Shown here: in pieces, positions 1 to 64,000 of the stretch
How positions within the stretch are numbered: the first letter of the stretch is position 1
How the letters are laid out: each line of letters begins with the position of its first letter
Assembly (NCBI GenBank): GCA_947624275.1
Contig: CANQJR010000001.1
Coordinates: 1,064 to 65,063 of the forward strand
Direction: 5' to 3'
DNA: 64,000 bases
DNA from: an uncultured Bacilli bacterium
Lineage (GTDB): Bacteria > Bacillota_I > Bacilli_A > RF39 > UBA660
Position numbers and translations under genes: made by a program
The notes under the pieces: model-generated
Seen by the model: the letters and a program-made list of their open reading frames with translations, nothing else
What the model was told of the DNA's origin: nothing
Databases searched by the model: none

Positions 1-270
1 ATTACTAACATCATATTGAAATTAATTTTCTATCTATCAGGTGTCTTCTATTCAATAGGGACTAGATTGTCCAATCCATTACTCAAAAGATTGTTATTGA
101 AATGTAATCCGATCGCCTTCATCATGGATCAAAGTCGTAACGTCATGATTTATGGAAAGATGCCAAGTTTCATGTGGCTTGCCATTTGGTTTGTCATAGG
201 ATGTATTCTTTCATGGATAGGTATATCTGTCATTCACAAATATGAGAATAGTTATGCAAAGGTGATTTAA
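1..270 (+). CDS. ABC-2 type glycopolymer exporter permease (TagG/Wzm-like), C-terminal fragment; the gene starts upstream of the window
   Basis: Frame is open from the window edge. Hydrophobic C-terminus. Ends 1 nt before a TagH-like ATPase gene (typical permease-ATPase pairing). Confidence 0.5.
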   Translation: MTNIILKLIFYLSGVFYSIGTRLSNPLLKRLLLKCNPIAFIMDQSRNVMIYGKMPSFMWLAIWFVIGCILSWIGISVIHKYENSYAKVI

Positions 271-271
271 T

Positions 272-1108
272 ATGAAAAAGAAAAAAGTCGAGAAGAAAGA
301 AATAGCTATTTCTGTTAAAGATTTACACATTCGTTATCGCAGTTTGAAGAAATTTTCTATTAAAAAATCTCTTTTAAAAATGAAAACGGGTCGCATTGAG
401 ATATTTGAAGCTTTGCGCGGTGTATCCTTCGATGTTGAAAAGGGAAAAATAATTGGTATCGTTGGAAAAAATGGTAGTGGAAAGAGTACTTTGTTGCGCA
501 GCATCGCAGGAATTTTTTCTCCTGATGATGGTGGCATTGATCTTCATGGAAACACGGTTTCACTCTTGAGTATTGGGGTCGGTTTTCAACCGGCTTTGAC
601 GGGATATGAAAACATCTTTCTATCTGGAATGTTGTTAGGATTCAGTGAAGAGGAAGTTCGTGCAAAACTGCAAGACATCATTGATTTCTCAGAACTTGGT
701 AAGTTCATTTACAGTCCTGTCAAGACGTACTCCAGTGGTATGTATTCGAAATTGGCCTTTGCCATCACCGCTATTCTTGAGACTGATATCATGTTGATCG
801 ACGAAGTGTTGAGTGTCGGTGATATTCAATTTAAAGCTAAGAGTTACGCCAAGATGAAAGAATTGATCAGTGATACCAATCGTACCGTCGTCATCGTATC
901 ACATTCCATCTCCACCTTGCGCGAATTGTGTGACACGATTCTCTGGCTGCATGAAGGAAAGATTAAGATGATTGGTGACGTTGATGAGGTTCTCGATAAA
1001 TATCAAGAATTTATGACTGATGATGCCCTTAAAAAAGAAGAGGCTAAGAAAAGGGAAGAAGAACAGGTTACTAAAGCCATCAAAGAACAAGTTAAGAAAA
1101 ATGCTTAA
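272..1108 (+). CDS. Polysaccharide/teichoic-acid ABC exporter ATP-binding protein (TagH/Wzt/RgpD-like)
   Basis: Walker A GKNGSGKST, ABC signature LSGGM-like YSSGM, Walker B LIDEV; short Lys/Glu-rich C-terminal tail. Confidence 0.8.
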   Translation: MKKKKVEKKEIAISVKDLHIRYRSLKKFSIKKSLLKMKTGRIEIFEALRGVSFDVEKGKIIGIVGKNGSGKSTLLRSIAGIFSPDDGGIDLHGNTVSLLSIGVGFQPALTGYENIFLSGMLLGFSEEEVRAKLQDIIDFSELGKFIYSPVKTYSSGMYSKLAFAITAILETDIMLIDEVLSVGDIQFKAKSYAKMKELISDTNRTVVIVSHSISTLRELCDTILWLHEGKIKMIGDVDEVLDKYQEFMTDDALKKEEAKKREEEQVTKAIKEQVKKNA

Positions 1109-1165
1109 TTGTTCTTTTTCTTTTCTCTAAATGATATTGATGATATAATCTATTTAGGTGGTAAG

Positions 1166-2116
1166 ATGATAAAAGTAAGTGTGATCGTACCTGTTTATAA
1201 TACAGAAAAATATTTGGAAGAATGTCTTACGAGTTTAGTAGAACAAAACTTTGATTCTTTTGAAGTCATCGTTATAAATGATGGAAGTACGGATGGTTGT
1301 CAAAAGATTATTGATCAGTTTCAAAAAGATTATCCGCAATTGATAAGGGCGTATTCTTTTCCCAATCGCGGCATTAGTGTGAGCCGTAACTATGGCATTA
1401 GTGTTGCCAAAGGGAAATACTTGACCTTTATTGATAGTGATGACTACGTTCACATCAATTTTTTATCTGATATGTATAATCGCATTGAAGAAGCTAAAGC
1501 TGATATGGTAGTCTGTGATTATTACACTGTCAAAGATGGCAATATTGCGATGTTCAAATTGGATGATTTTGAAGATGGCAGTATAAAGACTAATCCTCAA
1601 TTATTATTAAAAGTCAATTCATCGCCATGCAATAAGTTATTTAAAAAGACTCTTTTTAAAAAATTCCAGTTTGAAAAGATAAAATATGAAGATTTACTAT
1701 TGGTGACTAAACTGGTTTGCAGTTCTAAGAAAATTGTCAAATTGAATAAGCATTTAAACTTTTTCCGCGTTCGTGAAAACAGTGAGACGACAGTCGTTGA
1801 TGACCGCGTTTTTGACGTTTTAAAGATTCTTCAAAATTTGAATTCATATTTTGAAGAAATAGGTATTTATGAAAAATATTATGATGAAATTGAATATTTC
1901 AATATCTATCGCGTAGCGATGTATGTGATTCAAGAAAGATATCAAAAGAGTCGTAAAATAAGAAAGAAATTTATTAGGGAAGCCTTTATGTTCTTAAAGA
2001 ATAATTTCCCCAATTGGCGCAAGAACAAATATTATGGAAAACGTCAATTCTTGAAGAAAATGGTTGAGAGCCATCGCTTTTTGGCCACTTTATACGTAGA
2101 TACTTACAGGAGGTGA
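1166..2116 (+). CDS. Family 2 glycosyltransferase
   Basis: N-terminus VSVIVPVYNTEKYLEECL, DGSTDG and DSDD motifs typical of GT2; RBS AGGTGG 5 nt upstream of the ATG at 1166. ATG 1109 is also possible but 1166 has the better RBS. Confidence 0.8.
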   Translation: MIKVSVIVPVYNTEKYLEECLTSLVEQNFDSFEVIVINDGSTDGCQKIIDQFQKDYPQLIRAYSFPNRGISVSRNYGISVAKGKYLTFIDSDDYVHINFLSDMYNRIEEAKADMVVCDYYTVKDGNIAMFKLDDFEDGSIKTNPQLLLKVNSSPCNKLFKKTLFKKFQFEKIKYEDLLLVTKLVCSSKKIVKLNKHLNFFRVRENSETTVVDDRVFDVLKILQNLNSYFEEIGIYEKYYDEIEYFNIYRVAMYVIQERYQKSRKIRKKFIREAFMFLKNNFPNWRKNKYYGKRQFLKKMVESHRFLATLYVDTYRR

Positions 2117-2120
2117 CATC

Positions 2121-4598
2121 GTGAAAAGAAACATCAATAAACTGTTTTATGCCTTTTTATTAATCCAACCATTGATTGATCTCATAACGGGTATAATGAC
2201 TAAGTATGAAATAGGTTTTTTGTCCATCGGTATGCTCATAAGAGGATTATTCATATTGATGATGTTGATCTATTTATTCTTCTTTTGCAATACTAAATAT
2301 AAGAATTTGTCCATTGGTTATGTATTTTTATTATTGTTGTATTGTATCGCATACTTTGTCTCTAAGACAGAGTTGTTGACCAACACGGCCTTTTTCATCA
2401 ACGATTTTACTTATTTGTTCAAATACATCTATTTTTTATTGTTGTTCATAACTATCTTGAACTTCTATCATCAATTCGCTTTGGAACGCGAGACAATAAT
2501 AAAGATATTTGTCATCGATTTATCGGCATACGTCTTTTTGATCATTTTGCCTTTTATCACCAACAGCAGTTTTACTTCATATTATCAAAATAAAGGGTAT
2601 GGAGTAGTCGGATGGTTTTACGCTGCCAATGACATCAGTAATATTCTGGCCATCTTATTTCCGTTACTAATCTATTCAATGAATAAAAAATTTGATTTTT
2701 TTAAAGTGTTATTAGCTGTGTTTGCCATCTTTTCCAGTTTTTTAATTGGTACTAAAGTAGCTTATTTTGGACTTCTTTTAACCATTGTTTTCAGCATCAT
2801 TTATTATCTATTCTTTTTTAAGAAGAGATGGAAACATCTGATCATGTTGGTTCTTCTCTTACTATTTGCCATTTTTTTTGGAAAAAATTCTTATGTCATC
2901 GAAAATATTAAGAATCGCATTGATAGATATGACCATTATCAAGATACGGGAACGAATGAAATTGATGACGATCTCGATATCATTGTCAAAGATGGCGATA
3001 GTGAAATCAGTCTCGTATTATTGAGTTCTAGAGATAGGATACTTCAAAATACATATGATATTTACAAGACGCGTGCTTTGGGAGAGAAACTTTTTGGAAT
3101 CGGTTTTTCCAATCGACCAAGTGTCGATAACTCTCGCATTGAAAAATTGATCGAAATGGATTTCTTTGACGTGTTATTTCATGGAGGAATCATCTTAGTG
3201 ATCTTATATCTATTACCATATCTCTTCCTCCTCAGCTATTTCGTGAACTATCTCAAAGTGAACAAATGGCATATCGATATGTTGGGATGGACCTTGGGTT
3301 ATGCGATTGGCCTTGGCTTTTGCATCAGTTGTTTTGGTGGACACCTCTTTTCTTCACCAGCCGTGCTCATATATTATACAATGCTGTTGATTCTCTTCCT
3401 CGATGTCTATGAGACCGAAAAAAAATTGAAAAAGAGAATATCATTCCTTTTGTTGCATTTGGGAAATGGTGGTATCGAAAGATCGACCATCAATACGGCA
3501 AATGCTTTGGCTAAATATTTTGACATAGAGTTAGTCGTCACTTATAAACTTTCTGAAGAATTGTTATATGACGTCGATAAAAAAATAAAAATAACTTATT
3601 TGATCGATAGTGATATAGCTCTACGTCTACAAAAATATAAAGAAATGTTAAAACGCCGTGAGCTGAGAGCTCTTTATCAAAGTCTTAAAAACGATTATTT
3701 TAAAACGCATCGCTTTAAAAATTTTTGGAAAGATGTTAGTGATGGTTGTCGCGTTTTGGTTTTGAAGAGAAAGACGATGATCAACTATTTAAAACAGAGT
3801 GATAGCGATATCATCATTTCGACGCGAATGGAATACTCGACGCTTTTGAGTCAATATGGACATAATAATTGTAAAAAGATAATGATTGAGCACCAGCATC
3901 ATCGTCACAATGCGAAATATATTAAAAAGTTTAGTACAGAACTTAAGAATATCAACTATTTGGTAGCATTGACGGAGAGTTTGCGAAGCGATTACTATCA
4001 TTTCATCGCTCGCGATGCTAAAACGGAGATAGTGTGCATTCCCAATATGATAGTTGATTTCCCAAGACGAACAGCTAACTTAAAAAGTGGTACCGTCATC
4101 AGTATCGGTCGTTTAGTTGAAGGCAAAAGAGTTGATGAAATAGTGGAAGTAGCGGCTAAAATACCAAAAGTCAACTTTGAAATAATTGGCGATGGTGATC
4201 AGATGGACAAACTTAAGAAGTTGATCGATGAAAAAAATATCAATAACGTCAATCTCCTCGGTCAATTGAAAAATGACGAAGCCTTAAAACATCTATCCAA
4301 AGCCAGTCTCTTCATCATGACTAGCGTCACCGAATGCTTACCAATGGTTTTGTTGGAGGCCTTCAGTTATGGTGTTCCAGTCGTCGCTTATCAAACAGAG
4401 AGTGGTGTCTCTGATATTGTGGATGATGGTATCAATGGCTATGTCATTCAAAATCGTCACCGTGAAGAAATGATTGAAAGGGTTAACGAATTGATGAATG
4501 ATCCTAAAAAAAGACAAACTTTTGGCAAAGAGGCAAAAAAGAAAGCGCTCTCTTATAGTGAAGAAGAAGTCATAAAGAAATGGTTAGAAATATTATGA
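2121..4598 (+). CDS. Fusion protein: polytopic O-antigen ligase/polymerase-like (Wzy_C) membrane domain + GT4 (GT1 superfamily) glycosyltransferase
   Basis: GTG start with RBS AGGAGGTGA. About 10-12 TM helices with a RALGEKLFGIGFSN loop and an FHGGIILV (His) motif, as in WaaL/Wzy. C-terminal half has the GT4 signature (EAFSYGVPVVAY...GINGYV). Confidence 0.7.
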   Translation: MKRNINKLFYAFLLIQPLIDLITGIMTKYEIGFLSIGMLIRGLFILMMLIYLFFFCNTKYKNLSIGYVFLLLLYCIAYFVSKTELLTNTAFFINDFTYLFKYIYFLLLFITILNFYHQFALERETIIKIFVIDLSAYVFLIILPFITNSSFTSYYQNKGYGVVGWFYAANDISNILAILFPLLIYSMNKKFDFFKVLLAVFAIFSSFLIGTKVAYFGLLLTIVFSIIYYLFFFKKRWKHLIMLVLLLLFAIFFGKNSYVIENIKNRIDRYDHYQDTGTNEIDDDLDIIVKDGDSEISLVLLSSRDRILQNTYDIYKTRALGEKLFGIGFSNRPSVDNSRIEKLIEMDFFDVLFHGGIILVILYLLPYLFLLSYFVNYLKVNKWHIDMLGWTLGYAIGLGFCISCFGGHLFSSPAVLIYYTMLLILFLDVYETEKKLKKRISFLLLHLGNGGIERSTINTANALAKYFDIELVVTYKLSEELLYDVDKKIKITYLIDSDIALRLQKYKEMLKRRELRALYQSLKNDYFKTHRFKNFWKDVSDGCRVLVLKRKTMINYLKQSDSDIIISTRMEYSTLLSQYGHNNCKKIMIEHQHHRHNAKYIKKFSTELKNINYLVALTESLRSDYYHFIARDAKTEIVCIPNMIVDFPRRTANLKSGTVISIGRLVEGKRVDEIVEVAAKIPKVNFEIIGDGDQMDKLKKLIDEKNINNVNLLGQLKNDEALKHLSKASLFIMTSVTECLPMVLLEAFSYGVPVVAYQTESGVSDIVDDGINGYVIQNRHREEMIERVNELMNDPKKRQTFGKEAKKKALSYSEEEVIKKWLEIL

Positions 4599-4608
4599 TT
4601 TCTTTTTT
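4586..4608 (+). terminator. Rho-independent terminator at the end of the ligase-GT4 fusion gene
   Basis: AGAAAT-attatg-ATTTCT stem with the stop codon in the loop, followed by TTTTTT. Confidence 0.55.
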
Positions 4609-4660
4609 ATTGTTCAATGAAATTTACTATGTTATAATTAACGTATAGAGTGGTGGTAAT

Positions 4661-5134
4661 ATGAAAAAGAGAGTATTGTTTATTTCATCGACAGGAGGAC
4701 ATTTATCAGAATTACTCCAACTCAGCCCAATGTTTAATAAGTATGATTATCTCTTAGTGACTGAGAAGACTAAATCCAATATGGATTTATTGAACAAATA
4801 TCCTGGTAAAGTAAAATTCTTGGTTTACGGCACTAAATCTCATTTTTTAGTTTACCCATTCAAATTGTTTTACAATTGCATTAAAAGTTTGATTTTCTTT
4901 TGGCAATTTCGACCACATGCTGTCATAACTACAGGAGCTCATACTGGTGGACCGATGTGCTGCATTGCCAAATTGTTTGGCGCTAAAGTCATATACATTG
5001 AAACTTTGGCCAACTTATATACCAAGACGATAACTGGTCGTCTCGTTTACCATATTGCTGATTTGTTCATCGTTCAATGGGAGAGCATGTTGAAACTGTA
5101 TCCTAAAGCGACGTATGGAGGGTGGATTTATTAA
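4661..5134 (+). CDS. Alg14-like glycosyltransferase membrane-anchor subunit (Cps14F/EpsE/PssD family)
   Basis: FISSTGGHLSEL N-terminus, size about 157 aa, immediately followed by an Alg13-like partner gene. Confidence 0.75.
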   Translation: MKKRVLFISSTGGHLSELLQLSPMFNKYDYLLVTEKTKSNMDLLNKYPGKVKFLVYGTKSHFLVYPFKLFYNCIKSLIFFWQFRPHAVITTGAHTGGPMCCIAKLFGAKVIYIETLANLYTKTITGRLVYHIADLFIVQWESMLKLYPKATYGGWIY

Positions 5135-5613
5135 TGATATTTGTCACACTGGGAACCCAAGATAAAAATTTCGATCGCTTGCTTGTTGCCATTGATCGTG
5201 AAATAAAGAGGGGAAATATAAAAGAAAAAGTAATTGTTCAATCAGGAACGACTAATTTTAAATCTGACAATATGGAAATATTTGATTTGATCAGCAAAGA
5301 AGAATTTGAAAAACTCATCAAGAAATGTGACCTTTTGATAACCCATGGTGGTGTCGGTAGTATTTTGACCGGTTTATCTCACAACAAAAAGGTGATCGCA
5401 GCGGCTAGACTATCGAAGTATAAAGAACATATCAATGATCATCAAGTACAAATTGTTGAGGACTTTGCCAAGAAGGGCTATATTTTGGAATTGAAGGATT
5501 TCTCTAAATTGGACGAAGTAATTGCGAAAAGCAAGACGTTCAAACCCAAAAAATATCAAAGCAATACGCATAATATGATCAAATTATTAGAAGATTATAT
5601 CGATAACATATAA
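5134..5613 (+). CDS. Alg13-like glycosyltransferase catalytic subunit (Cps14G/EpsF/PssE family)
   Basis: IFVTLGTQ...ITHGGVGSIL motifs of the GT28 C-terminal-like domain; ATG overlaps the upstream stop (TAATG). GTG 5122 is an alternative start. Confidence 0.75.
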   Translation: MIFVTLGTQDKNFDRLLVAIDREIKRGNIKEKVIVQSGTTNFKSDNMEIFDLISKEEFEKLIKKCDLLITHGGVGSILTGLSHNKKVIAAARLSKYKEHINDHQVQIVEDFAKKGYILELKDFSKLDEVIAKSKTFKPKKYQSNTHNMIKLLEDYIDNI

Positions 5614-5694
5614 TCTTTTTTATTTAACATTTTATTTGTAAAATAACGTAAATTTATTTGTAAAACATTGTAATTTGATGTAAATGAAATTATT

Positions 5695-5925
5695 ATGATA
5701 ATAGGGAGTGTGATAAAAGTGATCTATCCGTCAATTGATAAGCTGTTGAACGTCGTTGATTCCAAATATCAATTAGTTCATATAGCCGCTCGAAGAAGTC
5801 GTGAGATGTCCAAAACCGATTTCTACCAAATGCCAATTAATAAGTATAAATCAACTAAAAATATTGGAAAGGCACTTGAAGAAGTGGCTGAAGGCTTAAT
5901 CACGATAAAGAGAGAAGAAGAATAA
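5695..5925 (+). CDS. rpoZ: DNA-directed RNA polymerase subunit omega
   Basis: YPSIDKLL...SKYQLVHIAARRSREM matches the RpoZ core. The true start may be GTG 5710 or 5719, after RBS AGGGAG. Confidence 0.8.
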   Translation: MIIGSVIKVIYPSIDKLLNVVDSKYQLVHIAARRSREMSKTDFYQMPINKYKSTKNIGKALEEVAEGLITIKREEE

Positions 5926-5996
5926 TTCTTTTTTCTTTTTCACATCTTGCCAAACATTTGTTTTATGATATAATGAAGTTGACTAGAGGTGAAATT

Positions 5997-6731
5997 ATGC
6001 GCGTTGAAAAATTTACTAAAACGAAAAATGGGATGTACAAATTGTCATTGGAAAACGGTCAGGAAGTCTTAGCTCATGAAGAATTGATTCTGAATAAAAA
6101 TATTCTACTGACAAGAGAAATCTATGATAGTGACCTTGCCAATATAGACCAATTGAACAATAATTATAATGCCTATGATTTGGCCATTAAATACATTAGC
6201 AAAAGAAATCGCAGCTGTTATGAAGTATATGAATATCTTCTTGAAAAGGATGTTGATCGCATAGTGGTTTCAGAAGTAGTTGCCCGTTTGAAAAAACAGA
6301 AATATTTAGATGATGCAGTCTACGCTAAAGCCTTTATAAATGATCGCATTAAGTTTTCTAATAATGGACCATATAAAATAAAAAAAGAATTAGAAGAACG
6401 CCATATAGCTGATTCTATCATCGAAGAAACTCTGAGCGTATTTGACAGCAAACTGGAGACAGAGCGACTTAATAAACTGGTTCCCAAATATGTGAACACC
6501 ATTCACAATAAGAGCTATGTGATGATGATCAAGAAAGTGAATGATTATTTTGCTAGTCTCGGTTATCACCAAAACATCGTGGGAAGTATTCTTCGAAATG
6601 TCGATTATGATGATAGTAAATCTAGAGAAAAAGAGTATAATAAACTAAAAAAGAAGTTTGCTTCCAAATACTCTGGTAGTGAATTGGAATCTAAAATAAA
6701 GCAAATTATGTATAATCACGGATATAGATAA
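5997..6731 (+). CDS. recX: Regulatory protein RecX
   Basis: Three-helical-repeat RecX-like sequence (CYEVYEYLLEK..., YLDDAVYAKAFINDR...); RBS GAGGTGA before ATG 5997. The ORF track begins at 5958. Confidence 0.65.
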   Translation: MRVEKFTKTKNGMYKLSLENGQEVLAHEELILNKNILLTREIYDSDLANIDQLNNNYNAYDLAIKYISKRNRSCYEVYEYLLEKDVDRIVVSEVVARLKKQKYLDDAVYAKAFINDRIKFSNNGPYKIKKELEERHIADSIIEETLSVFDSKLETERLNKLVPKYVNTIHNKSYVMMIKKVNDYFASLGYHQNIVGSILRNVDYDDSKSREKEYNKLKKKFASKYSGSELESKIKQIMYNHGYR

Positions 6732-6764
6732 AATAAAAAAGGAATTTTTCATTCCTTTCTTTTT

Positions 6765-7799
6765 TTACTCATCTTCACTTTTTTGTGGTTCTTTGTTGTT
6801 GTCGAGATATGTTTTGTACTGTTTCTTTAATTCAGTGTCCTGAATAGTTACTCCATACTCATCTCTTAGAGCAGCTAATGATTTAACTTGCAATGTTTCA
6901 TCTTCATTCTTTTTCTCTTCAGCTAAGTCATCTAAAATACTATCTTTGACATCATCTAAAGCTGGTTTATCTTTTTGTCCAGTTTTTAAAATGATGTGAT
7001 ATCCATATTCAGATTCAACTGGTTCTTTAGTATATTCATCAACTTTTAACTTCTTAGTAGCATCTTCGAATGATTCTACCATATCATCGCGATCAAACCA
7101 ACCGACATCTCCGCCTTTGCTGGCAGAAGAATCTTCAGAATTGTCTTTAGCCAATTGAGCAAAGACATCTTTGACTTTATCTTTATCAGCATCGTTTAAT
7201 TTCTTGATCAAGTCTTCAGCTTTCTTTTTAGCTGTATCTTTAGCTTTTTGAATTTCTTCATCGCTAGCGTCATCAGCATAATTAGCTTTGATCAAAATGT
7301 GACTAGCACGCATCTCACCAATGATGTTATCATCGTAATATTCTTTTATTTCTTTATCCTTGATAACTTCTTTTTTAATGTAGTCTTCATTAGCTAAATC
7401 TCTTTTGTAGTTCAAAGACATGACATCACGCATCTCTTGTTCAGTACTTGTACCATACATGGCATAAATAAAGCTTTCAAAACTGTTATATTGTGAAGCA
7501 TAAACTGTTTCATAATAATATTTGTATTGTTCTACTTGGCTATCGATAGCTTCTTTTTCAGCTTCATCAGTTTTATAGATCTCATCTAATAATTGTTTAT
7601 CAATCATATCTAACAATACTGATAGAGCATATTGATTTTTCATATTTTCATATAATGAATCTATTGAAATATCTTTTCCCTTCTTAATAGTTGCGACTGC
7701 TTCTTGACCATTTTCTAATTTAGGAACTTTTCCACAACTAGTTACCAACAATAGGACAACAAATAGACAAGCTAATAATTTTTTTGAATTTTTCATCAT
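6765..7799 (-). CDS. prsA: Foldase lipoprotein PrsA (parvulin-type peptidyl-prolyl isomerase)
   Basis: Lipobox LVTSCG after the signal peptide; parvulin motif ASHILIK; RBS AAGGAGAGGAA upstream of the ATGATG start at 7799. Confidence 0.8.
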   Translation of the reverse strand: MMKNSKKLLACLFVVLLLVTSCGKVPKLENGQEAVATIKKGKDISIDSLYENMKNQYALSVLLDMIDKQLLDEIYKTDEAEKEAIDSQVEQYKYYYETVYASQYNSFESFIYAMYGTSTEQEMRDVMSLNYKRDLANEDYIKKEVIKDKEIKEYYDDNIIGEMRASHILIKANYADDASDEEIQKAKDTAKKKAEDLIKKLNDADKDKVKDVFAQLAKDNSEDSSASKGGDVGWFDRDDMVESFEDATKKLKVDEYTKEPVESEYGYHIILKTGQKDKPALDDVKDSILDDLAEEKKNEDETLQVKSLAALRDEYGVTIQDTELKKQYKTYLDNNKEPQKSEDE

Positions 7800-7943
7800 T
7801 TTCCTCTCCTTTGTATACATATTTATCATAACAAATCTAAAAATAAAAAACAATTATTTTGCGAAATTTTTAGCAATAGTCCGAACACTTTTAACCCTTT
7901 TTCCATAAAATAAGGTGAGTAATAAAAAAAGGAGGATTGAATT

Positions 7944-8024
7944 ATGAGCAACTATATGTCTTCATCAGCAATTATTTTAGTATTATTTATTTTATTAGTA
8001 ATTATCTTAGGAGCTTGGGTATAA
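7944..8024 (+). CDS. Tiny single-TM peptide (26 aa, MSNYMSSSAIILVLFILLVIILGAWV), YjcZ/TIGR01732-like
   Basis: Strong RBS AAAAAGGAGGATTGA; hydrophobic core FILLVIILGAW. Below the ORF-track length cutoff. Confidence 0.55.
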   Translation: MSNYMSSSAIILVLFILLVIILGAWV

Positions 8025-8036
8025 AGGAGGTGTATT

Positions 8037-8147
8037 ATGAATTCTAATCAGTGTTGTGAAAGCAGCAAAGGAAGTTCTGGATTCGTATTCATAATCGTAT
8101 TGTACATTTTACTTGCGATTATTTTAGGTTCTTGGGTTTCTTGCTAA
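8037..8147 (+). CDS. Tiny single-TM peptide (36 aa, MNSNQCCESSKGSSGFVFIIVLYILLAIILGSWVSC), paralogue of the preceding one
   Basis: RBS AAGGAGG; shares the IVLxILLxIILGxWV core with the 7944 ORF. Confidence 0.55.
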   Translation: MNSNQCCESSKGSSGFVFIIVLYILLAIILGSWVSC

Positions 8148-8187
8148 AAAATTAATAAAAGATAAAAAAATAAAAGAGGTGACTCTT

Positions 8188-8580
8188 TTATTTTAATTTG
8201 TCGAAAATTTCTTGAATATTCTTGGTTTGAAGTTTTGTCTCTAAATGCAAATCATCATCGGCATATCTCGGAATTAAATGCATGTGATAATGTTTAACTT
8301 CTTGTCCGTAATCGTTGTTTTGGATGAGTGTCAAACCCTCACAACCAAGTCTATCGCGGTAGATGGGATAAAGTTTTTTGACCACTTCTTGAACGTGACT
8401 CAATGTCTGATCATCACAATCTAAGACGTTGTTGTAATGTTTTTTGGGAACGATTAAAGAATGGCCATCTGCTTGGGGGTTAACATCTAAAAAGACTGAG
8501 ACGACATCATCTTCATAGACGATATTACTAGGTATTTCGCCATTTATAATTTTACAAAAAATGCAATCCATAAATTTCAC
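8188..8580 (-). CDS. HIT family (histidine triad) nucleotide hydrolase
   Basis: HYHMHLIPR histidine triad; C-x-x-C near the N-terminus (CIFCKI). Confidence 0.85.
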   Translation of the reverse strand: MKFMDCIFCKIINGEIPSNIVYEDDVVSVFLDVNPQADGHSLIVPKKHYNNVLDCDDQTLSHVQEVVKKLYPIYRDRLGCEGLTLIQNNDYGQEVKHYHMHLIPRYADDDLHLETKLQTKNIQEIFDKLK

Positions 8581-8796
8581 CTCTAGTAAAATTATATAAA
8601 TAATAATAAAATATTACAAGCAAGAAAAAAGATACTTTTAAGTATCTATATGAATACAGCAAATATTCACATTTTTATAGTGATGTTTTATCAAAATTTT
8701 ATACATCTATCAAACTGCCTTTTTTTCACAAAATTCGATTATTTTTTTCCATTTTGTGTTATAATATCAAGTAGTTGACAAAGGAGGTCTTGCACT

Positions 8797-9534
8797 ATGC
8801 TAAAAATTGATGATTTATCTGTCGAAGTTGATGAACGTGACATTTTAAAAAATTTTGAAATGTCTATTGGCGATGGCGAAATTCATGCCTTGATGGGACC
8901 CAATGGAACTGGTAAGAGCACTTTGTCAAAAGTTATTATGGGTTGTCCAGATTATGTCTTAAAAAGTGGAAAAATTTACTTTAATGGAGAAGACATAACC
9001 GATTTGGAAGTTGATGAGCGCAGTCGCAAAGGGATCTTTTTATCCATGCAGTCACCCATCAGCATCGAAGGTGTTTCCAACAGCGAATTTTTGCGCACGG
9101 CATTGAATGCGCGCAGTTCTGAACCGATTCAATTGTTTGATTTCATCAAGATGATGGAAAGCAATATGCAAGAATTAGACATAAAAAATGACATCGTTCA
9201 CAAACCGATCAATGAGGGAAGTAGTGGGGGAGAGCGAAAGAAAAATGAAGTTCTCCAAATCAAAGTTTTAAAACCGACCCTAATCATTTTAGATGAGGTC
9301 GATAGTGGTCTCGATGTCGACAGTTTAAAAGTCGTTTGTAATAATATTAATAAATATCGTGAAGAAAATCCTAAAGTATCTATTTTGATCATTACACACT
9401 ATGCAAGAATTTTGGAATACATCAAACCAGATTATGTCCACGTCATGGTCGATGGTAAAATCGTCAAGACCGGTGATTATGATTTGGCTTTGGAAATTGA
9501 TAAGACCGGTTATACTGAATGGGTAAATTTGTAG
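8797..9534 (+). CDS. sufC: Fe-S cluster assembly ATPase SufC
   Basis: Walker A GPNGTGKST; SufC-type motifs; first gene of a suf cluster. Confidence 0.9.
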   Translation: MLKIDDLSVEVDERDILKNFEMSIGDGEIHALMGPNGTGKSTLSKVIMGCPDYVLKSGKIYFNGEDITDLEVDERSRKGIFLSMQSPISIEGVSNSEFLRTALNARSSEPIQLFDFIKMMESNMQELDIKNDIVHKPINEGSSGGERKKNEVLQIKVLKPTLIILDEVDSGLDVDSLKVVCNNINKYREENPKVSILIITHYARILEYIKPDYVHVMVDGKIVKTGDYDLALEIDKTGYTEWVNL

Positions 9535-9535
9535 T

Positions 9536-10252
9536 ATGTTAAATTTAAATGTTAATAATAGAGATGCTTTAGAGGATATAATTATTACTGAGGACACTAT
9601 CTTAAAAATTGATTTGGATAATTGTTCTAAAGAAATAAATATAGATGTCATGGATGACATGTGTTTAGAAGTACTAGAAATGGATAATCATACTTCTAAC
9701 GTCATCAATTATAATTTGCGAAGCAATGCACAAGTGATCGTCAATAAATTGGCACGCGATTGTAGTGATACTACTAATGTCACTTTGAGTGGAGATAATG
9801 CCAGTATTAAATACTATTCAAATATTATGAATTTTGATGATAATATTTACACTTTTAAAACGCTACATAAGGCCAATTGTACTAGTAGTGATATATATAA
9901 TTATTGTGTCAACTTCACTAATAGTTCATTTAAGTTTCTAATCGATGGTAAAATTGAAAGAGAGACTGCGGAATGCTATTGCAATCAAGATAATAAAATC
10001 ATTGATATGGCTAATGGTGACAATGCCATTTGTCCTAATTTATTAGTTGATAATGATATGATCAATGCCAATCATTCTGCTTATATTGGCAAGTTCAAAA
10101 AAGATATCGTTTTCTATATGCAAAGTCGTGGTTTGTCAAAACGAGATTGTGATTTCTTGTTGATCAAAGGTTTTTTATTAGGAAAGATGCAACTGGATGA
10201 TAGAACGTTAGAGGAGTATACAAACTTCGTTCAAGACAATGTTGAGTGGTGA
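9536..10252 (+). CDS. sufD: Fe-S cluster assembly protein SufD (short form, 238 aa)
   Basis: Located between sufC and sufS; C-terminal FLLIKGFLLG SufB/D-type motif. About half the usual SufD length. Confidence 0.6.
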   Translation: MLNLNVNNRDALEDIIITEDTILKIDLDNCSKEINIDVMDDMCLEVLEMDNHTSNVINYNLRSNAQVIVNKLARDCSDTTNVTLSGDNASIKYYSNIMNFDDNIYTFKTLHKANCTSSDIYNYCVNFTNSSFKFLIDGKIERETAECYCNQDNKIIDMANGDNAICPNLLVDNDMINANHSAYIGKFKKDIVFYMQSRGLSKRDCDFLLIKGFLLGKMQLDDRTLEEYTNFVQDNVEW

Positions 10253-10257
10253 TAAAA

Positions 10258-11454
10258 ATGAATAGAGAAGATTTTCCAATGTTAAATGACGAAATCGTTT
10301 ATTTCGATAATAGTGCTACTAGTTTTAAACCGCAATGTGTTATCGAGGCGATGAATGAGTACTATACTAAATATTCGGCTAATGCCCATCGTGGGGACTA
10401 TGACATCAGTTTACGCGTCGATCAAGAGTATGAAAGAGTGAGGACAAAAGTCAAAGAATTGATCAGCGCTCAAAGAGATGAAGAGATCGTTTTTACCAAG
10501 GGGACAACTGATGGTTTAAATATGGTAGTCTTTGGCTATATGGCTAAGTTCTTACAAAAAGGCGATGAAGTTTTGATCAGTAAAAGCGAACATGCTTCCA
10601 ATGTTTTGCCGTGGTTTGTCTTAGCTAAAAAGAAGGGAATCGTCATCAAATATATTCCTTTAGATGCGGACTATTCTTTAAATGTGTCGGCAATTGAACC
10701 GATGATTACGGAGAAAACCAAAGTCATTTCTCTTGCTCATGTCACTAATGTCATTGGTGATGTTCGCGATGTTGATGCGATTGGTGAAATCTGCATGAAG
10801 CATGATATCTTGTTCGTCGTTGATGCTGCCCAAAGCATTGGACATATGAAAATAGATGTGCAAAAAAGTCATATCGATTTTTTGGCTTTTTCGGCCCATA
10901 AGATGTTGGGACCAACTGGTGTTGGAGCTCTCTATGGCAAATATTCGCTATTGAATGATATGGATCCAGTTATATATGGCGGTGGTATGAACGCTTTCTT
11001 TGAAAGTGATTACAGCTATGAACTAAAAGAGGTCCCTTGGAAGTTTGAAGCAGGGACTCCCAATATTGCCGAAGTGATAGGAATGGGAAGAGCCATTGAT
11101 TATCTTCAGGAGATGGGTTTGGACAAAATACATGAATATGAAATGCATTTAAAAGAGCTGGCCATTGCCCAATTAGAGAAGATTCCCAATATAAAAGTTT
11201 TTAATAAAAAGGCAGAAAGTGGTATAATAACTTTCAACATCGATAAAGTGTTCAGTCAAGATGCAGTCATCTTTTTAAATAGGTTTAAAATATGTGTTCG
11301 CAGTGGCAATCACTGTGCCAAAATCTTGAAAGATGAAATCGGTGTTACGAATACTTGTCGTGCCAGTTTTTACTTTTATAATACCGAGGAAGAAGTTTTA
11401 AAATTGGTAGAGGCATTAAAATGTCAAGATAAAATTTATGATAATATCATATGA
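10258..11454 (+). CDS. sufS: Cysteine desulfurase SufS
   Basis: PLP-lysine motif FSAHKMLGPTGVGALYG; class V aminotransferase; RBS GGTGA before ATG 10258. Confidence 0.9.
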   Translation: MNREDFPMLNDEIVYFDNSATSFKPQCVIEAMNEYYTKYSANAHRGDYDISLRVDQEYERVRTKVKELISAQRDEEIVFTKGTTDGLNMVVFGYMAKFLQKGDEVLISKSEHASNVLPWFVLAKKKGIVIKYIPLDADYSLNVSAIEPMITEKTKVISLAHVTNVIGDVRDVDAIGEICMKHDILFVVDAAQSIGHMKIDVQKSHIDFLAFSAHKMLGPTGVGALYGKYSLLNDMDPVIYGGGMNAFFESDYSYELKEVPWKFEAGTPNIAEVIGMGRAIDYLQEMGLDKIHEYEMHLKELAIAQLEKIPNIKVFNKKAESGIITFNIDKVFSQDAVIFLNRFKICVRSGNHCAKILKDEIGVTNTCRASFYFYNTEEEVLKLVEALKCQDKIYDNII

Positions 11455-11465
11455 ATTGAGGTGAT

Positions 11466-11894
11466 TTGATGGATGAAAAGTTAAAGCGCGATATCATTTT
11501 GGAACATTATCAGAATCCTTATCACAGAGGACTTATCGATGACGATAGATATGTCAGAGTCAACAGTCGTAATGCTTCTTGTGTCGATAATATCGATGTC
11601 ATGGCTCTAATCGAAAATGGTGTCATCGTCGATGCTAGATTCGATGGTGAAGCTTGTGCCATTTGTACTTCAGCAACTTCCGTCATGTTGAAAACTTTGA
11701 TCGGTAAGACTGTCGAAGAGGCCGAAGTGATAATTGCTAATTTTAACAATATGATCAATGAACAAGAATATGATGGATCTAAATTGGCTGAATTGAATGT
11801 CTACGATACTATTTATCGTCAACCAAATCGTAAGACTTGTGCTCTATTGCCTTTTAGGGCTATTAAAGATATAATTGATTCAAAAAAAAATTAG
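11466..11894 (+). CDS. sufU: Fe-S cluster scaffold SufU (IscU/NifU-like)
   Basis: GEACAICTSATS active-site region; RBS GAGGTGA. Confidence 0.85.
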   Translation: MMDEKLKRDIILEHYQNPYHRGLIDDDRYVRVNSRNASCVDNIDVMALIENGVIVDARFDGEACAICTSATSVMLKTLIGKTVEEAEVIIANFNNMINEQEYDGSKLAELNVYDTIYRQPNRKTCALLPFRAIKDIIDSKKN

Positions 11895-11918
11895 ATATAT
11901 AAATTGGAGGTTTTGTTT

Positions 11919-12332
11919 ATGAATAATTCATTAAAAATTTATCGTACAAAGGATTTAGATATGGTGGCTGTTAGAAAATATAGTGGTGAAGAAAACGGTA
12001 TGCACGTTTGGATTTTCCAAGGGTTTGACTTCGTCAAGAATGATGGTGTTGGTCATGCTGCAAGCGTCTTGGAAGATACTGATTACCAATATTTACCAAT
12101 GATTGAAGATGAGAATAGTCTCAATCGTGGTAGATACATCCATGCGGGATTAAAACTTGGGGACATTCGCATAGTAGGCGATGTTCCTGAACATATGAAT
12201 CCTCTTCGCTGTTCTATTTTACCATTCATATCTAACAAATCATTAGTGAAGTGGATTGAAAAACATCCCAATATTTCTTTTGTACACGATGAGAGAGATG
12301 TAGGAAAAGTAAAAAAACTCGGTTCGAGATAA
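11919..12332 (+). CDS. Hypothetical protein inserted between sufU and sufB
   Basis: 137-aa ORF with RBS GGAGG; no recognisable motif; same strand and tight spacing inside the suf operon. Confidence 0.5.
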   Translation: MNNSLKIYRTKDLDMVAVRKYSGEENGMHVWIFQGFDFVKNDGVGHAASVLEDTDYQYLPMIEDENSLNRGRYIHAGLKLGDIRIVGDVPEHMNPLRCSILPFISNKSLVKWIEKHPNISFVHDERDVGKVKKLGSR

Positions 12333-12347
12333 ATATAGGAGGAAATT

Positions 12348-13658
12348 ATGGAAATTGTAGGAATTGATGAAAAAAAAGTCCAACAGATTTCACAGATTAA
12401 GGCTGAAGATGATTGGGTTTTAAAATATAGATTACAAAGTTATAAGAATTTCTGCAATTTGGATATGCCTGATTTTGGTCCTGAGTACGATTTGGATTTT
12501 GATCAAATAATCTATTATAAAAACAATGAAGATGAAAAGATGACGAGTGATTGGAATCAAATTGATAACGATATTAAATGTGAATTGTCTTGTTTGGGTG
12601 TCTTGGAGAGTGAAAAGCATTTAGATGGTATGGGAGTTCAGTACGAAAGTGAAGTCATATATCACAATATGCTTGAGGAATTGAAACAAAAAAATGTCAT
12701 TTTCACTTCAATTGAAGAGGGAATGAAAAAATATCCCGACATCTTCAAAAAATATTTTGGCAAAATTGTGACCAATGCTGAGAACAAGTTTGCAGCTCTG
12801 AATGGGAGTGTCTTTAGTGGGGGAAGTTTTATTTATATTCCACCTCATACTAAATTAGATCGTCCTCTCCAAAGTTATTTTCGCATCAATTCCCGTGGAA
12901 TGGGACAGTTTGAGCGCACTTTGATCGTCGTCGATGATTATAGTGATTTACATTACGTCGAAGGGTGTACAGCTCCGATGTATAGCGATTCTTCTCTTCA
13001 TGCAGCCGTCGTCGAAATATACGTTGGAAAACATAGCAAATGTCGTTATTCAACTATTCAAAACTGGGCTCATAACGTTTTAAACCTAGTTACTAAAAGA
13101 GCTCTTGTCGAAGAAAATGGAACGATGGAGTGGATTGATGGTAATATCGGTAGCAAAGTGACGATGAAATACCCATGTTGTGTATTAAAAGGTGATAACA
13201 GTTCCGGTACTTGCATTACCATAAGTGTAGCTACTGATGGTCAACAACAGGATAGTGGTGCGAGAATGATCCATTTGGGTAAGAATACTAAGAGTAATAT
13301 CATTTCTAAAAGTATTGCGCGCAGTGGTGGTAATGCTAGCTATCGTGGCAAAGTTGACATCAAAGAGCAAGCATTCAATAGTGAAGCAATGGTTAAGTGC
13401 GATACATTGATTTTAGATCACAATTCTAAAAGTGATACTTATCCAACCAATATTTGTCGCAATAGTTCTAGCAGTCTCGAACATGAAGCAACGGTTTCTA
13501 AGATTAGCGAAGAAAAATTGTTTTACATGATGAGTCGTGGCATTCCTAGAGAAAAAGCCATTGAGTTAATCGTTTTGGGCTTCATCGAACGCTTTCGCGA
13601 AGAGTTGCCAATGGAATATGCAGTTGAACTCAATCAATTGTTAAAAAATAATTTATAA
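12348..13658 (+). CDS. sufB: Fe-S cluster assembly protein SufB
   Basis: Strong SufB similarity along its length (e.g. GQFERTLIVVDD, KHSKCRYSTIQNW); RBS AGGAGG. Confidence 0.9.
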   Translation: MEIVGIDEKKVQQISQIKAEDDWVLKYRLQSYKNFCNLDMPDFGPEYDLDFDQIIYYKNNEDEKMTSDWNQIDNDIKCELSCLGVLESEKHLDGMGVQYESEVIYHNMLEELKQKNVIFTSIEEGMKKYPDIFKKYFGKIVTNAENKFAALNGSVFSGGSFIYIPPHTKLDRPLQSYFRINSRGMGQFERTLIVVDDYSDLHYVEGCTAPMYSDSSLHAAVVEIYVGKHSKCRYSTIQNWAHNVLNLVTKRALVEENGTMEWIDGNIGSKVTMKYPCCVLKGDNSSGTCITISVATDGQQQDSGARMIHLGKNTKSNIISKSIARSGGNASYRGKVDIKEQAFNSEAMVKCDTLILDHNSKSDTYPTNICRNSSSSLEHEATVSKISEEKLFYMMSRGIPREKAIELIVLGFIERFREELPMEYAVELNQLLKNNL

Positions 13659-13758
13659 AACTTCACATTTTAGAAATTGTAATCAAAAAGTTGAGCAAAA
13701 ACATTATTTGGCGATGAGAAAAGATGATTTTTAATAAATTTTTAATCAAAAAATGACT

Positions 13759-13785
13759 AAAGCATCATTTGTGATGCTTTTTTTG
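13759..13785 (+). terminator. Rho-independent terminator of the suf operon
   Basis: AAAGCATCA-tttg-TGATGCTTT perfect 9-bp stem followed by a T-run. Confidence 0.7.
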
Positions 13786-13819
13786 TTGTGTTATATTTCC
13801 TGTCGAAAGGAGGAAAAAT

Positions 13820-14155
13820 ATGTTAAATCAGGTGGTTTTGGTTGGAAGATTAGTTCGCGATCCCGAACTAAGAACGACGGAGAGTAACAAAAGTGTCACG
13901 ACAATTACTCTAGCTATTCCGCGCAGTTTTAAAAATATGAATGGCGAATATGATACGGATTTTATCGATTGTGTTCTCTGGGAAAGTACGGCTAAATCGA
14001 CTAGTGAATATTGTCATAAGAGTGATATTGTAGGAATTAAAGGTCGAGTTCAAAATCGAGTTATCGAAAAAGATAATGAAAAAAAATATTTGACAGAAAT
14101 AATCGCAGAAAAAGTTACTTTTTTATCCAGTACGACTAAAAACGAAAAAGAATAA
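13820..14155 (+). CDS. ssb: Single-stranded DNA-binding protein (short, SsbB-like)
   Basis: LVGRLVRDPELR...ITLAIPRSFKNMNGEYDTDFIDCVLWE OB-fold signature; 111 aa with no acidic tail. Confidence 0.8.
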   Translation: MLNQVVLVGRLVRDPELRTTESNKSVTTITLAIPRSFKNMNGEYDTDFIDCVLWESTAKSTSEYCHKSDIVGIKGRVQNRVIEKDNEKKYLTEIIAEKVTFLSSTTKNEKE

Positions 14156-14277
14156 TATTACCATTAAAATAATCTAATTTATGACCCAATAAATATGAAA
14201 AGACACTTTAATAGTGTTTTTTTGTGTTTTGAATAAAAAAGTGTTACAATTGAATGGATAGAAGAGAGGATAGGAAA

Positions 14278-14700
14278 ATGCGTTTAGAAAAAAATTTTAT
14301 TGATGAAATCAATCATGATGATGTCGCTTTAGAAGCAAATTTAAAATGTGAGTGTGGAAGCCAAATCTTTACTATTGTGCATACTGGTAAAGAGAAAAAA
14401 AGTTTGTTTGGCGGAATTTCTTTAGTTAAAAAAGATGATCAGATACGAATAAAAGCTCTATGTCAAACCTGTGGTAAAGAGTTTGTTCTCTATGATAGCA
14501 CTGTAGATGGAAATAAACCAAAAGAAGCACCTATCGCAGAATATGTGAAGTTAGTCATCAAAGATAAAGATGCTTTTAAAATCAATATGAAATACAATTT
14601 TATGAAAGAAAATTTTAAAACAGATCGTTTTGAAGGTATTGCTATAGATGTTCAGGATGATGCTTCTAAAAAAGAGAGACGTATCTATGAAGAGTTATAA
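14278..14700 (+). CDS. Hypothetical protein with a CxC...CxxC zinc-ribbon-like motif
   Basis: Cys residues at CEC and CQTCG; start chosen after the RBS-like AGAGAGGA; no family recognised. Confidence 0.45.
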   Translation: MRLEKNFIDEINHDDVALEANLKCECGSQIFTIVHTGKEKKSLFGGISLVKKDDQIRIKALCQTCGKEFVLYDSTVDGNKPKEAPIAEYVKLVIKDKDAFKINMKYNFMKENFKTDRFEGIAIDVQDDASKKERRIYEEL

Positions 14701-14822
14701 GTGATGAGATAGTTCATTTTGAAGAAGAATAAATCTTCTTTTTCTTTTATATACTTATGTATAAGTTTTATTTATGAATGATATTATGGTATAATCAAGG
14801 TATTGAAAGTAGATGATGATAG

Positions 14823-17441
14823 ATGAATTTTTTTGATGAATCAATTGAAAAAGTTTATGAAGCATTAGAGACAAATTCTAATGGTTTGAGTAAAAAAGAG
14901 AGACAGAGAAGAATTGCTAAATATGGAAAAAATAAAATAGAAAGTGGTAAAAAGGAAAGCAATGTCATCAAATTTTTGAGGCAGTTTAAAGATTTGATGA
15001 TAGTGATTCTTTTGCTTGCCGCTCTTTTCTCTTTTGTCGAAGCTATTATCCATGGTGAAAGTTTAGTTGATAGCGTCATCATTGTCGTCGTGGTCATCAT
15101 GAATGCGATTATGGGATTCATGCAAGAACAGAAAGCTGAGGCAGCTATTGAAGAGTTGAAAAAAATGACGACGGTGATGTCTAAGGTCAGAGTTGATGGT
15201 AACATCGTCATCGTCAATAGTGAAAATCTAGTTCCTGGTGATATCATCATCCTAGATGCTGGTGATAAAATTCCTGCAGATTGTCGCATCATCAAAGCTT
15301 TTTCGGCAAAAGCAGATGAATCCATTCTAACTGGGGAAAGCGTACCAGCTGATAAAAATGAGAGAAAAGTACCGTCTAATAGTTCGTTGAGCGAGAGAAG
15401 TAATATGTTGTATTCTGGATGTAGTTTAGTCAATGGTCGTGTGACTGCAGTTGTGGTGGGAACGAATTATAAAACCGAAATTGGCAAGATTGCTACGTCG
15501 TTGGAACAGGAAAAAGAAGTGGAGACACCACTACAAAAAAAGATTGATGAACTCAGTAAAACTTTGTCATTCATCATCGGTTTGATCATCGTCGGCATGC
15601 TCATTTATGGCATCGTTCAAGGAAATGATATTTTGACCATCGTCATGTTGGCCATTTCACTAGCGGTGGCCGCTATTCCGGAAGGACTACCAGCTGTCAT
15701 AACTATTACTCTTTCCATCGGAATGAATCAAATGGCTAAGAAGAAAGCAATCATTAGATCGATGAAAGCAATTGAGACTTTGGGTTCGACTGATGTCATC
15801 TGTTCTGACAAAACGGGAACGATTACGCAAAACAAGATGACGATTCAAGAAATATTTGTCAACGGTCAGAGTTATAGAGATGATTATCCCGATGTTGATG
15901 ATATGGACTTATTAGAAAAAGTCTTCATCTTGTGCAATGATGTGGAGATTGATGATGAGCAAAACTTCGTTGGTGATCCAACTGAAATAGCTTTTTTCGA
16001 CTATATGCACAAGAATAAAAAAGATCCCATTACGATCAAGCACAATTTTCCAGTCATCTTAGAAATGCCTTTTGACTCTGATAGAAAACGCATGTCGACT
16101 GTCAATGAAATCGATGGTAAAATGTTCGTTTTAGTCAAGGGTGGTCTCGATAGCGTCTTGCAATGTACGACGAAGTGTTTGCGAGATGGTAAAGTAATTG
16201 ATATCAAAAAAGAGATTGATGACATCAAGAGAGTTGAGAAAGAGATGGGCGATAAATCATATCGCGTCCTCGCCTGTGCTTATAAAGAAATCAAGAAAAT
16301 ACCGGATAAAAATTTAGAAGAGGAACTGGAGAGCAATTTGATTTTTATCGGTTTGGTAGGGATGATTGATCCGCCACGTGAGACGGTTAAATCCTCTATA
16401 AAAGAGTGTAAAAATGCTGGTATTCGTCCAGTCATGATCACTGGAGATACGCTTCCCACAGCCATTGCGATTGGTAAGAGTATTGGTATCATAGATAGTG
16501 ATGACGAAGGTGTTGAGGGAAGAGCCTTAGACCGTTACACCGATTACGAACTTCGCGAAGTGGTTAAAAATTATAGTGTTTATGCCCGTGTTTCTCCAGA
16601 ACATAAAGTGCGCATTGTCAATGCTTGGCAAGAGAATGGCAAAGTAGTAGCGATGACTGGCGATGGTGTCAATGATGCCCCTGCTATAAAGATGGCCCAT
16701 GTCGGTGTTGGCATGGGAATTACAGGAACGGAAGTTACTAAAAATGTCGCTGATGTCATCTTGGTCGACGATTGTTTTAGTACTATTGTGACTGCCGTGG
16801 AAGAGGGAAGAAGAATTTTTGACAACATTAAAAATGCCATTTTGTATCTTCTCTCTAGCAATTTCGCCGAGATTTTAATCGTCTTGTTTGCCATGTTTGC
16901 GGGCATCGAGATATTATTGCCAATTCATTTGTTGTACATCAATTTAGTGACAGATTCCATTCCATCGATTTGTTTAGCCTTTGAGAAAGCATCTAAAGAT
17001 GTCATGCGAAAGAAACCGCGTGGCCTAAATGGACGATTCTTCACCCCATTTTTCGTTGCCAGTTTGACATTGGCTTCTCTAGTGGCAGGAATATCTGTTT
17101 TGATCGTCTTTCACATTGGCAATCAGACGTCTTTAGAAATCGGTAGAACTATGGCCTTTTTGGGGTTGATCATGCAAGAAATAGTGTATTCAATTTGTTG
17201 TCGCAATCCTCACAAAGCAATTGTTGAACAGGGATTGTTTTCCAATAAAGTGATGAATTGGGGTATTTTGGGAGTAATAGTTGTCAATTTGTTGGTTTTC
17301 TTAACACCGATTAGGAACTTGTTCAGAATCAAGATGCTCAATATTGGTCAATTCGGTATCATTTTGTTAATCACCATTGTTTCATTTGTCATAATTGAGT
17401 CCTTTAAATTGTTATTTACTAAATGCTTTAAAGATGAATAG
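14823..17441 (+). CDS. P-type cation-transporting ATPase (P2-type, Ca2+-ATPase-like)
   Basis: DKTGTITQN phosphorylation motif, TGDGVNDAPA, TGES, about 10 TM helices. Confidence 0.9.
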   Translation: MNFFDESIEKVYEALETNSNGLSKKERQRRIAKYGKNKIESGKKESNVIKFLRQFKDLMIVILLLAALFSFVEAIIHGESLVDSVIIVVVVIMNAIMGFMQEQKAEAAIEELKKMTTVMSKVRVDGNIVIVNSENLVPGDIIILDAGDKIPADCRIIKAFSAKADESILTGESVPADKNERKVPSNSSLSERSNMLYSGCSLVNGRVTAVVVGTNYKTEIGKIATSLEQEKEVETPLQKKIDELSKTLSFIIGLIIVGMLIYGIVQGNDILTIVMLAISLAVAAIPEGLPAVITITLSIGMNQMAKKKAIIRSMKAIETLGSTDVICSDKTGTITQNKMTIQEIFVNGQSYRDDYPDVDDMDLLEKVFILCNDVEIDDEQNFVGDPTEIAFFDYMHKNKKDPITIKHNFPVILEMPFDSDRKRMSTVNEIDGKMFVLVKGGLDSVLQCTTKCLRDGKVIDIKKEIDDIKRVEKEMGDKSYRVLACAYKEIKKIPDKNLEEELESNLIFIGLVGMIDPPRETVKSSIKECKNAGIRPVMITGDTLPTAIAIGKSIGIIDSDDEGVEGRALDRYTDYELREVVKNYSVYARVSPEHKVRIVNAWQENGKVVAMTGDGVNDAPAIKMAHVGVGMGITGTEVTKNVADVILVDDCFSTIVTAVEEGRRIFDNIKNAILYLLSSNFAEILIVLFAMFAGIEILLPIHLLYINLVTDSIPSICLAFEKASKDVMRKKPRGLNGRFFTPFFVASLTLASLVAGISVLIVFHIGNQTSLEIGRTMAFLGLIMQEIVYSICCRNPHKAIVEQGLFSNKVMNWGILGVIVVNLLVFLTPIRNLFRIKMLNIGQFGIILLITIVSFVIIESFKLLFTKCFKDE

Positions 17442-17451
17442 TGTCAATAAG

Positions 17452-17486
17452 AGATACAAAGTAATTTTAATACTTGTATCTTTTTG
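17452..17486 (+). terminator. Rho-independent terminator after the ATPase gene
   Basis: GATACAA(A)GT...ACTTGTATC stem with a one-base bulge, followed by TTTTTG. Confidence 0.55.
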
Positions 17487-17510
17487 TTATAATTATAATA
17501 GGTGATAACT

Positions 17511-18176
17511 ATGACGATAGAAGATGCTGAAAGATGGCAGGAAAAGGGAGTAGTAATAATTGATCACAATACGACTTATTTAGAAGAAGATGTGTGTATT
17601 GGGGAAAATACAATAATTTATCCCAATGTCTCTATTAGAGGAAAATCCATCATAGGTAAAAATAATATCATTGAATCAAATACTATTATAATTGATGCCA
17701 TTATTGGTAATAATAATAAAGTGATATCATCTCATCTAAATGGTGTTAAAATAGGTGATAATAATAGAATTGGTCCTTTTTGCAATTTACACGATAATGT
17801 CGATTTAGCTGACAATAATCGCGTTGGCAATTTTGTTGAGATTAAGAATTGTATCATCGGTAGTAATAATGCTTTTAAACATCTGTCCTATCTTGGCGAT
17901 AGCGAAATCAAAAATGGTATCAATTTCAGTGCTGGAGCTATTACCGCCAATTTTAATTGGATTGATAAAACACATAATAAAACGATTATTGAAGATGAGG
18001 TCATGGTCGGAGCTAATGCCGTTTTAGTTGCCCCTGTAACGTTGAAACGTCAAGCTTTTGTAGCAGCTGGCAGCGTCATTGATGTTGACGTTCCTGAAAA
18101 GGCTCTTGCCGTAGCTCGTCCAAGACCACAAATAAAAGAGAATTTTATAGAGGAGAAAAAGGATGAAAGCAATTGA
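17511..18176 (+). CDS. Stand-alone left-handed beta-helix acetyltransferase homologous to the GlmU C-terminal (GlcN-1-P acetyltransferase) domain
   Basis: Hexapeptide repeats; C-terminus NKTIIEDEVMVGANAVLVAPVTL...AAGSVIDVDVPEKALAVARPRPQIKENF aligns with the GlmU C-terminus; no N-terminal uridyltransferase domain. Confidence 0.7.
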   Translation: MTIEDAERWQEKGVVIIDHNTTYLEEDVCIGENTIIYPNVSIRGKSIIGKNNIIESNTIIIDAIIGNNNKVISSHLNGVKIGDNNRIGPFCNLHDNVDLADNNRVGNFVEIKNCIIGSNNAFKHLSYLGDSEIKNGINFSAGAITANFNWIDKTHNKTIIEDEVMVGANAVLVAPVTLKRQAFVAAGSVIDVDVPEKALAVARPRPQIKENFIEEKKDESN

Positions 18177-19398
18177 TATAATTGATAAAAAACGTTTAAA
18201 ACAAGAACTTTCCAAAGAAGAAATTACATTTTTTTTCAATGGGTTTTTAAATGGTGACGTGGAAAATTATCAAATGTCATCGCTATTGATGGCGATTGTC
18301 TTAAATGGTATGAGTGATGAAGAGATTTATAATTTGACGGAGACGTTCATTCAAAGTGGCGACGTTTTAAATTTGGATAGCATCAAAGGTGTCAAAGTTG
18401 ATAAACATTCAACGGGTGGCATTGGTGATAAGACGACGCTCATCGTTGCACCCATTGTCGCATCTCTCGGTGTTAAGATGTGTAAAATGAGTGGACGTGG
18501 TCTCGGCTATACAGGTGGTACAATTGATAAGTTGGAGAGCATTCCTGGCTTTAAAGTCAATCTCAGCGAAGAGGAGATAAAGAGACAAGTCAATGACATT
18601 TCTTTAGCCATCACTAGTCAAACAAAAAATTTAGTTCCCATGGATAAAAAAGTTTATGCCCTTCGCGACGTCACGGCCACTGTTGAATCGATTCCTTTAA
18701 TAGCTTCTAGCATCATGAGTAAAAAAATTGCCAGTGGTGCCGATAAAATATTGATCGACATCAAAGTTGGTAGTGGGGCTCTGATCAAAAATGTGCACGA
18801 TGCCAAACATTTGAGTGATTTGATGATCAAAATTGGCAATAGATATAATCGTGAAGTCAGAACTTTGATAACGGATATGGATACTCCGCTTGGCAAAGCA
18901 ATCGGTAATAGTCTGGAAGTCGTTGAAGCCGTCAGCATATTGCTCGGTCGTGACAAAGACAGTTATCTCTACAAAGTATGTGTGAAAATTGCCAGTAATC
19001 TAGTCAGCATGGCTCTTGGTGAATCGCTAAATGATGCCCAAGAGATGGTCGTTCAAAATATTAATAATGGTCAGGCCTATGCCAAATTTATGGAATTTGT
19101 CAAACGTCAAGGTGGTGACGTCCAAAAACTTAAAATAAGTGATAAAAAAGTCGTCATCAGAAGTGAACTCAGTGGAGTCATCCAAAATGTTGACGCTTTG
19201 AAAATAGGTATGGTAGCGGCTTCCTTAGGAAGTCAGTGTGAAAAGGAAGGGGATCAAATTGATCATTCGGTAGGAGTTGTCTTGCACAAAAAGAATGGTG
19301 ATTTTGTCAATAGGGGAGAACCGTTGTGCACTTTGTATGTCGGGCAACGCGAAGATTATTTAGACCCATTAGATGCCTTTGAAATAATGCCACAATAA
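18163..19398 (+). CDS. pdp: Pyrimidine-nucleoside phosphorylase
   Basis: DKHSTGGIGDKTTLIVAPIVA and SGRGLGYTGGTIDKLES motifs. Confidence 0.9.
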   Translation: MKAIDIIDKKRLKQELSKEEITFFFNGFLNGDVENYQMSSLLMAIVLNGMSDEEIYNLTETFIQSGDVLNLDSIKGVKVDKHSTGGIGDKTTLIVAPIVASLGVKMCKMSGRGLGYTGGTIDKLESIPGFKVNLSEEEIKRQVNDISLAITSQTKNLVPMDKKVYALRDVTATVESIPLIASSIMSKKIASGADKILIDIKVGSGALIKNVHDAKHLSDLMIKIGNRYNREVRTLITDMDTPLGKAIGNSLEVVEAVSILLGRDKDSYLYKVCVKIASNLVSMALGESLNDAQEMVVQNINNGQAYAKFMEFVKRQGGDVQKLKISDKKVVIRSELSGVIQNVDALKIGMVAASLGSQCEKEGDQIDHSVGVVLHKKNGDFVNRGEPLCTLYVGQREDYLDPLDAFEIMPQ

Positions 19399-19422
19399 AA
19401 AACATATTTAACATATGTTTTT

Positions 19423-20259
19423 TTAATTATCTAAATATTTGAAGTAATATTCTTCATAACTGGAAATGTTCTCTTCGCGCATTTTACTGGCAATTTGAAC
19501 GCCGACATAGCGATAGTGCCACGGTTCTTCTTGGTAGCCAGTTATGAATTCGTTCTCTTTGGTGTAGCGCAAAATGAATCCGTATTTATAAGCATTGGCT
19601 CGCATCCAAAGAGCTTCTTCCGTATTGCCAAAATTGTCAAAAGTTTGCGTGACATTGTCGACGTCGACTGCAAGGCCTGTCTGGTGTTCAGAATGACCAG
19701 GACGAGCTGAGTAAGTATCGGCTTTCGTCTGTCCATCGCGATTGACATAGCGATGATATAGATTGTCTTGATAATCGTAACTGCGGTAAGCTGATACAGC
19801 TCTTATGTGCAGATTTTCTTGTTGAGCTTTCTTAGCCATCTGATTGAAACTGGCGGCAGCTTCGCTAACTAACATCTTTCCGCCAACTTGGTATTCATCG
19901 TCAATTTCTTCTAGGTCATTTGGTATGTAATCACTCTGTAAAACGTAAAATTTGTTGACTAAAATCTCTTTTGTACCAGGTCGCAAACTCGGTTTGATAT
20001 CCGTATAAAAATCTTTATCAATACCGATGTTTACATATAGGACAACTAAATCATTATTAAGATTTAAATTTTCTTTTTGATATTTGATGTATCGCGATTG
20101 ATTTGCTTCTTTATAATATTTTATATTTTTAATACTATCGATCAAATCCTTCTTTTGTCCGTCATTACTAGTCATACTTTTAATACCTAAAATGATGGAT
20201 ACTGACAATATCATTATTGAAGTTATTAAGATAATTATCTTCTTGTCAAGATGTAACAT
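19423..20259 (-). CDS. VanY-type D-alanyl-D-alanine carboxypeptidase (peptidase M15B), membrane-anchored
   Basis: SEHQTGLAVD and EPWHYRYVG metal-binding motifs; N-terminal TM; RBS AAGGAGGAAAA. Confidence 0.8.
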   Translation of the reverse strand: MLHLDKKIIILITSIMILSVSIILGIKSMTSNDGQKKDLIDSIKNIKYYKEANQSRYIKYQKENLNLNNDLVVLYVNIGIDKDFYTDIKPSLRPGTKEILVNKFYVLQSDYIPNDLEEIDDEYQVGGKMLVSEAAASFNQMAKKAQQENLHIRAVSAYRSYDYQDNLYHRYVNRDGQTKADTYSARPGHSEHQTGLAVDVDNVTQTFDNFGNTEEALWMRANAYKYGFILRYTKENEFITGYQEEPWHYRYVGVQIASKMREENISSYEEYYFKYLDN

Positions 20260-20312
20260 TTTTCCTCCTTCATCCATTAAAAGTATAAGAAATAATTTTT
20301 AGTTTATGCCAA

Positions 20313-21137
20313 TTAATGACTGTTGATATAAAATTTAAATTTCTTTTTATTGGGAAAATCGCATCGATCGACGTCATATAACAATTTCTCGCGATCATAG
20401 GGCACGGACTTTCTATTGATATTATAACCATTTGTACTCGGTTCTATGATGTAATAGATGGCCTTATCATAAATGGCAACTCCGCCAGCATTGAGTGAAT
20501 GAAAAGCGGTATGTCGCTTCTCGTTGGGAGCGGAAAAGCGTTCAAAATGATAATGTCCGAAGATGACGTCATCATAAGAATCAATTGTTTTACCATCAAA
20601 GATAGGTCTTTTTTTCGCTTCTAAAGCGCCGACGTTATCTCTAGGCAAGAAATGGCGATGATCTTTGATGGTATTGGTCGTGTAGAAGATGTCGGGATTT
20701 TGGCCATTGTATAACCAGGTCGCCTGTGGGAAATAGCGGGTGTCACATGGGAAATGGCATAATGCCAAAGTTTTATCGCCAATTTTCAAATCGATTGATG
20801 GTGGCATTTTTTGTAAATAGTCAAGTTGTTCTTTACTGAGTTGACTCAGAGTCCAAAGGGCGTTTTTGGTATTTTCTCCTTTGGGATCGCGTCTAAAATG
20901 GCGATAAGTATTTAAGGGGTAGAGATTATAACAATCACTATTTCCTAGTATGTTGACGATGTTTTCATTGATGATTAAATTGAGACATTCACGCGGTTTA
21001 GGACCAGTACCGACGATATCGCCCAATGAGATAACTGTTTCTATTTGTTCTTTTTTGATATCCAAAAGTATAGCTTTTAAAGCTTCTAAATTGGCATGGA
21101 TATCACTAAAGATAGCTAGGCGTTTTTTTAACTCCAT
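20313..21137 (-). CDS. Calcineurin-like metallophosphoesterase
   Basis: AIFSDIHAN, LGDIVGTGP and GHYH motifs. Confidence 0.8.
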   Translation of the reverse strand: MELKKRLAIFSDIHANLEALKAILLDIKKEQIETVISLGDIVGTGPKPRECLNLIINENIVNILGNSDCYNLYPLNTYRHFRRDPKGENTKNALWTLSQLSKEQLDYLQKMPPSIDLKIGDKTLALCHFPCDTRYFPQATWLYNGQNPDIFYTTNTIKDHRHFLPRDNVGALEAKKRPIFDGKTIDSYDDVIFGHYHFERFSAPNEKRHTAFHSLNAGGVAIYDKAIYYIIEPSTNGYNINRKSVPYDREKLLYDVDRCDFPNKKKFKFYINSH

Positions 21138-21232
21138 AAAATCACATCTTTTCGCGCTTACTATAACATTTTATCTTTTTAAAGTCAATTTCAACTCATA
21201 AAACGCAAGTCCCATCATAAAGTTTATTAGAG

Positions 21233-22387
21233 GTGAATATTTTGAAGAAATTTGTAGTTTTATCATTGATGATTTTAGTCTTGTTGGGAAGTGTCAAACT
21301 TGTAAGAGCTGAAGAAAATCTTTTAGGAAATGCCAATTCTGGTCTGTTGATGGAAGCTAGTAGTGGCAAAATTATTTATGAAAAAAATAAAGATGAACAG
21401 GTTGCTGTGGCATCGATGACCAAAATGGTTGGCTTAATCATCATCATGGAGAAATTAGAAAGCGGTGAACTGACTTTGGATGAAATCGTCACAGCTAGTA
21501 AAAATGCCAGTGGTATGGGTGGATCACAAATCTATTTAGATACTGGTGAAAAAATGAGTGTTAAAGATTTGATCAAGGGCATAACAATGGCTAGTGCGAA
21601 TGATGCCACAGTAGCAATGGCCGAGAGAATTGCGGGAACGGAAAGTAAATTTGTGGAGTTGATGAATGCTAAAGTAAAAGAATTAGGTTTAAAAAATACC
21701 CATTTTGTCAATTCGACTGGGTTGGATGAAGATGACCATTACTCCAGTGCCAATGATATGGCCATCATCGCTAGAGAACTTTTAAAACATGAACAAATTC
21801 TTGATTTTACTTCTGTCTATGAAGATTATTTAAGAGTTGATACCCCTAATAAATTTTGGTTGGTCAATACGAATAAATTAGTTCATCTTTATGAAGGAGC
21901 AGATGGACTAAAAACGGGATTTACCGATAATGCTGGCTATTGTATGGCCGTCACAGCTAAAAGAAATGGTATGCGTTTGATCGCCATCGTCTTAGGAGAG
22001 CCCAAAGGAAGTATCCGCAATGAAGAAACTTCCGAATTATTAGATTATGGTTTCAACACTTATAAAGTTCTCACTCTAAAAAGTAAAGATGATGTAATTG
22101 ACACTATCAAGTTTAATAAAAGTACTAAAGATGAGGTCGATCTATATCTGCAAAGGGATGCCTCAGTCTTGATCAAACAGAGCGACAATACTTCTGGCTA
22201 TGATACCGAAATTAGACTTGATGCGGTCAAATTGCCATTAAAAAGTGGTGATTCTGTCGGAAAACTCTTGATCAAAAAAGATGATGAAGTAATTGATCAA
22301 ATCGATCTGATCGTCAAAGAAGATGTCAATTCGAAAAACTTTTGGCAAATTTGGTTAGATGTCATTGAAGATACGCTTATTACTTAA
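21233..22387 (+). CDS. Serine-type D-Ala-D-Ala carboxypeptidase (PBP5/DacB-like, peptidase S11)
   Basis: SxxK ASMTK, SxN-like SAND, KTG; signal peptide. TTG 21242 is an alternative start after GAGGTG. Confidence 0.8.
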   Translation: MNILKKFVVLSLMILVLLGSVKLVRAEENLLGNANSGLLMEASSGKIIYEKNKDEQVAVASMTKMVGLIIIMEKLESGELTLDEIVTASKNASGMGGSQIYLDTGEKMSVKDLIKGITMASANDATVAMAERIAGTESKFVELMNAKVKELGLKNTHFVNSTGLDEDDHYSSANDMAIIARELLKHEQILDFTSVYEDYLRVDTPNKFWLVNTNKLVHLYEGADGLKTGFTDNAGYCMAVTAKRNGMRLIAIVLGEPKGSIRNEETSELLDYGFNTYKVLTLKSKDDVIDTIKFNKSTKDEVDLYLQRDASVLIKQSDNTSGYDTEIRLDAVKLPLKSGDSVGKLLIKKDDEVIDQIDLIVKEDVNSKNFWQIWLDVIEDTLIT

Positions 22388-22440
22388 GTGTATTTTTTAT
22401 CATTTTGTGTTATTCTATATATGGAATAGGATGATGCTTG

Positions 22441-23493
22441 ATGAAAGAGTTGTTTTATGAAATGTTGAAAGAGGCCCAAGATGGTAAAATCGTCGTCGAT
22501 GGTGAAGAGTGGCCCATCGGTTTTAATACGATGATTCATGCTGATGGCGAATTGCAAGAAAACTTTTATTCAGCGCAAAATTTATCAACATTGATGATTG
22601 AGGATGAAGATTTGTTCTTTCAAAAACTCCATCAGTATTTGGAAAAAATTCCTGAAGAAGAAAAGAGTCGCAATCGCAAATTAGTCCTTGCTTATCTGTT
22701 TGTCAATGCCACGACAGAAGATTTTATGCATCCAATCGAGTACATTGATCGAAGAATCGACTATTTAGATGATAGAACCTTTGAAGATTTGGAATCAGGA
22801 CTAGAATTGAATCTCGATGGTCTTTTTGATGGTTACCATCTAGAGGTGAAAAACGATTATCAAAGTTTTATGATGGAGACTCCTCACAAAATGTCTTTCA
22901 CCATTTTGTCCAATGAGGGTTATCGCTATCACTTGCCAACTATTTCTTATGGAATGACGACGATCGACAATAAAAAGACGTGTGATGTCTACAGCATCTT
23001 GAAACCGAAAGATGGGGAAACGACTCCAGAAGAAGAAAAATTTAGAAAGAAAGTTTCGCGTCAATTATACAAGTTAAATAGCGGCATTAGTTCTTTAGAG
23101 AGTCAAGAGTATCAAGACTATTTAAAGAATGGATTAACTGATGATTACTATCCGGAAAACATATCTGATGTCTCCGTCTCAGCCGTCATGTCACTATCTA
23201 TCTTCACGACTCTTTTGCGCAATCACAACATTCTCGACGTAAGAGGAATACCTTACTTGCCACTTAGGTATCTATCGCGAGAAATCGCTGCAAAAGAAGT
23301 TACAGATATTTCATTAAGGGATAGATTACAAGAACGCAATCAAAAAATTCAAACTAATGTGACTGACAAGTTCATCAGAACTTTTAGAAGAGTTGAACAA
23401 CAATTGGATAACGCGGAAATCACTGCTTATCCATATGAGAATGACGAATTCCTTCACCTCAAGTTGGGGAAGGAGAAAAAGAATAGTCGTTAA
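22441..23493 (+). CDS. Hypothetical protein (351 aa)
   Basis: Long ORF with an AGGATGA RBS-like sequence; no recognisable motifs. Confidence 0.45.
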   Translation: MKELFYEMLKEAQDGKIVVDGEEWPIGFNTMIHADGELQENFYSAQNLSTLMIEDEDLFFQKLHQYLEKIPEEEKSRNRKLVLAYLFVNATTEDFMHPIEYIDRRIDYLDDRTFEDLESGLELNLDGLFDGYHLEVKNDYQSFMMETPHKMSFTILSNEGYRYHLPTISYGMTTIDNKKTCDVYSILKPKDGETTPEEEKFRKKVSRQLYKLNSGISSLESQEYQDYLKNGLTDDYYPENISDVSVSAVMSLSIFTTLLRNHNILDVRGIPYLPLRYLSREIAAKEVTDISLRDRLQERNQKIQTNVTDKFIRTFRRVEQQLDNAEITAYPYENDEFLHLKLGKEKKNSR

Positions 23494-23635
23494 TGCGAAA
23501 ATTCTTTTTGAATTGACAATTGAAGTGCAATCATTTGTGTAAAATAGTGTCCATGATTTACATTTTTGTTAAAAATAATTGGGTTTTTAAAATTGTTTGA
23601 TATAATGATTTTAGTCGTTTAATTGAGGTGTAAAT

Positions 23636-24019
23636 ATGAAAAAGATAAAGGTTGTGGCAGCACTTATAGAAACAAATGATAAAATTTTAATTGCCCAAAG
23701 ATTACACCCTGAATTAAATGGTAAATGGGAATTCCCTGGCGGTAAAGTGCGTAGAGGAGAAAAGGATAAGGATGCCATATATCGTAAAATATTAGAGGAG
23801 TTGAACATCTCTATTAAATGCGATTATTTGCTTTGCAGTTGTGATTATAAAAAGGGTGATTATGACATCGAGATCAAATTGTATCATTGTACATACTTGA
23901 GTGGCGAAGTCGTTTTAAAAGTTCACTCATCCTATGTTTTTGTCGATCGCAGTTTACTCTTGACCTATGATTTAGCTCCTGCGGATCTGGAACTTGCCAA
24001 ATATGTTTTAAATAATTGA
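23636..24019 (+). CDS. Nudix hydrolase (MutT-like)
   Basis: Nudix box GKWEFPGGKVRRGEKDKDAIYRKILEELNI; RBS GAGGTG. Confidence 0.85.
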   Translation: MKKIKVVAALIETNDKILIAQRLHPELNGKWEFPGGKVRRGEKDKDAIYRKILEELNISIKCDYLLCSCDYKKGDYDIEIKLYHCTYLSGEVVLKVHSSYVFVDRSLLLTYDLAPADLELAKYVLNN

Positions 24020-24043
24020 AGAAATCTTAGGATTTCTTTTTTT
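24019..24043 (+). terminator. Rho-independent terminator after the Nudix gene
   Basis: AAGAAATC-ttag-GATTTCTT stem followed by TTTTT. Confidence 0.7.
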
Positions 24044-24143
24044 GATGTGTCAATAATATAGTAAAGATTTAATAAAAAAAAGTAAGTCTTTGTCGAATGG
24101 ATATAAATGTTCAGCCGATTATTTTATATTTTAGGAGGTGGGG

Positions 24144-24446
24144 ATGGTTAAGATCAATTATGAATATAGAGGAGGGGTGTTATTTGTTAGGATAGAAGGT
24201 AGGTTCAGTTATCAAAACGTGGAACAGATCATTGATTCAATCAGACGAGTTGTTGTGAAAGGAGGTATCATCTATACAGTAATTAATCTCGAAAGAGCTA
24301 AAGTTTTAAACGATAATTATATAGAAATGCTTTTAAAAGATATAAATGATAATGTTTATTTGTGCGGTTGCAATAGTGATCACTATAATAATTATCATCT
24401 GTTAAATACAGAAAACAATATATTTAAATGTATAGGAGGAATATGA
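24144..24446 (+). CDS. STAS-domain anti-sigma-factor-antagonist-like protein (SpoIIAA-like), apparently without the phosphorylatable serine
   Basis: VLFVRIEGRFS...IIYTVINLERAKVLNDNYIEML aligns with SpoIIAA VLxIRLxGELD...IVLNLEDLSFMDSSGLGVIL; NDN replaces DSS. RBS AGGAGG. Confidence 0.5.
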   Translation: MVKINYEYRGGVLFVRIEGRFSYQNVEQIIDSIRRVVVKGGIIYTVINLERAKVLNDNYIEMLLKDINDNVYLCGCNSDHYNNYHLLNTENNIFKCIGGI

Positions 24447-25102
24447 TTACTGATAAAGAAGTTCTCGATTATGATAAATTGATATATAGTATCATTAACA
24501 AATATCGCTTTTTAGGAGAAATAGATGATTTGTATCAAGTCGGGATAATGGGACTTCTCAAGGCATGTAACAATTTTGATAGCAGTTATGATATAAAATT
24601 TTCTACTTATGCCCACACTTACATAGTGGGTGAAGTTTTAAAATATATTCGTGATAATAAAGCTATTAAAGTCAATCGCGATTTGATCCGTTTAAATGTC
24701 AAAGTGGAGAAAGCGCGGGAAGTTCTAAATCAGAAGTTGATGCGTGAAGTGACGACTAGTGAATTGTCTCAATTTTTAGGAATAGATGAAAATCTGATTG
24801 ATGAGGCAATGTTATCTTCTGATTTCGTCAAGAGTCTCGATTATGATTTAAATGATGATGAAGGTAAAGATTTGACTCTTTATGATAGCATCAAATATGA
24901 AGAGAGCGGTTACAATAGCGATTTGATCGATTTACACGACAGTTTACAGACGTTGAACGATGACGAAAAAAAGTTGATAAAGTATCGTTATTTCGACGAC
25001 CGAACGCAAAGTGACATCTCCTCTGAACTGGGGATCAGTCAAGTTCAAGTGTCGCGAACGGAAGCTAAAATATTACAGAAATTGAAAAATAAATTGATAT
25101 AA
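24443..25102 (+). CDS. sigF: Sporulation-type RNA polymerase sigma factor (SigF/SigG family)
   Basis: DLYQVGIMGLLKACNNFD...FSTYAHTYIVGEVLKYIRDN (region 2) and RTQSDISSELGISQVQVSRTEAKILQKLK (region 4) closely match SigF; followed by spoVAC-AD-AE as in clostridia. Confidence 0.75.
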   Translation: MITDKEVLDYDKLIYSIINKYRFLGEIDDLYQVGIMGLLKACNNFDSSYDIKFSTYAHTYIVGEVLKYIRDNKAIKVNRDLIRLNVKVEKAREVLNQKLMREVTTSELSQFLGIDENLIDEAMLSSDFVKSLDYDLNDDEGKDLTLYDSIKYEESGYNSDLIDLHDSLQTLNDDEKKLIKYRYFDDRTQSDISSELGISQVQVSRTEAKILQKLKNKLI

Positions 25103-25169
25103 AATTCCTTAACGGAATTTTTTTTGTATGAAAATAAAAAAAGAAACCATTCTATAAATGGGTGATATT

Positions 25170-25613
25170 ATGGAAAAAAGAGATTATAAAAAAATAGTTG
25201 ATCGCCATAAACCGACGGAAAATAGGCTCTTCAATGCCATTATTGCTTTTGCTGTCGGTGGATTAGTTGGCTTGATAGGACAGTTGTTGATCGAATTTTA
25301 TTCGTCGTGGTTATCGATACCGACACAGGATGCCACGTCTTTTATGATCGTGACCTTGGTGTTTGTCTCATGTCTTTTTACAGCCTTAGGCTTTTTTGAC
25401 AAATGGGTAACTTTTGCTAAATGCGGATTGATCATTCCCATTACAGGTTTTGCGCATTCCATGATGAGTAGTGGAATGGAATATCGCAATGAGGGACCAA
25501 TTTTTGGAGTGGGAGCCAATCTTTTCAAATTGGCGGGATCCGTCATTCTCTATGGCATTGTTGCAGCGTGGTTCTTTGGCATGATCAGATTTGTGTTTTT
25601 GGGAGGTGTCTAA
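25170..25613 (+). CDS. spoVAC: Stage V sporulation protein AC
   Basis: AFAVGGLVGLIGQ...ITGFAHSMMSSGMEYRNEGPIFGVGANLFKLAGSVILYG matches SpoVAC. Confidence 0.85.
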   Translation: MEKRDYKKIVDRHKPTENRLFNAIIAFAVGGLVGLIGQLLIEFYSSWLSIPTQDATSFMIVTLVFVSCLFTALGFFDKWVTFAKCGLIIPITGFAHSMMSSGMEYRNEGPIFGVGANLFKLAGSVILYGIVAAWFFGMIRFVFLGGV

Positions 25614-26609
25614 ATGACCTTTACTTATAGTGACGTGTATGTGAATAATTATGCGACAGTTGGTGGGCCATATGAAAAAGATGGACCATTGGGACCTAGC
25701 ATTGATAAAGTTTATACCAATCTATACGCTGGGAAAAAAACTTGGGAACAAGCTGAAGTTAAGATGTTGTCAGACAGCATTGATTTGGTTTTGCGCAAGA
25801 GCAAAAAAAATAGTAAGGACATCGATCTGTTGATCAGTGGTGATCTGTTGAATCAGGTGACCGCCTCTAGTTATGCCGCTCTCAATTTTGACATTCCGTT
25901 CTTCGGCATTTATGGAGCGTGTTCCAGTAGTGTCGAAGGAATCATTTTGATGAGTTCTTTGATCGATGGCAAGAAGATCAAAAATGGTATCATCTCGGTG
26001 TCATCGCACAATATGTCAAGTGAGAAACAATTTCGCAATCCGACTGAATATGGGGCACCTAAACCTAAAACAGCTACTTTTACATCTACAGGTGGAGCGA
26101 GCATTTTCTTGAGCAGTCAAAAGAGTAAGATCAGAGTGGAATCTTCCACTATAGGTAAAGTGACTGATATGGGACAGACTGATCCCTTTAATATGGGAGC
26201 TGTCATGGCCGCAGCAGCTGGCGATACCATTTATCGCCATTTAAAAGATATGAAACGCTCTGTCGATGATTACGATCTAATTTTAACTGGTGACTTAGGC
26301 ATCTATGGAAAAGAGATTTTAATCGATTACATGAAAAAAGAATATGACATAGATTTGGGAAAAAATTATGATGACAGTGGTACGATGCTTTACGATTATG
26401 CTAAACAAAAAGAAGTGTTAGCTGGTGCGAGTGGACCTCTATGCATTGCGATGGTGAGCTATACTAGTGTTTTACCAATGATTGAAAAGGGAAAGTATCA
26501 CCGCGTTTTATTGGTGGCTACTGGGGCTCTTTTCTCTCCAACTTTTGTCTACCAACATCAACCCATTTATTCAATTAGTCATGCCGTTTGTTTGGAGGGG
26601 ATTAAATGA
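25614..26609 (+). CDS. spoVAD: Stage V sporulation protein AD
   Basis: About 330 aa, thiolase-like, SpoVAD-like N-terminus, Cys in GACSSS; operon position. Confidence 0.8.
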   Translation: MTFTYSDVYVNNYATVGGPYEKDGPLGPSIDKVYTNLYAGKKTWEQAEVKMLSDSIDLVLRKSKKNSKDIDLLISGDLLNQVTASSYAALNFDIPFFGIYGACSSSVEGIILMSSLIDGKKIKNGIISVSSHNMSSEKQFRNPTEYGAPKPKTATFTSTGGASIFLSSQKSKIRVESSTIGKVTDMGQTDPFNMGAVMAAAAGDTIYRHLKDMKRSVDDYDLILTGDLGIYGKEILIDYMKKEYDIDLGKNYDDSGTMLYDYAKQKEVLAGASGPLCIAMVSYTSVLPMIEKGKYHRVLLVATGALFSPTFVYQHQPIYSISHAVCLEGIK

Positions 26610-26956
26610 TTTATTTATATTCATTCTTATTCGCTGGTTTTGTTTCACTAGTGGGGCAAATAATCCTAGATAATACTAAGTTGACTGCTGGTCATATCAC
26701 GAGTATTTTTGTCGTCATAGGTGCCGCTTTGGACAGTTTCAGTTTTTATGATAAAATTATTGCTCACGTTGGTGGTGGAGCCTTGGTTCCAATAACTTCC
26801 TTTGGACATTCACTAATTCATGGAGCTTTGGCGAAGGCCGAAGAGATGGGCTTCATCGGTCTTTTGACAGGTATGTTTGAATTGACAGCTTCCGGAATAA
26901 CAGCCGCTATCTTATTCACTTTTATTCTATTATTAATCTTTAAACCTCAAAATTAA
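26606..26956 (+). CDS. spoVAEb: Stage V sporulation protein AEb
   Basis: 116 aa; FLFAGFVSLVGQ...ITSFGHSL...GLLTGMFELTASG matches SpoVAEb. Confidence 0.8.
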   Translation: MIYLYSFLFAGFVSLVGQIILDNTKLTAGHITSIFVVIGAALDSFSFYDKIIAHVGGGALVPITSFGHSLIHGALAKAEEMGFIGLLTGMFELTASGITAAILFTFILLLIFKPQN

Positions 26957-26979
26957 AAATGCATTTTCATGCATTTTTT
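26956..26979. terminator. Bidirectional rho-independent terminator between spoVAEb (+) and the 26978 (-) gene
   Basis: AAAATGCA-ttttca-TGCATTTT stem flanked by A/T runs on both sides. Confidence 0.65.
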
Positions 26980-28153
26980 ATTTATCATTTGTAGGTTGAA
27001 TTACTTGATCTAGCGGTGTTGCCACTTCAGGTTGTTGTACAACTTTATCATCTGTCACTGGAGAGGGTTGAACTACTTGGTCTAGTGGGGTTGCATTAAC
27101 AGCGTTATCACTATTAGTGACTGTTGGCTGTTCTAGTGGTGGTTCTGGTTCTGGTGTTGGAATAAATGTATCACTTGGAGCAGGAGGTGTACTGGTTTCA
27201 ACGATTGGTGTAGTTACTTCATCAGTATTTTCGGCACTGTTTTGATCGTCGCCACTGATCATTGGAATGACAGCTTCAGGTAAGTTTTCTTGGGTGAAAT
27301 GTGGATTGATGACTTTTTCATGATGAACTTCTTCAACTTCTTTAATCACTGGTTCCACGATTGGTTTTGGCACTTCTTTTTTCATCTCTTCGGGCTCTTT
27401 TTTTCTATATTTATCACTAACTACAGCTGTCGGATTTGGTGCATCAACAACTACTTGTGGTTCGGCACTTTTTTCAATGATATCTTCAATCTCTTTTTCT
27501 TGAGCGTAGTCTTTATCCAAGTAATATACTCTAAACATCGGATTGAGAATGAACATTCCTAATGAGGCAAACATCAATGACGTTTTAACTTTATCCATAG
27601 CTGAGTCTTTTTTTAATGTCACGGTAGTAGTTTGTCCCAAAAGACTACTGGTATTATTGACATTTTTATTTTCGTTTTGGCTAGTCACAAAATTGAAGAT
27701 GAAAGTAAAGGCGATGAGCGCAGCTGTCAATTTTTGAATTTTTCCGTGACTGGTATTGGCAGGCGGAATTTCAAAGACTAATACTAAGAGAATGGAAAGC
27801 ATTAACAAATTGACAAATATATTGATAACTGTATTTAACTGCTCAGTCATCTTTATGTTGAAGATTAAGAAAATGGCAATGCTCAATAAGAATATCAATC
27901 CTAAAAAGATAGCGATATAACCGAAAACCGTATTTTTGCGATTGGCTATTACATTTCCCGCTCTTGAAAAGACAAAACTCATGGCAGTGATAGCCACTGT
28001 TATCAATAAGATATTGCTTCCAGTCGTATCAATTCCGGTACTGGTCATTTTATCTGACAAATTGATGACACCAATTGATGATAGACATAATACGATCAAT
28101 GATATTACTGTTATGACCATCAAAGCTTTATATATTTTTTGAAAAGTATCCAT
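26978..28153 (-). CDS. Polytopic membrane protein with a Pro/Thr/Gln-rich extracytoplasmic C-terminal repeat region
   Basis: Five or six N-terminal TM helices; C-terminal tandem repeats (ATPLDQVIQP / ATPLDQVVQP); RBS AAGGAG before the MDTFQK start. Confidence 0.6.
   Translation of the reverse strand: MDTFQKIYKALMVITVISLIVLCLSSIGVINLSDKMTSTGIDTTGSNILLITVAITAMSFVFSRAGNVIANRKNTVFGYIAIFLGLIFLLSIAIFLIFNIKMTEQLNTVINIFVNLLMLSILLVLVFEIPPANTSHGKIQKLTAALIAFTFIFNFVTSQNENKNVNNTSSLLGQTTTVTLKKDSAMDKVKTSLMFASLGMFILNPMFRVYYLDKDYAQEKEIEDIIEKSAEPQVVVDAPNPTAVVSDKYRKKEPEEMKKEVPKPIVEPVIKEVEEVHHEKVINPHFTQENLPEAVIPMISGDDQNSAENTDEVTTPIVETSTPPAPSDTFIPTPEPEPPLEQPTVTNSDNAVNATPLDQVVQPSPVTDDKVVQQPEVATPLDQVIQPTNDK
26985..27150 (-). 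repeat. Imperfect tandem nucleotide repeat (about 75-nt period) encoding ATPLDQV(V/I)QP peptide repeats
   Basis: GTTGAATTACTTGATCTAGCGGTGTTGCCAC... recurs as GTTGAACTACTTGGTCTAGTGGGGTTGCA... Confidence 0.5.
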
Positions 28154-28275
28154 AAATAACAACTCCTTTATTATATATACTAAATATATACTAACATAAA
28201 ATAACATTTTTTGATATTTATTTTTTAAAAAATTAACTCAAATATGTTATTATATTAATATGTGGGTGTGATGAT

Positions 28276-28995
28276 ATGGAATATGCTTTAAATATTGAAA
28301 GTTTTCAAGGACCATTAGATTTGCTTCTCCATTTGATAAAAGAGTCCAAGATGGACATTTTTGATTTGCGAATTGAAGAGATTACTAATCAGTACTTAGA
28401 TTACATCAATAAAATGGAAGAGATGAATTTAAATGTGGCCAGCAGTTATTTAGTGATGTCCGCAGAACTTTTGGAGATCAAATCGAAAATGCTTTTGCCC
28501 AATCATCAAAACGAAGAAGAAGAACCATTAGATCCACGTGAAGACTTGGTCAATCGTCTCATTGAATATCAAAAGTATAAAGATTTGACTCAAGAATTTA
28601 AAAATTTAGAATTTGAACGCCAGATGATTTATACTAAAATTCCTGAAAACATTAAAGATTATGTATCGGAAAATCAAGTGATCAATGGCGGTGAAGTGAC
28701 TCTAGACGATTTGATAAGTGCTTTTGAAAAATTTTTAGAGCGTCAAAAATTGAAACAACCTTTGAGTACAAAAGTTACTTCTAAGGAGATAACAGTTGAA
28801 TATCGTCGTAGGAGCATAAAGAAAATTTTATCGAAAAAACAGAGAGTTAATTTTATGGAACTCTTTGACGTCATCAATAGAGAGTACGTCGTCGTCACTT
28901 TTTTGGCTGTTTTAGAAATGGCGAAAGCGAAAGAATTGATCTTGAAACAAGAAAATAATTTTGATGACATAATATGTGAGGTGGCACATGAATAA
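28276..28995 (+). CDS. scpA: Segregation and condensation protein A
   Basis: FQGPLDLLLHLIKESKMDIFDLRIEEITNQYLDYI ScpA N-terminal signature. Confidence 0.85.
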   Translation: MEYALNIESFQGPLDLLLHLIKESKMDIFDLRIEEITNQYLDYINKMEEMNLNVASSYLVMSAELLEIKSKMLLPNHQNEEEEPLDPREDLVNRLIEYQKYKDLTQEFKNLEFERQMIYTKIPENIKDYVSENQVINGGEVTLDDLISAFEKFLERQKLKQPLSTKVTSKEITVEYRRRSIKKILSKKQRVNFMELFDVINREYVVVTFLAVLEMAKAKELILKQENNFDDIICEVAHE

Positions 28996-29551
28996 ATTGG
29001 CAGTATTAGAGGGTTTGTTGTTCGTCGTTGGTGATGATGGGTTGACTTTAAACCAAATTGTGGAAATTTTGGGAATAGATTTAGATGAAGCTAAAGCTTT
29101 GATCATGGAACTTCGTCATGAGTATGAAAGGGAAAGTCGTGGAATCCAAATAAATATTTTGGGTGATCGTTTTAAATTGAGCACTAAAAAAGAACATCGT
29201 GAATATTATCAAAAATTGATCGAAACTCCTGACAACAACAGTTTGTCTCAAGCTGCTTTGGAGACTTTGGCCATAGTGGCTTATAACGAACCGTTGACGA
29301 GAGTTGAAATAGATGAAATTCGTGGAGTTAATTCTCGTGACATGCTTCGCAAATTAGTTGCTAAAGGATTGGTCAAAGAAGAGGGAAGAAGTGATATGCC
29401 AGGTCGTCCCATCCTCTATGCGACGACTAATGAGTTCCTCGATTATTTCGGTTTGTCGAGCAAAGAAGAACTTCCAAAATTTGAGAAGAAAGTGGAAGAA
29501 TCGATTGATGATACTGACTTATACCATTCCAAGTACGTTGAAGAAGATTAG
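28988..29551 (+). CDS. scpB: Segregation and condensation protein B
   Basis: LEGLLFVVGDDGLTLNQIVEILG winged-helix ScpB signature; RBS GAGGTGG; overlaps the scpA end. Confidence 0.85.
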   Translation: MNKLAVLEGLLFVVGDDGLTLNQIVEILGIDLDEAKALIMELRHEYERESRGIQINILGDRFKLSTKKEHREYYQKLIETPDNNSLSQAALETLAIVAYNEPLTRVEIDEIRGVNSRDMLRKLVAKGLVKEEGRSDMPGRPILYATTNEFLDYFGLSSKEELPKFEKKVEESIDDTDLYHSKYVEED

Positions 29552-29557
29552 ATTTTT

Positions 29558-30445
29558 ATGAAGAGACGCAATATTTTTATAATTATTATTTTAGTTGTTC
29601 TTTTACTCATCACTTTTGTCATTACTTTTTTTAATGATCACCAATATCAAAACGAGATAAAAAAAGTGAAGGATGAAGTGCTAGACTATTTAAAAGATAA
29701 ATATCATGAGGAGTTTACCATTGAAAATTTCAATCGCGTTAAAAATACTTATGACGCTGAAAAAAATGGTGATTACTTGACGCTTGACATGCAAAATTCC
29801 TATTTATATACATTTGAAATATCATCGGCAAGATTGATCAAATTTGACGTTTTTTATGTTCAATATAATGATCGTTCTGAATATGACGAACTAAAAGATT
29901 ATAATATTTTAAAAGAGGGTATATACGAAAATTACATCTATGAATACAAAACACGAGACATAAAGAGACAGATCAGGTCTAAAACTTTAGATATCATGCA
30001 CAATTCTAGTAGTTTAGATGTAGCTTTTGACGTTCTCTCATTAGATGAGACCAATATTTTGTTAGAGCGCACACTCGATAGTGCCACTACTCAAGAGTTG
30101 TATCATAAATATCGCCAATTGGATAAGACTAGTAGCAATCTAGAGTTTTATGAATTGGCCCGCCAAATAAATACTAGCGGTTCTTTAATAATAAATTTGG
30201 ATATCAACGATTATATCACCGTTAAAAATGTAGGTGATTTACAGACCCAGGTCAAGGAGTTAGTCAGTTATTTGCGCGAACTTGGATATGATTATTATGA
30301 TATAAATATGCATTTTAAAAATTATGAAACAGCTAGAGTAACGCGTTATTTAGATAATGGTCGCGAAGAGATTTATATGATTTTTGATTATGAGGAATAT
30401 GCTGATGTCAATCGTGATGAAAAATTAAACGTCTATATATTTTAA
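29558..30445 (+). CDS. Hypothetical N-terminally membrane-anchored protein (295 aa)
   Basis: Single N-terminal TM (IFIIIILVVLLLITFVITFF); no motif recognised. Confidence 0.45.
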   Translation: MKRRNIFIIIILVVLLLITFVITFFNDHQYQNEIKKVKDEVLDYLKDKYHEEFTIENFNRVKNTYDAEKNGDYLTLDMQNSYLYTFEISSARLIKFDVFYVQYNDRSEYDELKDYNILKEGIYENYIYEYKTRDIKRQIRSKTLDIMHNSSSLDVAFDVLSLDETNILLERTLDSATTQELYHKYRQLDKTSSNLEFYELARQINTSGSLIINLDINDYITVKNVGDLQTQVKELVSYLRELGYDYYDINMHFKNYETARVTRYLDNGREEIYMIFDYEEYADVNRDEKLNVYIF

Positions 30446-30535
30446 AAGAGATCCAGTTGTAAAACGAAGATCTTTTTTTGACTAAAAATGGGCAAAAACT
30501 GGAGTTGATGTTATAATTTGATTGGAAGTGATTTG

Positions 30536-31201
30536 ATGAATAAGAGAGAAAAGTTGGATATCATCTATGAGGATAGGGATATCATCGTCGTTAATAAACC
30601 CAGTAAACTTTTGACGATTTCTACTGATAATGAAAAGGAGAAAACCTTATTTCACAAAGTTATCAGTTATGAGAAAAAGAAGAATAAAAACAATAAAATT
30701 TTTATTGTTCATCGCCTTGATCGCGACACTAGTGGTATCGTTTTATTTGCTAAGAGTGAACAATTGAAGAAAAAGTTTCAAGACAATTGGGATGAATTGG
30801 TCAAAGTGCGCGAATACGTGGCTATCGTCGAAGGAAAGCCACCTAAGAAGAGTGGGACAGTTAGGAGTTGGTTAAAAGAGACCAAGACGTTATTGGTCTA
30901 TTCAGCAACGCGAATGGGTGATGGCAAAGAGGCCATAACTCATTATCGCCAAATAATGAATAATAGTAAGTTTACAATGCTGGACATTTTGATCGATACA
31001 GGACGAAAAAATCAGATTAGAGTCCATATGAGCGATATCGGTTGTCCCATTGTCGGTGATAAGAAATATGGTAGCAAAACTGATCCCATCAGAAGAATGG
31101 GATTACATGCCAATAAGTTGACTATTGTTCATCCCATAACCAAAAAAGAAATGACCTTTGAATGTGACATTCCCAATAGTTTTATAAAAATTGTTCAATA
31201 A
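30536..31201 (+). CDS. RluA-family pseudouridine synthase
   Basis: HRLDRDTSGIVLFAKS catalytic Asp motif; no S4 domain. Confidence 0.8.
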   Translation: MNKREKLDIIYEDRDIIVVNKPSKLLTISTDNEKEKTLFHKVISYEKKKNKNNKIFIVHRLDRDTSGIVLFAKSEQLKKKFQDNWDELVKVREYVAIVEGKPPKKSGTVRSWLKETKTLLVYSATRMGDGKEAITHYRQIMNNSKFTMLDILIDTGRKNQIRVHMSDIGCPIVGDKKYGSKTDPIRRMGLHANKLTIVHPITKKEMTFECDIPNSFIKIVQ

Positions 31202-31276
31202 GTGTCAATCAATTTTAATTTTGAAGCGCAATATTTATAATGATGATATAATATTTATAGAATAGAGGTGATCAAG

Positions 31277-31930
31277 ATGAGAGTTTGTGATTATAGTTTT
31301 CGTGAACTTGATCGTAAATGGGTTGGTATCACTGATAATAAAATGTGTAAAAAAATTGCTAAAAAGATCAAACAGAAAAAGTTGATCTGTCCCATCTTCG
31401 GTTTCTTTTACATCGATATGGACAATGGGTTATCGCTTCGTGTCGTTGGTAACATCGAAAAAGATGGACATCATAAATTGTATTTGGATGAGAAATTGAT
31501 TTTTAATGATGCTTTGATCGTCGACTATGATTTCGTCGAAAAGAGTGAAGTGACGATTCTTGATGATGAAGTCGTCGATAATTTGGATGGGGCGAGCGTT
31601 CTAGAAAATAAATTGTTATCAAATTATAAAAATGTGAATAATTTTTTGAGCACGAGAGAAATGCAAGAATTGGATGCATTTAGAAATCCGCAATTTCCTG
31701 ATGATGTTCAGGTTTTGTTACGAAATCATAACGATGATCCAGACGAACTCTTATGGGCTCGTATTGAAGGGATTATGGATGTCAAACCCGATGTTTTGAT
31801 CTGTCGCTTATTAACCAATTCATATTACAATAAGGAATACGTAGAGGATACGATGATTGGCGTCAAATATTTTGCGGATGATGATGCTTTAAAAGTTGTT
31901 GGATTGTTAAAAAAGAGAAATCAAAAATAA
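31277..31930 (+). CDS. Hypothetical protein (217 aa)
   Basis: RBS AGAGGTGA before ATG 31277; no family recognised. Confidence 0.4.
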   Translation: MRVCDYSFRELDRKWVGITDNKMCKKIAKKIKQKKLICPIFGFFYIDMDNGLSLRVVGNIEKDGHHKLYLDEKLIFNDALIVDYDFVEKSEVTILDDEVVDNLDGASVLENKLLSNYKNVNNFLSTREMQELDAFRNPQFPDDVQVLLRNHNDDPDELLWARIEGIMDVKPDVLICRLLTNSYYNKEYVEDTMIGVKYFADDDALKVVGLLKKRNQK

Positions 31931-31962
31931 AACCTTTGTCAAGTGACAGAGGTTTTATTTTT
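31929..31962. terminator. Bidirectional terminator between the 31277 gene (+) and clpB (-)
   Basis: AAAACCTTTGTCA-ag-TGACAGAGGTTTT hairpin followed by TATTTTTAT. Confidence 0.6.
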
Positions 31963-31963
31963 A

Positions 31964-34072
31964 TCATACAATTATTAATTGTCCATTTTGAACGTCAATA
32001 GTGACAGTAGAATTAAATTTGATCTTTTCTAAAATGATATTATTAGCGATCAATGTCTCTACGTTTCTAGCGACGTATCGTTTGACTGGACGAGCACCAT
32101 AGACCTCATCATATGATTCATCGATGATGAATTGACGAGCTTCATCGGTCAAAACAATTTTTATCTTTTTATCGCTTAGACGATTTTCGATATCTTTGAT
32201 TATTTTATCGAGAATCTGATGAACTATTTCTTTGGATAGAGCGTTAAAGATGATTATTTCATCGACGCGATTGATGAACTCTGGTTTAAAATTGCGCTGC
32301 AATTCTTTCATCACTAGATCTTTGCCATTGACGTTTTTATCTAAGATGTATTCACTTCCGAGATTGGATGTCATAATGATGATCGTATTTTTAAAATCGA
32401 CAGTTCGTCCTTGAGAATCAGTTATTCGTCCATCATCTAGTATTTGTAATAAAATGTTGAAAATGTCATGGTGGGCTTTTTCTATTTCGTCAAATAAGAC
32501 GATGCTATAGGGATTGCGACGAACGGCTTCAGTCAATTGTCCACCATCGTCATATCCGACATAACCGGGAGGTGAACCGATTAGACGACTGACAGAATGA
32601 GCTTCCATGTATTCACTCATATCGATGCGAATCATGTGGCGTTCATCATCGAATAATTCGTGGGCTAGCGTTCGGGCAACTTCGGTTTTTCCCACACCCG
32701 TAGGACCTAAAAAGATGAATGACCCGATGGGACGATTGGGATCTTTGATGCCGCTACGAGCACGAATGATGGCGTTGCTCACTAGGGATATTGCTTCATC
32801 CTGACCCATGACGCGCTTCTTCATATTGTTTTCGAGATTTAGCAATTTCTCCTTTTCACCACTGACGAGACGTTCGACGGGGATATTAGTCCATTTAGCA
32901 ATGATTGCCGCAATTGATTCATCATCGACCGTATCACTCAAAATGTCAGATTTGTTGCTCTTGCGGAGCTCATCTAATTCTTTTTCAAGTTTAGGAATCG
33001 TTCCATGACGCAAGATGGCAGCATTTTCTAAGTCGTATTCATCTTCAGCTTTTTCCAGTTTTCTTTGGGCTAATTCAATCTCTTCTTTTTTCTTGTTGAT
33101 ATTATTATTAATCTCTTTCTCTTCTTCCCATTTTTGGCGAAGATTTTTTTCTTTTTCCTTTAAAACTTCTAGTTTATTATCAATTTCTTCAATGCGCTTT
33201 TTAGAGAATTCATCTTTTTCTTTTTTCAAAGCCTCTTTTTCTACCTCTAATTGCATGATGTTACGCATGAGTTTGTCCAGTTCAAAAGGTAGTGATTCCA
33301 TTTGGACTTTAATGGTGGCACAAGCTTCATCGATCAAATCAATAGCTTTATCTGGCAAATAGCGATCTGTTATGTAACGATTGGATAGAGTAGCTGCCGC
33401 CACTAGAGCTTTATCTTTGATGTTAACCCCATGATATACTTCAAAACGCGATTTTAGACCGCGCAGAATGGTGATGGTGTCCAATACAGTTGGCTCTTGC
33501 ACTTGCACTTTTTGAAAACGTCGTTCAAGAGCGCCATCTTTTTCAATATATTTGCGGTATTCGTTGAGGGTTGTCGCACCTATACAGTGTATTTCGCCAC
33601 GAGCTAACATCGGCTTTAACATATTTCCAGCATCCATAGCTGAATCATCTCCATTGGAGTGGACAATCATGTGAATTTCATCGATGAACATGATGATCTC
33701 TCCATTAGAGTTTTTAATTTCTTTTAAAACAGCCTTCAATCTTTCCTCAAATTCACCACGGTATTTAGCTCCAGCTACTAAAGCTCCCATATCTAGTTCC
33801 CAAATTTGTTTATTTTTTAGGCTGTTCGGAACATCACCTTTGACAATTCTTTGGGCTAGTCCTTCGACAATGGCTGTTTTTCCAACTCCCGGTTCACCGA
33901 TTAAGACGGGATTATTTTTGGTCTTACGCGACAAAATTCTAGTGATGCTTCGGATTTCTTCATCACGACCGATGACGGGATCGATTTTGCCATCTTTGAC
34001 AGCATCAGTGATGTTGCGACCATACTTTTCTAAAACATTTTCTAAATTTTCTTGAAATGGATTATTATTCAT
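31964..34072 (-). CDS. clpB: ClpB-type AAA+ disaggregase without the N-terminal domain
   Basis: Two AAA+ modules ([16 protein letters not shown]), long coiled-coil middle domain between NBD1 and NBD2, starts directly at the NBD1 lead-in ([27 protein letters not shown]). RBS GGAGG 7 nt before ATG 34072. Confidence 0.85.
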
Positions 34073-34209
34073 AGCCATTCCTCCTTTTCCATAACTGATT
34101 ATAACACGATTTTAGCACTTGTCAATAGAGAGTGCTAATGCAATTTGCTTTTTTTTATAGCATATGATAAAATATAGGTACTTTATGAGATGAATGAGGT
34201 GTTCAATCA

Positions 34210-34857
34210 TTGAAAAATAATCGATTTATTACATTAGTTATTTCGTGTTTTATATTGTTGATTGGCATAGTTTATTTTCTTTGGCAAGATGAGTCTAGCC
34301 GCTATTTGAGTCTAGATGGACTATACTTGGGGCAAAGTAAAAAAATGGGCGTTGAAGAAAAACCTATCGATATCAGTGGTGTAGCACTTGGAGTTACCGA
34401 TAATATTGATAATGTCGCTATTAAAAAGGTGGCCATTGAGATTGAGAGATATGAAGTTTTTGATGGCCTAACGATGGAAGAGTTGACTAAAAAACTCAAC
34501 AAGTCCCTCAAAGGTGTCTTATCAAATAAAGGTGAAATGATCGCTACTAAATGTTTGAAACTGAACATGGATCCATATATGGCCGTTGCCATAATGTTAC
34601 ATGAGACCGGTTGTAATTATGGTTGCAGCAGTCTAGCTCGTAATTATTATAATGTTGGTGGCATGAAAGCGGGCAATGGCAATTATCAAAAGTTTTCTTC
34701 AATCGATGAAGGAATAAATACATTTTTGAACAATTTGTATGGCAATTATTATAAACAGGGTTTAAATACGCCGGAGAAGATCAACAGCAAATATGCCTCT
34801 TCTAAGACGTGGTCAAAACAAATAAAAAAATATATGGAAACGATCAAAAATAAATAG
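34210..34857 (+). CDS. Membrane-anchored glucosaminidase-domain protein (putative peptidoglycan hydrolase)
   Basis: TTG start after GAGGTG; N-terminal TM; AIMLHETGCNYGCSSLARNYYNVGGMKAG resembles the mannosyl-glycoprotein endo-beta-N-acetylglucosaminidase domain. Confidence 0.5.
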   Translation: MKNNRFITLVISCFILLIGIVYFLWQDESSRYLSLDGLYLGQSKKMGVEEKPIDISGVALGVTDNIDNVAIKKVAIEIERYEVFDGLTMEELTKKLNKSLKGVLSNKGEMIATKCLKLNMDPYMAVAIMLHETGCNYGCSSLARNYYNVGGMKAGNGNYQKFSSIDEGINTFLNNLYGNYYKQGLNTPEKINSKYASSKTWSKQIKKYMETIKNK

Positions 34858-34864
34858 TTGTAAA

Positions 34865-34889
34865 AGACGAAAAAAATCGTCTTTTTTTT
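34865..34889 (+). terminator. Rho-independent terminator
   Basis: AGACGA-aaaaaa-TCGTCT stem followed by TTTTTTTT. Confidence 0.6.
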
Positions 34890-35306
34890 GTTCGACAAAT
34901 GTTCGATTTGTGAATCGTGTTAAATGACGTCAAGAAAAATGGAAATTTTTACATATTTTTGAAAAAAAAGAATTTTTTCATTCGATATATTAATTGGGAA
35001 AAAATAAAAAAATTAAAAAAAATTAAAAATTGAAAATGTCAAATTTTCAATTTTTTTCAAAAAAAATTAAAATGTAAACCAAAGTTAAAAATGTGTTAAT
35101 TCCTTTAAAATCAAGGAAAAATGTCTTTTTAAAGCACAAAAATAATTTTTTTAAAAAAATCAAAAAAATGAAAATGTCAAAAATGTAAAATTTAAAAAAA
35201 ATAATTTTTTGGTGAAAATTATTTGTTTGTCTTGATATATAAGAGAAATAGTTTATTGCATAGAACAAATATTCGAAAATTTAATAAAAAAACTTCCGAA
35301 ATATTA

Positions 35307-35336
35307 TTGACTATGACAAAAAAATTATATTACAAT
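35307..35336 (+). promoter_or_regulatory. Sigma-A-type promoter of nrdD (TTGACT-18-TACAAT)
   Basis: Near-consensus -35 and -10 hexamers about 40 nt upstream of the nrdD ATG. Confidence 0.5.
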
Positions 35337-35376
35337 GGCATTGAAAAGAGGTAATATTGAAAGGAGTATTTTGTTT

Positions 35377-37686
35377 ATGAATGAAGAGACTTTAAACAAC
35401 TTGAAAGTAGTCAAAAGAAATGGTAAAAAAGTTGATTTTGACGGAACAAAAATTGCTGTTGCAATAAAAAAAGGTTTTGATAATTTAAAAACGGATCGTT
35501 ATGCATATTTATCTTTAGGTAATGAATATACTGAAAAAGATAGCCAAAAAGTATTTCAATCTGTTATGAAGAGAATAGATAAAGAATATAGAGACGCTGA
35601 TAAGATTAAAATTGAAGAAATTCAAGACATGATTGAAGATGAACTCAAGAAAAAAGGTTATACAGATGTATATGAATCTTTTGCTGATTATCGTGAGAAG
35701 AGAAGACAATCACGTGAAATGTTCTCCGATGATAAAAAGATGCATAAATTCTTGAAGACGATAGAAGGTTTAGGACTAAAGTCATCTGTTGAAGACAACA
35801 CTAAGAGAGAAAATGCTAACGTCAATGGTGATACAGCTATGGGAACGATGCTTCAATACGGTTCAACTGTATCCAAAGAATTTGCTAAAGATTATTTGAT
35901 GAAAAAGAAATTTGCTGATCTTCATGACAATGGTGATATTCACATCCATGATTTGGATTTTATGCCAATGGGAACTACTACTTGTATGCAAATCGATTTG
36001 GAAAAATTGTTCAAGAATGGTTTTTCGACAGGACATGGACATTTGAGAACACCAAATGACATCATGAGTTATACAGCTCTAGCTGCTATCGCCATCCAAT
36101 CAAATCAAAATGATCAACATGGTGGACAGAGCATTCCTGCTTTTGATTATTATATGGCTCCAGGAGTGTTGAAGACGTTTAAAAAACAATTTAAACAGAC
36201 GATTGCTGATCTATTAGATTATACTGATTTTAATAAATTTATAAACATGAGTACCATTGCTAAAGACATCGATAAAATTGATAGTATTGATGTCGATCTC
36301 GCAATGTTTGAGAAGTATGAGAAAGATAGTGGACAACTACATCGCTTATTTTCAATGGCTTATGATAAAGCTCTAGCTAAAACTGATCGCATCACTTTTC
36401 AAGCTATGGAGGCTTTCGTTCACAATTTGAACACGATGCATTCAAGAGCTGGTGCACAAGTACCATTCTCATCTATCAATTTCGGAACAGATACATCACT
36501 AGAGGGAAGAATGGTCATCAAGAATTATTTGTTAGCTGTCGACAAAGGATTAGGACATAGTGAGACTCCAATTTTCCCAATATCAATTTTTAAGGTAAAA
36601 GAAGGAGTTAACTATAATCCAGAAGATCCAAACTACGATTTATTCAAATTGTCTTGTAAAGTTTCAGCTAAGAGATTATTCCCTAATTTTTCATTTATCG
36701 ATGCACCATTCAATCTTCAGTATTATAATCCTAATGATTATCGTACAGAAGTTGGTTATATGGGATGTCGTACGAGAGTTTTAGCCAATGTCGTCGATCC
36801 AGATCGTGCCATTACACCTGGACGTGGTAATTTGTCATTTACATCAATCAATTTGCCACGATTAGGAATTAAACATGGTAAGGTATTGGGTAGAGAAGAA
36901 ACTGATTTAGATGGTTTCTTTGAAGAACTCGGTGAGTTGGTTGAGACGGTCAAAGATCAATTATTGGAGAGATTTGAGATTCAATGTAGTAAACATATCT
37001 ATAACTTCCCATTCTTACTCGGACAAGGCGTTTGGTTAGATTCTGAGAAGTTAAAAGATAATGACCGCATTAGAAGAGTGTTGAAACATGGAACTTTAAG
37101 TATCGGTTTCATCGGACTTGCTGAATGCTTAAAAGCTTTGATAGGACAACATCATGGTGAGAGTGACGAAGCTCAAGAATTAGGTCTAAAAATAGTTAAA
37201 TTCATTAGAGATAAATGTGATGAATATTCACAACGCTATAATCTAAACTTTACTTGTTTAGCAACACCTGCTGAAGGGTTGAGTGGAAGGTTTACAAGTA
37301 TTGATAAAGCCATATATGGTAAGATCAAAGGCGTTACAGATCGTGCTTATTACACCAATTCTTTCCACGTTCCAGTATATTACAACATAACTATTAAAAA
37401 TAAACTTCATAAGGAAGGACCATATCATGCCTTGACTAATGCTGGACACATCTCTTATATCGAATTAGATGGTGATCCAAGTGAAAACTTAGATGCCTTC
37501 GAAAGAGTGATAAGAATTATGAAAGAAGAAGGAATTGGTTATGGAGCTGTCAACCATCCTGTTGATCGCGATCCTGTTTGTGGATATGTCGGGGTTATTG
37601 GTGACGTTTGCCCAGGTTGCGGAAGACGCGAGGGTGAAGGTGTAAGTTATGAGAAAATGACTACATTAAATTGTGGTTGTAAATAA
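35377..37686 (+). CDS. nrdD: Anaerobic ribonucleoside-triphosphate reductase (class III), catalytic body ending after the Cys-rich zinc-ribbon segment
   Basis: N-terminal ATP-cone (VVKRNGKKVDFDGTKIAVAIKKGF); class III RNR core; C-terminus ...VCGYVGVIGDVCPGCGRREGEGVSYEKMTTLNCGCK then stop; RBS AAAGGAG. Confidence 0.85.
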   Translation: MNEETLNNLKVVKRNGKKVDFDGTKIAVAIKKGFDNLKTDRYAYLSLGNEYTEKDSQKVFQSVMKRIDKEYRDADKIKIEEIQDMIEDELKKKGYTDVYESFADYREKRRQSREMFSDDKKMHKFLKTIEGLGLKSSVEDNTKRENANVNGDTAMGTMLQYGSTVSKEFAKDYLMKKKFADLHDNGDIHIHDLDFMPMGTTTCMQIDLEKLFKNGFSTGHGHLRTPNDIMSYTALAAIAIQSNQNDQHGGQSIPAFDYYMAPGVLKTFKKQFKQTIADLLDYTDFNKFINMSTIAKDIDKIDSIDVDLAMFEKYEKDSGQLHRLFSMAYDKALAKTDRITFQAMEAFVHNLNTMHSRAGAQVPFSSINFGTDTSLEGRMVIKNYLLAVDKGLGHSETPIFPISIFKVKEGVNYNPEDPNYDLFKLSCKVSAKRLFPNFSFIDAPFNLQYYNPNDYRTEVGYMGCRTRVLANVVDPDRAITPGRGNLSFTSINLPRLGIKHGKVLGREETDLDGFFEELGELVETVKDQLLERFEIQCSKHIYNFPFLLGQGVWLDSEKLKDNDRIRRVLKHGTLSIGFIGLAECLKALIGQHHGESDEAQELGLKIVKFIRDKCDEYSQRYNLNFTCLATPAEGLSGRFTSIDKAIYGKIKGVTDRAYYTNSFHVPVYYNITIKNKLHKEGPYHALTNAGHISYIELDGDPSENLDAFERVIRIMKEEGIGYGAVNHPVDRDPVCGYVGVIGDVCPGCGRREGEGVSYEKMTTLNCGCK

Positions 37687-37709
37687 AAAAAGAAGAGAGG
37701 TAGAAAAAT

Positions 37710-37892
37710 ATGAAAAATGAAATGAAAGAAGAAGAAAAGAAAAATGTAAAAATGGTAGGGGAAGGTGTAGGATTCGAAAGAATTAGAAGAATTACTGGAT
37801 ATCTAGTAGGTACTGTTGATCGCTTTAACGATGCTAAACGTGCTGAAGTAGAAGATCGAGTAAAACATGGTGGAAAAGAAGTTTATCTATAG
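37710..37892 (+). CDS. Separate 60-aa glycyl-radical domain protein matching the NrdD C-terminal tail (RITGYLVG...KRAEVEDRVKH)
   Basis: Own RBS (GAGAGG) and ATG 23 nt after the nrdD stop, in a different frame. Contains the NrdD-type glycyl radical motif R-I-T-G-Y-L and the tail GK/AKRAEVxDRVKH. Confidence 0.65.
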   Translation: MKNEMKEEEKKNVKMVGEGVGFERIRRITGYLVGTVDRFNDAKRAEVEDRVKHGGKEVYL

Positions 37893-37894
37893 AG

Positions 37895-38455
37895 ATGAAC
37901 ATTCGTTTAGCTGCACCGCTTCAGAGAAATAGCATTGTTGATGGAGAAGGAATTAGGGCAGTTGTTTGGACACAGGGGTGTACGCATAATTGCCCTGGTT
38001 GTCACAATCCAGAAACTCATGATTTGACTGGTGGTACTTTGGTGGATATTGAAGAATTGAAAAAAGAGATTAGGTCTTTGAGTGAGGAAAATGGCGTGAC
38101 GTTGAGTGGTGGCGATCCTTTCTTTCAACCAAAAGAATGCCTAGAAGTTGCTAAATGTTGTCATGAATGTGGCTTAAACGTTTGGTGCTATACTGGATAT
38201 ACATATGAACAACTAATGGCATTAGCGAAAAAAAAGAAACAGATTTTGGCTTTTCTGCAAGAGATAGATGTCTTAGTAGATGGACCTTTTATCCTTAAAG
38301 AAAAGAGTTATGATGTCAAATTTCGCGGTTCTAAGAATCAACGCATAATTGATGTCCGTCAGAGTCTAAAGACTAATAAAGTAGTTGAAATTCCTAAATA
38401 TCGTTATGTTGAAAACGCTGTTCCTGAAGAGAGAGAAATAAAGGTATACATTTGA
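37895..38455 (+). CDS. nrdG: Anaerobic ribonucleotide reductase-activating protein (radical SAM)
   Basis: CTHNCPGC radical-SAM cluster motif; position downstream of nrdD. Confidence 0.85.
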   Translation: MNIRLAAPLQRNSIVDGEGIRAVVWTQGCTHNCPGCHNPETHDLTGGTLVDIEELKKEIRSLSEENGVTLSGGDPFFQPKECLEVAKCCHECGLNVWCYTGYTYEQLMALAKKKKQILAFLQEIDVLVDGPFILKEKSYDVKFRGSKNQRIIDVRQSLKTNKVVEIPKYRYVENAVPEEREIKVYI

Positions 38456-38480
38456 GAGTGCTTGATGGCACTCTTTTTGT
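38455..38480 (+). terminator. Rho-independent terminator after nrdG
   Basis: AGAGTGC-ttgatg-GCACTCT stem followed by TTTTTGT. Confidence 0.7.
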
Positions 38481-38504
38481 TATAATAGATTTGAGGAGAT
38501 AGGT

Positions 38505-38684
38505 ATGGATAATAAAGATGTGATTGCAAAAGAAAATATGCTGTCAAAAGAGATGATGGAAAAAATAAAAAATAAAGCACAAAAAAATGATGAGGGTGAT
38601 GAGGCGATTGCTGATTTCACTTATGATGCTATGATATCTAAAAAAGAGAACTATGAAGACATCTATAAGGATTATGGTGATTGA
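38505..38684 (+). CDS. Small acidic hypothetical protein (59 aa, MDNKDVIAKENMLSKEMMEKIKNK...)
   Basis: RBS GAGGAG 6 nt upstream; TATAAT box upstream; below the ORF-track cutoff. Confidence 0.35.
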   Translation: MDNKDVIAKENMLSKEMMEKIKNKAQKNDEGDEAIADFTYDAMISKKENYEDIYKDYGD

Positions 38685-38686
38685 TC

Positions 38687-39508
38687 GTGAAAAGAGCTGA
38701 TTTGCACAATCACACTTATTATTCAGATGGTGAGTATTCCTTGGCGGAAGTTGTTAAAAAGGCCAAAGAAAAGGGTTTGACGATGATTGGCATCACTGAT
38801 CATGATAATGTCGAAAGTTATAATGATTATCAAAAAATGAGAGATAAAATTGATATAGATGTTTTAATTGGAGTTGAATTGTCATCCAATCATCGGGGTC
38901 ATCGAGTTCACATCATCGGCTTTTTTTATCACAATAATCCCTTAAGTAAAGAATTGTTAGATTATTTGGAACAACTTCGCATTAAAAGAATCAATCGAGC
39001 TAAAGAGATGATTGCCAATTTAGATAGATATTACAATATTAAAATTGACTATGAAGAATTGGTTAAAAAAACGAAGTCAATCATCGCTCGACCTCATATG
39101 GCAAGATATATTGCTGAAAAATATCATATGAGTGAAGAAGAGGCTTTTTCTAGATATTTAACTAGTGATGGCAAAGCTTATGTTCCCTCATCCAATATTG
39201 CAACTGAAGACGCTATTGAATTGCTGCATCGCAATAATGCGATCGCGATTTGGGCCCATCCAGTCTTAAATAGAGGTGAGTTTCCCGAAAAGGAAATAAT
39301 TGATATGGGAATTGATGGCATCGAAGGATTTTATCCCAATAACACCAAGATGGATACTATGCATTATCGCCATTTGGCTAATACGTATAATTTACTCTTT
39401 ACAGCGGGGAGCGACTATCATGATGAACATTCCCACAGCGCTATTGGAACGTGTTATCTCAAGGATAGAGATATTGATAAACTGTTGAAAAAATTAAAAC
39501 AAAAATAA
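38687..39508 (+). CDS. PHP-domain metal-dependent phosphoesterase (TrpH/YciV-like)
   Basis: ADLHNHTYYSDGEYS...GITDHDN PHP motifs; GTG 38687 after GGTGA. The ORF track begins at TTG 38681. Confidence 0.8.
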   Translation: MKRADLHNHTYYSDGEYSLAEVVKKAKEKGLTMIGITDHDNVESYNDYQKMRDKIDIDVLIGVELSSNHRGHRVHIIGFFYHNNPLSKELLDYLEQLRIKRINRAKEMIANLDRYYNIKIDYEELVKKTKSIIARPHMARYIAEKYHMSEEEAFSRYLTSDGKAYVPSSNIATEDAIELLHRNNAIAIWAHPVLNRGEFPEKEIIDMGIDGIEGFYPNNTKMDTMHYRHLANTYNLLFTAGSDYHDEHSHSAIGTCYLKDRDIDKLLKKLKQK

Positions 39509-39510
39509 AA

Positions 39511-39536
39511 AAAGTTACATCAAAGTAACTTTTTCT
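39511..39536. terminator. Bidirectional terminator between the PHP gene (+) and the surface-protein gene (-)
   Basis: AAAGTTAC-atcaaa-GTAACTTT stem with T/A runs on both sides. Confidence 0.65.
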
Positions 39537-39539
39537 TCA

Positions 39540-40478
39540 TTATATAAATTTCTTTTTCTTACTTGCTATGATTAGGACAATAGCACCTATAGCAACGATA
39601 CCACTAACTATGTATGGAGTAGAGATACCAGTATGTGGATTATCTGGTTTTTCACAATATTTTTTATAATACTCTTCAAATGCTTCTTTATCTTTTAATG
39701 GTTCTCCATCTTTTCCATAATATTTACCATCTTGTTCTCTACATTTTGGATTACACATTTTGTAGTAGTTCTCTTTGCTGACACTCTTACCATTTTGGTC
39801 GTAATAAGTAGATCCTTCTACACGGCAACCACATACTTTTTTATAATTGGCTTCATCAGTTTTAACACCTGATAGGTCATAATAATTGTTACCTTCTTTG
39901 GTACATTTACATTGACCAGCATCCTTAGTAGGTTCTACTTCATAAACTCTAGCTGTTTGATATTCCCAGTCTGTCCTAGAGTTTCCTTTACCTGAAGCAA
40001 AGACATCAACAACTAAGATATAATATTGTTTGTCACAAGACTCTTCAAGTTTTACTGTTTTTGTCATAGGTTGATCTGGGCACCAATATAAACTGTCTCT
40101 TACATCTTGTTGAAATTGATTGATATCACTATCTTCAACTTTTTGACTTGCCTGTCTTTTAGCGTCGATCTTATCTTGTTCAGCTTTTAATTTGTCATAT
40201 ACTTCTTTACTTATTTTAGTCAATTGCGCATTGATTTCATAATCTCCCTCATTGACAGTGTAGTTCCAGTTCTCATCATCATAAACCGCATGAACTTCAT
40301 CATAAGGTGTTATCGTAACTTTGATATCACCATTTGTCAACGTTTCTGACAATTTGAAATGATGACGTTTGTCGAAGATGAATTGTGAATGTGAATATGC
40401 ATCAGTGTGTCTATATCCTACAAAGAAACAAGTCATGGCAATGACTAACATGCTAAGTAGTTTAAATCCTTTTTTCAT
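39540..40478 (-). CDS. Cys-rich secreted surface protein with a C-terminal sortase-B-type sorting signal (NPHTG + TM + KKKKFI)
   Basis: Signal peptide; repeated YYD-x-(N/S)GK and CxC segments; C-terminus ...NPHTGISTPYIVSGIVAIGAIVLIIASKKKKFI; RBS GGAGTGA. Confidence 0.7.
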   Translation of the reverse strand: MKKGFKLLSMLVIAMTCFFVGYRHTDAYSHSQFIFDKRHHFKLSETLTNGDIKVTITPYDEVHAVYDDENWNYTVNEGDYEINAQLTKISKEVYDKLKAEQDKIDAKRQASQKVEDSDINQFQQDVRDSLYWCPDQPMTKTVKLEESCDKQYYILVVDVFASGKGNSRTDWEYQTARVYEVEPTKDAGQCKCTKEGNNYYDLSGVKTDEANYKKVCGCRVEGSTYYDQNGKSVSKENYYKMCNPKCREQDGKYYGKDGEPLKDKEAFEEYYKKYCEKPDNPHTGISTPYIVSGIVAIGAIVLIIASKKKKFI

Positions 40479-40670
40479 ATTTTTATCACTCCTTACTATA
40501 CTAAAATATTAACATAATTATTTGTCGCTTTCAATGATATTAGTGTAAATAATTGTGTATTTATTAAAATTATGTGTAAAAACTTTACATTTATACGTCA
40601 GACAAAACATTGTTATTGTTAATAAAAGGCAATTGTGTTAATATATTAATAGGATAGAGGAGATGATAAA

Positions 40671-42320
40671 ATGCATAAAATATTGATCGTTGTCAAAGAT
40701 AAAACTTTATCATTTTCACTCTATACTTCACGTGACAAAGTAGAGAATTTGAACGATACTAATGTTGTCAATACTGAAAGAATGATTTTTAGTGATACGT
40801 ATATAAAAAATAATTTAGATATAGTTAAATCTTTTTTTAACCTCATCGCTTTAAAAAAGGGAATTGATACCATAGACGTTTCTCTAAATGCGATCTTTCC
40901 CATTGCTTTTAAAATTACCGAAGATATAAGTTCCATTAAAAATGTTAATTTTTTGGAAAACAAAGTCATCAGTTATGTCGTTTTTGAATGTCTATTAATG
41001 AGTAAAAATATTGTCAATATCAATTGTTATGCCATTCCTAACTTTATGTTTGACAAATTGGATATCGATAAAAATATGAAAATTACATCGCGATGTGAAG
41101 TCTTGTTTTTGAGTAAATTCATGGAAAAAAATAATTTCCACAGTTATTCAGATGTATATTATAAGAAAAGTATTGATATAGATTGTGAATTGGACAAATT
41201 GGATCAAGAGGACATTCTCTATTTTTTCAAGTTCAATAATAATTTGAAGGTCATCAATCTCTACCATGTCAATTCTAAAACGATCGACTTCATATTGGAG
41301 ACGATTAAGGCCAATAATAAGAAGAATATTAAAATTGTTCTAAATCAAGAGAAGACTGAAAGAGATATCATCAAAATTTATGATGATATGGTTGACAAAT
41401 ACAGGAAATTGGCCAAGGACAACAATATAAAATTCAAAATAAATTATACTAAAGAGTATCGTGACAAAAATACTTTAAAACAAGTCAATTTAAATTTTTT
41501 ACGTCTCATACTATTCGTTTTTGTCTTGTTGGCCATATTCATAAGTGTTGTTTTTTATATCAAGTATCGATATGATACAGAAGATATAAATGATGAGATG
41601 GAAACTATTAATGATAGAATTGATCTCAATGCGATTGATAAGTTTTTAAATGAAGAAGAAAACTTAAATGATGATTCTGATGAGACGTCAACTGATGATG
41701 AGAGTGGTGAAAAAGATAAAAATCCTGATACCGATTCTCGTCCTGATCCTTATTATTACAATTTTAAACAAGTATTTTCTGAACTGTTAAAAATAAATGA
41801 TGAAACTGTAGGATGGCTCAAAATAAAAAATACTAATATCAATTATCCCGTGGTTAAACACAGCAATAATTCATATTATTTAGACCACAGTTACTATAAA
41901 CAAAAGAATGGCCATGGTTGGATATTTATGGATTACCGCAACAACAGTGAAGTGTTGGACAAAAATACAATCATTTATGGTCATCGCAACAATTATAATG
42001 TCATGTTTGCACAACTCAAAAATGTCTTGGATAAGAGTTGGTATACTAAAGAGAGCAATTTGACGATCACTTTTAATACTGTTAAACAAAATCTAAAATG
42101 GAAGATATTTTCTATTTATACTTTAAAAAACACTGATGACTATTTAAATGTTTACTTTAATAATGATATAGCTTATAGCAATTTCTTGAATAAAATAAAA
42201 AAGCGCAGCATTCATGACTTCGATGTCGAAGTGAGTACTGATGACAACATTTTAACTCTATCAACCTGTTACAACAATTCAGAATACCGTTTGGTAGTCC
42301 ATGCGAAATTGATAAAATAA
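40671..42320 (+). CDS. srtB: Atypical class B sortase: about 270-aa N-terminal cytoplasmic domain of unknown function + TM + acidic linker + SrtB catalytic domain
   Basis: C-terminal 200 aa carry SrtB motifs (VGWLKIKNTNINYPVV, IIYGHRN, LTLSTC, RLVVHAKL); TM LILFVFVLLAIFISVVFYI mid-protein; RBS GAGGAG. Confidence 0.75.
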   Translation: MHKILIVVKDKTLSFSLYTSRDKVENLNDTNVVNTERMIFSDTYIKNNLDIVKSFFNLIALKKGIDTIDVSLNAIFPIAFKITEDISSIKNVNFLENKVISYVVFECLLMSKNIVNINCYAIPNFMFDKLDIDKNMKITSRCEVLFLSKFMEKNNFHSYSDVYYKKSIDIDCELDKLDQEDILYFFKFNNNLKVINLYHVNSKTIDFILETIKANNKKNIKIVLNQEKTERDIIKIYDDMVDKYRKLAKDNNIKFKINYTKEYRDKNTLKQVNLNFLRLILFVFVLLAIFISVVFYIKYRYDTEDINDEMETINDRIDLNAIDKFLNEEENLNDDSDETSTDDESGEKDKNPDTDSRPDPYYYNFKQVFSELLKINDETVGWLKIKNTNINYPVVKHSNNSYYLDHSYYKQKNGHGWIFMDYRNNSEVLDKNTIIYGHRNNYNVMFAQLKNVLDKSWYTKESNLTITFNTVKQNLKWKIFSIYTLKNTDDYLNVYFNNDIAYSNFLNKIKKRSIHDFDVEVSTDDNILTLSTCYNNSEYRLVVHAKLIK

Positions 42321-42346
42321 AAGAGAGATGTCGACCATTTCTCTTT

Positions 42347-43372
42347 TTATGTGTTAATTATTTCACACGTTATAAACAATTTGTGCAAGTTTTTATATAT
42401 GTTGTACATGTTGTTGTACTCTTTCTTTTTCTTCCTTTTATAAGGAACGTATTTTTCTAATATTTCATCAATAGAAAAATTTTTGATGAAGATGGTATAT
42501 CTGCCATCTGGTTTGAAAATGAATATTTTTTTATTAGTCAATATCTTATCCAAAGTACTAATTTTTTCCATCAATGGTGGAGTGATGATGAGGCGACTCT
42601 TTATTTCGTCATTGCTATAGACATCATATTTGTTAGAAAATTCACTGCTTTCGAGATTGATCTTTTGATCGTCAATCAAATAATATTTTTTAGGGATCTT
42701 CCAATCTTTAGGTATGACTTTGATATTGATGTCATTGTCTTTTTTCATATCTGATCCAATATAACAACCTGTAAATATGTCTTTTCTCTTTTTGATGTGA
42801 TAGGTGCGTAAAAATTTGCGATTGCCAACATAAAAATACTCTTGTTTTTTCGACTCATCTATGTAGAAGAGTTCGATATCGGATAGGACTATGTCATTCT
42901 TGCCGATTTGCACTTTGATGTAATTTGATCCATTATATTCCAATTCGTTAATGTTGAAAAGTTCTGTTTTGACGAATGAAGATTTGCTGACGCGGTTAAA
43001 GGGCAATACTTTCGCATCGCCATCTTTAGAGGCATAAATGATCAAATCATCCAAGATTTGGCGCTTTACTTTTTTCAATAATTCTTTATTGGAATGGCGA
43101 TATGATGCATAAAAATAGATAATCACTCCTAAATTGTAGGTCAATGTCACGACGATGAAGAAAAATAAATAATTGATCTCATAAAAAAATATCCAACAAA
43201 TGATAGTGGGAATAAAGGCTAATATGCCAATGACGATGAAAAACAATAAAAGATTTCTAGTTTTTTCATCATCCATTTCCTGATAGTATTCATCTAAAAT
43301 ATCGCTGTATAATTCATCATAAAAACTTTTAAAATCTTTCTTTTCAAACATGTTATCACTTCGCAATTTCAA
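42347..43372 (-). CDS. Hypothetical two-TM membrane protein (possibly DUF3137-like)
   Basis: Two adjacent TM helices after about 40 aa, long cytoplasmic C-domain. Start uncertain (M at 43372, or MFEKK at 43351). Confidence 0.4.
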   Translation of the reverse strand: MKLRSDNMFEKKDFKSFYDELYSDILDEYYQEMDDEKTRNLLLFFIVIGILAFIPTIICWIFFYEINYLFFFIVVTLTYNLGVIIYFYASYRHSNKELLKKVKRQILDDLIIYASKDGDAKVLPFNRVSKSSFVKTELFNINELEYNGSNYIKVQIGKNDIVLSDIELFYIDESKKQEYFYVGNRKFLRTYHIKKRKDIFTGCYIGSDMKKDNDINIKVIPKDWKIPKKYYLIDDQKINLESSEFSNKYDVYSNDEIKSRLIITPPLMEKISTLDKILTNKKIFIFKPDGRYTIFIKNFSIDEILEKYVPYKRKKKKEYNNMYNIYKNLHKLFITCEIINT

Positions 43373-43441
43373 GGTTATTATATCATCATATCTGTTGAAA
43401 AAATAGTATTAATGTATTATAATTTTTTTAGGTGGTTAAAG

Positions 43442-44185
43442 ATGGAAAAAGGTTTTAAAGTAGATGGTGTAAAGATTGTTTTAAGTGTTGTAGCGATGCT
43501 CATCCTCTTGTGCGTCGTCATCTTAAAATATGATGATATCATCAAAAAGTCAACCGATGTAGAAGAAAAAATGGATGCCTTACAGTTCAAAGAAGACTAT
43601 GAAAAATTGAATGGTGAAGTAAATCCTAATAATGATAAAAATTATCCCAAGGTGGAGATAGATGAAAACAATCCTGTCAAATATAGTACAGCTGATGAAA
43701 TAGTTGAAGTTTTAGAAAAGGGGACAGGAATTATTTATTTGGGTTATCCTAAGTGTCCTTGGTGCCGCAATGCTGTTCCAGTGTTGTTACAAGCAGCTAG
43801 TGATGCTGAAGTGGACAATATATATTATATTGATATGTATGACGAAAGAGATAGTTATACAGTCAAAGAAGATGGCACTTTAGTGAAGAGTAAAAATGGT
43901 ACGGAAGGATATCAAAAATTGCTCAAAGCATTAGATGGCATTTTGGATGAATATTACGTGACGGATCTTGATGGTCAAGAAATAGATACGAATGAAAAAA
44001 GAATCTATGTACCGCTCGTCGTCTTTGTCAAAGATGGTGAAATAATCGGTAGTCATGCTGATACTGTCGAATCGCAAAAAGATCCCTATGTCCTCTTGAA
44101 TGATGAGCAAAGAGAAGAACTATATGAGATATATGATAAGTACATTCATGAAATGTTGAATGATTTATGTGACGAAAGATGTTAG
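43442..44185 (+). CDS. Membrane-anchored thioredoxin-fold protein with CPWC motif (bacteriocin-transport-accessory / thiol-disulfide oxidoreductase-like)
   Basis: N-terminal TM then IIYLGYPKCPWCRNAVPVL thioredoxin-like active site; RBS GGTGG. Confidence 0.55.
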   Translation: MEKGFKVDGVKIVLSVVAMLILLCVVILKYDDIIKKSTDVEEKMDALQFKEDYEKLNGEVNPNNDKNYPKVEIDENNPVKYSTADEIVEVLEKGTGIIYLGYPKCPWCRNAVPVLLQAASDAEVDNIYYIDMYDERDSYTVKEDGTLVKSKNGTEGYQKLLKALDGILDEYYVTDLDGQEIDTNEKRIYVPLVVFVKDGEIIGSHADTVESQKDPYVLLNDEQREELYEIYDKYIHEMLNDLCDERC

Positions 44186-44258
44186 ACATCTTTTTGTTTG
44201 ACATAATTTTTAGTAATTGGTATATTTAATTAATAAAATGTTGACGAGGAGAATTTTT

Positions 44259-44891
44259 ATGAAAAAGTTGGATAAAAATAATATGTCAGTTAAAATAATC
44301 GTTTTATCTTTGATATTTATCTTTCCACTTGGAGTGTACTTTTTAGTAAAACGTGCTGAAAATCGTTTACACAATCTTTGTAAAGATGCTAAATATTTGA
44401 TATTTTGTGGATATTTAGTTCTCTTTTCAGTAATTATTTATTTTTTGTGCAATTACAGTTTTTACATTTCTCTAGCAGATAGTCATATGTCTTTCGATAT
44501 GTACAATTTTAACTTCATATATATATACATATACCTAATCATGGTCACAATCAGTTGTCTAGTCGGTGGTTATCACTTGTATAACAAATGTCGTAGATTG
44601 GTCATATATACAGAATTTATCAATATTCGTCATATTAAAGATATCAATATGATTGTCGATGAAACTGAAGAAAGTGTTGATACGGTAAAGAAAAATATTG
44701 TTCAGCTCATCGAAAAAAAACATTTATTAAATGTGAAATTAGTAGGGGAGAACATCGTGACTACTAAGAAGAATAATGGTGATGAAATATTGGTGCGCTG
44801 TAAGAAATGTGGCAATATTGAAGCTTTGATCAAAGATACTGAATGTTGTGATTTCTGTTATAACAAACTTAGTAGACGTGATAAGATTTAG
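44259..44891 (+). CDS. Hypothetical membrane protein with a C-terminal CxxC...CxxC zinc ribbon
   Basis: 3-4 TM helices then RCKKCGNIEALIKDTECCDFC; RBS GAGGAG. Confidence 0.45.
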   Translation: MKKLDKNNMSVKIIVLSLIFIFPLGVYFLVKRAENRLHNLCKDAKYLIFCGYLVLFSVIIYFLCNYSFYISLADSHMSFDMYNFNFIYIYIYLIMVTISCLVGGYHLYNKCRRLVIYTEFINIRHIKDINMIVDETEESVDTVKKNIVQLIEKKHLLNVKLVGENIVTTKKNNGDEILVRCKKCGNIEALIKDTECCDFCYNKLSRRDKI

Positions 44892-44901
44892 CGTTAAAGT
44901 T

Positions 44902-44928
44902 GAGAGAGTTAGAACTCTCTTTTTTTTA
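44902..44928 (+). terminator. Rho-independent terminator
   Basis: AGAGAGTT-ag-AACTCTCT stem followed by TTTTTTTT. Confidence 0.7.
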
Positions 44929-44965
44929 TTGCATATTTTATAGTAGCAGTTCATAGAGGTGAAAA

Positions 44966-45202
44966 ATGAAAAATTTATCATTAAAAGATATTTATATAGA
45001 CGAAGATGCCTATGTCTTAAAAATTGCTACAAATAGTGATATCAAACGTCGTCTGTTGGATATTGGACTTAGTAAAAATACCTTGGTTACACCACTTTTT
45101 GATAGTGTCAGTGGAGGTATAAGGGCTTATAAAATTAGAAATTCTTTGATTGCCATTCGCGATGATGACGCTGAAAAGATAATCGTGAGGCGAGGACTAT
45201 GA
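44966..45202 (+). CDS. feoA: Ferrous iron transport protein A
   Basis: 78-aa SH3-like FeoA immediately upstream of, and overlapping, feoB. Confidence 0.8.
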   Translation: MKNLSLKDIYIDEDAYVLKIATNSDIKRRLLDIGLSKNTLVTPLFDSVSGGIRAYKIRNSLIAIRDDDAEKIIVRRGL

Positions 45203-47271
45203 GAAAGATAAAAATAGGTTTAGCTGGCAATCCTAACGTCGGTAAAAGTACCATTTTTAATTCTTTGACTCATTCTAATCAACACACTGGTAATTGGGCG
45301 GGGAAGACAGTGGACAATAAAGTGGGAATCATGAAAAATGATCATGATCATTTCTATATTTATGATTTGCCAGGTACTTATTCTCTATTGCCACATTCTG
45401 AAGAAGAACGAATAGCTAGAGATTTTTTAGTCTTTGAACAATATGATTTAACCATTGTCGTCTGTGATGCCTCATCTTTGCTCAGAAATTTGAATTTGGT
45501 TTTACAGTTAAAAGAAATAAATCGCGATTTGATGGTGTGTCTCAACTTGATTGATGAAGCTGAGAAAAAAAATATTGTCGTTGACGTCAAACGTTTAGAA
45601 GAGTTGTTAGATGTACCAGTTGTAACTTGTTGTGCCCATTCCCATCGGTCAATCATGGCTTTGAAGAGAGCGATATGTGATCAGGTGATGCATGCCGATA
45701 AAAAGCAACATGAAAAAAAAGTCACAATCAGTTATCCTCCCTTCTTAGAAACAGCTATCGCAAAGATTGAAGATTGTTTAGAACGATTCAATCTTGACAT
45801 CGACAAGCGTTGGTTAGCTTTGAACATTCTGAGAGAAGATGCATTGATAATTGACCAAGTAAACGACATTTTAAAGACCGATATCATGACTGATGAATTG
45901 CAAAGAGTTCTCAGTGATATTAAAATGGAATTATTAAAAGAAGATGTCTTGATATCAGAAATAGATGATTTGATCGTCAATTCTATCAATGATATGGCTA
46001 ATCACATTTATGAAGAGTGTGTCCACGTTGGCAAACACAGTTTAAAAGAGCGCTATCTCGATAAAATTTTGACGAGTAAAATATGGGGAATTCCCATTAT
46101 GCTTCTCTTTTTAGCAATCATTTTTTTGATAACTATTAAAATTAGTAATTATCCATCGGAATGGTTGTTCTCACTATTTTCTCATCTGGAAATCATTTTA
46201 AAAGAGTGCTTAGTAGATCTAAAAATACCAAGTATTATAATCGATATGTTGATTAATGGTGTCTATAAAGTCACCACTTGGGTAATAAGTGTCATGTTGC
46301 CACCAATGATGATCTTTTTTCCGCTTTTTACACTTTTAGAAGACTTCGGCTATTTGCCCAGAATCGCTTTCAATTTAGATGGAATATTCCATAGATGTTC
46401 ATCGTGTGGCAAACAGGCATTGACGATGTCGATGGGATTCGGTTGTAATTGTGTCGGCATCACTGGAGCCCGAATCATCGATTCTAAGAGGGAGCGCTTA
46501 ATTGCCATTTTAACTAATTCTTTCATTCCTTGCAATGGCAAGTTTCCAACTATTATCGCCATCATCACGATGTTCTTCGTCGGACTGAACAACAATTTCA
46601 AAAGTTTATTGTTGTCAACGGGTATTCTTTTATTAATTGTCTTATTGGGAATTTTGATGACCTTTTTAGTGTCTAAAATATTATCAAAAACGCTTTTGGC
46701 CGGTTATCCTTCTTCTTTCGTCTTGGAGTTGACACCTTTTCGAAGACCACGCATTGTCAAAACGATTATCACCTCAGTTTTTGATCGAACCCTATTCGTA
46801 CTATTTCGGGCTATCACCGTAGCTATTCCAGCTGGGTTCTTCATTTGGATTTTGGCCAATGTCAATGTCGGTGATATGAGTCTCCTCAATCATCTAGTCA
46901 ATTTCTTCGAACCATTTGGGCATTGGTTCGGTGTCGATGGCGTCATCATCGTTTCCTTTTTGTTAGGGTTCCCCGCTAATGAAATCATTATGCCCATCAT
47001 GTTGATGTGTTACTTAAATAGTGGAACCCTCGTCGACTACAACAGTCTATTAGAATTAAAGACGCTATTAATAGATAATGGTTGGACGATTTTGACGGCC
47101 ATATCAGTAGTCATTCTCTTCGTTCTCCATTATCCTTGTTCAACGGCCTGCCTGACGATAAAAAAAGAGACGGACTCTTGGTATTACACTTTGCTTGCCT
47201 GCATCATACCGACTTGTTTGGGCTTGTTGATCTGCCTAGTATTAAATCTTCTGTTCGGTAGTATGTTTTAA
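45199..47271 (+). CDS. feoB: Ferrous iron transport protein B
   Basis: N-terminal G-domain GNPNVGKSTIFNSLT, polytopic membrane domain. Confidence 0.9.
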   Translation: MRKIKIGLAGNPNVGKSTIFNSLTHSNQHTGNWAGKTVDNKVGIMKNDHDHFYIYDLPGTYSLLPHSEEERIARDFLVFEQYDLTIVVCDASSLLRNLNLVLQLKEINRDLMVCLNLIDEAEKKNIVVDVKRLEELLDVPVVTCCAHSHRSIMALKRAICDQVMHADKKQHEKKVTISYPPFLETAIAKIEDCLERFNLDIDKRWLALNILREDALIIDQVNDILKTDIMTDELQRVLSDIKMELLKEDVLISEIDDLIVNSINDMANHIYEECVHVGKHSLKERYLDKILTSKIWGIPIMLLFLAIIFLITIKISNYPSEWLFSLFSHLEIILKECLVDLKIPSIIIDMLINGVYKVTTWVISVMLPPMMIFFPLFTLLEDFGYLPRIAFNLDGIFHRCSSCGKQALTMSMGFGCNCVGITGARIIDSKRERLIAILTNSFIPCNGKFPTIIAIITMFFVGLNNNFKSLLLSTGILLLIVLLGILMTFLVSKILSKTLLAGYPSSFVLELTPFRRPRIVKTIITSVFDRTLFVLFRAITVAIPAGFFIWILANVNVGDMSLLNHLVNFFEPFGHWFGVDGVIIVSFLLGFPANEIIMPIMLMCYLNSGTLVDYNSLLELKTLLIDNGWTILTAISVVILFVLHYPCSTACLTIKKETDSWYYTLLACIIPTCLGLLICLVLNLLFGSMF

Positions 47272-47277
47272 ATGGAA

Positions 47278-47307
47278 AGTCACTAGATAACGTAGTGACT
47301 TTTTTTA
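47278..47307 (+). terminator. Rho-independent terminator after feoB
   Basis: AAGTCACT-9-nt loop-AGTGACTT stem followed by TTTTTTT. Confidence 0.7.
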
Positions 47308-47348
47308 AATTATATAGTAAAATTATAAACAGTTTTGAGGTGAAGAAA

Positions 47349-48944
47349 ATGATTCAAGTTCATGACGTTACTCTAAAATTTGGAAAACGCACTTTATTTG
47401 AGGATGTCAACATCAAGTTTACTTCTGGAAATTGTTATGGCCTAATCGGCGCAAATGGTAGTGGTAAAAGTACTTTTTTAAAACTGTTATCCGGTGAGTT
47501 AGAAACTACTCATGGCGAAATTATAATCGATAAAAATGAACGCATTGCCGTCTTGAAGCAAAACCATTATGAGTATGATGACAATCGCGTCATTGACACC
47601 GTCATCATGGGGAATGCCCATCTTTATCAAATTATGAAAGAAAAAGAAGAACTCTATTCCCATACGGAATTTTCCGATGAAGATGGAATTCGCTTAGGTG
47701 AGTTAGAGGCTGAGTTTGTGGAGATGAACGGTTGGGAAGCCGAGAGTGAAGCCAGTGAACTTTTGAACAATTTGGGAGTAGAAGTGGATTTGCACTATTC
47801 ATTGATGAAAGATATTCCCAACAACAAAAAAGTTAAAGTTCTATTAGCTCAGGCTCTCTTTGGGAATCCTGATATTTTACTCCTCGATGAACCGACTAAT
47901 AATTTGGATATTGAGGCCATTACTTGGTTAGAAGAGTTTTTGATCAATTTTAATAATACGGTCATCGTCGTCTCTCATGATCGCCATTTTTTGAATAAGG
48001 TTTGCACCCATATCGTCGATATTGATTATTGTAAAATGAAATTATACATTGGAAATTATGACTTTTGGTATGAGTCTAGTGAACTAGCTCTAAAACAGAT
48101 GAAGGAACAAAATAAGAAGAAAGAAGATAAAATTAAAGAGCTTCAAGCCTTCATTGCTCGTTTTGCTGCCAACGCCTCTAAGAGTAGGCAAGCTACTTCG
48201 CGCAAAAAGATGTTAGAAAAAATTGAACTCGATGAAATAGTTCCTTCTTCTAGAAAATATCCTTATATCGATTTTAAACCATCCAGAGAGTCGGGAAAAG
48301 AAATTTTGACTGTGAAAAATATTTCTAAGACGATCGATGGTCAGAAAGTTTTGAACAACGTCAGTTTCACTATGCAAAAGGGTGACAAGATTGCCTTTGT
48401 TGGGACTAATAACATTGCGAAGACGACGCTGTTTAAAATATTAGTCGGCGAAGAAAACGCTGATAGTGGAATGGTGGAATGGGGTAAGACCATCATCAGT
48501 TCCTATCTTCCTCAAGATAATAACAATTATTTTAGCGGCGATGAATCCATTTTGGAATGGATTGGCCATTTTTGCCATGTCGATGATGAGACCGTTTTGC
48601 GCGGTTTCTTGGGACGCATGTTGTTCTCTGGTGAAGAAGTATTTAAAAAAGTCAATGTTTTGAGTGGTGGTGAGAAGATGCGCTGCATGTTGTCCGAAAT
48701 CATGTTGGAGGCCAGCAATTTGATCATTCTCGATGAACCGACTAACCATTTGGATTTGGAGAGCATAACTTCTTTGAATAATGGTCTCATCAAGTTTAAT
48801 GGTGAGTTGTTGTTTTCATCTCATGATCACCAATTCGTGCAGACAGTAGCTAATCGCATCATCGAATTGACTGATGACGGTTTGATTGATCGCATGACTG
48901 ACTATGACACTTATTTAGAAGAAAAAGAAAAAAGAGTAGACTAA
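47349..48944 (+). CDS. ABC-F family ATPase (tandem ABC domains, no TM; translation-factor-like)
   Basis: Two Walker A sites (GANGSGKST; GTNNIAKTT), two LSGGE signatures, inter-domain linker; RBS GAGGTGA. Confidence 0.8.
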   Translation: MIQVHDVTLKFGKRTLFEDVNIKFTSGNCYGLIGANGSGKSTFLKLLSGELETTHGEIIIDKNERIAVLKQNHYEYDDNRVIDTVIMGNAHLYQIMKEKEELYSHTEFSDEDGIRLGELEAEFVEMNGWEAESEASELLNNLGVEVDLHYSLMKDIPNNKKVKVLLAQALFGNPDILLLDEPTNNLDIEAITWLEEFLINFNNTVIVVSHDRHFLNKVCTHIVDIDYCKMKLYIGNYDFWYESSELALKQMKEQNKKKEDKIKELQAFIARFAANASKSRQATSRKKMLEKIELDEIVPSSRKYPYIDFKPSRESGKEILTVKNISKTIDGQKVLNNVSFTMQKGDKIAFVGTNNIAKTTLFKILVGEENADSGMVEWGKTIISSYLPQDNNNYFSGDESILEWIGHFCHVDDETVLRGFLGRMLFSGEEVFKKVNVLSGGEKMRCMLSEIMLEASNLIILDEPTNHLDLESITSLNNGLIKFNGELLFSSHDHQFVQTVANRIIELTDDGLIDRMTDYDTYLEEKEKRVD

Positions 48945-48994
48945 TAATATTTATTAAAACATTTGCTTTTCATAATATATTTTAGGAGGTGTTT

Positions 48995-49288
48995 ATGAAA
49001 AGTATAGATGTTTCATCGCTATCTAAATTGAACAACCCAAAGATTATTGATATCAGAGACAATTATAAATACAATTTGGGTAACATTCCCAATTCTGTCA
49101 ATATTCCGTATCTTTTTTTAATAACTAATCCTCGTGAATATTTAAATAAAAATGATACTTATTATATCCTTTGTGAAAGTGGTAATACCAGTTTGCGATG
49201 TGTTTTGGAATTGTTGGAATTGGGATATGATGTAGTCAATATCGAAGGTGGATATAACAGTTATTTAAAAAATAAAAACAACATATAA
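48995..49288 (+). CDS. Rhodanese-domain sulfurtransferase
   Basis: Active-site CESGNTS; about 98 aa; RBS AGGAGGTG. Confidence 0.75.
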   Translation: MKSIDVSSLSKLNNPKIIDIRDNYKYNLGNIPNSVNIPYLFLITNPREYLNKNDTYYILCESGNTSLRCVLELLELGYDVVNIEGGYNSYLKNKNNI

Positions 49289-49316
49289 AAAGAGAAAAAT
49301 AATTTTTTCTCTTTTC
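49288..49316. terminator. Bidirectional terminator
   Basis: AAAAGAGAAAAA-taat-TTTTTCTCTTTT 12-bp stem. Confidence 0.65.
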
Positions 49317-49821
49317 ATTTTATATATCCATTTTGAACCAGTTTTGTTTCAGTGACGACGATAAAAGCATTTTTATCGAGTTTATGAATGATGGCCTTTA
49401 TATCAGGTATATTTTTGTTATCAACTTCGATTAACAACATATATTTTTTTGATTCATTATATCCTTTGGCATTTAAGACAGTGACGCCATAGCCACTACC
49501 ACTGATGACATCGATGACTTTACGATTCTTAGTTATCACTTGTAGAGTTGAGTTTCCTTGGATGAATTTTTGAGATAGATAGCCTCCGAGATAAGTACCG
49601 ACAGCAAATCCTGCCGAATAGAATATGGCTACCCAAATGCTGTTGGTGTCAGAGTTTAGTGCTTCTCTAACTACTAAGAACCAAACTAACACTTCAAAAA
49701 AACCCAAAAGACTTGCTTGTAACGTTTTGGATTTAACCGTTAAAATAGTGCGGAATGTCCCCAGTGTCACATCTAGAATTCTGACGAAAAAAACTTTGAT
49801 GCACAATAATAATATTTGCAT
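49315..49821 (-). CDS. UPF0316/DUF2179 family membrane protein
   Basis: N-terminal TM helices plus a C-terminal DUF2179-like domain (GYGVTVLNAKGY); RBS TAGGTGAT before ATG 49821. Confidence 0.55.
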   Translation of the reverse strand: MQILLLCIKVFFVRILDVTLGTFRTILTVKSKTLQASLLGFFEVLVWFLVVREALNSDTNSIWVAIFYSAGFAVGTYLGGYLSQKFIQGNSTLQVITKNRKVIDVISGSGYGVTVLNAKGYNESKKYMLLIEVDNKNIPDIKAIIHKLDKNAFIVVTETKLVQNGYIK

Positions 49822-49947
49822 AGTATCACCTATTATGAGTATAGTTAATTGGATAAATTTTGTCAATTTATCAAAATAATAATTTATTATTATATTCATT
49901 TATATTATAATTAAAAAAAGAGAGATTATAAATATTATTTTTAGAAA

Positions 49948-50538
49948 GTGATGTCAATGGTGTCTTTTTTTCATAATTTAACTAATAATTTGATAAATTA
50001 CATGCAAATTTTTGGACCATGGTTTGGTTTCTTAATAGTGTTTTTAGAATCAATTTTTCCCTGGTTACCGTTGTGCGTGTTCATCGCTTTAAACATCGCT
50101 TCTTATGGAAATATTTGGGGTTTTCTCATATCGCTAATCGCAACGATTCTCGGTTGTGTTTGTTCCTATACTTTTTTCAAGTATTTATTCGGTAACAAAT
50201 TGGCCAAGTTGATCAAGAAAGCCAATTATAAAAAAATAAAAAGAGTGGTCGACAGCATTGAAAAGATCGATTTTTCCAATTTGGTCTTATTGATTTCTCT
50301 TCCCTTTGCACCAGCTTTTTTAATAAATATAGCTTGTGGTATTGCCAAAGTCAATTTCAAGAAATTTTTTTTGGCCCTCTTGATTGGCAAGATTGTCATC
50401 GTCTATTTTTGGGGATTCATTGGCACTAGCTTATTGGAGAGCATCACTGATGCGACGACAGTCATTTTAGTCTGTCTGTTGTTGATTGGGGCATTTATCA
50501 TTTCAAAAATAGTCGTCAAAAAATTTAATATAGAGTAG
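49948..50538 (+). CDS. DedA/TVP38 family membrane protein
   Basis: FGPWFGFLIVFLESIFPWLP...; SNARE-associated-Golgi-like topology. Confidence 0.7.
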   Translation: MMSMVSFFHNLTNNLINYMQIFGPWFGFLIVFLESIFPWLPLCVFIALNIASYGNIWGFLISLIATILGCVCSYTFFKYLFGNKLAKLIKKANYKKIKRVVDSIEKIDFSNLVLLISLPFAPAFLINIACGIAKVNFKKFFLALLIGKIVIVYFWGFIGTSLLESITDATTVILVCLLLIGAFIISKIVVKKFNIE

Positions 50539-50546
50539 GTGAAATT

Positions 50547-51635
50547 ATGGAAATAGTCATTGCAATCATTTTAGGAATTTTGGTGTTGTTGAACATCATT
50601 TTAATAATCATCGTCGTCAAAGACAAAAAGGATGAGACGAGCATCGTCGAGAGATTGGGACGTTTTGAATTTAACATTAGCAAGGATTTAAACGATTTCA
50701 AAAATGATCTCAACAAAGATGTCGATGGCAATTTTGACAAGATGAATGAAAAAATTGAACGAAAATTGAATCTCATTAACGATCGCGTCAATGAGCGTTT
50801 AGATCAAAACTTTGAGAAGACCAATAAAACGTTCTCCAATATATTAGAACGTCTTTCTAAAATTGATGAAGCTCAGAAAAAGATTGAGACCTTGTCCGGG
50901 GACATCGTTTCTTTACAAAGCGTTTTGACGGATAAGAAGAGCCGTGGCATTTTTGGTGAAGTTAACTTGAACCACATCTTAAAAAATGTTTTTGGTGAAA
51001 AAAATGATAAAATATATCAATTGCAATACACCATGTCCAATGGTAACATTGCCGATTCCATTCTCTTTGCTCCCGAACCTTTGGGAACGATTGCCATCGA
51101 TTCTAAGTTCCCTTTAGAAAATTATCAAATGATGGTTGATAAAAATAACTCTAAAGATGAACGAGAGCGCTATGAAAAATTGTTTAAAGCTGATATGAAA
51201 AAACATATCGATGCCATCAGTAGTAAGTATATAATACCAGATGAAACCAGTGATCAAGCAATCATGTTTTTACCTGCTGAAGCCATCTTTGCTGAAGTTA
51301 ATGCCCATCACCAAGACATCATCGATTACGCCTATAAAAAACATGTCTGGGTGACTTCACCAACGACTCTCATTTCCACGTTGACAGTTGTCCAAATGAT
51401 CATCAAAAATATGGAGCGTGACAAGTATACGTCCATCATTCATCAAGAATTGAATAAGTTAGGACAAGAGTTCTCGAGATATAAAGAACGTTGGGATCAT
51501 CTAGCTAAAAGTATTCAAACAGTCAATAAAGATGTGGAAAGTGTTCACATAACGACTGAAAAGATCAGCAAGCGTTTTGGTGAGATAAGTGGCGTTGAAG
51601 TGGACAAATTGACAGCGAACGAAGAGATTGAGTAA
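50547..51635 (+). CDS. rmuC: DNA recombination protein RmuC
   Basis: N-terminal TM, long coiled coil, C-terminal RmuC nuclease-like region. Confidence 0.75.
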   Translation: MEIVIAIILGILVLLNIILIIIVVKDKKDETSIVERLGRFEFNISKDLNDFKNDLNKDVDGNFDKMNEKIERKLNLINDRVNERLDQNFEKTNKTFSNILERLSKIDEAQKKIETLSGDIVSLQSVLTDKKSRGIFGEVNLNHILKNVFGEKNDKIYQLQYTMSNGNIADSILFAPEPLGTIAIDSKFPLENYQMMVDKNNSKDERERYEKLFKADMKKHIDAISSKYIIPDETSDQAIMFLPAEAIFAEVNAHHQDIIDYAYKKHVWVTSPTTLISTLTVVQMIIKNMERDKYTSIIHQELNKLGQEFSRYKERWDHLAKSIQTVNKDVESVHITTEKISKRFGEISGVEVDKLTANEEIE

Positions 51636-51695
51636 ATCTCTTTTTTCTTTGAATATAAAAAAGATTTTTAATCATAATATGGAATAGGTGGTTGT

Positions 51696-51902
51696 ATGAA
51701 TAGAATCTTTCTATTTTTAGTTGGCTTCGGTTTTACAGTAGTTGGTCTAACTTTTATAATTACCTATTTAAATTTGACGACGATTGGCTATACAATTGAG
51801 GATTATTTGTGGTTCATTGTTCATAGAATAGAATGTTTATTGGCCATAATTGGCATTTTATTAATCAATATTTCATTATATAAAAAAGGAGATAAAAAAT
51901 GA
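51696..51902 (+). CDS. Small two-TM membrane protein (68 aa)
   Basis: RBS GGAATAGGTGG; stop overlaps the next ATG (ATGA). Confidence 0.45.
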   Translation: MNRIFLFLVGFGFTVVGLTFIITYLNLTTIGYTIEDYLWFIVHRIECLLAIIGILLINISLYKKGDKK

Positions 51903-52546
51903 TGATATACATCTATGATTTGATATTGAATTGGAATGATAAGAGGAGATATGAGTTCTTTGAATGGGAAGAAAATGATGAAATTGAATACATAAAGAAA
52001 ATACCTATTTTTAGAATTGATAATTTTGATGACATATTGAATAAAACTATTAAGGTCGATGCTGATTTTTTGATCAATTTATATAATAAAACGGAAATAT
52101 ATGGTGCTCATCAAACCGAAAAGATCAATTATGCCTGTATTTTTTGTAATGGAGAGTTGAGCAAAGCGATTGCGATGGAATTCAGTGATGAAGGTGAGAG
52201 CCTCTATGAGAGCAATATATATTTCTTAGATCTGGAAGATATCTTTAATATGGCCAATCGACTAGGAACCTTCAATTTGAAATGTGATGTTCTCACCACC
52301 AAAGAGAGTGATGATCACTATTTGACGCGTCGAGAAGTCGTCAAAAAAAGATTTTTGGTCAATGAAATAAATGATTCTTATCGAGATAAGAATGTCGATA
52401 AATTAAAGTACATGTATTATGAAGTTTTTGGAACTGATGGTCGAGATATCGATGAGATGCACAATCGCTTGTTGGCGAGTCTCAAAAACGAATATAACTA
52501 TGTTCATGATAACGTTTACAATTTGATAAAAGCTCCCAATTTATGA
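51899..52546 (+). CDS. Hypothetical cytoplasmic protein (215 aa)
   Basis: Translationally coupled to the 51696 ORF; no motifs recognised. Confidence 0.4.
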   Translation: MMIYIYDLILNWNDKRRYEFFEWEENDEIEYIKKIPIFRIDNFDDILNKTIKVDADFLINLYNKTEIYGAHQTEKINYACIFCNGELSKAIAMEFSDEGESLYESNIYFLDLEDIFNMANRLGTFNLKCDVLTTKESDDHYLTRREVVKKRFLVNEINDSYRDKNVDKLKYMYYEVFGTDGRDIDEMHNRLLASLKNEYNYVHDNVYNLIKAPNL

Positions 52547-52608
52547 GAAAGAAGATATTTCTTTCTTTTTTTCTTTATGGTAGAATTAAAATATCATGGG
52601 AGGTAGGC

Positions 52609-54780
52609 ATGATGAATGAACAAATAATACTCGATATCAGCAATGATTTGAAAATCAAACAAAGACAAGTTGAAGTGGTGTTAACCTTGCTGAAAGAGGG
52701 CAATACTATTCCCTTTATTGCTAGATATCGCAAAGAAAAAACGGGAGCTTTGGACGAAGAGGTAATTCGTCGTATTAGCGAAGTGTATGAATATGAACAA
52801 AATTTGCTGAAGCGCAAAGAGGATACGATTCGTTTAATCGATGAGAGAGGTATGTTGACAGAAGAATTGAAAAATGCTATTTTAGCTTGTCGCAAGTTGG
52901 TCGAAGTGGATGATTTGTATAGACCATATAAAGAAAAGAAAAAGACTAAAGCTACTGAAGCTATTGCGAAAGGATTGGAACCATTAGCTAAAACGCTTTT
53001 GGAGTTTCAAAATAGAAATATCACTAATGAAGCTAAAAAGTATTTATCACCTGATGTCAAAACGCCAGAAGAAGCCATTGAAGGAGCTAAATATATAATT
53101 GCTGAATTGGTGAGCGACAATGCTGAATATCGCAAATATATCCGTGAAAATATTGTTAAATATGGCAATATATCTTCGAAATTAAAAGAGAAAAAAGCTA
53201 ATGATGAAAATAGAGTTTATGAAATGTATTATGATTATAGTGAACCGCTTTCTAAGATAAAACCGCATCGCATTTTAGCCCTCAATCGTGGTGAAAAAGA
53301 AAACGTCTTATCAGTTTCTATTGAGGTCAATACTGATCACATTTTGGATTATCTATATAAAAAGAATGTTAAGAGGAGAGGAACTAGTGAAGAACCAATT
53401 GTGAAAGAAGCCATTGATGACAGTTTTAAAAGATTGATTTTTCCAAGTGTGGAAAGAGAGATTAGAAGTGATTTAAAACTAGTTGGTGAAGATGCCGCTA
53501 TTGACAATTTTGCTAAGAACGTCGAAAAATTACTATTGACGCCACCGATGAGAGAAAAAGTGGTTTTGGGATATGATCCTGCATTCCGTACCGGTTGTAA
53601 ATTGGCCGTTTTAGATCCGACAGGAAAACCTTTAGAGATAGCTGTAATCTATCCGACCGAACCTCATTGCAAGATCGAAGAGAGCAAAAAAATAATGTTA
53701 GATTTGATTGCTAAATATGGAATTGACATCATTGCTATTGGCAATGGGACCGCTTCGCGCGAAAGCGAGGCATTTGTATCTGAAGTGATCAAAGCCTGTC
53801 CGAAAAAAGTTGAGTACGTCATCGTCAATGAAGCTGGAGCTTCAGTTTATTCAGCTTCACCATTGGCCATTGCTGAATTTCCCAATTTGACTGTTGAAAA
53901 AAGAAGTGCCATTTCCATCGGACGTCGCCTTCAGGATTCGCTTAGTGAACTGGTTAAAATAGACCCTAAAAGCATTGGTGTCGGTCTTTATCAACATGAC
54001 GTAACTCCTAAAAAATTGGATGAATCTCTCGACTTTGTCGTCACTAAAGTCGTCAACCAAGTTGGAGTAAATTTGAATACAGCTTCGCCATCTCTTTTGA
54101 AGTATGTCTCCGGTCTCAATAAAAAGGCCATTGATAACATCATTGAGACAAGAGAACGAAATGGCAAGTTTACATCGAGATTAGAGTTGAAAAAAGTCAA
54201 AGGTATAAGTGATAAAGTCTTTGAACAATCAATCGGTTTCATGCGCATTTTAGATGGTGTCAATCCGCTCGATAAGACATCGATTCATCCAGAGAGTTAT
54301 CCCTATGTCGAAAAATTGTTGAAAAGTATTTCGATGGATAAAAAGGAAATTGGCAGTGCTGAACTAAATGCTAAACTAAAAGATTTTGATGTTGACAAAT
54401 ATAGCGTTGAGTTAGGAATTGACAAGTATACTTTAAAAGATATCGTTGCTGATTTAGTGAAGCCTAACCGCGATCCCCGCGATGACATGCCTAAACCTCT
54501 TTTGAAGAGTGACGTTTTGCACCTCGAACAGTTACATGTCGGTGATAAACTACAAGGTACCGTTCGAAATGTCGTCGATTTTGGTGTTTTCATTGACATC
54601 GGTGTCCACAACGATGGCTTGGCACACATATCCAAATTGAGCAATCATTACATTCAACATCCGAGTGAGATTTTGAGTGTTGGTGACATCGTTGATTGTT
54701 ACGTTTTGGACGTCGATTTAAAAAAACAGAAAGTAGCTCTAAGTTTGTTACCAATTGAAAAAGTGGGAGGAGTAGTATGA
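52609..54780 (+). CDS. tex: Transcription accessory protein Tex (S1 RNA-binding domain)
   Basis: NTIPFIARYRKEKTGALDEEVIR N-terminus, YqgF/HhH region, C-terminal S1 domain (GDKLQGTVRNVVDFGVFIDIG); RBS GGGAGG. Confidence 0.9.
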   Translation: MMNEQIILDISNDLKIKQRQVEVVLTLLKEGNTIPFIARYRKEKTGALDEEVIRRISEVYEYEQNLLKRKEDTIRLIDERGMLTEELKNAILACRKLVEVDDLYRPYKEKKKTKATEAIAKGLEPLAKTLLEFQNRNITNEAKKYLSPDVKTPEEAIEGAKYIIAELVSDNAEYRKYIRENIVKYGNISSKLKEKKANDENRVYEMYYDYSEPLSKIKPHRILALNRGEKENVLSVSIEVNTDHILDYLYKKNVKRRGTSEEPIVKEAIDDSFKRLIFPSVEREIRSDLKLVGEDAAIDNFAKNVEKLLLTPPMREKVVLGYDPAFRTGCKLAVLDPTGKPLEIAVIYPTEPHCKIEESKKIMLDLIAKYGIDIIAIGNGTASRESEAFVSEVIKACPKKVEYVIVNEAGASVYSASPLAIAEFPNLTVEKRSAISIGRRLQDSLSELVKIDPKSIGVGLYQHDVTPKKLDESLDFVVTKVVNQVGVNLNTASPSLLKYVSGLNKKAIDNIIETRERNGKFTSRLELKKVKGISDKVFEQSIGFMRILDGVNPLDKTSIHPESYPYVEKLLKSISMDKKEIGSAELNAKLKDFDVDKYSVELGIDKYTLKDIVADLVKPNRDPRDDMPKPLLKSDVLHLEQLHVGDKLQGTVRNVVDFGVFIDIGVHNDGLAHISKLSNHYIQHPSEILSVGDIVDCYVLDVDLKKQKVALSLLPIEKVGGVV

Positions 54781-55124
54781 AAAAAATGATGAATGAATAC
54801 ATTGCAGAAATTGAAAAAAAAGTAAAAGATAAACAAAATTGTGATGAGGAGTCTTTGGAAGATTTGAAATTGAAAATAAGTTTCTTCCAACATGAACGTT
54901 TAGTCCATTTTTTAGTTACGATGTTGGTCGGTCTGATAACGGTTATTTTATTAGTAACCAATATCTTCATAAATAATTTGGCACTGCTCATCTTATTAGT
55001 AATTTTTATCCTCTTGTTGATTCCTTATCTCTTCCACTATTATTTTTTGGAGAATAAAGTACAATATATGTATGAATTATACGATTTGATGCATAAAAAA
55101 ATGGATAAAAGTAAAAAGAGTTAA
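54777..55124 (+). CDS. Hypothetical two-TM membrane protein (115 aa)
   Basis: RBS GGAGGAG; overlaps the tex stop. Confidence 0.45.
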   Translation: MKKMMNEYIAEIEKKVKDKQNCDEESLEDLKLKISFFQHERLVHFLVTMLVGLITVILLVTNIFINNLALLILLVIFILLLIPYLFHYYFLENKVQYMYELYDLMHKKMDKSKKS

Positions 55125-55142
55125 AAAATTAACTCTTTTTTA
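55116..55142. terminator. Bidirectional terminator between the 54777 gene (+) and trpS (-)
   Basis: AAGAGTTAA-aaaa-TTAACTCTT stem with T-runs on both strands. Confidence 0.7.
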
Positions 55143-56159
55143 TTCATCTTCAAAATAATTGATATTCATCGCTCTTTTAACTTCTTTAATGGTCTTTTCA
55201 GCTTCGTGTCTAGCACGTTCTGTTCCATCTTTTAGAATCTTTTCAACTAGTTCTGGATGATTCTCATAGTAATCAATTTTATCGTGAACAGGTTTTAAGA
55301 AGAGATTCATCTTCTCTATGAGTTCTTTTTTACAAGCCACACAACCGCGTTTTCCTCTTTTGCATTCTTCACAAACAGTGGCGATATTATCATTTTTGAT
55401 CAACTTGTGATAATAGTAAACCATACATATATCAGGATTAGCTGGATCATCTTTCTTAATCTTTGCTGGATCGGTGATAGCACTCATAATTTTTTTATTG
55501 ATCGTCTCTTCATCATCACAGAGATAGATGGCATTTCCCAAACTCTTTCCCATTTTTTCATTTCCATCTAAACCTTTGATGCGCATCGTATCTTTGGAAA
55601 GATATGCCTCAGGTTCTTTTAGCGTATCGCCATAAATGTTGTTAAACTTGCGAACTATTTCACGACACTGTTCTAAAAGTGGCAACTGATCTTCCCCAAC
55701 GGGGATTAACTCGCCATTGAAAGCTGTTATGTCAGCTGCCTGACTGATGGGATAACCCAAAAAGCCGTAAGTTATGCCGTCACCTTTTTCCCCAAACAAA
55801 TCTTTTTTCTGTTTGATTTCTGTTTTGACAGTCGGATTTCTCTCCAGTCTAGCAATAGTTACTAAATTGGAGTAATAGACAGTCAATTCTGCGATCTCCG
55901 GAATCATCGATTGAATGAAAAGGGTAGCTTTATGCGGATCAATTCCTACCGCTAACAAATCGATTGCAAGATCTTTCACACTGCGATTGACCTTTTCAGG
56001 ATTGTCAAAATTGTCCGTCAATGCTTGGACGTCAGCAATTTCGATGAAGGTGTTATATTGGTCTTGGAGTTTAACCCAATTTTTACTAGCCCCAAAATAG
56101 TGACCTAAATGTAGTCTACCAGTTGGTCGTATACCTGTTAAAATATTTTTCTTTTCCAT
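55140..56159 (-). CDS. trpS: Tryptophan--tRNA ligase
   Basis: GIRPTGRLHLGHY (HIGH) and KMGKS (KMSKS) motifs; RBS AAGGAG. Confidence 0.9.
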   Translation of the reverse strand: MEKKNILTGIRPTGRLHLGHYFGASKNWVKLQDQYNTFIEIADVQALTDNFDNPEKVNRSVKDLAIDLLAVGIDPHKATLFIQSMIPEIAELTVYYSNLVTIARLERNPTVKTEIKQKKDLFGEKGDGITYGFLGYPISQAADITAFNGELIPVGEDQLPLLEQCREIVRKFNNIYGDTLKEPEAYLSKDTMRIKGLDGNEKMGKSLGNAIYLCDDEETINKKIMSAITDPAKIKKDDPANPDICMVYYYHKLIKNDNIATVCEECKRGKRGCVACKKELIEKMNLFLKPVHDKIDYYENHPELVEKILKDGTERARHEAEKTIKEVKRAMNINYFEDE

Positions 56160-56213
56160 GGTTTTCACTCCTTTAATCAATTACATATTTATTTTAACAT
56201 AACCTATGAAAAA

Positions 56214-56242
56214 TTGACAATTTTTTGTTTTTTTGTTATAAT
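56214..56242 (+). promoter_or_regulatory. Consensus sigma-A promoter TTGACA-17-TATAAT for the 56275 gene; its -35 is the reverse complement of a TTGTCA -35 of a probable divergent trpS promoter
   Basis: Perfect hexamers with a 17-nt spacer seen directly in the sequence. Confidence 0.6.
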
Positions 56243-56274
56243 ATCACACCTGTAAAGAGAAAAGGGGGAATTTG

Positions 56275-56760
56275 ATGAAAAATATTCGCGTTTACGAATT
56301 TTTTTTAGACAATTTAGATAAATCATTTAAGATGCGATATGTTCACATCTCTTTGACGAGAACTTATGTCTATAACCTCGGAAAGAATAAGACGATTTAC
56401 TATCGCAAAAAAGGATTGGTGCCACGTAAAATCTTTTTATGTGGAAAAGAGAAAATTTTCAGTTCCTCAAAAATAGATTTTAAAAATTTTAATTATAAAA
56501 AATATAAAATGAAAAATATTATTAATATAATATATGAATATTTATTAATTGATGAACAAAAAGATTTTGAGAAGAATAACAGTTTTGACATTGCTAAAAG
56601 AGAAAGTCATCAACCTAAATTGATTGATTCTTTTATTAGAAATGATAATGATGAAGAAGTTGTCGTGATGTGTTTTGACGATTCATCAAAGAAAAAAAAC
56701 AAATTAAAAAATATTTTTTGGATCGATGAAAACAATTATAGTTATTTAAATCTTGAATGA
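56275..56760 (+). CDS. Hypothetical protein (161 aa), Lys/Asn-rich
   Basis: RBS AAGGGGG before ATG 56275; no motif recognised. Confidence 0.4.
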   Translation: MKNIRVYEFFLDNLDKSFKMRYVHISLTRTYVYNLGKNKTIYYRKKGLVPRKIFLCGKEKIFSSSKIDFKNFNYKKYKMKNIINIIYEYLLIDEQKDFEKNNSFDIAKRESHQPKLIDSFIRNDNDEEVVVMCFDDSSKKKNKLKNIFWIDENNYSYLNLE

Positions 56761-56808
56761 TGTATAAAAAAGGAAATAGTGATAATAATACTACTGAGGA
56801 GGAATATT

Positions 56809-57354
56809 ATGAAAAAGAAGGTAGTATTTGTTATCGCTATTTTATTATTATTAGTTGGCTGTGGCAAAATGATGGATTCACCTACTAAAAAAGTAGAAGC
56901 CTTTTTAAATAAATATCAAACTAATGATAAAGAAGTAGTTGATGAATTTGATACGAGTCTATTTGAAGATCAGACTTTGAGTGATGAACAGAAAGATCGT
57001 TATAAACAAGTTATGTTAAATCAGTATAAGAATTTGAAATATAAAATCAAAGAAGAGAAAATTGATGGTAATAAAGCCACTGTCGATGCCGAAATTGAGG
57101 TTTATGACTTCAACACTGCTCTCAACAATGCCTATACTTATTTGGATGAGCATCATGATGAATTCTTTGTGGATGAAGTTTTAGATGCTGCTCGTTTCGT
57201 CGATTACAAAATAGAACAATTATTAAATTTTAAAGATAAAATCACATATACTATTACTTTTAATTTGACACGTGATGACAGCAAGTCCGATTGGAAACTA
57301 GAGGAATTATCAGAAGCTGATTTACAAAAAATTCATGGAATATACAAAAATTAG
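56809..57354 (+). CDS. Hypothetical lipoprotein
   Basis: Lipobox LLVGCG after the signal peptide; RBS GAGGAGG. Confidence 0.6.
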   Translation: MKKKVVFVIAILLLLVGCGKMMDSPTKKVEAFLNKYQTNDKEVVDEFDTSLFEDQTLSDEQKDRYKQVMLNQYKNLKYKIKEEKIDGNKATVDAEIEVYDFNTALNNAYTYLDEHHDEFFVDEVLDAARFVDYKIEQLLNFKDKITYTITFNLTRDDSKSDWKLEELSEADLQKIHGIYKN

Positions 57355-57376
57355 ACTAATGTTTTAGTCTTTTTTT
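57352..57376 (+). terminator. Rho-independent terminator
   Basis: AGACTAA-tgtt-TTAGTCT stem followed by TTTTTTT. Confidence 0.65.
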
Positions 57377-57472
57377 ATCATACTGAATTTGGTAAACAAT
57401 TATTTATCTTTTTTAATCGGTTAAAAATCTTTTAACTTCTATTTATAACACTTTTATCATTTATTAAAATAG

Positions 57473-58582
57473 GTGATGTTTTTGAAAAAGATCATTTTTA
57501 TTTTAATTCTATTATTTATTTCGGTACCAATTAGATGTTTTTCTCTATGTGAGAGTAGTTACAGTTGTCTTTTGATGGATGTCGATAGTGGTAGAGTACT
57601 ATATTCTAAAAGAGCTAATGCTAAACATTTAATTGCTTCTACTACTAAGTTGATGACTTTCTTAGTCGCCTATGAAAATGGCAATTTAGATGACTTATAT
57701 GAAGCTAAAGAAGACATTTTGAAGATGTATGGAACGAGTATTTATTTGAGTCTTGGTGAAAAGATGAGTTTAAAAGATTTATTATATGGCCTAATTCTCA
57801 GAAGTGGGAATGATGCGAGTGTAGTCATAGCCAATAACGTCTTTAAAGATTATGACACTTTTATTGTCAAGATGAATGAGCGTGCTCAAGAATTGGGAAT
57901 GAAGAATACCATTTTTAAAAATCCCCATGGTCTAGACGAAGAAACTGAGAATTATTCCACTAGTCAAGATATGGCTCTTCTGTCCAAATTTTTATACAAT
58001 ATTCCTTTTTTTAGAGTAGTGACCTCAACTAAACATTATCAGACAGCGACGGATTTAAAATCATATGATTGGTATAATCGCAACAAACTTTTAACGCAAT
58101 ACAGATATGCGACAGGCGGGAAGAATGGTTATACACCTAAAGCTGGTAAAACCCTCGTGACAACTGCTTCTAAGAACAATTTATCTTTGACCGCCGTCTC
58201 TTTGGATGATGACAATTTATATGATACCCATATCAGTTTATATGAATATGGCTTTGCCAACTATGAAAGTTATCAAATCATCAATAAAAATACTTTTTCT
58301 TATCGTGATAGTCATTATGACGGCAAAATGTATGTCAATAATTCCTTTTCTTATCCCATTACTTCTGGTGAAAAGGAGAAGTTGGAAGTAGTTATTCAAG
58401 TGATAAAAAAAGTGGATTTAGAGAAAAGTAAAAAAGTCGGTGATGTCATTGTCTATTTTGATGGCGATGAAGTGTATCGTGAAGATCTGTTGATCAAAAA
58501 TAATGGAGTGAACAATGACAGTTTTTTAAAAAGAATCAAAAACTTTTTTCACAATTTTTTCAAAAGATTATCACATTGGTAA
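57473..58582 (+). CDS. Serine-type D-Ala-D-Ala carboxypeptidase (DacF-like, peptidase S11)
   Basis: SxxK ASTTK, SxN SGND, KTG GGKNGYT; signal peptide. ATG 57476 or TTG 57482 are alternative starts. Confidence 0.8.
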   Translation: MMFLKKIIFILILLFISVPIRCFSLCESSYSCLLMDVDSGRVLYSKRANAKHLIASTTKLMTFLVAYENGNLDDLYEAKEDILKMYGTSIYLSLGEKMSLKDLLYGLILRSGNDASVVIANNVFKDYDTFIVKMNERAQELGMKNTIFKNPHGLDEETENYSTSQDMALLSKFLYNIPFFRVVTSTKHYQTATDLKSYDWYNRNKLLTQYRYATGGKNGYTPKAGKTLVTTASKNNLSLTAVSLDDDNLYDTHISLYEYGFANYESYQIINKNTFSYRDSHYDGKMYVNNSFSYPITSGEKEKLEVVIQVIKKVDLEKSKKVGDVIVYFDGDEVYREDLLIKNNGVNNDSFLKRIKNFFHNFFKRLSHW

Positions 58583-58665
58583 AAAAATATAACAAATCGG
58601 TCAGGAACGATAACTTTTTCTTGAAAAATAAGGAGTTTTTATATATAATATGCCTAGGTGATTTT

Positions 58666-59379
58666 ATGGAACGTCTACAAAAAGTTATTGCTAATAGCGG
58701 ATATACCTCAAGACGTAAGGCCGAAGAATTGATCCTACAAAAAAAGGTTGAGGTCAATGGTGTATTAGTTAGTGAATTAGGAACTAAAGTTAGTGAAAAA
58801 GACATAATTACCGTTGATGGTGAAGAGATAAATCGTGATGAAAAAGTGTACTATCTTTTGAACAAACCGCGTGGAGTCATCACTTCGACTAAAGATGAAC
58901 ATGGTCGTAAAACAGTCGTTTCTCTAATCGATGAGAAGAGGAGAATCTATCCCGTTGGACGTTTGGATTATGATACGACAGGAGCATTAATTTTGACTAA
59001 TGATGGCGAATTTGCTAATAGATTGATGCATCCCAGTAATCAAATCGATAAAGTCTATGTTGCTAAAATTGAGGGCGTCTTATTGCCAAGTGAAATAATG
59101 GCCTTGAAGAATGGCGTTGAAATTGATGGCATAAAGACAGCTAAAGCTAGAGTTAAAATAAAAAAGATAGATAAGAAAGCTAACACTTCCATTGTAGAGA
59201 TGGTCATTCATGAAGGAAAAAACCATCAAGTTAAAAGAATGTTTGAATGCGTCAATAAAAAAGTTCTCAAATTGAAACGCGAAAAGATTGCCTTTTTAGA
59301 TTTGAAGGGTTTAGCGTCTGGTGAATATCGAAAACTCAGTCATAAAGAAGTTTCAAAATTTTATGTCTTGACAAAATAA
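58666..59379 (+). CDS. rluB: RsuA/RluB-family pseudouridine synthase with an S4 domain
   Basis: N-terminal S4 (RLQKVIANSGYTSRRKAEELI), catalytic GRLDYDTTGALILTNDG; RBS TAGGTGA. Confidence 0.8.
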   Translation: MERLQKVIANSGYTSRRKAEELILQKKVEVNGVLVSELGTKVSEKDIITVDGEEINRDEKVYYLLNKPRGVITSTKDEHGRKTVVSLIDEKRRIYPVGRLDYDTTGALILTNDGEFANRLMHPSNQIDKVYVAKIEGVLLPSEIMALKNGVEIDGIKTAKARVKIKKIDKKANTSIVEMVIHEGKNHQVKRMFECVNKKVLKLKREKIAFLDLKGLASGEYRKLSHKEVSKFYVLTK

Positions 59380-59388
59380 GGTGATAAT

Positions 59389-60021
59389 ATGAAAAAAATT
59401 TTAATATTGGAAGATGGAAATATCAATGCTTATGAAGTTGACTATGATCAAGAATACATGAATGTATGCTTGGAAGAATATCGTAAGAAATTTTCTCTTC
59501 TGAAATGCGAAAAATTTTATACTGATGATGAGTGCACGAGAGAGAATGCTAAAAACCGTATAGTGTGTTTTGATGATGTTGCGTCTTTTGCTGTATCATC
59601 TGAAGATGATGAGAGTACAGAGGTGACTATTATTGGTGCTTTCAATCCGATTCTCTATAACATATTTAGTGATAAAAATGGCAATTTTTCTCTCACTTCT
59701 TCCAAGATAAGCGCGTTGATGAGCTGGTATGAAGCGTTTAATAACGGCAGGGGAATAATTGAGAGAAAATATTCTGAAAAAAATAATGCCATTCCCGATT
59801 GTGATGATTTTTACAATTTGGATGAGAAGGCCCATATTGAGGAAAATATTAAGGATTTACTGGGAGATGTCACATTTAAGTATTGTGGGCCTGTATCGAG
59901 TTGTCATGAATATGATGAATACACAGCCAAAAAGGCTTCTGATTTCATTAAAACTTTTAATTTACCAGTGAAAAGATCAAAAGTGCTCATCAAACGTCAT
60001 GAAAAAAAGAGTTCAAACTGA
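59389..60021 (+). CDS. Hypothetical protein (210 aa) with scattered Cys residues
   Basis: RBS AAGGTGA; no family recognised. Confidence 0.4.
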   Translation: MKKILILEDGNINAYEVDYDQEYMNVCLEEYRKKFSLLKCEKFYTDDECTRENAKNRIVCFDDVASFAVSSEDDESTEVTIIGAFNPILYNIFSDKNGNFSLTSSKISALMSWYEAFNNGRGIIERKYSEKNNAIPDCDDFYNLDEKAHIEENIKDLLGDVTFKYCGPVSSCHEYDEYTAKKASDFIKTFNLPVKRSKVLIKRHEKKSSN

Positions 60022-60033
60022 TTGAACTCTTTT
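60001..60033. terminator. Bidirectional terminator between the 59389 gene (+) and the ferredoxin gene (-)
   Basis: AGAGTTCAA-actga-TTGAACTCT 9-bp stem. Confidence 0.65.
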
Positions 60034-60220
60034 ATTCTTCTACAATGGCACCTGTTGGACAACTCTCAACAGCGTCTTTGACATCATCGCATTCACTCTC
60101 TGGTACATCACTAACTTTAGCTGTTGATAAACCGTCATCTTCAATTTCGAAGACGTTAGGAGCGATTGCTTGACAAGCACCACAACCGATGCAATTATCT
60201 TTTACAACTTTTACTTTCAT
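60032..60220 (-). CDS. 4Fe-4S ferredoxin
   Basis: CIGCGACQAIAP...CPTGAI cluster-binding motifs; RBS GAGGAAG. Confidence 0.85.
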   Translation of the reverse strand: MKVKVVKDNCIGCGACQAIAPNVFEIEDDGLSTAKVSDVPESECDDVKDAVESCPTGAIVEE

Positions 60221-60345
60221 AATCTTCCTCCTCAATAATTATAATACAAAACTAATATATGTACAAATTAATTCTTTCTTTAAATTTATGTATTTGAAAA
60301 TATAATGATATATGTTAAAATAAACTTAGAATAGGAGGTATTGAT

Positions 60346-61176
60346 ATGGAGACGAGATCGTCAAGGCATATGGCTGAAGATATATCAAGTAAACCTGAAT
60401 CTAGCAGAACTAATAAAAATAGATATTTGTATGATGAAGTTAACAATGGTATTGGATATGGTGCTTTCGATGGGTTTTCCAATGGTGATAATGCTAAAGA
60501 TTTAACCATTAAAAAGCGCGAAGATTATCATAAGACGAGAAATACCGATCCTATTGACAATGAAGTTGATAAGCAAGAAGAAGATAAGGTGTATGACATA
60601 AATTCCATTTTGGAAGAGGCTAAAAAGAATCGTACATTGACTGAAGAAGAGGATAAAAAACGTCAATTTCAAAAAGCAGAATATAATATTTTAGAAGATT
60701 TAAATCAGAAATATATAAATAAAAAAGAAAAAATAGATGCAGAATTAGAAAATGCTGGCATTAGAGAATTGATTGATACTATCACTTCTAAAAGTTTACC
60801 TAAAGACTTGTTAGAAGCCCAAAAGAGTGAACAAGAAGACGATGATAAAGAATTGATGAGTGATTTGATGGCGACGAGTACGATGACTGCTCTTAACGAT
60901 ATCAATTTAGAAGAAGAGATAGCCAAAGAAATCTTAGTTGAAAAAGAAGAACGTGATGATGACGAAGCTGATGAGATAAAAAAAGAAGATGGTCGTCTGG
61001 TCAATTCTTTTTATACGCGAAGTATGGATTTGACAGAACACGATTTCGATTTTCGTGATGATACGAATGAGGAGCGCAAAGAAAAGAGAAAAATTTGGAT
61101 TTTAGTGATATTGATTGCTCTCGTCATTTTGACAATTGTGGCGTTATTCGTCTTAAAAGAACTAGAGTTGATATAG
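60346..61176 (+). CDS. Hypothetical acidic, coiled-coil, C-terminally tail-anchored membrane protein
   Basis: Strong RBS AGGAGG; Glu/Lys-rich low-complexity body; single C-terminal TM (IWILVILIALVILTIVALFVL). Confidence 0.5.
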   Translation: METRSSRHMAEDISSKPESSRTNKNRYLYDEVNNGIGYGAFDGFSNGDNAKDLTIKKREDYHKTRNTDPIDNEVDKQEEDKVYDINSILEEAKKNRTLTEEEDKKRQFQKAEYNILEDLNQKYINKKEKIDAELENAGIRELIDTITSKSLPKDLLEAQKSEQEDDDKELMSDLMATSTMTALNDINLEEEIAKEILVEKEERDDDEADEIKKEDGRLVNSFYTRSMDLTEHDFDFRDDTNEERKEKRKIWILVILIALVILTIVALFVLKELELI

Positions 61177-61198
61177 GTGATTAATGTCACCTTTTTTT
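61175..61198 (+). terminator. Rho-independent terminator
   Basis: AGGTGA-ttaatg-TCACCT stem followed by TTTTTTT. Confidence 0.6.
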
Positions 61199-61211
61199 CA
61201 TATCATTTAAT

Positions 61212-61910
61212 ATGTTAAAAAGAAAATTTGTCTTGATTTTTATTTTTATAACTCTTTTGGTAGCAATATCAGTCTTTTTGTTCGGACGACTAATTGATCA
61301 AAAAATGTCTGAATACGTCACTGAAGAAGTGAATAAGGTGTCAAAAGCTTTGATAAGAGAGATATTAAATGATGAATTTTTTGAAGAAGTTGACTTGGAC
61401 GATCTTTTCATCATCAACAAAAATAGTGATGGTGAAATAGAAATGATCGATTTGAATACGGTTAAAGTGAATAATGTATTAGGAAAAATTAATGAAGAAA
61501 TAATTTATTATTTTGGAGAATTTGATCACGGAAATACAACTTTGATCAAAAAGTATTCATCATTATTTCAAAGATATACCAATAGAAGTGAAAGTGGTCT
61601 TTTCATCAACATCCCACTGGGAATTATCTTTACGAATCCCATCGTCATCAGCATTGGTCCCAAAATACCGATTAAAATGTTGTTGAGTGGTCAAGTGGAG
61701 TCGGATATTTCCACCAGCATTAAACAATATGGAATAAATAATGTTCTTTTAGAAATCGATGCTGACATCAAAGTTAGAGAAAAGATCATTTTTCCTTTTT
61801 CCAGTCATTATGTCGATGTAAAGTTAAAAGTACCACTCATCATTGAATTGATTTCGGGAAAAATACCAGAAAACTTTTTGAACAGTCAAAATTCTGATAT
61901 AATAAAATAG
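61212..61910 (+). CDS. yunB: Sporulation protein YunB
   Basis: IPLGIIFTNPIVISIGPKIPIKMLLSGQVESDISTSIKQYGINNVLLEI closely parallels B. subtilis YunB (IPLGVLTGNALFTNFGPKVPIRLSITGDVHSDV...GINNTWLEV); N-terminal TM. Confidence 0.75.
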   Translation: MLKRKFVLIFIFITLLVAISVFLFGRLIDQKMSEYVTEEVNKVSKALIREILNDEFFEEVDLDDLFIINKNSDGEIEMIDLNTVKVNNVLGKINEEIIYYFGEFDHGNTTLIKKYSSLFQRYTNRSESGLFINIPLGIIFTNPIVISIGPKIPIKMLLSGQVESDISTSIKQYGINNVLLEIDADIKVREKIIFPFSSHYVDVKLKVPLIIELISGKIPENFLNSQNSDIIK

Positions 61911-61924
61911 ATGGAGTGATAAGT

Positions 61925-62218
61925 ATGAAAAAAGTACAGATTAATGATATCGATTACGTCGTTGAAAAAGACTATAAAAATGCTTTTGATTTGGAAACAG
62001 TTAAAGAATTGTGTACGGATTATTTTATGGATTTCGATTACATCTTTGGCGACTACTCATATTCTAAATTGCGTTTAAAAGGTTTTTACGATAGTAAAAA
62101 TAAGAAGAGAAAAGATATAAATGACATCAAGGGTCTTGATGATTACATAAAGAAATATTGTTCTTATGACTGTCAATATTTTGTTCTGCGTAAAGAAAAC
62201 GAAAAAATAGACAAATAA
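61925..62218 (+). CDS. yutD: YutD-family protein (DUF1027)
   Basis: DYIFGDYSYSKLRLKGFYD matches the DUF1027 core (DYIVGDWGYGQLRLKGF). Confidence 0.65.
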   Translation: MKKVQINDIDYVVEKDYKNAFDLETVKELCTDYFMDFDYIFGDYSYSKLRLKGFYDSKNKKRKDINDIKGLDDYIKKYCSYDCQYFVLRKENEKIDK

Positions 62219-62284
62219 ATGTTGAAATATTTATTTGAATTGTGTTAAAATTAATGGTAGTAGAGAATAAAGGGAGGCAATATT

Positions 62285-62653
62285 ATGTCAGAAGATAAGA
62301 AATTAATGTCTATAGTGTTAGAAGATGGATCAATTGACGAGGTAGAAGTCCTTTTATCATTTGAATTTACAGATACTAAGAAAGAGTATATCGTTTATAC
62401 AAAAAATGAGACAGATGACAATGGTAATGTGACGATCTATGTGGCATCTTTGATTAGAGAAGAAGATAGTGATCCTATTTTAGGTAGTGTTGAATCTGAC
62501 GAAGAGTGGACTAGAATAAAGAGCGTGTTGAAAGAGTTATCTAAGCCTGATACTGATGATGAAGAAAATGGTGAATCTGAACAACCAGTATCAACTGCTG
62601 AATCTGCACCAGCTGAAGGACAACCAGTAACACCTGAAACACAACAACAATAA
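62285..62653 (+). CDS. DUF1292 (UPF0473) family protein with an acidic/Pro-rich C-terminal tail
   Basis: IVLEDGSIDEVEVLLSFEFTDTKKEYIVYT... DUF1292 pattern; RBS AAGGGAGG. Confidence 0.6.
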   Translation: MSEDKKLMSIVLEDGSIDEVEVLLSFEFTDTKKEYIVYTKNETDDNGNVTIYVASLIREEDSDPILGSVESDEEWTRIKSVLKELSKPDTDDEENGESEQPVSTAESAPAEGQPVTPETQQQ

Positions 62654-62677
62654 TAATAATAAAAGGAGGTTTTATTA

Positions 62678-64000
62678 TGACAGATGAATATGGGGACGAA
62701 AGTTTCGTTAGATTGACTGATAGTAATATCACAACTGCTAAACGTAGTAATAAACCTAAGAAAGCAGCTAATACAGCCCAAACCCATCAAGGACTTTTAT
62801 ACAATAGAAGTCATGGTAAATTGTTGAAAAAAATAGTTAAATATAATAGAGCATATAACGAATTGCAAAGATTGGCTGAAAACGTTAATGAGGCAAGACC
62901 AATGCCTGATGAAGAGTCAGAGGAATTCGATTATACTGAAGTAAAAGAAGCTATTGATAAATACAATGTGCAAGCTAGACGTCTAGCTAAATTGGGAGGA
63001 CAAATTTTAGCTTATACTGATAATTTATCTAAAATCGGTTTCGCTAGCAATCAAAGTGCTCGTGCCATCAAAGTTCCTGGATTCTTAATCGGACCATTGC
63101 GCATGTTGACAGCTGTTGGACGTGAACAAGCTAAAAAAGAAAAAGAGATGTCTAAACAGATATTTGATGTTGCACAACAAGCCGTTGGAACTCCAGAAGG
63201 TTCTATTGATGAAGTTCTTTTGAACTCTTTGAAAACAGATGAAACAGATTTGGGATTGACACCATTAGATCAACCTGTTCCTGACATAGAAGAAACTCAA
63301 TCTATTACGCCTCCAAGTGTAGAAGAAGAGAGTTACAGAGAAGAAACGGAAGAAGAAAAGAGATCTCAAGTTGACAATGCCATTGCTAGAAGAGTGCAAA
63401 TGGAAAATAGTCCAGTTGTCGATGAGAGTGATGTTAGAACTAATATATTCAATAATTTGAGAAATCTCTCTCAAAATTATGCTACTGAAAGATTTGTAGT
63501 TGAAAATCATGCTTCAGATATATTATTAGCCAAACATGATGGCGTTCAAACTAAGGTTTCACCATCACAATTGGGAAGAATGTTGAACATTGATGAAGAT
63601 TTGGCTGAGACATATAAAACATTTGTAAAAATGACAAAGTTCAGTGAGTTGTGGGCAAAGACATTTGGTGAAGAAATGGCCTTTACTCCTGATAAACAAG
63701 AAGTTTTCAACTTCTTATATGATAACTCAGAAATGGATACAGAAACGTTGTTAAAAACTGCTCAAGAACAATTGTCAGAAGAGAGTTTGGCTGATTTACA
63801 AAAGATTGTTTCTAGTGATGAAGAGACTGTCAAAAATGGTATGGAAGCAATCAATACATGCTTCAAAAACGAAAACGTCGATGAGAGAACAGACGTAGAG
63901 GTTGAAGAAAATGTTGATGTCGATGAAGCCGAGAGACAGAGACAATTAGTGGCAAAGGGAATGCAAAAGAGAGCTGAATCTAAATATGGTTTAAGATCAG
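62678..64000 (+). CDS. Large hypothetical protein, 5' portion only (more than 440 aa; open to the window end)
   Basis: Strong RBS AAAGGAGG 8 nt before ATG 62678. No stop in frame to position 64000. Not in the ORF track because it has no stop within the window. Confidence 0.6.

Follow-up and report, generated by a model that had tools for sequence, protein, structure and literature searches.

The window, as we call the whole 64,000-nucleotide stretch analysed here, carries a SUF operon that contains one additional gene of an undescribed kind. All genes of the operon lie on the forward strand. The first of them, sufC (8797..9534), encodes the ABC ATPase (Pfam ABC_tran) and has orthologues in the same slot in all related loci. 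It is followed by a short sufD (9536..10252, 238 residues), whose product is covered by SUFBD_core at profile positions 91–232 of 232 only and scores 59.8 bits against the NCBIfam sufD model TIGR01981, which has a cut-off of 222; by sufS, the cysteine desulfurase gene (10246..11454; Aminotran_5, E = 2e-134); and by sufU (11469..11894, with an alternative TTG start at 11466), which encodes the zinc-type sulfur-transfer protein and in whose alignment C38/D40, C63 and C124 are invariant. The final gene is sufB (12348..13658), encoding the scaffold subunit (SUFBD_core, E = 1.5e-79). Between sufU and sufB lies the gene of a 137-residue orphan protein, referred to as X below (11919..12332; ATG 11919–11921, TAA 12330–12332). 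The initial annotation had described it as an open reading frame with a good ribosome-binding site (RBS), on the same strand as its neighbours and separated from them by short spacers, and this description holds: a GGAGG motif precedes the frame, and the spacers measure 24 nt from the sufU stop to the X start and 15 nt from the X stop to the sufB start. The proposed identities of the two neighbours are likewise confirmed by profile matches, to the TIGR01994 equivalog for sufU (106.3 bits, where the cut-off is 92.5) and to TIGR01980 for sufB (592.9 bits).

The GGAGG of X, read from the sequence, occupies 11906..11910 (+) and ends 8 nt 5' of the ATG. A mechanical list of open reading frames opens X at TTG 11904, 15 nt before the ATG; ATG 11919 is taken as the start because the TTG overlaps the RBS and because the homologues all begin at the equivalent methionine. 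The sufB gene has its own RBS, AGGAGG at 12337..12342 (+), likewise read from the sequence, which is kept 3' of X in related loci. X has the same GC content as the neighbouring genes, and no repeats beyond chance flank it. A consensus scan found a terminator-like hairpin with a T run at 13759..13780 (+), 3' of sufB, a pattern match with a predicted function; it is the sole terminator-like hairpin between 8100 and 14900. No such hairpin occurs within the operon before the end of sufB, which counts in favour of a single transcription unit. Promoter-like matches around the operon are no commoner than in shuffled sequence, and an Rfam scan of the whole 64 kb window detected no family at the gathering score, and no tRNA, rRNA, riboswitch or leader.

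Directly downstream of sufB, a short gene for SSB is found at 13820–14155 (+). The ssb gene follows sufB across the wider lineage (loci L003, L004, L010, L012–L014, L018, L020 and L043), relatives that have no X included, and SSB is 108–130 residues long wherever genes had been called or their starts could be defined. A second orphan, a 148-residue frame at 14254–14700 (+), lies between ssb and the gene of a P-type ATPase; it has a CxC...CxxC pattern (C32, C34, C70, C73) and no Pfam match. Loci L012 and L013 also hold frames of 139–159 residues between ssb and the ATPase gene.

X is a genuine protein-coding gene under purifying selection. Searched exhaustively with phmmer (HMMER), 1.84 billion cluster representatives yielded 13 proteins in addition to X, 12 of them stand-alone, 118–152 residues long and at 28–49% identity. 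Homologues at 25–46% identity have length and motifs conserved. A word-indexed search of 5.8 billion proteins with X alone as the query returned only X itself. The thirteenth protein, P0010 (2187 residues), was rejected as a surface protein with Big_2 repeats whose match is a repeat artefact. Another sequence, P0009 (152 residues), matches X over its first ~70 residues only, the remainder being of low complexity and probably the product of a frameshifted assembly. In the X alignments, residues Y21, G23, W31, Y56 and G81 are invariant and R19, F33, Y36, D37, G45, S49, H75, R84, K130 and K132 nearly so. A strongly conserved motif, VRKYxGxEDGxHxWTFLGYD, spans residues 16–37 in an N-terminal β-hairpin, and its alignment block extends to ...YDxV; further motifs are YDHxGxxxGDIR (73–84) and FLHY (~121–124), and the protein ends in a basic tail, KVKKLGxK (KVKxLGxK in the alignments). 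An RBS of the GGAGG/AGGAG type is kept 5–9 nt 5' of the X start in 14 loci, and X and sufB lie close together.

Nei–Gojobori estimates of dN/dS for X are 0.32, 0.23 and 0.075 in close pairs and 0.58 in one more distant pair, compared with 0.08 for sufU and 0.04–0.09 for sufB. The ratios of X are below 1 and above those of sufU and sufB; selection on X is thus purifying, though clearly more relaxed than on its neighbours. The suspicion that the frame might be spurious is not borne out, since X is conserved in relatives at the amino-acid level with dN/dS below 1. AlphaFold2, supplied with an alignment of 19 sequences, produced a model with a pLDDT of 86.6 and a pTM of 0.79, in which a long β-hairpin (residues 13–25 and 28–41) is accompanied by several short strands, a helix (106–115) and a disordered basic tail. 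The model computed from the single sequence is poor (pLDDT 38.6).

The initial annotation had found no recognisable domain in X, a single cysteine and no CGC motif of A-type carriers, and on all of these points the analysis agrees with it. X has no match in Pfam, NCBIfam, PHROGs or PADLOC, and none was obtained with Pfam and NCBIfam for 22 family members or with Pfam for the divergent subfamilies described below. The cysteine is C98, and it is not conserved: members carry 0–3 cysteines at non-aligned positions, 6 of the 22 in the alignment lack cysteine altogether, and no cysteine is shared by the family. The charge is not consistent either, with pI values across the members of 5.2–9.3. Searches of the PDB by sequence, run with the single protein and with a profile, yielded no match below E = 0.2; local similarity to the C-terminus of the Hbp autotransporter (E = 0.23) was dismissed as a hairpin-like coincidence. 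Foldseek comparison of the X model with the PDB gave a best E of 0.8 and TM values of at most 0.27 (among the best 50 of 296 matches), and comparison with the viral folds of BFVD gave a non-significant best E of 0.09 with a TM of 0.15. To our knowledge, every established Fe-S accessory protein has a solved structure (SufA/IscA, SufE/CsdE, SufT/DUF59, Nfu, frataxin/CyaY, Fra, IscX, BolA and ferredoxins). As Foldseek matched none of them (best 50 of 296 matches), X resembles none of these proteins at a level that Foldseek detects.

Several specific assignments were considered and rejected. X is not a split-off part or duplicate of SufB, SufD or SufU, for which hhalign gave probabilities of 0.3%, 0.2% and 0.1%, respectively. 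The three C...CGC ligands of an A-type carrier (SufA/IscA, PF01521) are absent, with no match to that profile. Membership of the SufE/CsdE acceptors (PF02657) is contradicted by the absence of a conserved cysteine and of any Pfam, PDB sequence or fold match, and that of SufT/DUF59 (PF01883) by the failure of every member to match at E ≤ 5 and of the model to find a PDB fold match. Frataxin/CyaY (PF01491) and Fra/YdhG (DUF1801) were rejected on the lack of a Pfam match and the pI range, and frataxin does not appear among the best 50 of the 296 Foldseek PDB matches. An origin as a phage, defence or mobile-element gene was rejected as well: searches of PHROGs and PADLOC, composition and repeats are all negative, and no relatives of X were found in INPHARED (phage), PLSDB (plasmid) or IMG/VR.

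In Gram-positive bacteria the canonical gene order is sufCDSUB (Yokoyama et al. 2018, as cited in PMC8593673; PMC4934914), and the literature searched describes no gene between sufU and sufB. In every X member whose context could be read, on metagenomic contigs from several samples and in three metagenome-assembled genomes (MAGs), the arrangement is sufU–X–sufB, so that the arrangement seen in the window is reproduced in related genomes. The complete operons that could be read are always sufC–sufD(234–243 residues)–sufS–sufU–X–sufB. A position fixed in relatives is a classic signature of functional linkage, in this case to the SUF machinery. No copy of X turned up at another site, whether among the 1.84 billion cluster representatives or in the genomic contexts that could be read. 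The three MAGs, an uncultured Bacilli bacterium (rabbit), the Bacillota MAG SIG201 and a Bacilli MAG (goat rectum), were identified when an alignment of a closer subset of X was run against 185,579 species-representative genomes, and all three share the wider neighbourhood of the window, prsA–HIT–suf–ssb–...–P-type ATPase. The other contigs with X are metagenome assemblies with no recorded source, among which study codes such as STEW18-1 and XIEF21-1 look like ruminant gut. X is restricted to one clade of herbivore-gut Bacilli (rabbit, goat, rumen) represented by MAGs only. We propose X as an undescribed family of stand-alone proteins of ~118–152 residues, encoded between sufU and sufB, with an N-terminal hairpin motif [VI][RK]x[YF]xG...[WL]xFxxY and, in the C-terminal tail, F[LF]xY...KVKK; the X of the window has all of these features. 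The profile and fold searches agree with the earlier suggestion that X lies outside any described family.

X has the lowest identity to the window protein of all the operon's products, 29–43%, compared with 77–89% for SufB, 66–74% for SufU, 60–80% for SufC, 64–73% for SufS and 35–65% for SufD, so that no other gene of the operon evolves as fast. Its mean pairwise distance is 0.65 against 0.25–0.42 for the Suf proteins, and its rate was put at two to five times that of any Suf protein. To collect loci with and without X, metagenomes were scanned with SufU as the anchor, and six-frame reading frames were then annotated with HMMs. In L017, L018, L019, L022 and L027, sufU adjoins sufB with a gap of a few to ~30 nt and no X, and L020 has a spacer of ~45 nt with no reading frame. 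In two further loci, the slot between sufU and sufB is occupied by frames of 142 residues (L021) and 124 residues (L015) with marginal similarity to X (hhalign E about 2–4e-4). A profile search showed both forms to be conserved subfamilies, P0023–27 (142 residues) and P0028 (124 residues), and the former was found again in the order sufU–X–sufB–ssb. These subfamilies do not keep D37, H75, D82 and R84, which are candidate ligands in the core family; they retain the hairpin scaffold ([VI][RK]x[YF]xG ... FxxY) and the KVKK of the C-terminal tail. The divergent 124-residue X of L015 (4307–4681) overlaps with its 3' end the start codon region of sufB by ~20 nt (ATGGAGCTTATTGGACTTAA...), an arrangement that, as read from the sequence, suggests translational coupling.

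The neighbour-joining tree of SufB, computed with bootstrap, contains a core X clade (100%) and a sister clade (92%) that unites L003, with an X of 118 residues, L021, with a divergent X, and the X-less L017 and L018; within it, L021, L017 and L018 group together at 99.5%. The X-less outgroup (L019, L020 and L022) is at ~58–61% SufB identity. In a tree of concatenated SufC, SufS and SufU, L015 with its 124-residue form is basal to the core clade (100%). The simplest history would comprise one gain in the ancestor of the clade, episodic bursts of divergence and one clean secondary loss. The nesting of the X-less L017 and L018 within an X-bearing clade means that the SUF machinery works without X, which is maintained and yet evidently dispensable. 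If X is an accessory factor, its fast evolution, its loss and the unkept ligand residues make it a dispensable and non-catalytic one.

The lineage has further peculiarities in its suf genes. SufD is 234–243 residues long in the window and in L003, L007, L009, L012–L015 and L021, about half the usual size, and 200–223 residues long in more distant relatives. The idea that X compensates for the short SufD was rejected, as equally short SufD proteins occur in relatives that have no X; the short SufD is more widespread than X, and the two are not tied together. In L019, L020 and L022, a sufU–sufB pair is present with no sufCDS upstream, and such pairs in related uncultured Bacilli often lie beside a SpoVS-like gene. 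Conversely, L030, L031 and L035 have sufC, a short sufD, sufS and sufU with unrelated genes next and no sufB downstream. Loci L023–L026 also belong among the related Bacilli with unusual split suf arrangements.

IscX and CyaY are small cysteine-free proteins that bind and tune the desulfurase–scaffold complex. Together with Fra, they offer a likeness to the proposed X in that they are small, lack cysteines and tune the desulfurase–scaffold step, but X has no sequence or fold match to them in the PDB (Foldseek, best 50 of 296 matches) and no consistent acidity, and unlike X they are broadly distributed and slow-evolving. Fra (YdhG) is the frataxin-like protein of B. subtilis, which works with SufS–SufU according to PMC4934914 and is unrelated to X. 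In function, the closest parallel to a dispensable helper linked to suf is SufT, which is small, stand-alone and auxiliary, as X is proposed to be. In Staphylococcus and Mycobacterium, SufT is often encoded beside sufBC and is needed when the demand for Fe-S clusters is high, as stated in PMC4982691 and PMC9045647. X shows no sequence or fold likeness to SufT and has no conserved cysteine; its slot between sufU and sufB is strictly fixed, its range is tiny and its evolution is far faster. The SufE and SufU shuttles, which act between SufS and SufBCD (PMC8593673), are encoded in suf operons like X, whose slot is the very junction of SufU and SufB. They need an invariant cysteine (in SufU also zinc ligands), whereas X has none that is conserved and no similarity to the SufU profile, and a bona fide SufU is already present in the operon. 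The A-type carriers (SufA/IscA/ErpA), at ~110–130 residues and often encoded in suf or isc operons, resemble X in size and setting, but their C-X(n)-C-G-C ligands and Fe-S_biosyn Pfam domain are absent from it.

That X is co-transcribed with the suf genes, binds Suf proteins and affects Fe-S assembly is something we infer, and its assignment to Fe-S assembly comes from gene neighbourhood (synteny). The invariant slot, the conserved translation signals and the sole terminator-like hairpin after sufB together imply that X is made with SufU and SufB and in proportion to them. The reading we favour, at roughly even chances of being correct, is that X has no catalytic activity and docks on the SufS–SufU/SufBCD machinery as an accessory subunit, adaptor or modulator. 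The gene would have been gained once, by the ancestor of the herbivore-gut Bacilli clade, and then fixed between sufU and sufB, where it would be expressed as part of a sufC-D-S-U-X-B transcript. The protein would act by protein–protein contact through its conserved β-hairpin and basic KVKK tail, either at the hand-off from the SufS–SufU pair to SufBCD or on the scaffold itself, and would tune the process without being a carrier of sulfur or of a cluster. As the family shares no cysteine, the usual ways of relaying persulfide or ligating a cluster are closed to X itself. Moreover, the divergent subfamilies keep the hairpin and the KVKK and lose D37, H75, D82 and R84, a pattern to be expected of a binding protein more than of an enzyme or a metal site. 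Several observations count against an adaptor: X evolves fast, with the one pair at a dN/dS of 0.58, it was lost in the nested L017 and L018, and it is absent from the outgroups and from all well-studied Firmicutes. A search for the Suf partner of X by mirror-tree and partial-correlation analysis singled out no partner. In a more specific form, which is possible but on balance doubtful, X would be a clade-specific SUF subunit of unmatched fold that docks on SufU or on SufB/SufD by hairpin augmentation and its tail and gates the persulfide hand-off. X would then be a sixth component of the Suf system, a recent invention in reduced-genome gut Bacilli with a half-size SufD.

Alternatively, X could be a lineage-specific passenger with a function outside Fe-S assembly, kept in the operon for strong constitutive expression and because its excision would risk polar effects on the essential sufB. 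Such a role would agree with the fast and episodic evolution of X (29–43% identity against 77–89% for SufB, with P0023–27 and P0028 barely recognisable), its clean loss in L017 and L018, the lack of traits of an Fe-S factor (no conserved cysteine, no acidic surface) and the absence of a partner signal in the mirror-tree test. We nevertheless consider it unlikely, because the slot is invariant across a clade in which SufB has diverged to ~74% identity, X occurs nowhere else in the cluster representatives and contexts searched, selection on it is purifying and the signals for translational coupling to sufB are retained. The least credible explanation, that X is a chance frame or what is left of a mobile or selfish element (a homing endonuclease or toxin–antitoxin gene, for example), could point to the missing domain and the orphan status in the word-indexed search. 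It is at odds with homologues of conserved length and motifs, with dN/dS below 1 and a kept RBS, with the confident AlphaFold2 model, with native GC content and no flanking repeats, and with the empty PHROGs, PADLOC, phage, plasmid and IMG/VR searches, and hardly deserves belief.

Two further possibilities keep X within the SUF system and give it a different task. X may donate or chaperone iron, or serve as an adaptor for electrons or a cofactor, acting through E25/D26, D37, Y21, Y56, H75 and D82. Such donors are unidentified for the Gram-positive SUF system (PMC8593673), PMC4934914 makes the unrelated B. subtilis Fra a partner of SufS–SufU, and the core family does keep D37, H75, D82, R84 and several aromatic residues. 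These candidate residues are not conserved in the 142- and 124-residue subfamilies at the same locus, however, the pI is not consistently acidic, and no PDB fold or sequence likeness to frataxin/CyaY, Fra, IscX, ferredoxins or flavodoxins was seen (Foldseek, best 50 of 296 matches), all of which makes a donor role quite improbable. X might instead regulate the suf operon or the activity of SUF, for example as an autoregulatory nucleic-acid binder or a brake on SufBCD. Such a regulator would suit Gram-positive bacteria that have no SufR, given that suf regulation is unidentified in most Gram-positives (PMC8593673), and the long β-hairpin and conserved lysine-rich tail of X might serve in such a capacity. 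Yet Pfam and NCBIfam reveal no HTH and no known DNA- or RNA-binding domain, the net charge is not consistently basic, and a place in mid-operon between two structural genes would be unusual for a regulator; we regard this role as very improbable.

The importance of X as a SUF adaptor or modulator is bounded by its occurrence in a few uncultured herbivore-gut lineages, its dispensability and a link to Fe-S assembly drawn from its genomic setting. Within these bounds, X bears on questions that are open for the Gram-positive SUF system, namely the hand-off from SufU to SufBCD, the iron and electron donors and the regulation of suf (PMC8593673). Its place at the sufU/sufB junction makes it a natural handle on the SufU-to-SufBCD step, and its family is small, previously undescribed and lacks a structural neighbour. 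More generally, the locus illustrates how an ancient and essential operon can absorb a new gene and then rapidly remodel or discard it.

Follow-up and report, generated by a model that had tools for sequence, protein, structure and literature searches.

The sigF operon analysed here appears to belong to a lineage of gut Bacilli that has lost the anti-sigma kinase gene spoIIAB as a whole, and phosphorylation control of sigma F has probably been abandoned in this lineage. The partner switch of SpoIIAA, SpoIIAB and sigma F is the textbook basis of the difference in gene expression between forespore and mother cell. The kinase-less clade would be without this control switch, which has been thought universal in spore-formers.

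In the 64-kb stretch of DNA that was analysed (the window) five tightly packed genes on the plus strand (24144-26956) encode a STAS protein, a sigma-F-type factor, SpoVAC, SpoVAD and SpoVAEb (Table 1). This gene order had been proposed by a sequence-only reading of the same DNA and was confirmed by the open reading frames (ORFs) and their Pfam and TIGRFAM matches. The same reading had claimed that the STAS stop codon overlaps the sigma start at 24443 and that the operon holds no anti-sigma kinase gene, and both claims stood: the ATGA at 24443-24446 is the stop of one gene and the start of the other, there is therefore no room for spoIIAB between them, and no SpoIIAB match was obtained anywhere in the window. 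The core spoVA trio (genes of the SpoVA dipicolinate channel) is complete and in order 3' of sigF, with spoVAC starting most likely at the ATG at 25170, where the protein begins with the MEKR(D/E)YKK of its relatives (the longest ORF starts at 25158). Two genes upstream of the STAS gene lies a dacF-type gene, a syntenic neighbour as in Bacillus, which was also present upstream of the STAS-sigma pair in four loci of the comparison set (L012, L014, L015, and L017). Two further ORFs were considered as conserved partners and rejected, namely a 351-aa ORF at 22438-23493, common to the window and locus L010 only, and a 96-aa ORF 5' of the STAS gene in locus L001, missing from the window. Neither rRNA nor any other RNA of Rfam was detected in the 64-kb window.

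Table 1. Position and strand of the genes and putative regulatory elements at the sigF locus of the window.
Feature	Position	Strand	Details
dacF/dacB-type DD-carboxypeptidase gene (Peptidase_S11 + PBP5_C)	21233..22387	+	Pfam E = 2e-76
Putative Spo0A box (perfect), TTTGTCGAA, containing TGNCGAA	24089..24097	+	53 nt 5' of STAS start
STAS gene ribosome-binding site, AGGAGG	24133..24138	+	five bases before start; direct sequence reading
SpoIIAA-like STAS gene	24144..24446	+	100 aa; ATG 24144, TGA 24444-24446
Sigma gene ribosome-binding site, AGGAGG	24434..24439	+	direct sequence reading
Sigma-F-type sporulation sigma factor gene	24443..25102	+	219 aa; ATG 24443
Terminator-like AT-rich hairpin (AATTCC-TTAAC-GGAATT) and T-run	25103..25125	+	sequence reading, 3' of sigma stop
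Forespore-type (sigma G/F) promoter-like element, GTATG-N17-CATTCTA	25126..25154	+	regex match, upstream of spoVAC
spoVAC	25170..25613	+	PF03862 E = 3e-33; TIGR02838 155 bits
spoVAD	25614..26609	+	PF07451 E = 1.6e-115
spoVAEb	26606..26956	+	TIGR02839 128 bits; Pfam E = 2e-25

As a single sequence the STAS protein scored 21.5 bits with PF01740 (STAS), just below the gathering cut-off of 22.6, and 17.5 bits (E = 0.003) with TIGR02886 (SpoIIAA), below the cut-off of 114.75. Orthologs of 49-54% identity were found, and a profile of ten of these had its best PDB matches in SpoIIAA (1AUZ and 1TH8, E = 5e-6). The AlphaFold2 model of the protein, calculated with the ortholog alignment (pLDDT 83, pTM 0.75), was used as Foldseek query and retrieved SpoIIAA chains from SpoIIAA-SpoIIAB complexes as top matches (1TIL_B, 1TH8_B, and 1THN_B; TM 0.78-0.82, E = 5e-7). 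It is the family profile and the structure model, not the single-sequence score, that make the assignment firm, and the STAS assignment thus survived the profile searches, with SpoIIAA as the best match by profile and by fold. By fold, best profile matches and synteny (dacF ... STAS-sigF-spoVAC/D/Eb) the STAS gene was shown to be the spoIIAA ortholog. Compared with canonical SpoIIAA (117 aa) the protein is shorter, and its alpha-3 region is reduced.

The kinase was searched for with SpoIIAB of B. subtilis and Geobacillus as queries (phmmer --max) in the window and in a comparison set of 101 loci, 80 of which came from a metagenome scan with sigma alignment; a scan of genome contigs yielded three related genomes, and the window and all 101 loci were in addition scanned with a STAS HMM. 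No SpoIIAB homologue was found in the 64-kb window, nor was there a match in any kinase-less locus when every ORF including flanks of 4-10 kb was queried. In 55 canonical loci SpoIIAB was found between the STAS and sigma genes (E = 1e-31 to 1e-75), and this positive control indicates that the search works. Pfam detected no HATPase_c or PP2C domain in the window among 53 of the approximately 60 non-overlapping ORFs of at least 100 aa. Identity to the sigma factor of the window does not exceed about 45% in the 55 canonical loci, and no locus with a closer sigma factor had a SpoIIAB match. The order STAS-sigma-spoVAC-D-Eb recurs in gut samples of goat, rabbit, human and other origin that were assembled independently, and distant relatives, with sigma factors 44-58% identical to that of the window, share both this layout and the flanking genes (pdp, vanY, and dacF upstream; scpA and scpB downstream). 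Judging from these loci, the kinase is missing from the lineage as a whole and not by accident from this contig alone.

The sigma factor of the window contains sigma-70 regions 2, 3, and 4 (Pfam) and scored 191 bits with the SigB/F/G subfamily model, 186 with the sigF model TIGR02885 (186.4 bits, below the equivalog cut-off of 321.45), 139-151 with sigG and 118 with sigB models, none of which reaches its curated equivalog cut-off. Its best PDB match was Geobacillus sigma F (1L0O_C, 4e-40), with residue 11 aligned to residue 38, so that about 27 N-terminal residues are missing. The shortening of this 219-aa protein, suspected from the sequence alone, was upheld both by the comparison with Geobacillus and by that with the kinase-linked sigma factors: 28 residues precede the DL(Y/F)Q motif in the window and 24-28 in the kinase-less sigma factors, compared with at least 45 in 53 kinase-linked ones. 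The latter carry an N-terminal helix of the form (L)I.(K/R)..GD..AR..L..N..L(V/I)WS(V/I)V.RF; kinase-less sigma factors start at DY.KLIYSII.KY, without the '..GD..AR..L' helix. Decatur and Losick are said to have described region 2.1 of sigma F, in 1996, as one of three contact sites of SpoIIAB.

In the STAS protein of the window the phosphorylation loop DSSG(L/I)G was found by alignment with SpoIIAA to be replaced by LNDNYIEML (residues 55-63), without Ser or Thr, as the sequence-only reading had stated. Asp57 (24312-24314) aligned to Ser58 of B. subtilis by HMMER, MAFFT and hmmalign alike, so that Asp and not Ser/Thr stands at the phosphosite; Asn56 aligned to Asp57 of B. subtilis SpoIIAA, and helix alpha-2 begins at residue 57 in the AlphaFold2 model. 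Close relatives have LNDSYI, with Ser one residue later, or LNSNYI (locus L010), with Ser at the site, and the total absence of Ser/Thr is therefore specific to this genome; the non-conservation of the phosphosite is, on the alignments, clade-wide. The kinase-linked loop reads FMD-S-(S/A/T)G(I/L/V)G in the 55 canonical loci, with Ser in the Ser58 column of 35/35 distinct variants, whereas the kinase-less loci have K, D, S, E, Y, I, Q, M, A, N, L, or C there and Ser in only two of 24 distinct motifs (Fisher p = 3e-14, calculated on motifs that are not phylogenetically independent). When 1.84 billion representatives were searched exhaustively with a profile, 225 members of this STAS family were obtained; among the 133 near-full-length representatives the hydrophobic core, G20, L22, G42, N49, D57, and G60 are conserved, and column 58 is the most variable of the loop (D19, K18, E17, S12). 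A 'phosphomimetic' meaning of Asp57 was considered and rejected, as the wider family has K, E, Q, M, I, L, or Y at this position. An invariant as opposed to a free serine could serve as a simple sequence marker for SpoIIAA homologues that still have their kinase.

Each of the 11 divergent kinase-less loci that were examined has the putative Spo0A box upstream of the STAS gene, at -52 to -66 from the STAS start, and it is this conservation, with the match to the known consensus, that suggests a Spo0A site; counting both strands, the 64 kb contain the 9-mer TTTGTCGAA only five times. A scan for sigma-70 promoters 5' of the STAS gene on the plus strand gave nothing convincing, which is consistent with a non-sigma-A promoter and proves nothing. 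The hairpin behind the sigma gene is below the G+C criterion of the scan, and a similar hairpin with T-run is present in relatives. The consensus of sigma-G promoters is GHATR-N18-CATxHTA. Upstream of spoVAC the window has a forespore-type candidate, and relatives have a conserved -35-like GTATA some 45 nt 5' of spoVAC. Consensus matches and conservation thus suggest that both sites may be functional, and with them the operon still looks wired in the sequence Spo0A, sigma F/G, spoVA.

The locus shares with the canonical spoIIA operon of Bacillus and Clostridium (spoIIAA-spoIIAB-sigF, then spoVA) the STAS fold, the sigma-F-type factor, the dacF-type gene upstream, spoVAC/D/Eb downstream, the Spo0A box and the forespore-type promoter before spoVA. 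It differs in having no spoIIAB, in the replacement of the phosphosite Ser by Asp and in the sigma F shortened by about 27 N-terminal residues, and its STAS and sigma proteins, unlike canonical SpoIIAA and sigma F, both score below the curated NCBIfam equivalog cut-offs.

When sigma cores with trimmed N-termini were compared in a neighbour-joining tree, the kinase-less sigma factors came together in a single clade (24 distinct tips), into which no sigma factor from a kinase-containing locus fell. In eight of these 24 tips the STAS gene is missing as well, at no fewer than three separate positions of the tree, which is crude for counting events; the STAS-less tips are L029/L032/L033/L034 (dut directly upstream of sigma-spoVA), L037/L038, L039, and L098. 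The simplest history suggested by these sequences would begin with one loss of spoIIAB and of the sigma N-terminal segment, after which the phosphosite drifted and STAS was later lost several times. Kinase loss, sigma truncation and relaxed serine probably go back to a single ancestral event each, and their co-occurrence therefore counts as one observation and not as many. The dN/dS values of STAS were 0.16-0.53 (ten pairs of five orthologs), compared with 0.04-0.24 for sigma and 0.04-0.19 for spoVAD from the same genomes. By this measure STAS is evidently under purifying selection, weaker than that on sigma and spoVAD, and should therefore still do something.

According to the reading that we prefer, spoIIAB would have been deleted once, at the base of a clade of uncultured, low-G+C, gut-associated Bacilli, and sigma F would here no longer be under the phospho-switch of SpoIIAA, SpoIIAB and SpoIIE. 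How active sigma F is would depend mainly on Spo0A, through transcription of STAS and sigF as a translationally coupled pair. The STAS protein would no longer receive phosphate and may be a constrained but dispensable remnant, which is the best-supported view of it given the repeated STAS losses; most likely it would act as a phosphorylation-independent protein binder, with sigma F as one candidate partner. The sequence-only reading had left the choice between a rewired, kinase-independent switch and a decaying module. The dN/dS values and the three or more STAS losses favour slow decay, and rewiring less so.

STAS may have gone further and be a functionless relic, kept only by its translational coupling to sigF and in the course of being lost, which we consider possible but rather doubtful. 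The separate disappearances of STAS in front of sigma-spoVA fit this view, and so does its evolution two to three times faster than that of sigma and spoVAD. The STAS protein of the window is also more diverged than those of its relatives (50% identity compared with 75% for sigma), having Phe-Ser where relatives keep the Leu-Asp of a GELD motif and Asn in place of their Ser58. The ancestral stop codon, which in relatives lies inside the sigma ribosome-binding site (TAGGAGG), has been lost here, and the gene ends three codons further on, overlapping the sigma start. A functionless protein is however difficult to reconcile with a dN/dS well under 1 in 10/10 pairs, with an ORF that is intact in every locus having STAS and in over 200 clusters formed at 50% identity, and with the 28 invariant columns of the close STAS family (including L55, N56, Y59, and I60 of the loop) in addition to the core, glycines and other residues conserved family-wide; translational coupling alone would not constrain the amino acid sequence.

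Alternatively, STAS may have been rewired so that it regulates sigma F directly and without phosphorylation, as an anti-sigma factor or a chaperone, and the overlapping or adjacent start codon would keep the two proteins in a fixed ratio. The linkage of the two genes is tight, by the ATGA overlap in the window and by gaps of 7-12 nt in relatives, purifying selection on STAS persists, and the loop with which STAS proteins classically bind their partners, at the N-terminal end of helix alpha-2, does not vary within sub-families but differs between them; the N-terminal helix of sigma F was lost at the same time. We nevertheless regard this alternative as unlikely, because STAS-less lineages keep sigma-spoVA intact, from which it follows that sigma F works without STAS, and because no direct binding of a STAS protein to a sigma factor was found in the literature searched. 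A wider version, in which a large clade of gut Bacilli sporulates without any anti-sigma-F factor by some other mechanism and STAS acts directly on the truncated sigma F or on a new partner, is to be viewed with similar scepticism.

The sigma F of mycobacteria is controlled by the anti-sigma factor UsfX with the antagonists RsfA and RsfB, of which RsfA acts without phosphorylation. PDB entry 8IH8, which we take to be linked to this UsfX/RsfA/RsfB control, was among the Foldseek matches of the STAS model. By analogy with RsfA and UsfX, an unphosphorylated STAS could antagonise a SpoIIAB-like anti-sigma factor encoded elsewhere in the genome, of which only about 64 kb are visible; divergent genes can escape the KO-based absence calls of the literature, and locus L017 keeps the canonical IDSSGI loop without an adjacent kinase. 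In mycobacteria, however, UsfX is still present as the target of RsfA, and no anti-sigma factor was seen in the window. We consider a kinase elsewhere improbable, since the serine is invariant where a kinase is present and unconstrained where it is not: two Ser in 24 motifs is the expectation for a free site, the contact motif FMD-S-SGIG is eroded at several positions beyond the serine in the kinase-less clade, and the kinase lies between STAS and sigma in 55/55 canonical loci. The freed serine is, we infer, the strongest available argument that there is no kinase, as one acting from elsewhere would have kept it. The order RF39 has moreover been reported with spoIIAB and spoIIE reduced or absent by KO annotation and with other sporulation genes retained (Field et al., 2024; PMC10868615). 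An error of assembly or binning, or decay of the operon to pseudogenes in a single metagenome-assembled genome, is practically inconceivable as the origin of this layout and already refuted by the comparative data: the source is a metagenome-assembled contig, but the identical junction occurs in dozens of assemblies made independently, with different pipelines and from different hosts, and all ORFs are intact and ribosome-binding sites conserved.

Loss of the kinase and of phospho-control throughout the lineage, the reading preferred here, agrees with what has been described for RF39, an order of uncultured gut Bacilli with reduced genomes, for which spores with 'markedly different ... regulation' were predicted (PMC10868615). 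The lineage of the window (gut Bacilli with spoVAD and without spoIIAB) seems to fit the description of RF39 better than those of the other two orders in that study. The work of Field, Bowerman and Hugenholtz (2024) is based on KO presence and absence only, and in contrast to the present analysis neither operon anatomy nor the SpoIIAA phosphosite, the N-terminal deletion of sigma F or STAS losses were found in it. Nor did the literature searched as a whole describe how the operon is built, that the phosphosite is free, that sigma F is truncated or that STAS was secondarily lost.

A broad, abundant and uncultured gut lineage thus appears to have kept sigF, spoVA, the putative Spo0A box and the SpoIIAA ortholog, with the kinase and apparently also the phospho-control gone. 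If these bacteria sporulate, the cell-specific activation of sigma F must differ from the known one, which bears on the question of the minimal sporulation circuit. If they do not, the clade would represent a natural series of decay of a partner switch, in which first the kinase, then the phosphosite and then the antagonist are given up. Turicibacter sanguinis and other Erysipelotrichales, from the same broad part of the Bacilli, likewise have a reduced set of sporulation genes; in the spore-forming relative T. sanguinis, unlike in the window, SpoIIAB is kept, and SpoIIAA, SpoIIAB and sigma F are encoded by neighbouring genes (PMC13492147).

The gene for the SpoIIAA-like antagonist (STAS) is missing upstream of the sigma factor gene in several sub-lineages of the clade in which no spoIIAB kinase gene lies between the two. 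In L029, L032, L033, and L034 (L numbers denote related sigF loci from other assemblies, each with its own coordinates) the gene order is dut-sigma-spoVAC-spoVAD-spoVAEb, and the orthologous sigma gene in L037, L038, and L039 likewise lacks an upstream STAS gene. Their gene content points to at least three independent losses of the antagonist, later than the loss of the kinase. In one kinase-less lineage (L017, 5001-5318) the STAS protein carries a fully canonical IDSSGI phosphosite loop, yet its gene directly adjoins that of sigma; this loop may be either a recent state or one retained by chance.

Where the STAS gene is retained, its end differs between the window and its relatives. The STAS stop codon of the relatives is located within the sigma ribosome-binding site (TAGGAGG), whereas this ancestral stop was lost from the window copy (window 24428-24446 compared with L001, L008, L009, and L010 around 10290-10315), the C-terminus reading ...FKCIGGI instead of ...FNYINI/L, and the new end therefore overlaps the sigma start codon as ATGA.

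Downstream of the sigma stop codon a hairpin with a T-run is followed by a TTTGTATA(A)AAA element that is conserved among the relatives upstream of spoVAC. In the window, GTATG-N17-CATTCTA (25126-25154) matches the forespore sigma G/F promoter pattern; L001, L008, L009, L011, L014, L017, and L021 each have a counterpart approximately 45 nt before spoVAC. In L008 (10983-11744) and L013 (6673-7434), sigma and spoVAC are separated by a gene for a CPBP/Rce1-like intramembrane protease, an insertion that the window does not have. The 409-aa membrane protein gene, which directly follows spoVAEb but is encoded on the opposite strand, is conserved in this position in L001, L005, L008, L009, L010, and L013, and the 351-aa acidic protein was shared only by the window and L010 among the loci fetched.

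Features annotated in the window
Feature	Position	Strand	Remark
825-aa fusion, O-antigen-ligase-like domain and GT4 glycosyltransferase	2121-4598
suf Fe-S cluster operon	8797-13658
351-aa acidic protein	22438-23493	+	between dacF-type and NUDIX genes; no Pfam match
Forespore sigma G/F promoter-like element	25126-25154	+	GTATG-N17-CATTCTA; pattern match
409-aa multi-pass membrane protein	26978-28207	-	long Pro/Thr/Val/Gln-rich C-terminal tail; no Pfam match
Anaerobic ribonucleotide reductase nrdD and its activase	35335-38455
S11 DD-carboxypeptidase	57473-58582		second in window

Since nrdD and its activase are encoded in the window, the gene content suggests that the source organism is an anaerobe. 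The 9-mer TTTGTCGAA, which forms the perfect Spo0A box upstream of the STAS gene, recurs as four further exact sequence matches at 8197, 15033, 34891 (minus strand), and 40368 (five observed in the window, 1.5 expected).

Follow-up and report, generated by a model that had tools for sequence, protein, structure and literature searches.

How the activase reaches the buried glycine of glycyl-radical enzymes is a long-standing question; the radical domain must leave the barrel, and to our knowledge no activase-enzyme complex of a full glycyl-radical enzyme has been captured. Once formed, the radical is also a point of weakness, in that oxygen cleaves glycyl-radical proteins at the radical glycine. 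In all described class III (anaerobic) ribonucleotide reductases (RNRs), the glycyl-radical loop is the C-terminus of the same NrdD chain. Small free-standing copies of the glycyl-radical C-terminus, presumed to act in trans, are represented by E. coli GrcA (YfiD) and by phage T4 Y06I, autonomous cofactors of pyruvate formate-lyase (PFL). GrcA is of the PFL type (Pfam Gly_radical), and its gene does not lie next to pflB; PFL retains its own glycyl domain, which GrcA replaces only once oxidation has cleaved it, and GrcA is therefore a spare. A June 2026 review of glycyl-radical enzymes (PMC13450708) states that such spare-part proteins are known for formate lyases only, in agreement with the statement of an earlier, sequence-only reading of this locus that class III RNR has no described counterpart. 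Our own searches of the literature likewise found no prior description of a split NrdD with a separate radical chain. Matches to "split nrdD" were phage introns and inteins, and a match to "between nrdD and nrdG" was the T4 MobC endonuclease.

Results

A small gene lies between nrdD and nrdG

We analyzed a 64-kb window from a low-GC gut bacterium (the whole stretch of DNA under study; all positions refer to it) and found, on the + strand, a truncated nrdD body followed by a small gene and then nrdG. The body ORF is open over 35335..37686. Its likely start is ATG 35377, preceded by GAAAGGAG, and the resulting gene (35377..37686) encodes 769 aa, the length of the gene calls in relatives. The length of 783 aa given earlier counts from ATG 35335 and does not fit the start stated with it, 35377. 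Upstream of the operon, a consensus scan alone marks a promoter-like site, TTGACT-18-TACAAT (35307..35336, + strand, 10/12 matches). This site lies 3' of the terminator of the preceding gene (34862-34885).

The body ends in ...CPGCGRREGEGVSYEKMTTLNCGCK-TAA and is separated by a 23-nt intercistronic spacer (37687..37709, +) from the small gene (37710..37892, +). The spacer contains the Shine-Dalgarno sequence GAGAGG, and the small gene runs in a different frame from ATG 37710 to TAG 37892, so that the independent initiation proposed earlier is borne out by the sequence. Its 60-aa product is MKNEMKEEEKKNVKMVGEGVGFERIRRITGYLVGTVDRFNDAKRAEVEDRVKHGGKEVYL. The start of nrdG (37895..38455, +) lies 2 nt past the small-gene stop; it encodes the radical-SAM activase (TIGR02491, 149.4 bits; cut-off 126.1). 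A terminator-like hairpin with a T-run, found by scanning (38454..38475, +), closes the set. The nrdD body, the small gene and nrdG, with their tight spacing, form one transcription unit. An Rfam search of the window, introns included, returned zero matches, and no other glycyl-radical enzyme, second NrdD or further glycyl motif was found within the 64 kb.

The two ORFs tile one NrdD

Profile searches of the body gave matches above the curated cut-offs to Pfam NRDD (617 bits, positions 1-531 of 562) and ATP-cone (55 bits), and to NCBIfam PRK07111 (1018.9 bits, cut-off 764, positions 3-715 of 746). The small ORF covers positions 710-744 of PRK07111 and 533-562 of NRDD. Together the two ORFs tile one NrdD exactly, with about six positions duplicated (GEGVSYE in one, GEGVGFE in the other). 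NrdD equivalogs were the best models; vitamin-B12-dependent RNR models scored 48 and 27 bits, far under their cut-offs, and matched nothing but the ATP-cone region.

The body comprises an ATP-cone, a 10-stranded barrel core and a zinc ribbon. Its alignment with the NrdD of Prevotella copri (P. copri; E = 1.4e-171) reaches P. copri residue 705, just after the zinc ribbon, where the chain had been said to stop. C203, C464 and N485 correspond in this alignment to P. copri Cys171, Cys416 and Asn435, which gives the body the formate-type active-site set: the radical-relay cysteine on the finger loop, a second cysteine on beta-1 and an asparagine on beta-6. All three residues are invariant in 36 split-type bodies, as are C735, C745 and C748 of the zinc-ribbon segment (C735...C745-P-G-C748; 37579..37620, +), which is kept on the body. 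The ribbon has three cysteines (DPVCGY...CPGCG) compared with four in P. copri (CLDCGY...CPKCG). The C-terminal tail of the body, EGEGVSYEKMTTLNCGCK (37630..37683, +), ends in a C-x-C pair, and C-x-C or CC is found at this end in 163 of 182 close homologues. This pair might be the source of the fourth zinc ligand.

Neither ORF nor profile searches found an R-x-x-G-Y glycyl-radical loop in the body chain; the loop is present only in the separate 60-aa gene, whose product does match NRDD. It had been suggested as an alternative that the VCGYVG segment of the body is the radical site and the small ORF a duplicate rescue module. This fails on alignment: VCGY pairs with the first zinc-ribbon cysteine (CLDCGY) of P. 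copri, whose Gly711 loop lies further on.

The small protein consists of a Lys/Glu-rich N-terminal extension, the NrdD glycyl-radical loop and a C-terminal helix and tail. The predicted radical glycine is Gly30 in RIRRITG30Y (codon GGA, 37797..37799, +), equivalent to P. copri Gly711 in the alignment. NRDD (PF13597) is the sole Pfam match, Gly_radical (PF01228) being absent. The best 120 matches to the small ORF are all stand-alone proteins of 47-76 aa, and across them the loop is invariant or nearly so. The small protein is the predicted radical-bearing subunit. No dedicated family model for it exists in Pfam, NCBIfam or PHROGs, and the cluster look-up returned no names for these proteins.

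The split is conserved

A check of related genomes for the same stop and re-start had been proposed, and we found a truncated nrdD directly 5' of the small gene in 66 of the 80 best species-genome matches. The nearest relative is a rabbit-gut MAG labelled "uncultured Bacilli"; an exact-match query with the body protein returned no record. Carriers of the split include the cultured "Bacterium 1XD42-1" and a MAG of Fibrobacter succinogenes. In the neighbourhoods inspected, nrdG comes next after the small gene, and the surroundings otherwise differ. The loop is missing from every one of 182 close homologue clusters of the body (at least 75% identity). Of the best 150 clusters at 50% identity, 113 have a representative with a complete C-terminus, and in 59 of these the loop is missing; within the top 50 clusters the figure is 35 of 48. 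Among bacteria the split is ancient and widely distributed. To annotation pipelines and phylogenetic surveys, roughly half of the NrdD clusters close to this one would look "truncated", or be mis-scored as incomplete. In a neighbour-joining tree, which is unrooted in practice, without support values and built on a biased sample, fused forms are nested among split ones; tentatively, we take the nested forms as re-fusions.

These data bear on whether the split might reflect faulty sequencing or assembly, or else a pseudogene in decay. From one window alone an indel is not excludable, and a frameshift error had been raised as a caveat. The arrangement is not a simple frameshift, however: about 100 nt of extra sequence (tail, stop, Shine-Dalgarno sequence and new N-terminus) lies between the parts, and the same layout recurs in dozens of independent assemblies from many sources. 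In addition, the small ORF shows dN/dS of 0.05-0.08 at dS of 0.7-1.0. It is under strong purifying selection, which argues against a pseudogene. We therefore reject error or decay, to which we assign a negligible probability.

It is also very improbable, if slightly less so, that one normal NrdD chain is made after all, through programmed recoding (frameshifting, stop read-through or ribosome hopping) or protein trans-splicing. GEGV does occur on either side of the junction in the window, and in 14 loci both ORFs share one frame with a lone stop between them. Across split loci, however, the frame relation varies (0, +1 or +2), as does the spacing, with 54 to 347 nt from the body stop to the glycyl motif, and the codons flanking the junction are not constant (GESVS vs GEGVG in L001). 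A Shine-Dalgarno sequence and ATG of its own precede the small gene in all 12 split loci with the junction read, the window included. A split intein would not fit into the tail (18-45 aa) and the N-terminal extension (8-25 aa), and profile searches found no intein or HNH/GIY-YIG domain in the body or the small ORF. Finally, orphan copies of the small gene are expressed from loci of their own.

Orphan copies in bacteria and on viral contigs

Copies of the small protein also stand alone. Seven bacterial genomes have one at a distance from any nrdD, and about 70 viral contigs carry one, in some cases together with nrdG. Such stand-alone copies imply that the module can serve a partner encoded elsewhere and, in the case of phage contigs, that it is able to act in trans. 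One could therefore suppose that the small protein encoded here is a GrcA-like spare for another, intact NrdD, and that the truncated body is inactive or has another role; the visible portion of the genome is, after all, 64 kb. We consider this unlikely. The catalytic residues of split-type bodies are all invariant, and a body without the loop has been kept together with an adjoining small gene across many divergent species genomes, the two being directly adjacent in the great majority. There is no intact form among the 182 close clusters and no second NrdD within the window.

Structure model of the body and small chain

The structure prediction suggested for the pair was run with AlphaFold2 on body residues 121-769 plus the small chain and gave pLDDT 90.2 and pTM 0.91 for what is an artificial single chain, in which docking is essentially homology modelling because the alignment held fused homologues. 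The modelled small chain forms a strand, loop and helix like a glycyl-radical domain (pLDDT 68-89). Anchor rows built from the window sequence were added to the model alignment; without them, MAFFT either broke up the loop, putting one part on the tail and the other on the small chain, or put the small proteins in the wrong place altogether. With a single sequence as input, AlphaFold2 gave pLDDT 36 for the body and small chain. In Foldseek the model matched best to those P. copri chains in which more of the protein is modelled (TMt 0.91 over 712 alignment columns for 8p2s_B), and chains of 542-552 residues gave TMq 0.71-0.72 over 584-588 columns. According to the P. copri NrdD structure paper, the radical domain is ordered in one monomer only of the complex.

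The body tail may be a vestige of the loop

MAFFT pairs body tails with GEGVGFERIRRIT. Scores of the tails against a loop HMM are weak (5-11 bits), yet such scores are much commoner than in shuffled tails. Because of the weak HMM scores we treat homology between tail and loop as suggestive, namely that the body tail may be what is left, in degenerate form, of the loop's first half (compare VGEGVGFERIRRITGYLV). With such a vestige retained on the body, the probable origin of the arrangement is a fused nrdD whose 3' end was duplicated in tandem. Of the two copies, the upstream one would then have decayed to the tail seen here and to longer vestiges in other lineages, and the downstream one would have gained a ribosome-binding site of its own.

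Discussion

A proposed two-chain class III RNR

We propose that the locus encodes an obligate two-chain class III (anaerobic, formate-type) RNR whose radical-bearing chain is supplied in trans, together with its activase, and put the probability of this reading at roughly 80%. The 769-aa body would bring the ATP-cone, the catalytic barrel with C203, C464 and N485, and the zinc ribbon, without a glycine able to hold the radical; the 60-aa protein would supply the missing loop and C-terminal helix. NrdG presumably abstracts a hydrogen atom from Gly30 on the small protein. The loop of this protein would enter the body's barrel, in the way that an ordinary NrdD inserts its C-terminal domain in cis, and the radical would shuttle between Gly30 and Cys464 in each turnover.

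Because oxygen cuts at the radical glycine, loss would be limited to a replaceable 7-kDa chain, and the enzyme would thereby have the spare-part principle built in. Access for the activase should likewise be easier when the loop is free. We speculate that repair or easier activation is the selective advantage of the split. If the proposal is true, the spare-part principle extends beyond formate lyases. With a natural glycyl loop available as a free 60-residue protein, the question of activase access becomes directly testable.

The orphan copies allow a broader proposal, which we offer tentatively and hold to be somewhat less probable than its opposite. The class III RNR of a large share of anaerobes might have its glycyl radical carried by a diffusible 6-7 kDa protein cofactor that is made, activated, consumed and replaced apart from an 88-kDa core. 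Phages might bring a radical chain of their own, sometimes together with nrdG, and plug it into host cores to raise dNTP supply. The small protein would then be a natural modular "radical cartridge", with the phage copies as its GrcA/Y06I-like spare-part branch. The phage-borne orphans suggest that gut viromes contain a new auxiliary metabolic gene.

Comparison with known systems

With canonical NrdD/NrdG (P. copri, PDB 8p23/8p2s; T4; E. coli) the locus shares the ATP-cone, the barrel, the formate-type Cys/Cys/Asn set, the zinc ribbon, the RxxGY sequence and the adjacent NrdG. It differs in that the chain ends at the equivalent of about residue 705, and the loop (equivalent to about 709-740) is a separate product with a new N-terminal extension.

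RNR genes in pieces are known from other classes and positions. In the split class II enzyme NrdJa/NrdJb (Pseudomonas aeruginosa; Thermus phage phiYS40), the catalytic subunit is likewise encoded by consecutive ORFs, two in number and a short spacer apart, and its zinc-finger-containing C-terminal part is a chain of its own; that class is B12-dependent, however, is split at another point, and its small piece carries no protein radical. Phage nrdD and nrdA genes are interrupted by group I introns, inteins and homing endonucleases (the T4 nrdD intron; the "genes in pieces" nrdA of Aeh1), with function presumed kept. There a mobile element lies inside the gene, at other positions, whereas here the 23-nt spacer contains no intron, intein or endonuclease.

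In class I RNR the stable radical also resides on a separate, smaller subunit and is delivered to a cysteine of the catalytic subunit, and class III RNR would, if our proposal is true, gain a separate radical-carrying subunit as well. This is an analogy only: class I relies on unrelated proteins and chemistry, with a metallo-subunit of the ferritin-like kind and proton-coupled electron transfer over a long range.

The likeness to GrcA, noted in the sequence-only reading, holds as an analogy, in the small free-standing glycyl-radical C-terminus, its presumed action in trans and the existence of phage-borne versions in both cases. It does not extend to membership. The module described here is of the NrdD type and is encoded within an nrdD-nrdG operon, and its parent has no glycyl loop of its own; by these last two features the small chain resembles an obligate subunit more than a spare part.

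NrdD Is Encoded by Two ORFs

In a profile search, the nrdD body (35377-37686, + strand) matched positions 3-715 of the 746 in NCBIfam model PRK07111 with 1018.9 bits, covering the ATP-cone and the NRDD barrel, while the 60-aa ORF that follows it (the small gene, 37710-37892, + strand) matched positions 710-744, i.e., the glycyl-radical loop and tail. These matches show the two ORFs tiling a single NrdD. In alignments with the solved structures of Prevotella copri NrdD, the body extends as far as CPKCGSH (chain residue 705), and the small protein corresponds to chain residues 709-740 (KLQRITGYLVG...). The P. copri NrdD paper describes the glycyl radical domain as a zinc site, followed by the buried Gly711 loop and the C-terminal tail. 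On this alignment the break therefore lies inside the glycyl radical domain, with the zinc ribbon kept on the body and the loop and tail forming the small protein. Thus both the profile tiling and the comparison with NrdD C termini agree with the sequence-only reading, which had placed the loop in its own gene behind the nrdD body. The alternative offered there, that a VCGYVG segment of the body is the radical site and the small ORF a rescue duplicate, was rejected: VCGYVG lines up with CLDCGY, which holds the first zinc-ribbon cysteine of P. copri NrdD, and that enzyme's own Gly711 loop comes later. No further glycyl-radical enzyme and no other Gly motif was found in the 64-kb window.

The first in-frame ATG of the body ORF, at 35335, gives the 783 aa reported earlier; the likely start is ATG 35377, behind GAAAGGAG, which yields 769 aa. 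The small gene lies in a different frame, after a 23-nt spacer containing GAGAGG, and is followed by nrdG, encoding the radical-SAM activase (37895-38455, + strand). Because a promoter-like site (35307-35336, + strand) precedes the three genes and a terminator-like hairpin (38454-38475, + strand) follows them, they look like a single transcription unit. The sequence AAAATGTMAA occurs eight times in the window (2.4 expected; eight was reached by no shuffle), and four of the matches (35033, 35069, 35171, and 35180; region 35033-35189) are grouped in the AT-rich 450-nt leader 5' of nrdD. This cluster may be a regulator-binding repeat. Immediately downstream of the nrdG terminator is a 59-aa acidic ORF (38505-38684) that matches no Pfam family and shares 4 nt with the start of a PHP-domain protein gene (38681-39508); a 58-74-aa gene is called at its position in relatives (loci L001-L004).

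The Body Retains the Catalytic Residues of NrdD

Residues C203, C464 (in the YMGCRTRV finger loop), and N485 of the body align with P. copri Cys171, Cys416, and Asn435, and are invariant in 36 of 36 split-type bodies aligned. Cys416 is the radical acceptor and Asn435 a mark of formate-dependent enzymes, according to the P. copri NrdD paper. Judged by its sequence, the body looks like a functional catalytic subunit in all respects but the Gly loop. The zinc ribbon in this clade contains only three cysteines, and split forms read CGY at the place of CGH in the fused relatives. The body C terminus (37672-37683) ends in C-x-C or CC in 163 of 182 close homologues (database proteins P0278-P0460; NCGCK, QCDCR, NCCK), and this terminal pair could supply a fourth ligand for zinc or have a redox role. 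Many NrdD homologues among P0130-P0220 are 900-1778 aa long, with the query match interrupted at ~462-465 (beside Cys464) and ~636, consistent with inteins at conserved catalytic sites.

The Split Is Conserved and Widespread

Every one of the best 120 database matches of the small ORF is a stand-alone protein (47-76 aa), and the set spans many contigs and sources. In their Gly loop and the helix behind it, G17 E18 G19, F22-R27, T35, D37-N40, K43, E46, D49 R50, and K52 H53 are invariant or nearly so, and I28-G34 is at least 90% conserved. A scan with one genome per species found at least 598 relatives; in 66 of the best 80 the small gene stands right after a truncated nrdD, 6 are ordinary fused genes, 7 are orphans away from nrdD, and 1 lies where its contig ends. 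A stop and re-start is thus the layout of most of these 80, a point that the sequence-only reading had raised. At the loci inspected, a truncated nrdD is followed time and again by the small gene and then nrdG, in neighbourhoods otherwise unlike. Compared with its closest relatives, the small ORF shows dN/dS of 0.05-0.08, with dS of 0.7-1.0. The many stand-alone matches, the recurrent gene order, and the low dN/dS exclude a sequencing error or a pseudogene as the explanation of the split.

The Gly loop was found in none of 182 close body homologue clusters (≥75% identity). In a wider survey of 50%-identity clusters, drawn from 1.84 billion proteins, 113 of the 150 top-ranking representatives were C-terminally complete: 59 end in the zinc ribbon and a short tail without the Gly loop, and 54 are fused (35 versus 13 within the top 50 representatives). 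By genome record titles (MAG bins), putative carriers include uncultured Bacilli, many Clostridia families, Fibrobacter, Treponemataceae, and Muribaculaceae. We conclude that the two-ORF arrangement of NrdD is real, robust, and widespread.

Joining of both parts into one chain by recoding or trans-splicing is unlikely. Recoding is at odds with the variation between loci in frame offset (0, +1, or +2) and in the distance from body stop to Gly motif (54-347 nt), and with the purine-rich SD and ATG before the small gene in all 12 junctions read, the window included; for trans-splicing, an intein domain is absent and the extensions are too short.

A Predicted Two-Chain Enzyme

We propose that the body and the small chain form an obligate two-chain class III RNR. 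NrdG would put the radical onto Gly30 of the small chain, whose loop would sit in the body barrel beside Cys464, like the C-terminal domain in cis. The view that the small protein is purely a spare part for an intact NrdD encoded outside the 64 kb is less likely in view of the invariant catalytic residues of the body, the place of the small gene in the operon, and the lack of fused forms among close relatives.

A structure prediction of the body with the 60-aa protein, suggested in the sequence-only reading, bears on the two-chain proposal. The AlphaFold2 model, in which the small chain is linked to body residues 121-769, was made from an alignment with fused homologues and has a pLDDT of 90.2 and a pTM of 0.91; the small chain is modelled as strand, loop, and helix (pLDDT 68-89), and the junction, comprising the end of the body tail and the small-chain N terminus, falls below 50. 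The top Foldseek matches were the more completely modelled P. copri chains (8p2s_B: TMt 0.91, 712 alignment columns), and chains of 542-552 residues gave TMq 0.71-0.72 over 584-588 columns; in the complex from which 8p2s_B comes, the radical domain is reported to be ordered in one monomer only. Being homology driven, the model supports a two-chain enzyme as compatible, not proven.

The split may carry advantages. Glycyl-radical proteins are cut by oxygen at the glycine that bears the radical, so damage would cost just the 7-kDa chain. Also, with a free loop, activation would require no swing of a domain out of the barrel; even in the fused P. copri enzyme, the radical domain shows high mobility.

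Body Tails and the Origin of the Split

The body runs past the point where homology to the small chain starts, and its tail, EGEGVSYEKMTTLNCGCK, echoes the sequence with which the conserved part of the small chain begins, VGEGVGFERIRRITGYLV. Tails in other lineages are longer: some have 29-30 aa (...EKLKELRKKYPNMPHFVGIE), and those of 41-52 aa (e.g., ...KLGVYRGNTDNCGYCGDINEEKDR...) retain GY and EE.DR, as found in the real loop and helix. Tails of 41-53 aa on truncated bodies at loci L009, L012, L018, L039, L059, and L068 and in proteins P0136, P0138, P0142, P0143, P0170, and P0210 carry an extra C-G-x-C-G motif besides GY and EE.DR. Such a tail could be a degenerate copy spanning nearly the whole radical domain; if its glycine still holds a radical, the small gene would be a true spare in those lineages. 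MAFFT twice placed body tails against GEGVGFERIRRIT, and many real tails scored 5-11 bits with the small-protein profile, as did only 10 of 2960 shuffled ones. The tail echo, the MAFFT placement, and these scores fit a tandem duplication of the nrdD 3' end in which the upstream copy later decayed, a reading that is only suggestive because the tail/loop signal is weak.

In a neighbour-joining tree of a biased sample, calculated without support values, the six fused genes fall within the split clade, a placement that would call for re-fusion or for more than one fission. The fused genes at L050, L057, L063, L069, L077, and L086 (Ruminococcus/Oscillospiraceae) read ...CGRKEGSNGVGFERIRRITGY, and their junctions look like exact deletion of tail, spacer, and N-extension; they may reflect secondary re-fusion between GEGV repeats.

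Orphan and Viral Copies of the Small Gene

A scan of viral contigs (IMG/VR) revealed 443 relatives of the small protein, and the best 80 (L088-L167) were screened. A regex screen scored 75 as stand-alone ORFs; phmmer detected an NrdD body within 3 kb on 5 of the 80 loci only, 3 of them among the 75, so that about 70 carry the small protein alone. Examples are L101:3001-3117, amid phage PHROG families, and L111:3001-3165 and L160:773-907, both with nrdG immediately upstream and the body absent. In GenBank phages, the stand-alone protein occurs only on unannotated human-faecal contigs. Viral contig L118 has the same small ORF as Bilophila wadsworthia ATCC 49260 (L067:3501-3662), where it adjoins a C5 DNA methylase.

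Orphan small genes away from nrdD were also seen in bacterial bins (L015, L067, L029, L053, and L076). The one at L015:3501-3620 is flanked by a Crp/Fnr-type regulator and rubrerythrin, an apparently oxidative-stress-like context. By analogy, orphan and viral small proteins look like genuine NrdD counterparts of the autonomous cofactors GrcA and Y06I, and the viral gene like a phage auxiliary gene comparable to T4 Y06I/GrcA. A variant of ~100-110 aa (L066:3312-3614; L081:2936-3265; L143, around 2430-2652), with no adjacent nrdD body, has an extra N-terminal domain (...IDAYT.QL....P.K.I..V.L.VDG.YVD..Y...) joined to the FERIRRITGYLVG loop; its Pfam match is limited to the C-terminal 30 positions of NRDD.

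Comparison with Known Systems

By its ATP-cone, barrel, active-site residues, and adjacent nrdG the enzyme is a class III RNR, with three zinc-ribbon cysteines where P. copri NrdD has four; the defining trait, a Gly loop in the same chain, is missing here. No model in Pfam, NCBIfam, or PHROG is specific to the small protein, the small proteins are unnamed in database sources, and the NrdDs in the PDB are all fused. A full-text literature search of incomplete coverage returned no class III RNR whose Gly loop has a gene of its own, in line with the earlier statement that no equivalent is described and with a June 2026 review (PMC13450708) in which spare-part proteins are known for formate lyases alone among glycyl-radical enzyme classes. 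As far as could be determined, such an arrangement is undescribed in class III RNR. Division of an RNR gene into two ORFs has a precedent in the split class II enzymes NrdJa/NrdJb, and phage nrdD splits are due to introns, inteins, or endonucleases. The resemblance to GrcA/YfiD noted from the sequence holds as an analogy, in that a Gly loop is predicted to be supplied in trans, but does not extend to family membership, because the small protein is NrdD-type rather than PFL-type and its parent, the body, lacks a loop of its own. The arrangement thus represents a new architecture of a well-known enzyme, of clear mechanistic interest, with action in trans as its predicted feature.
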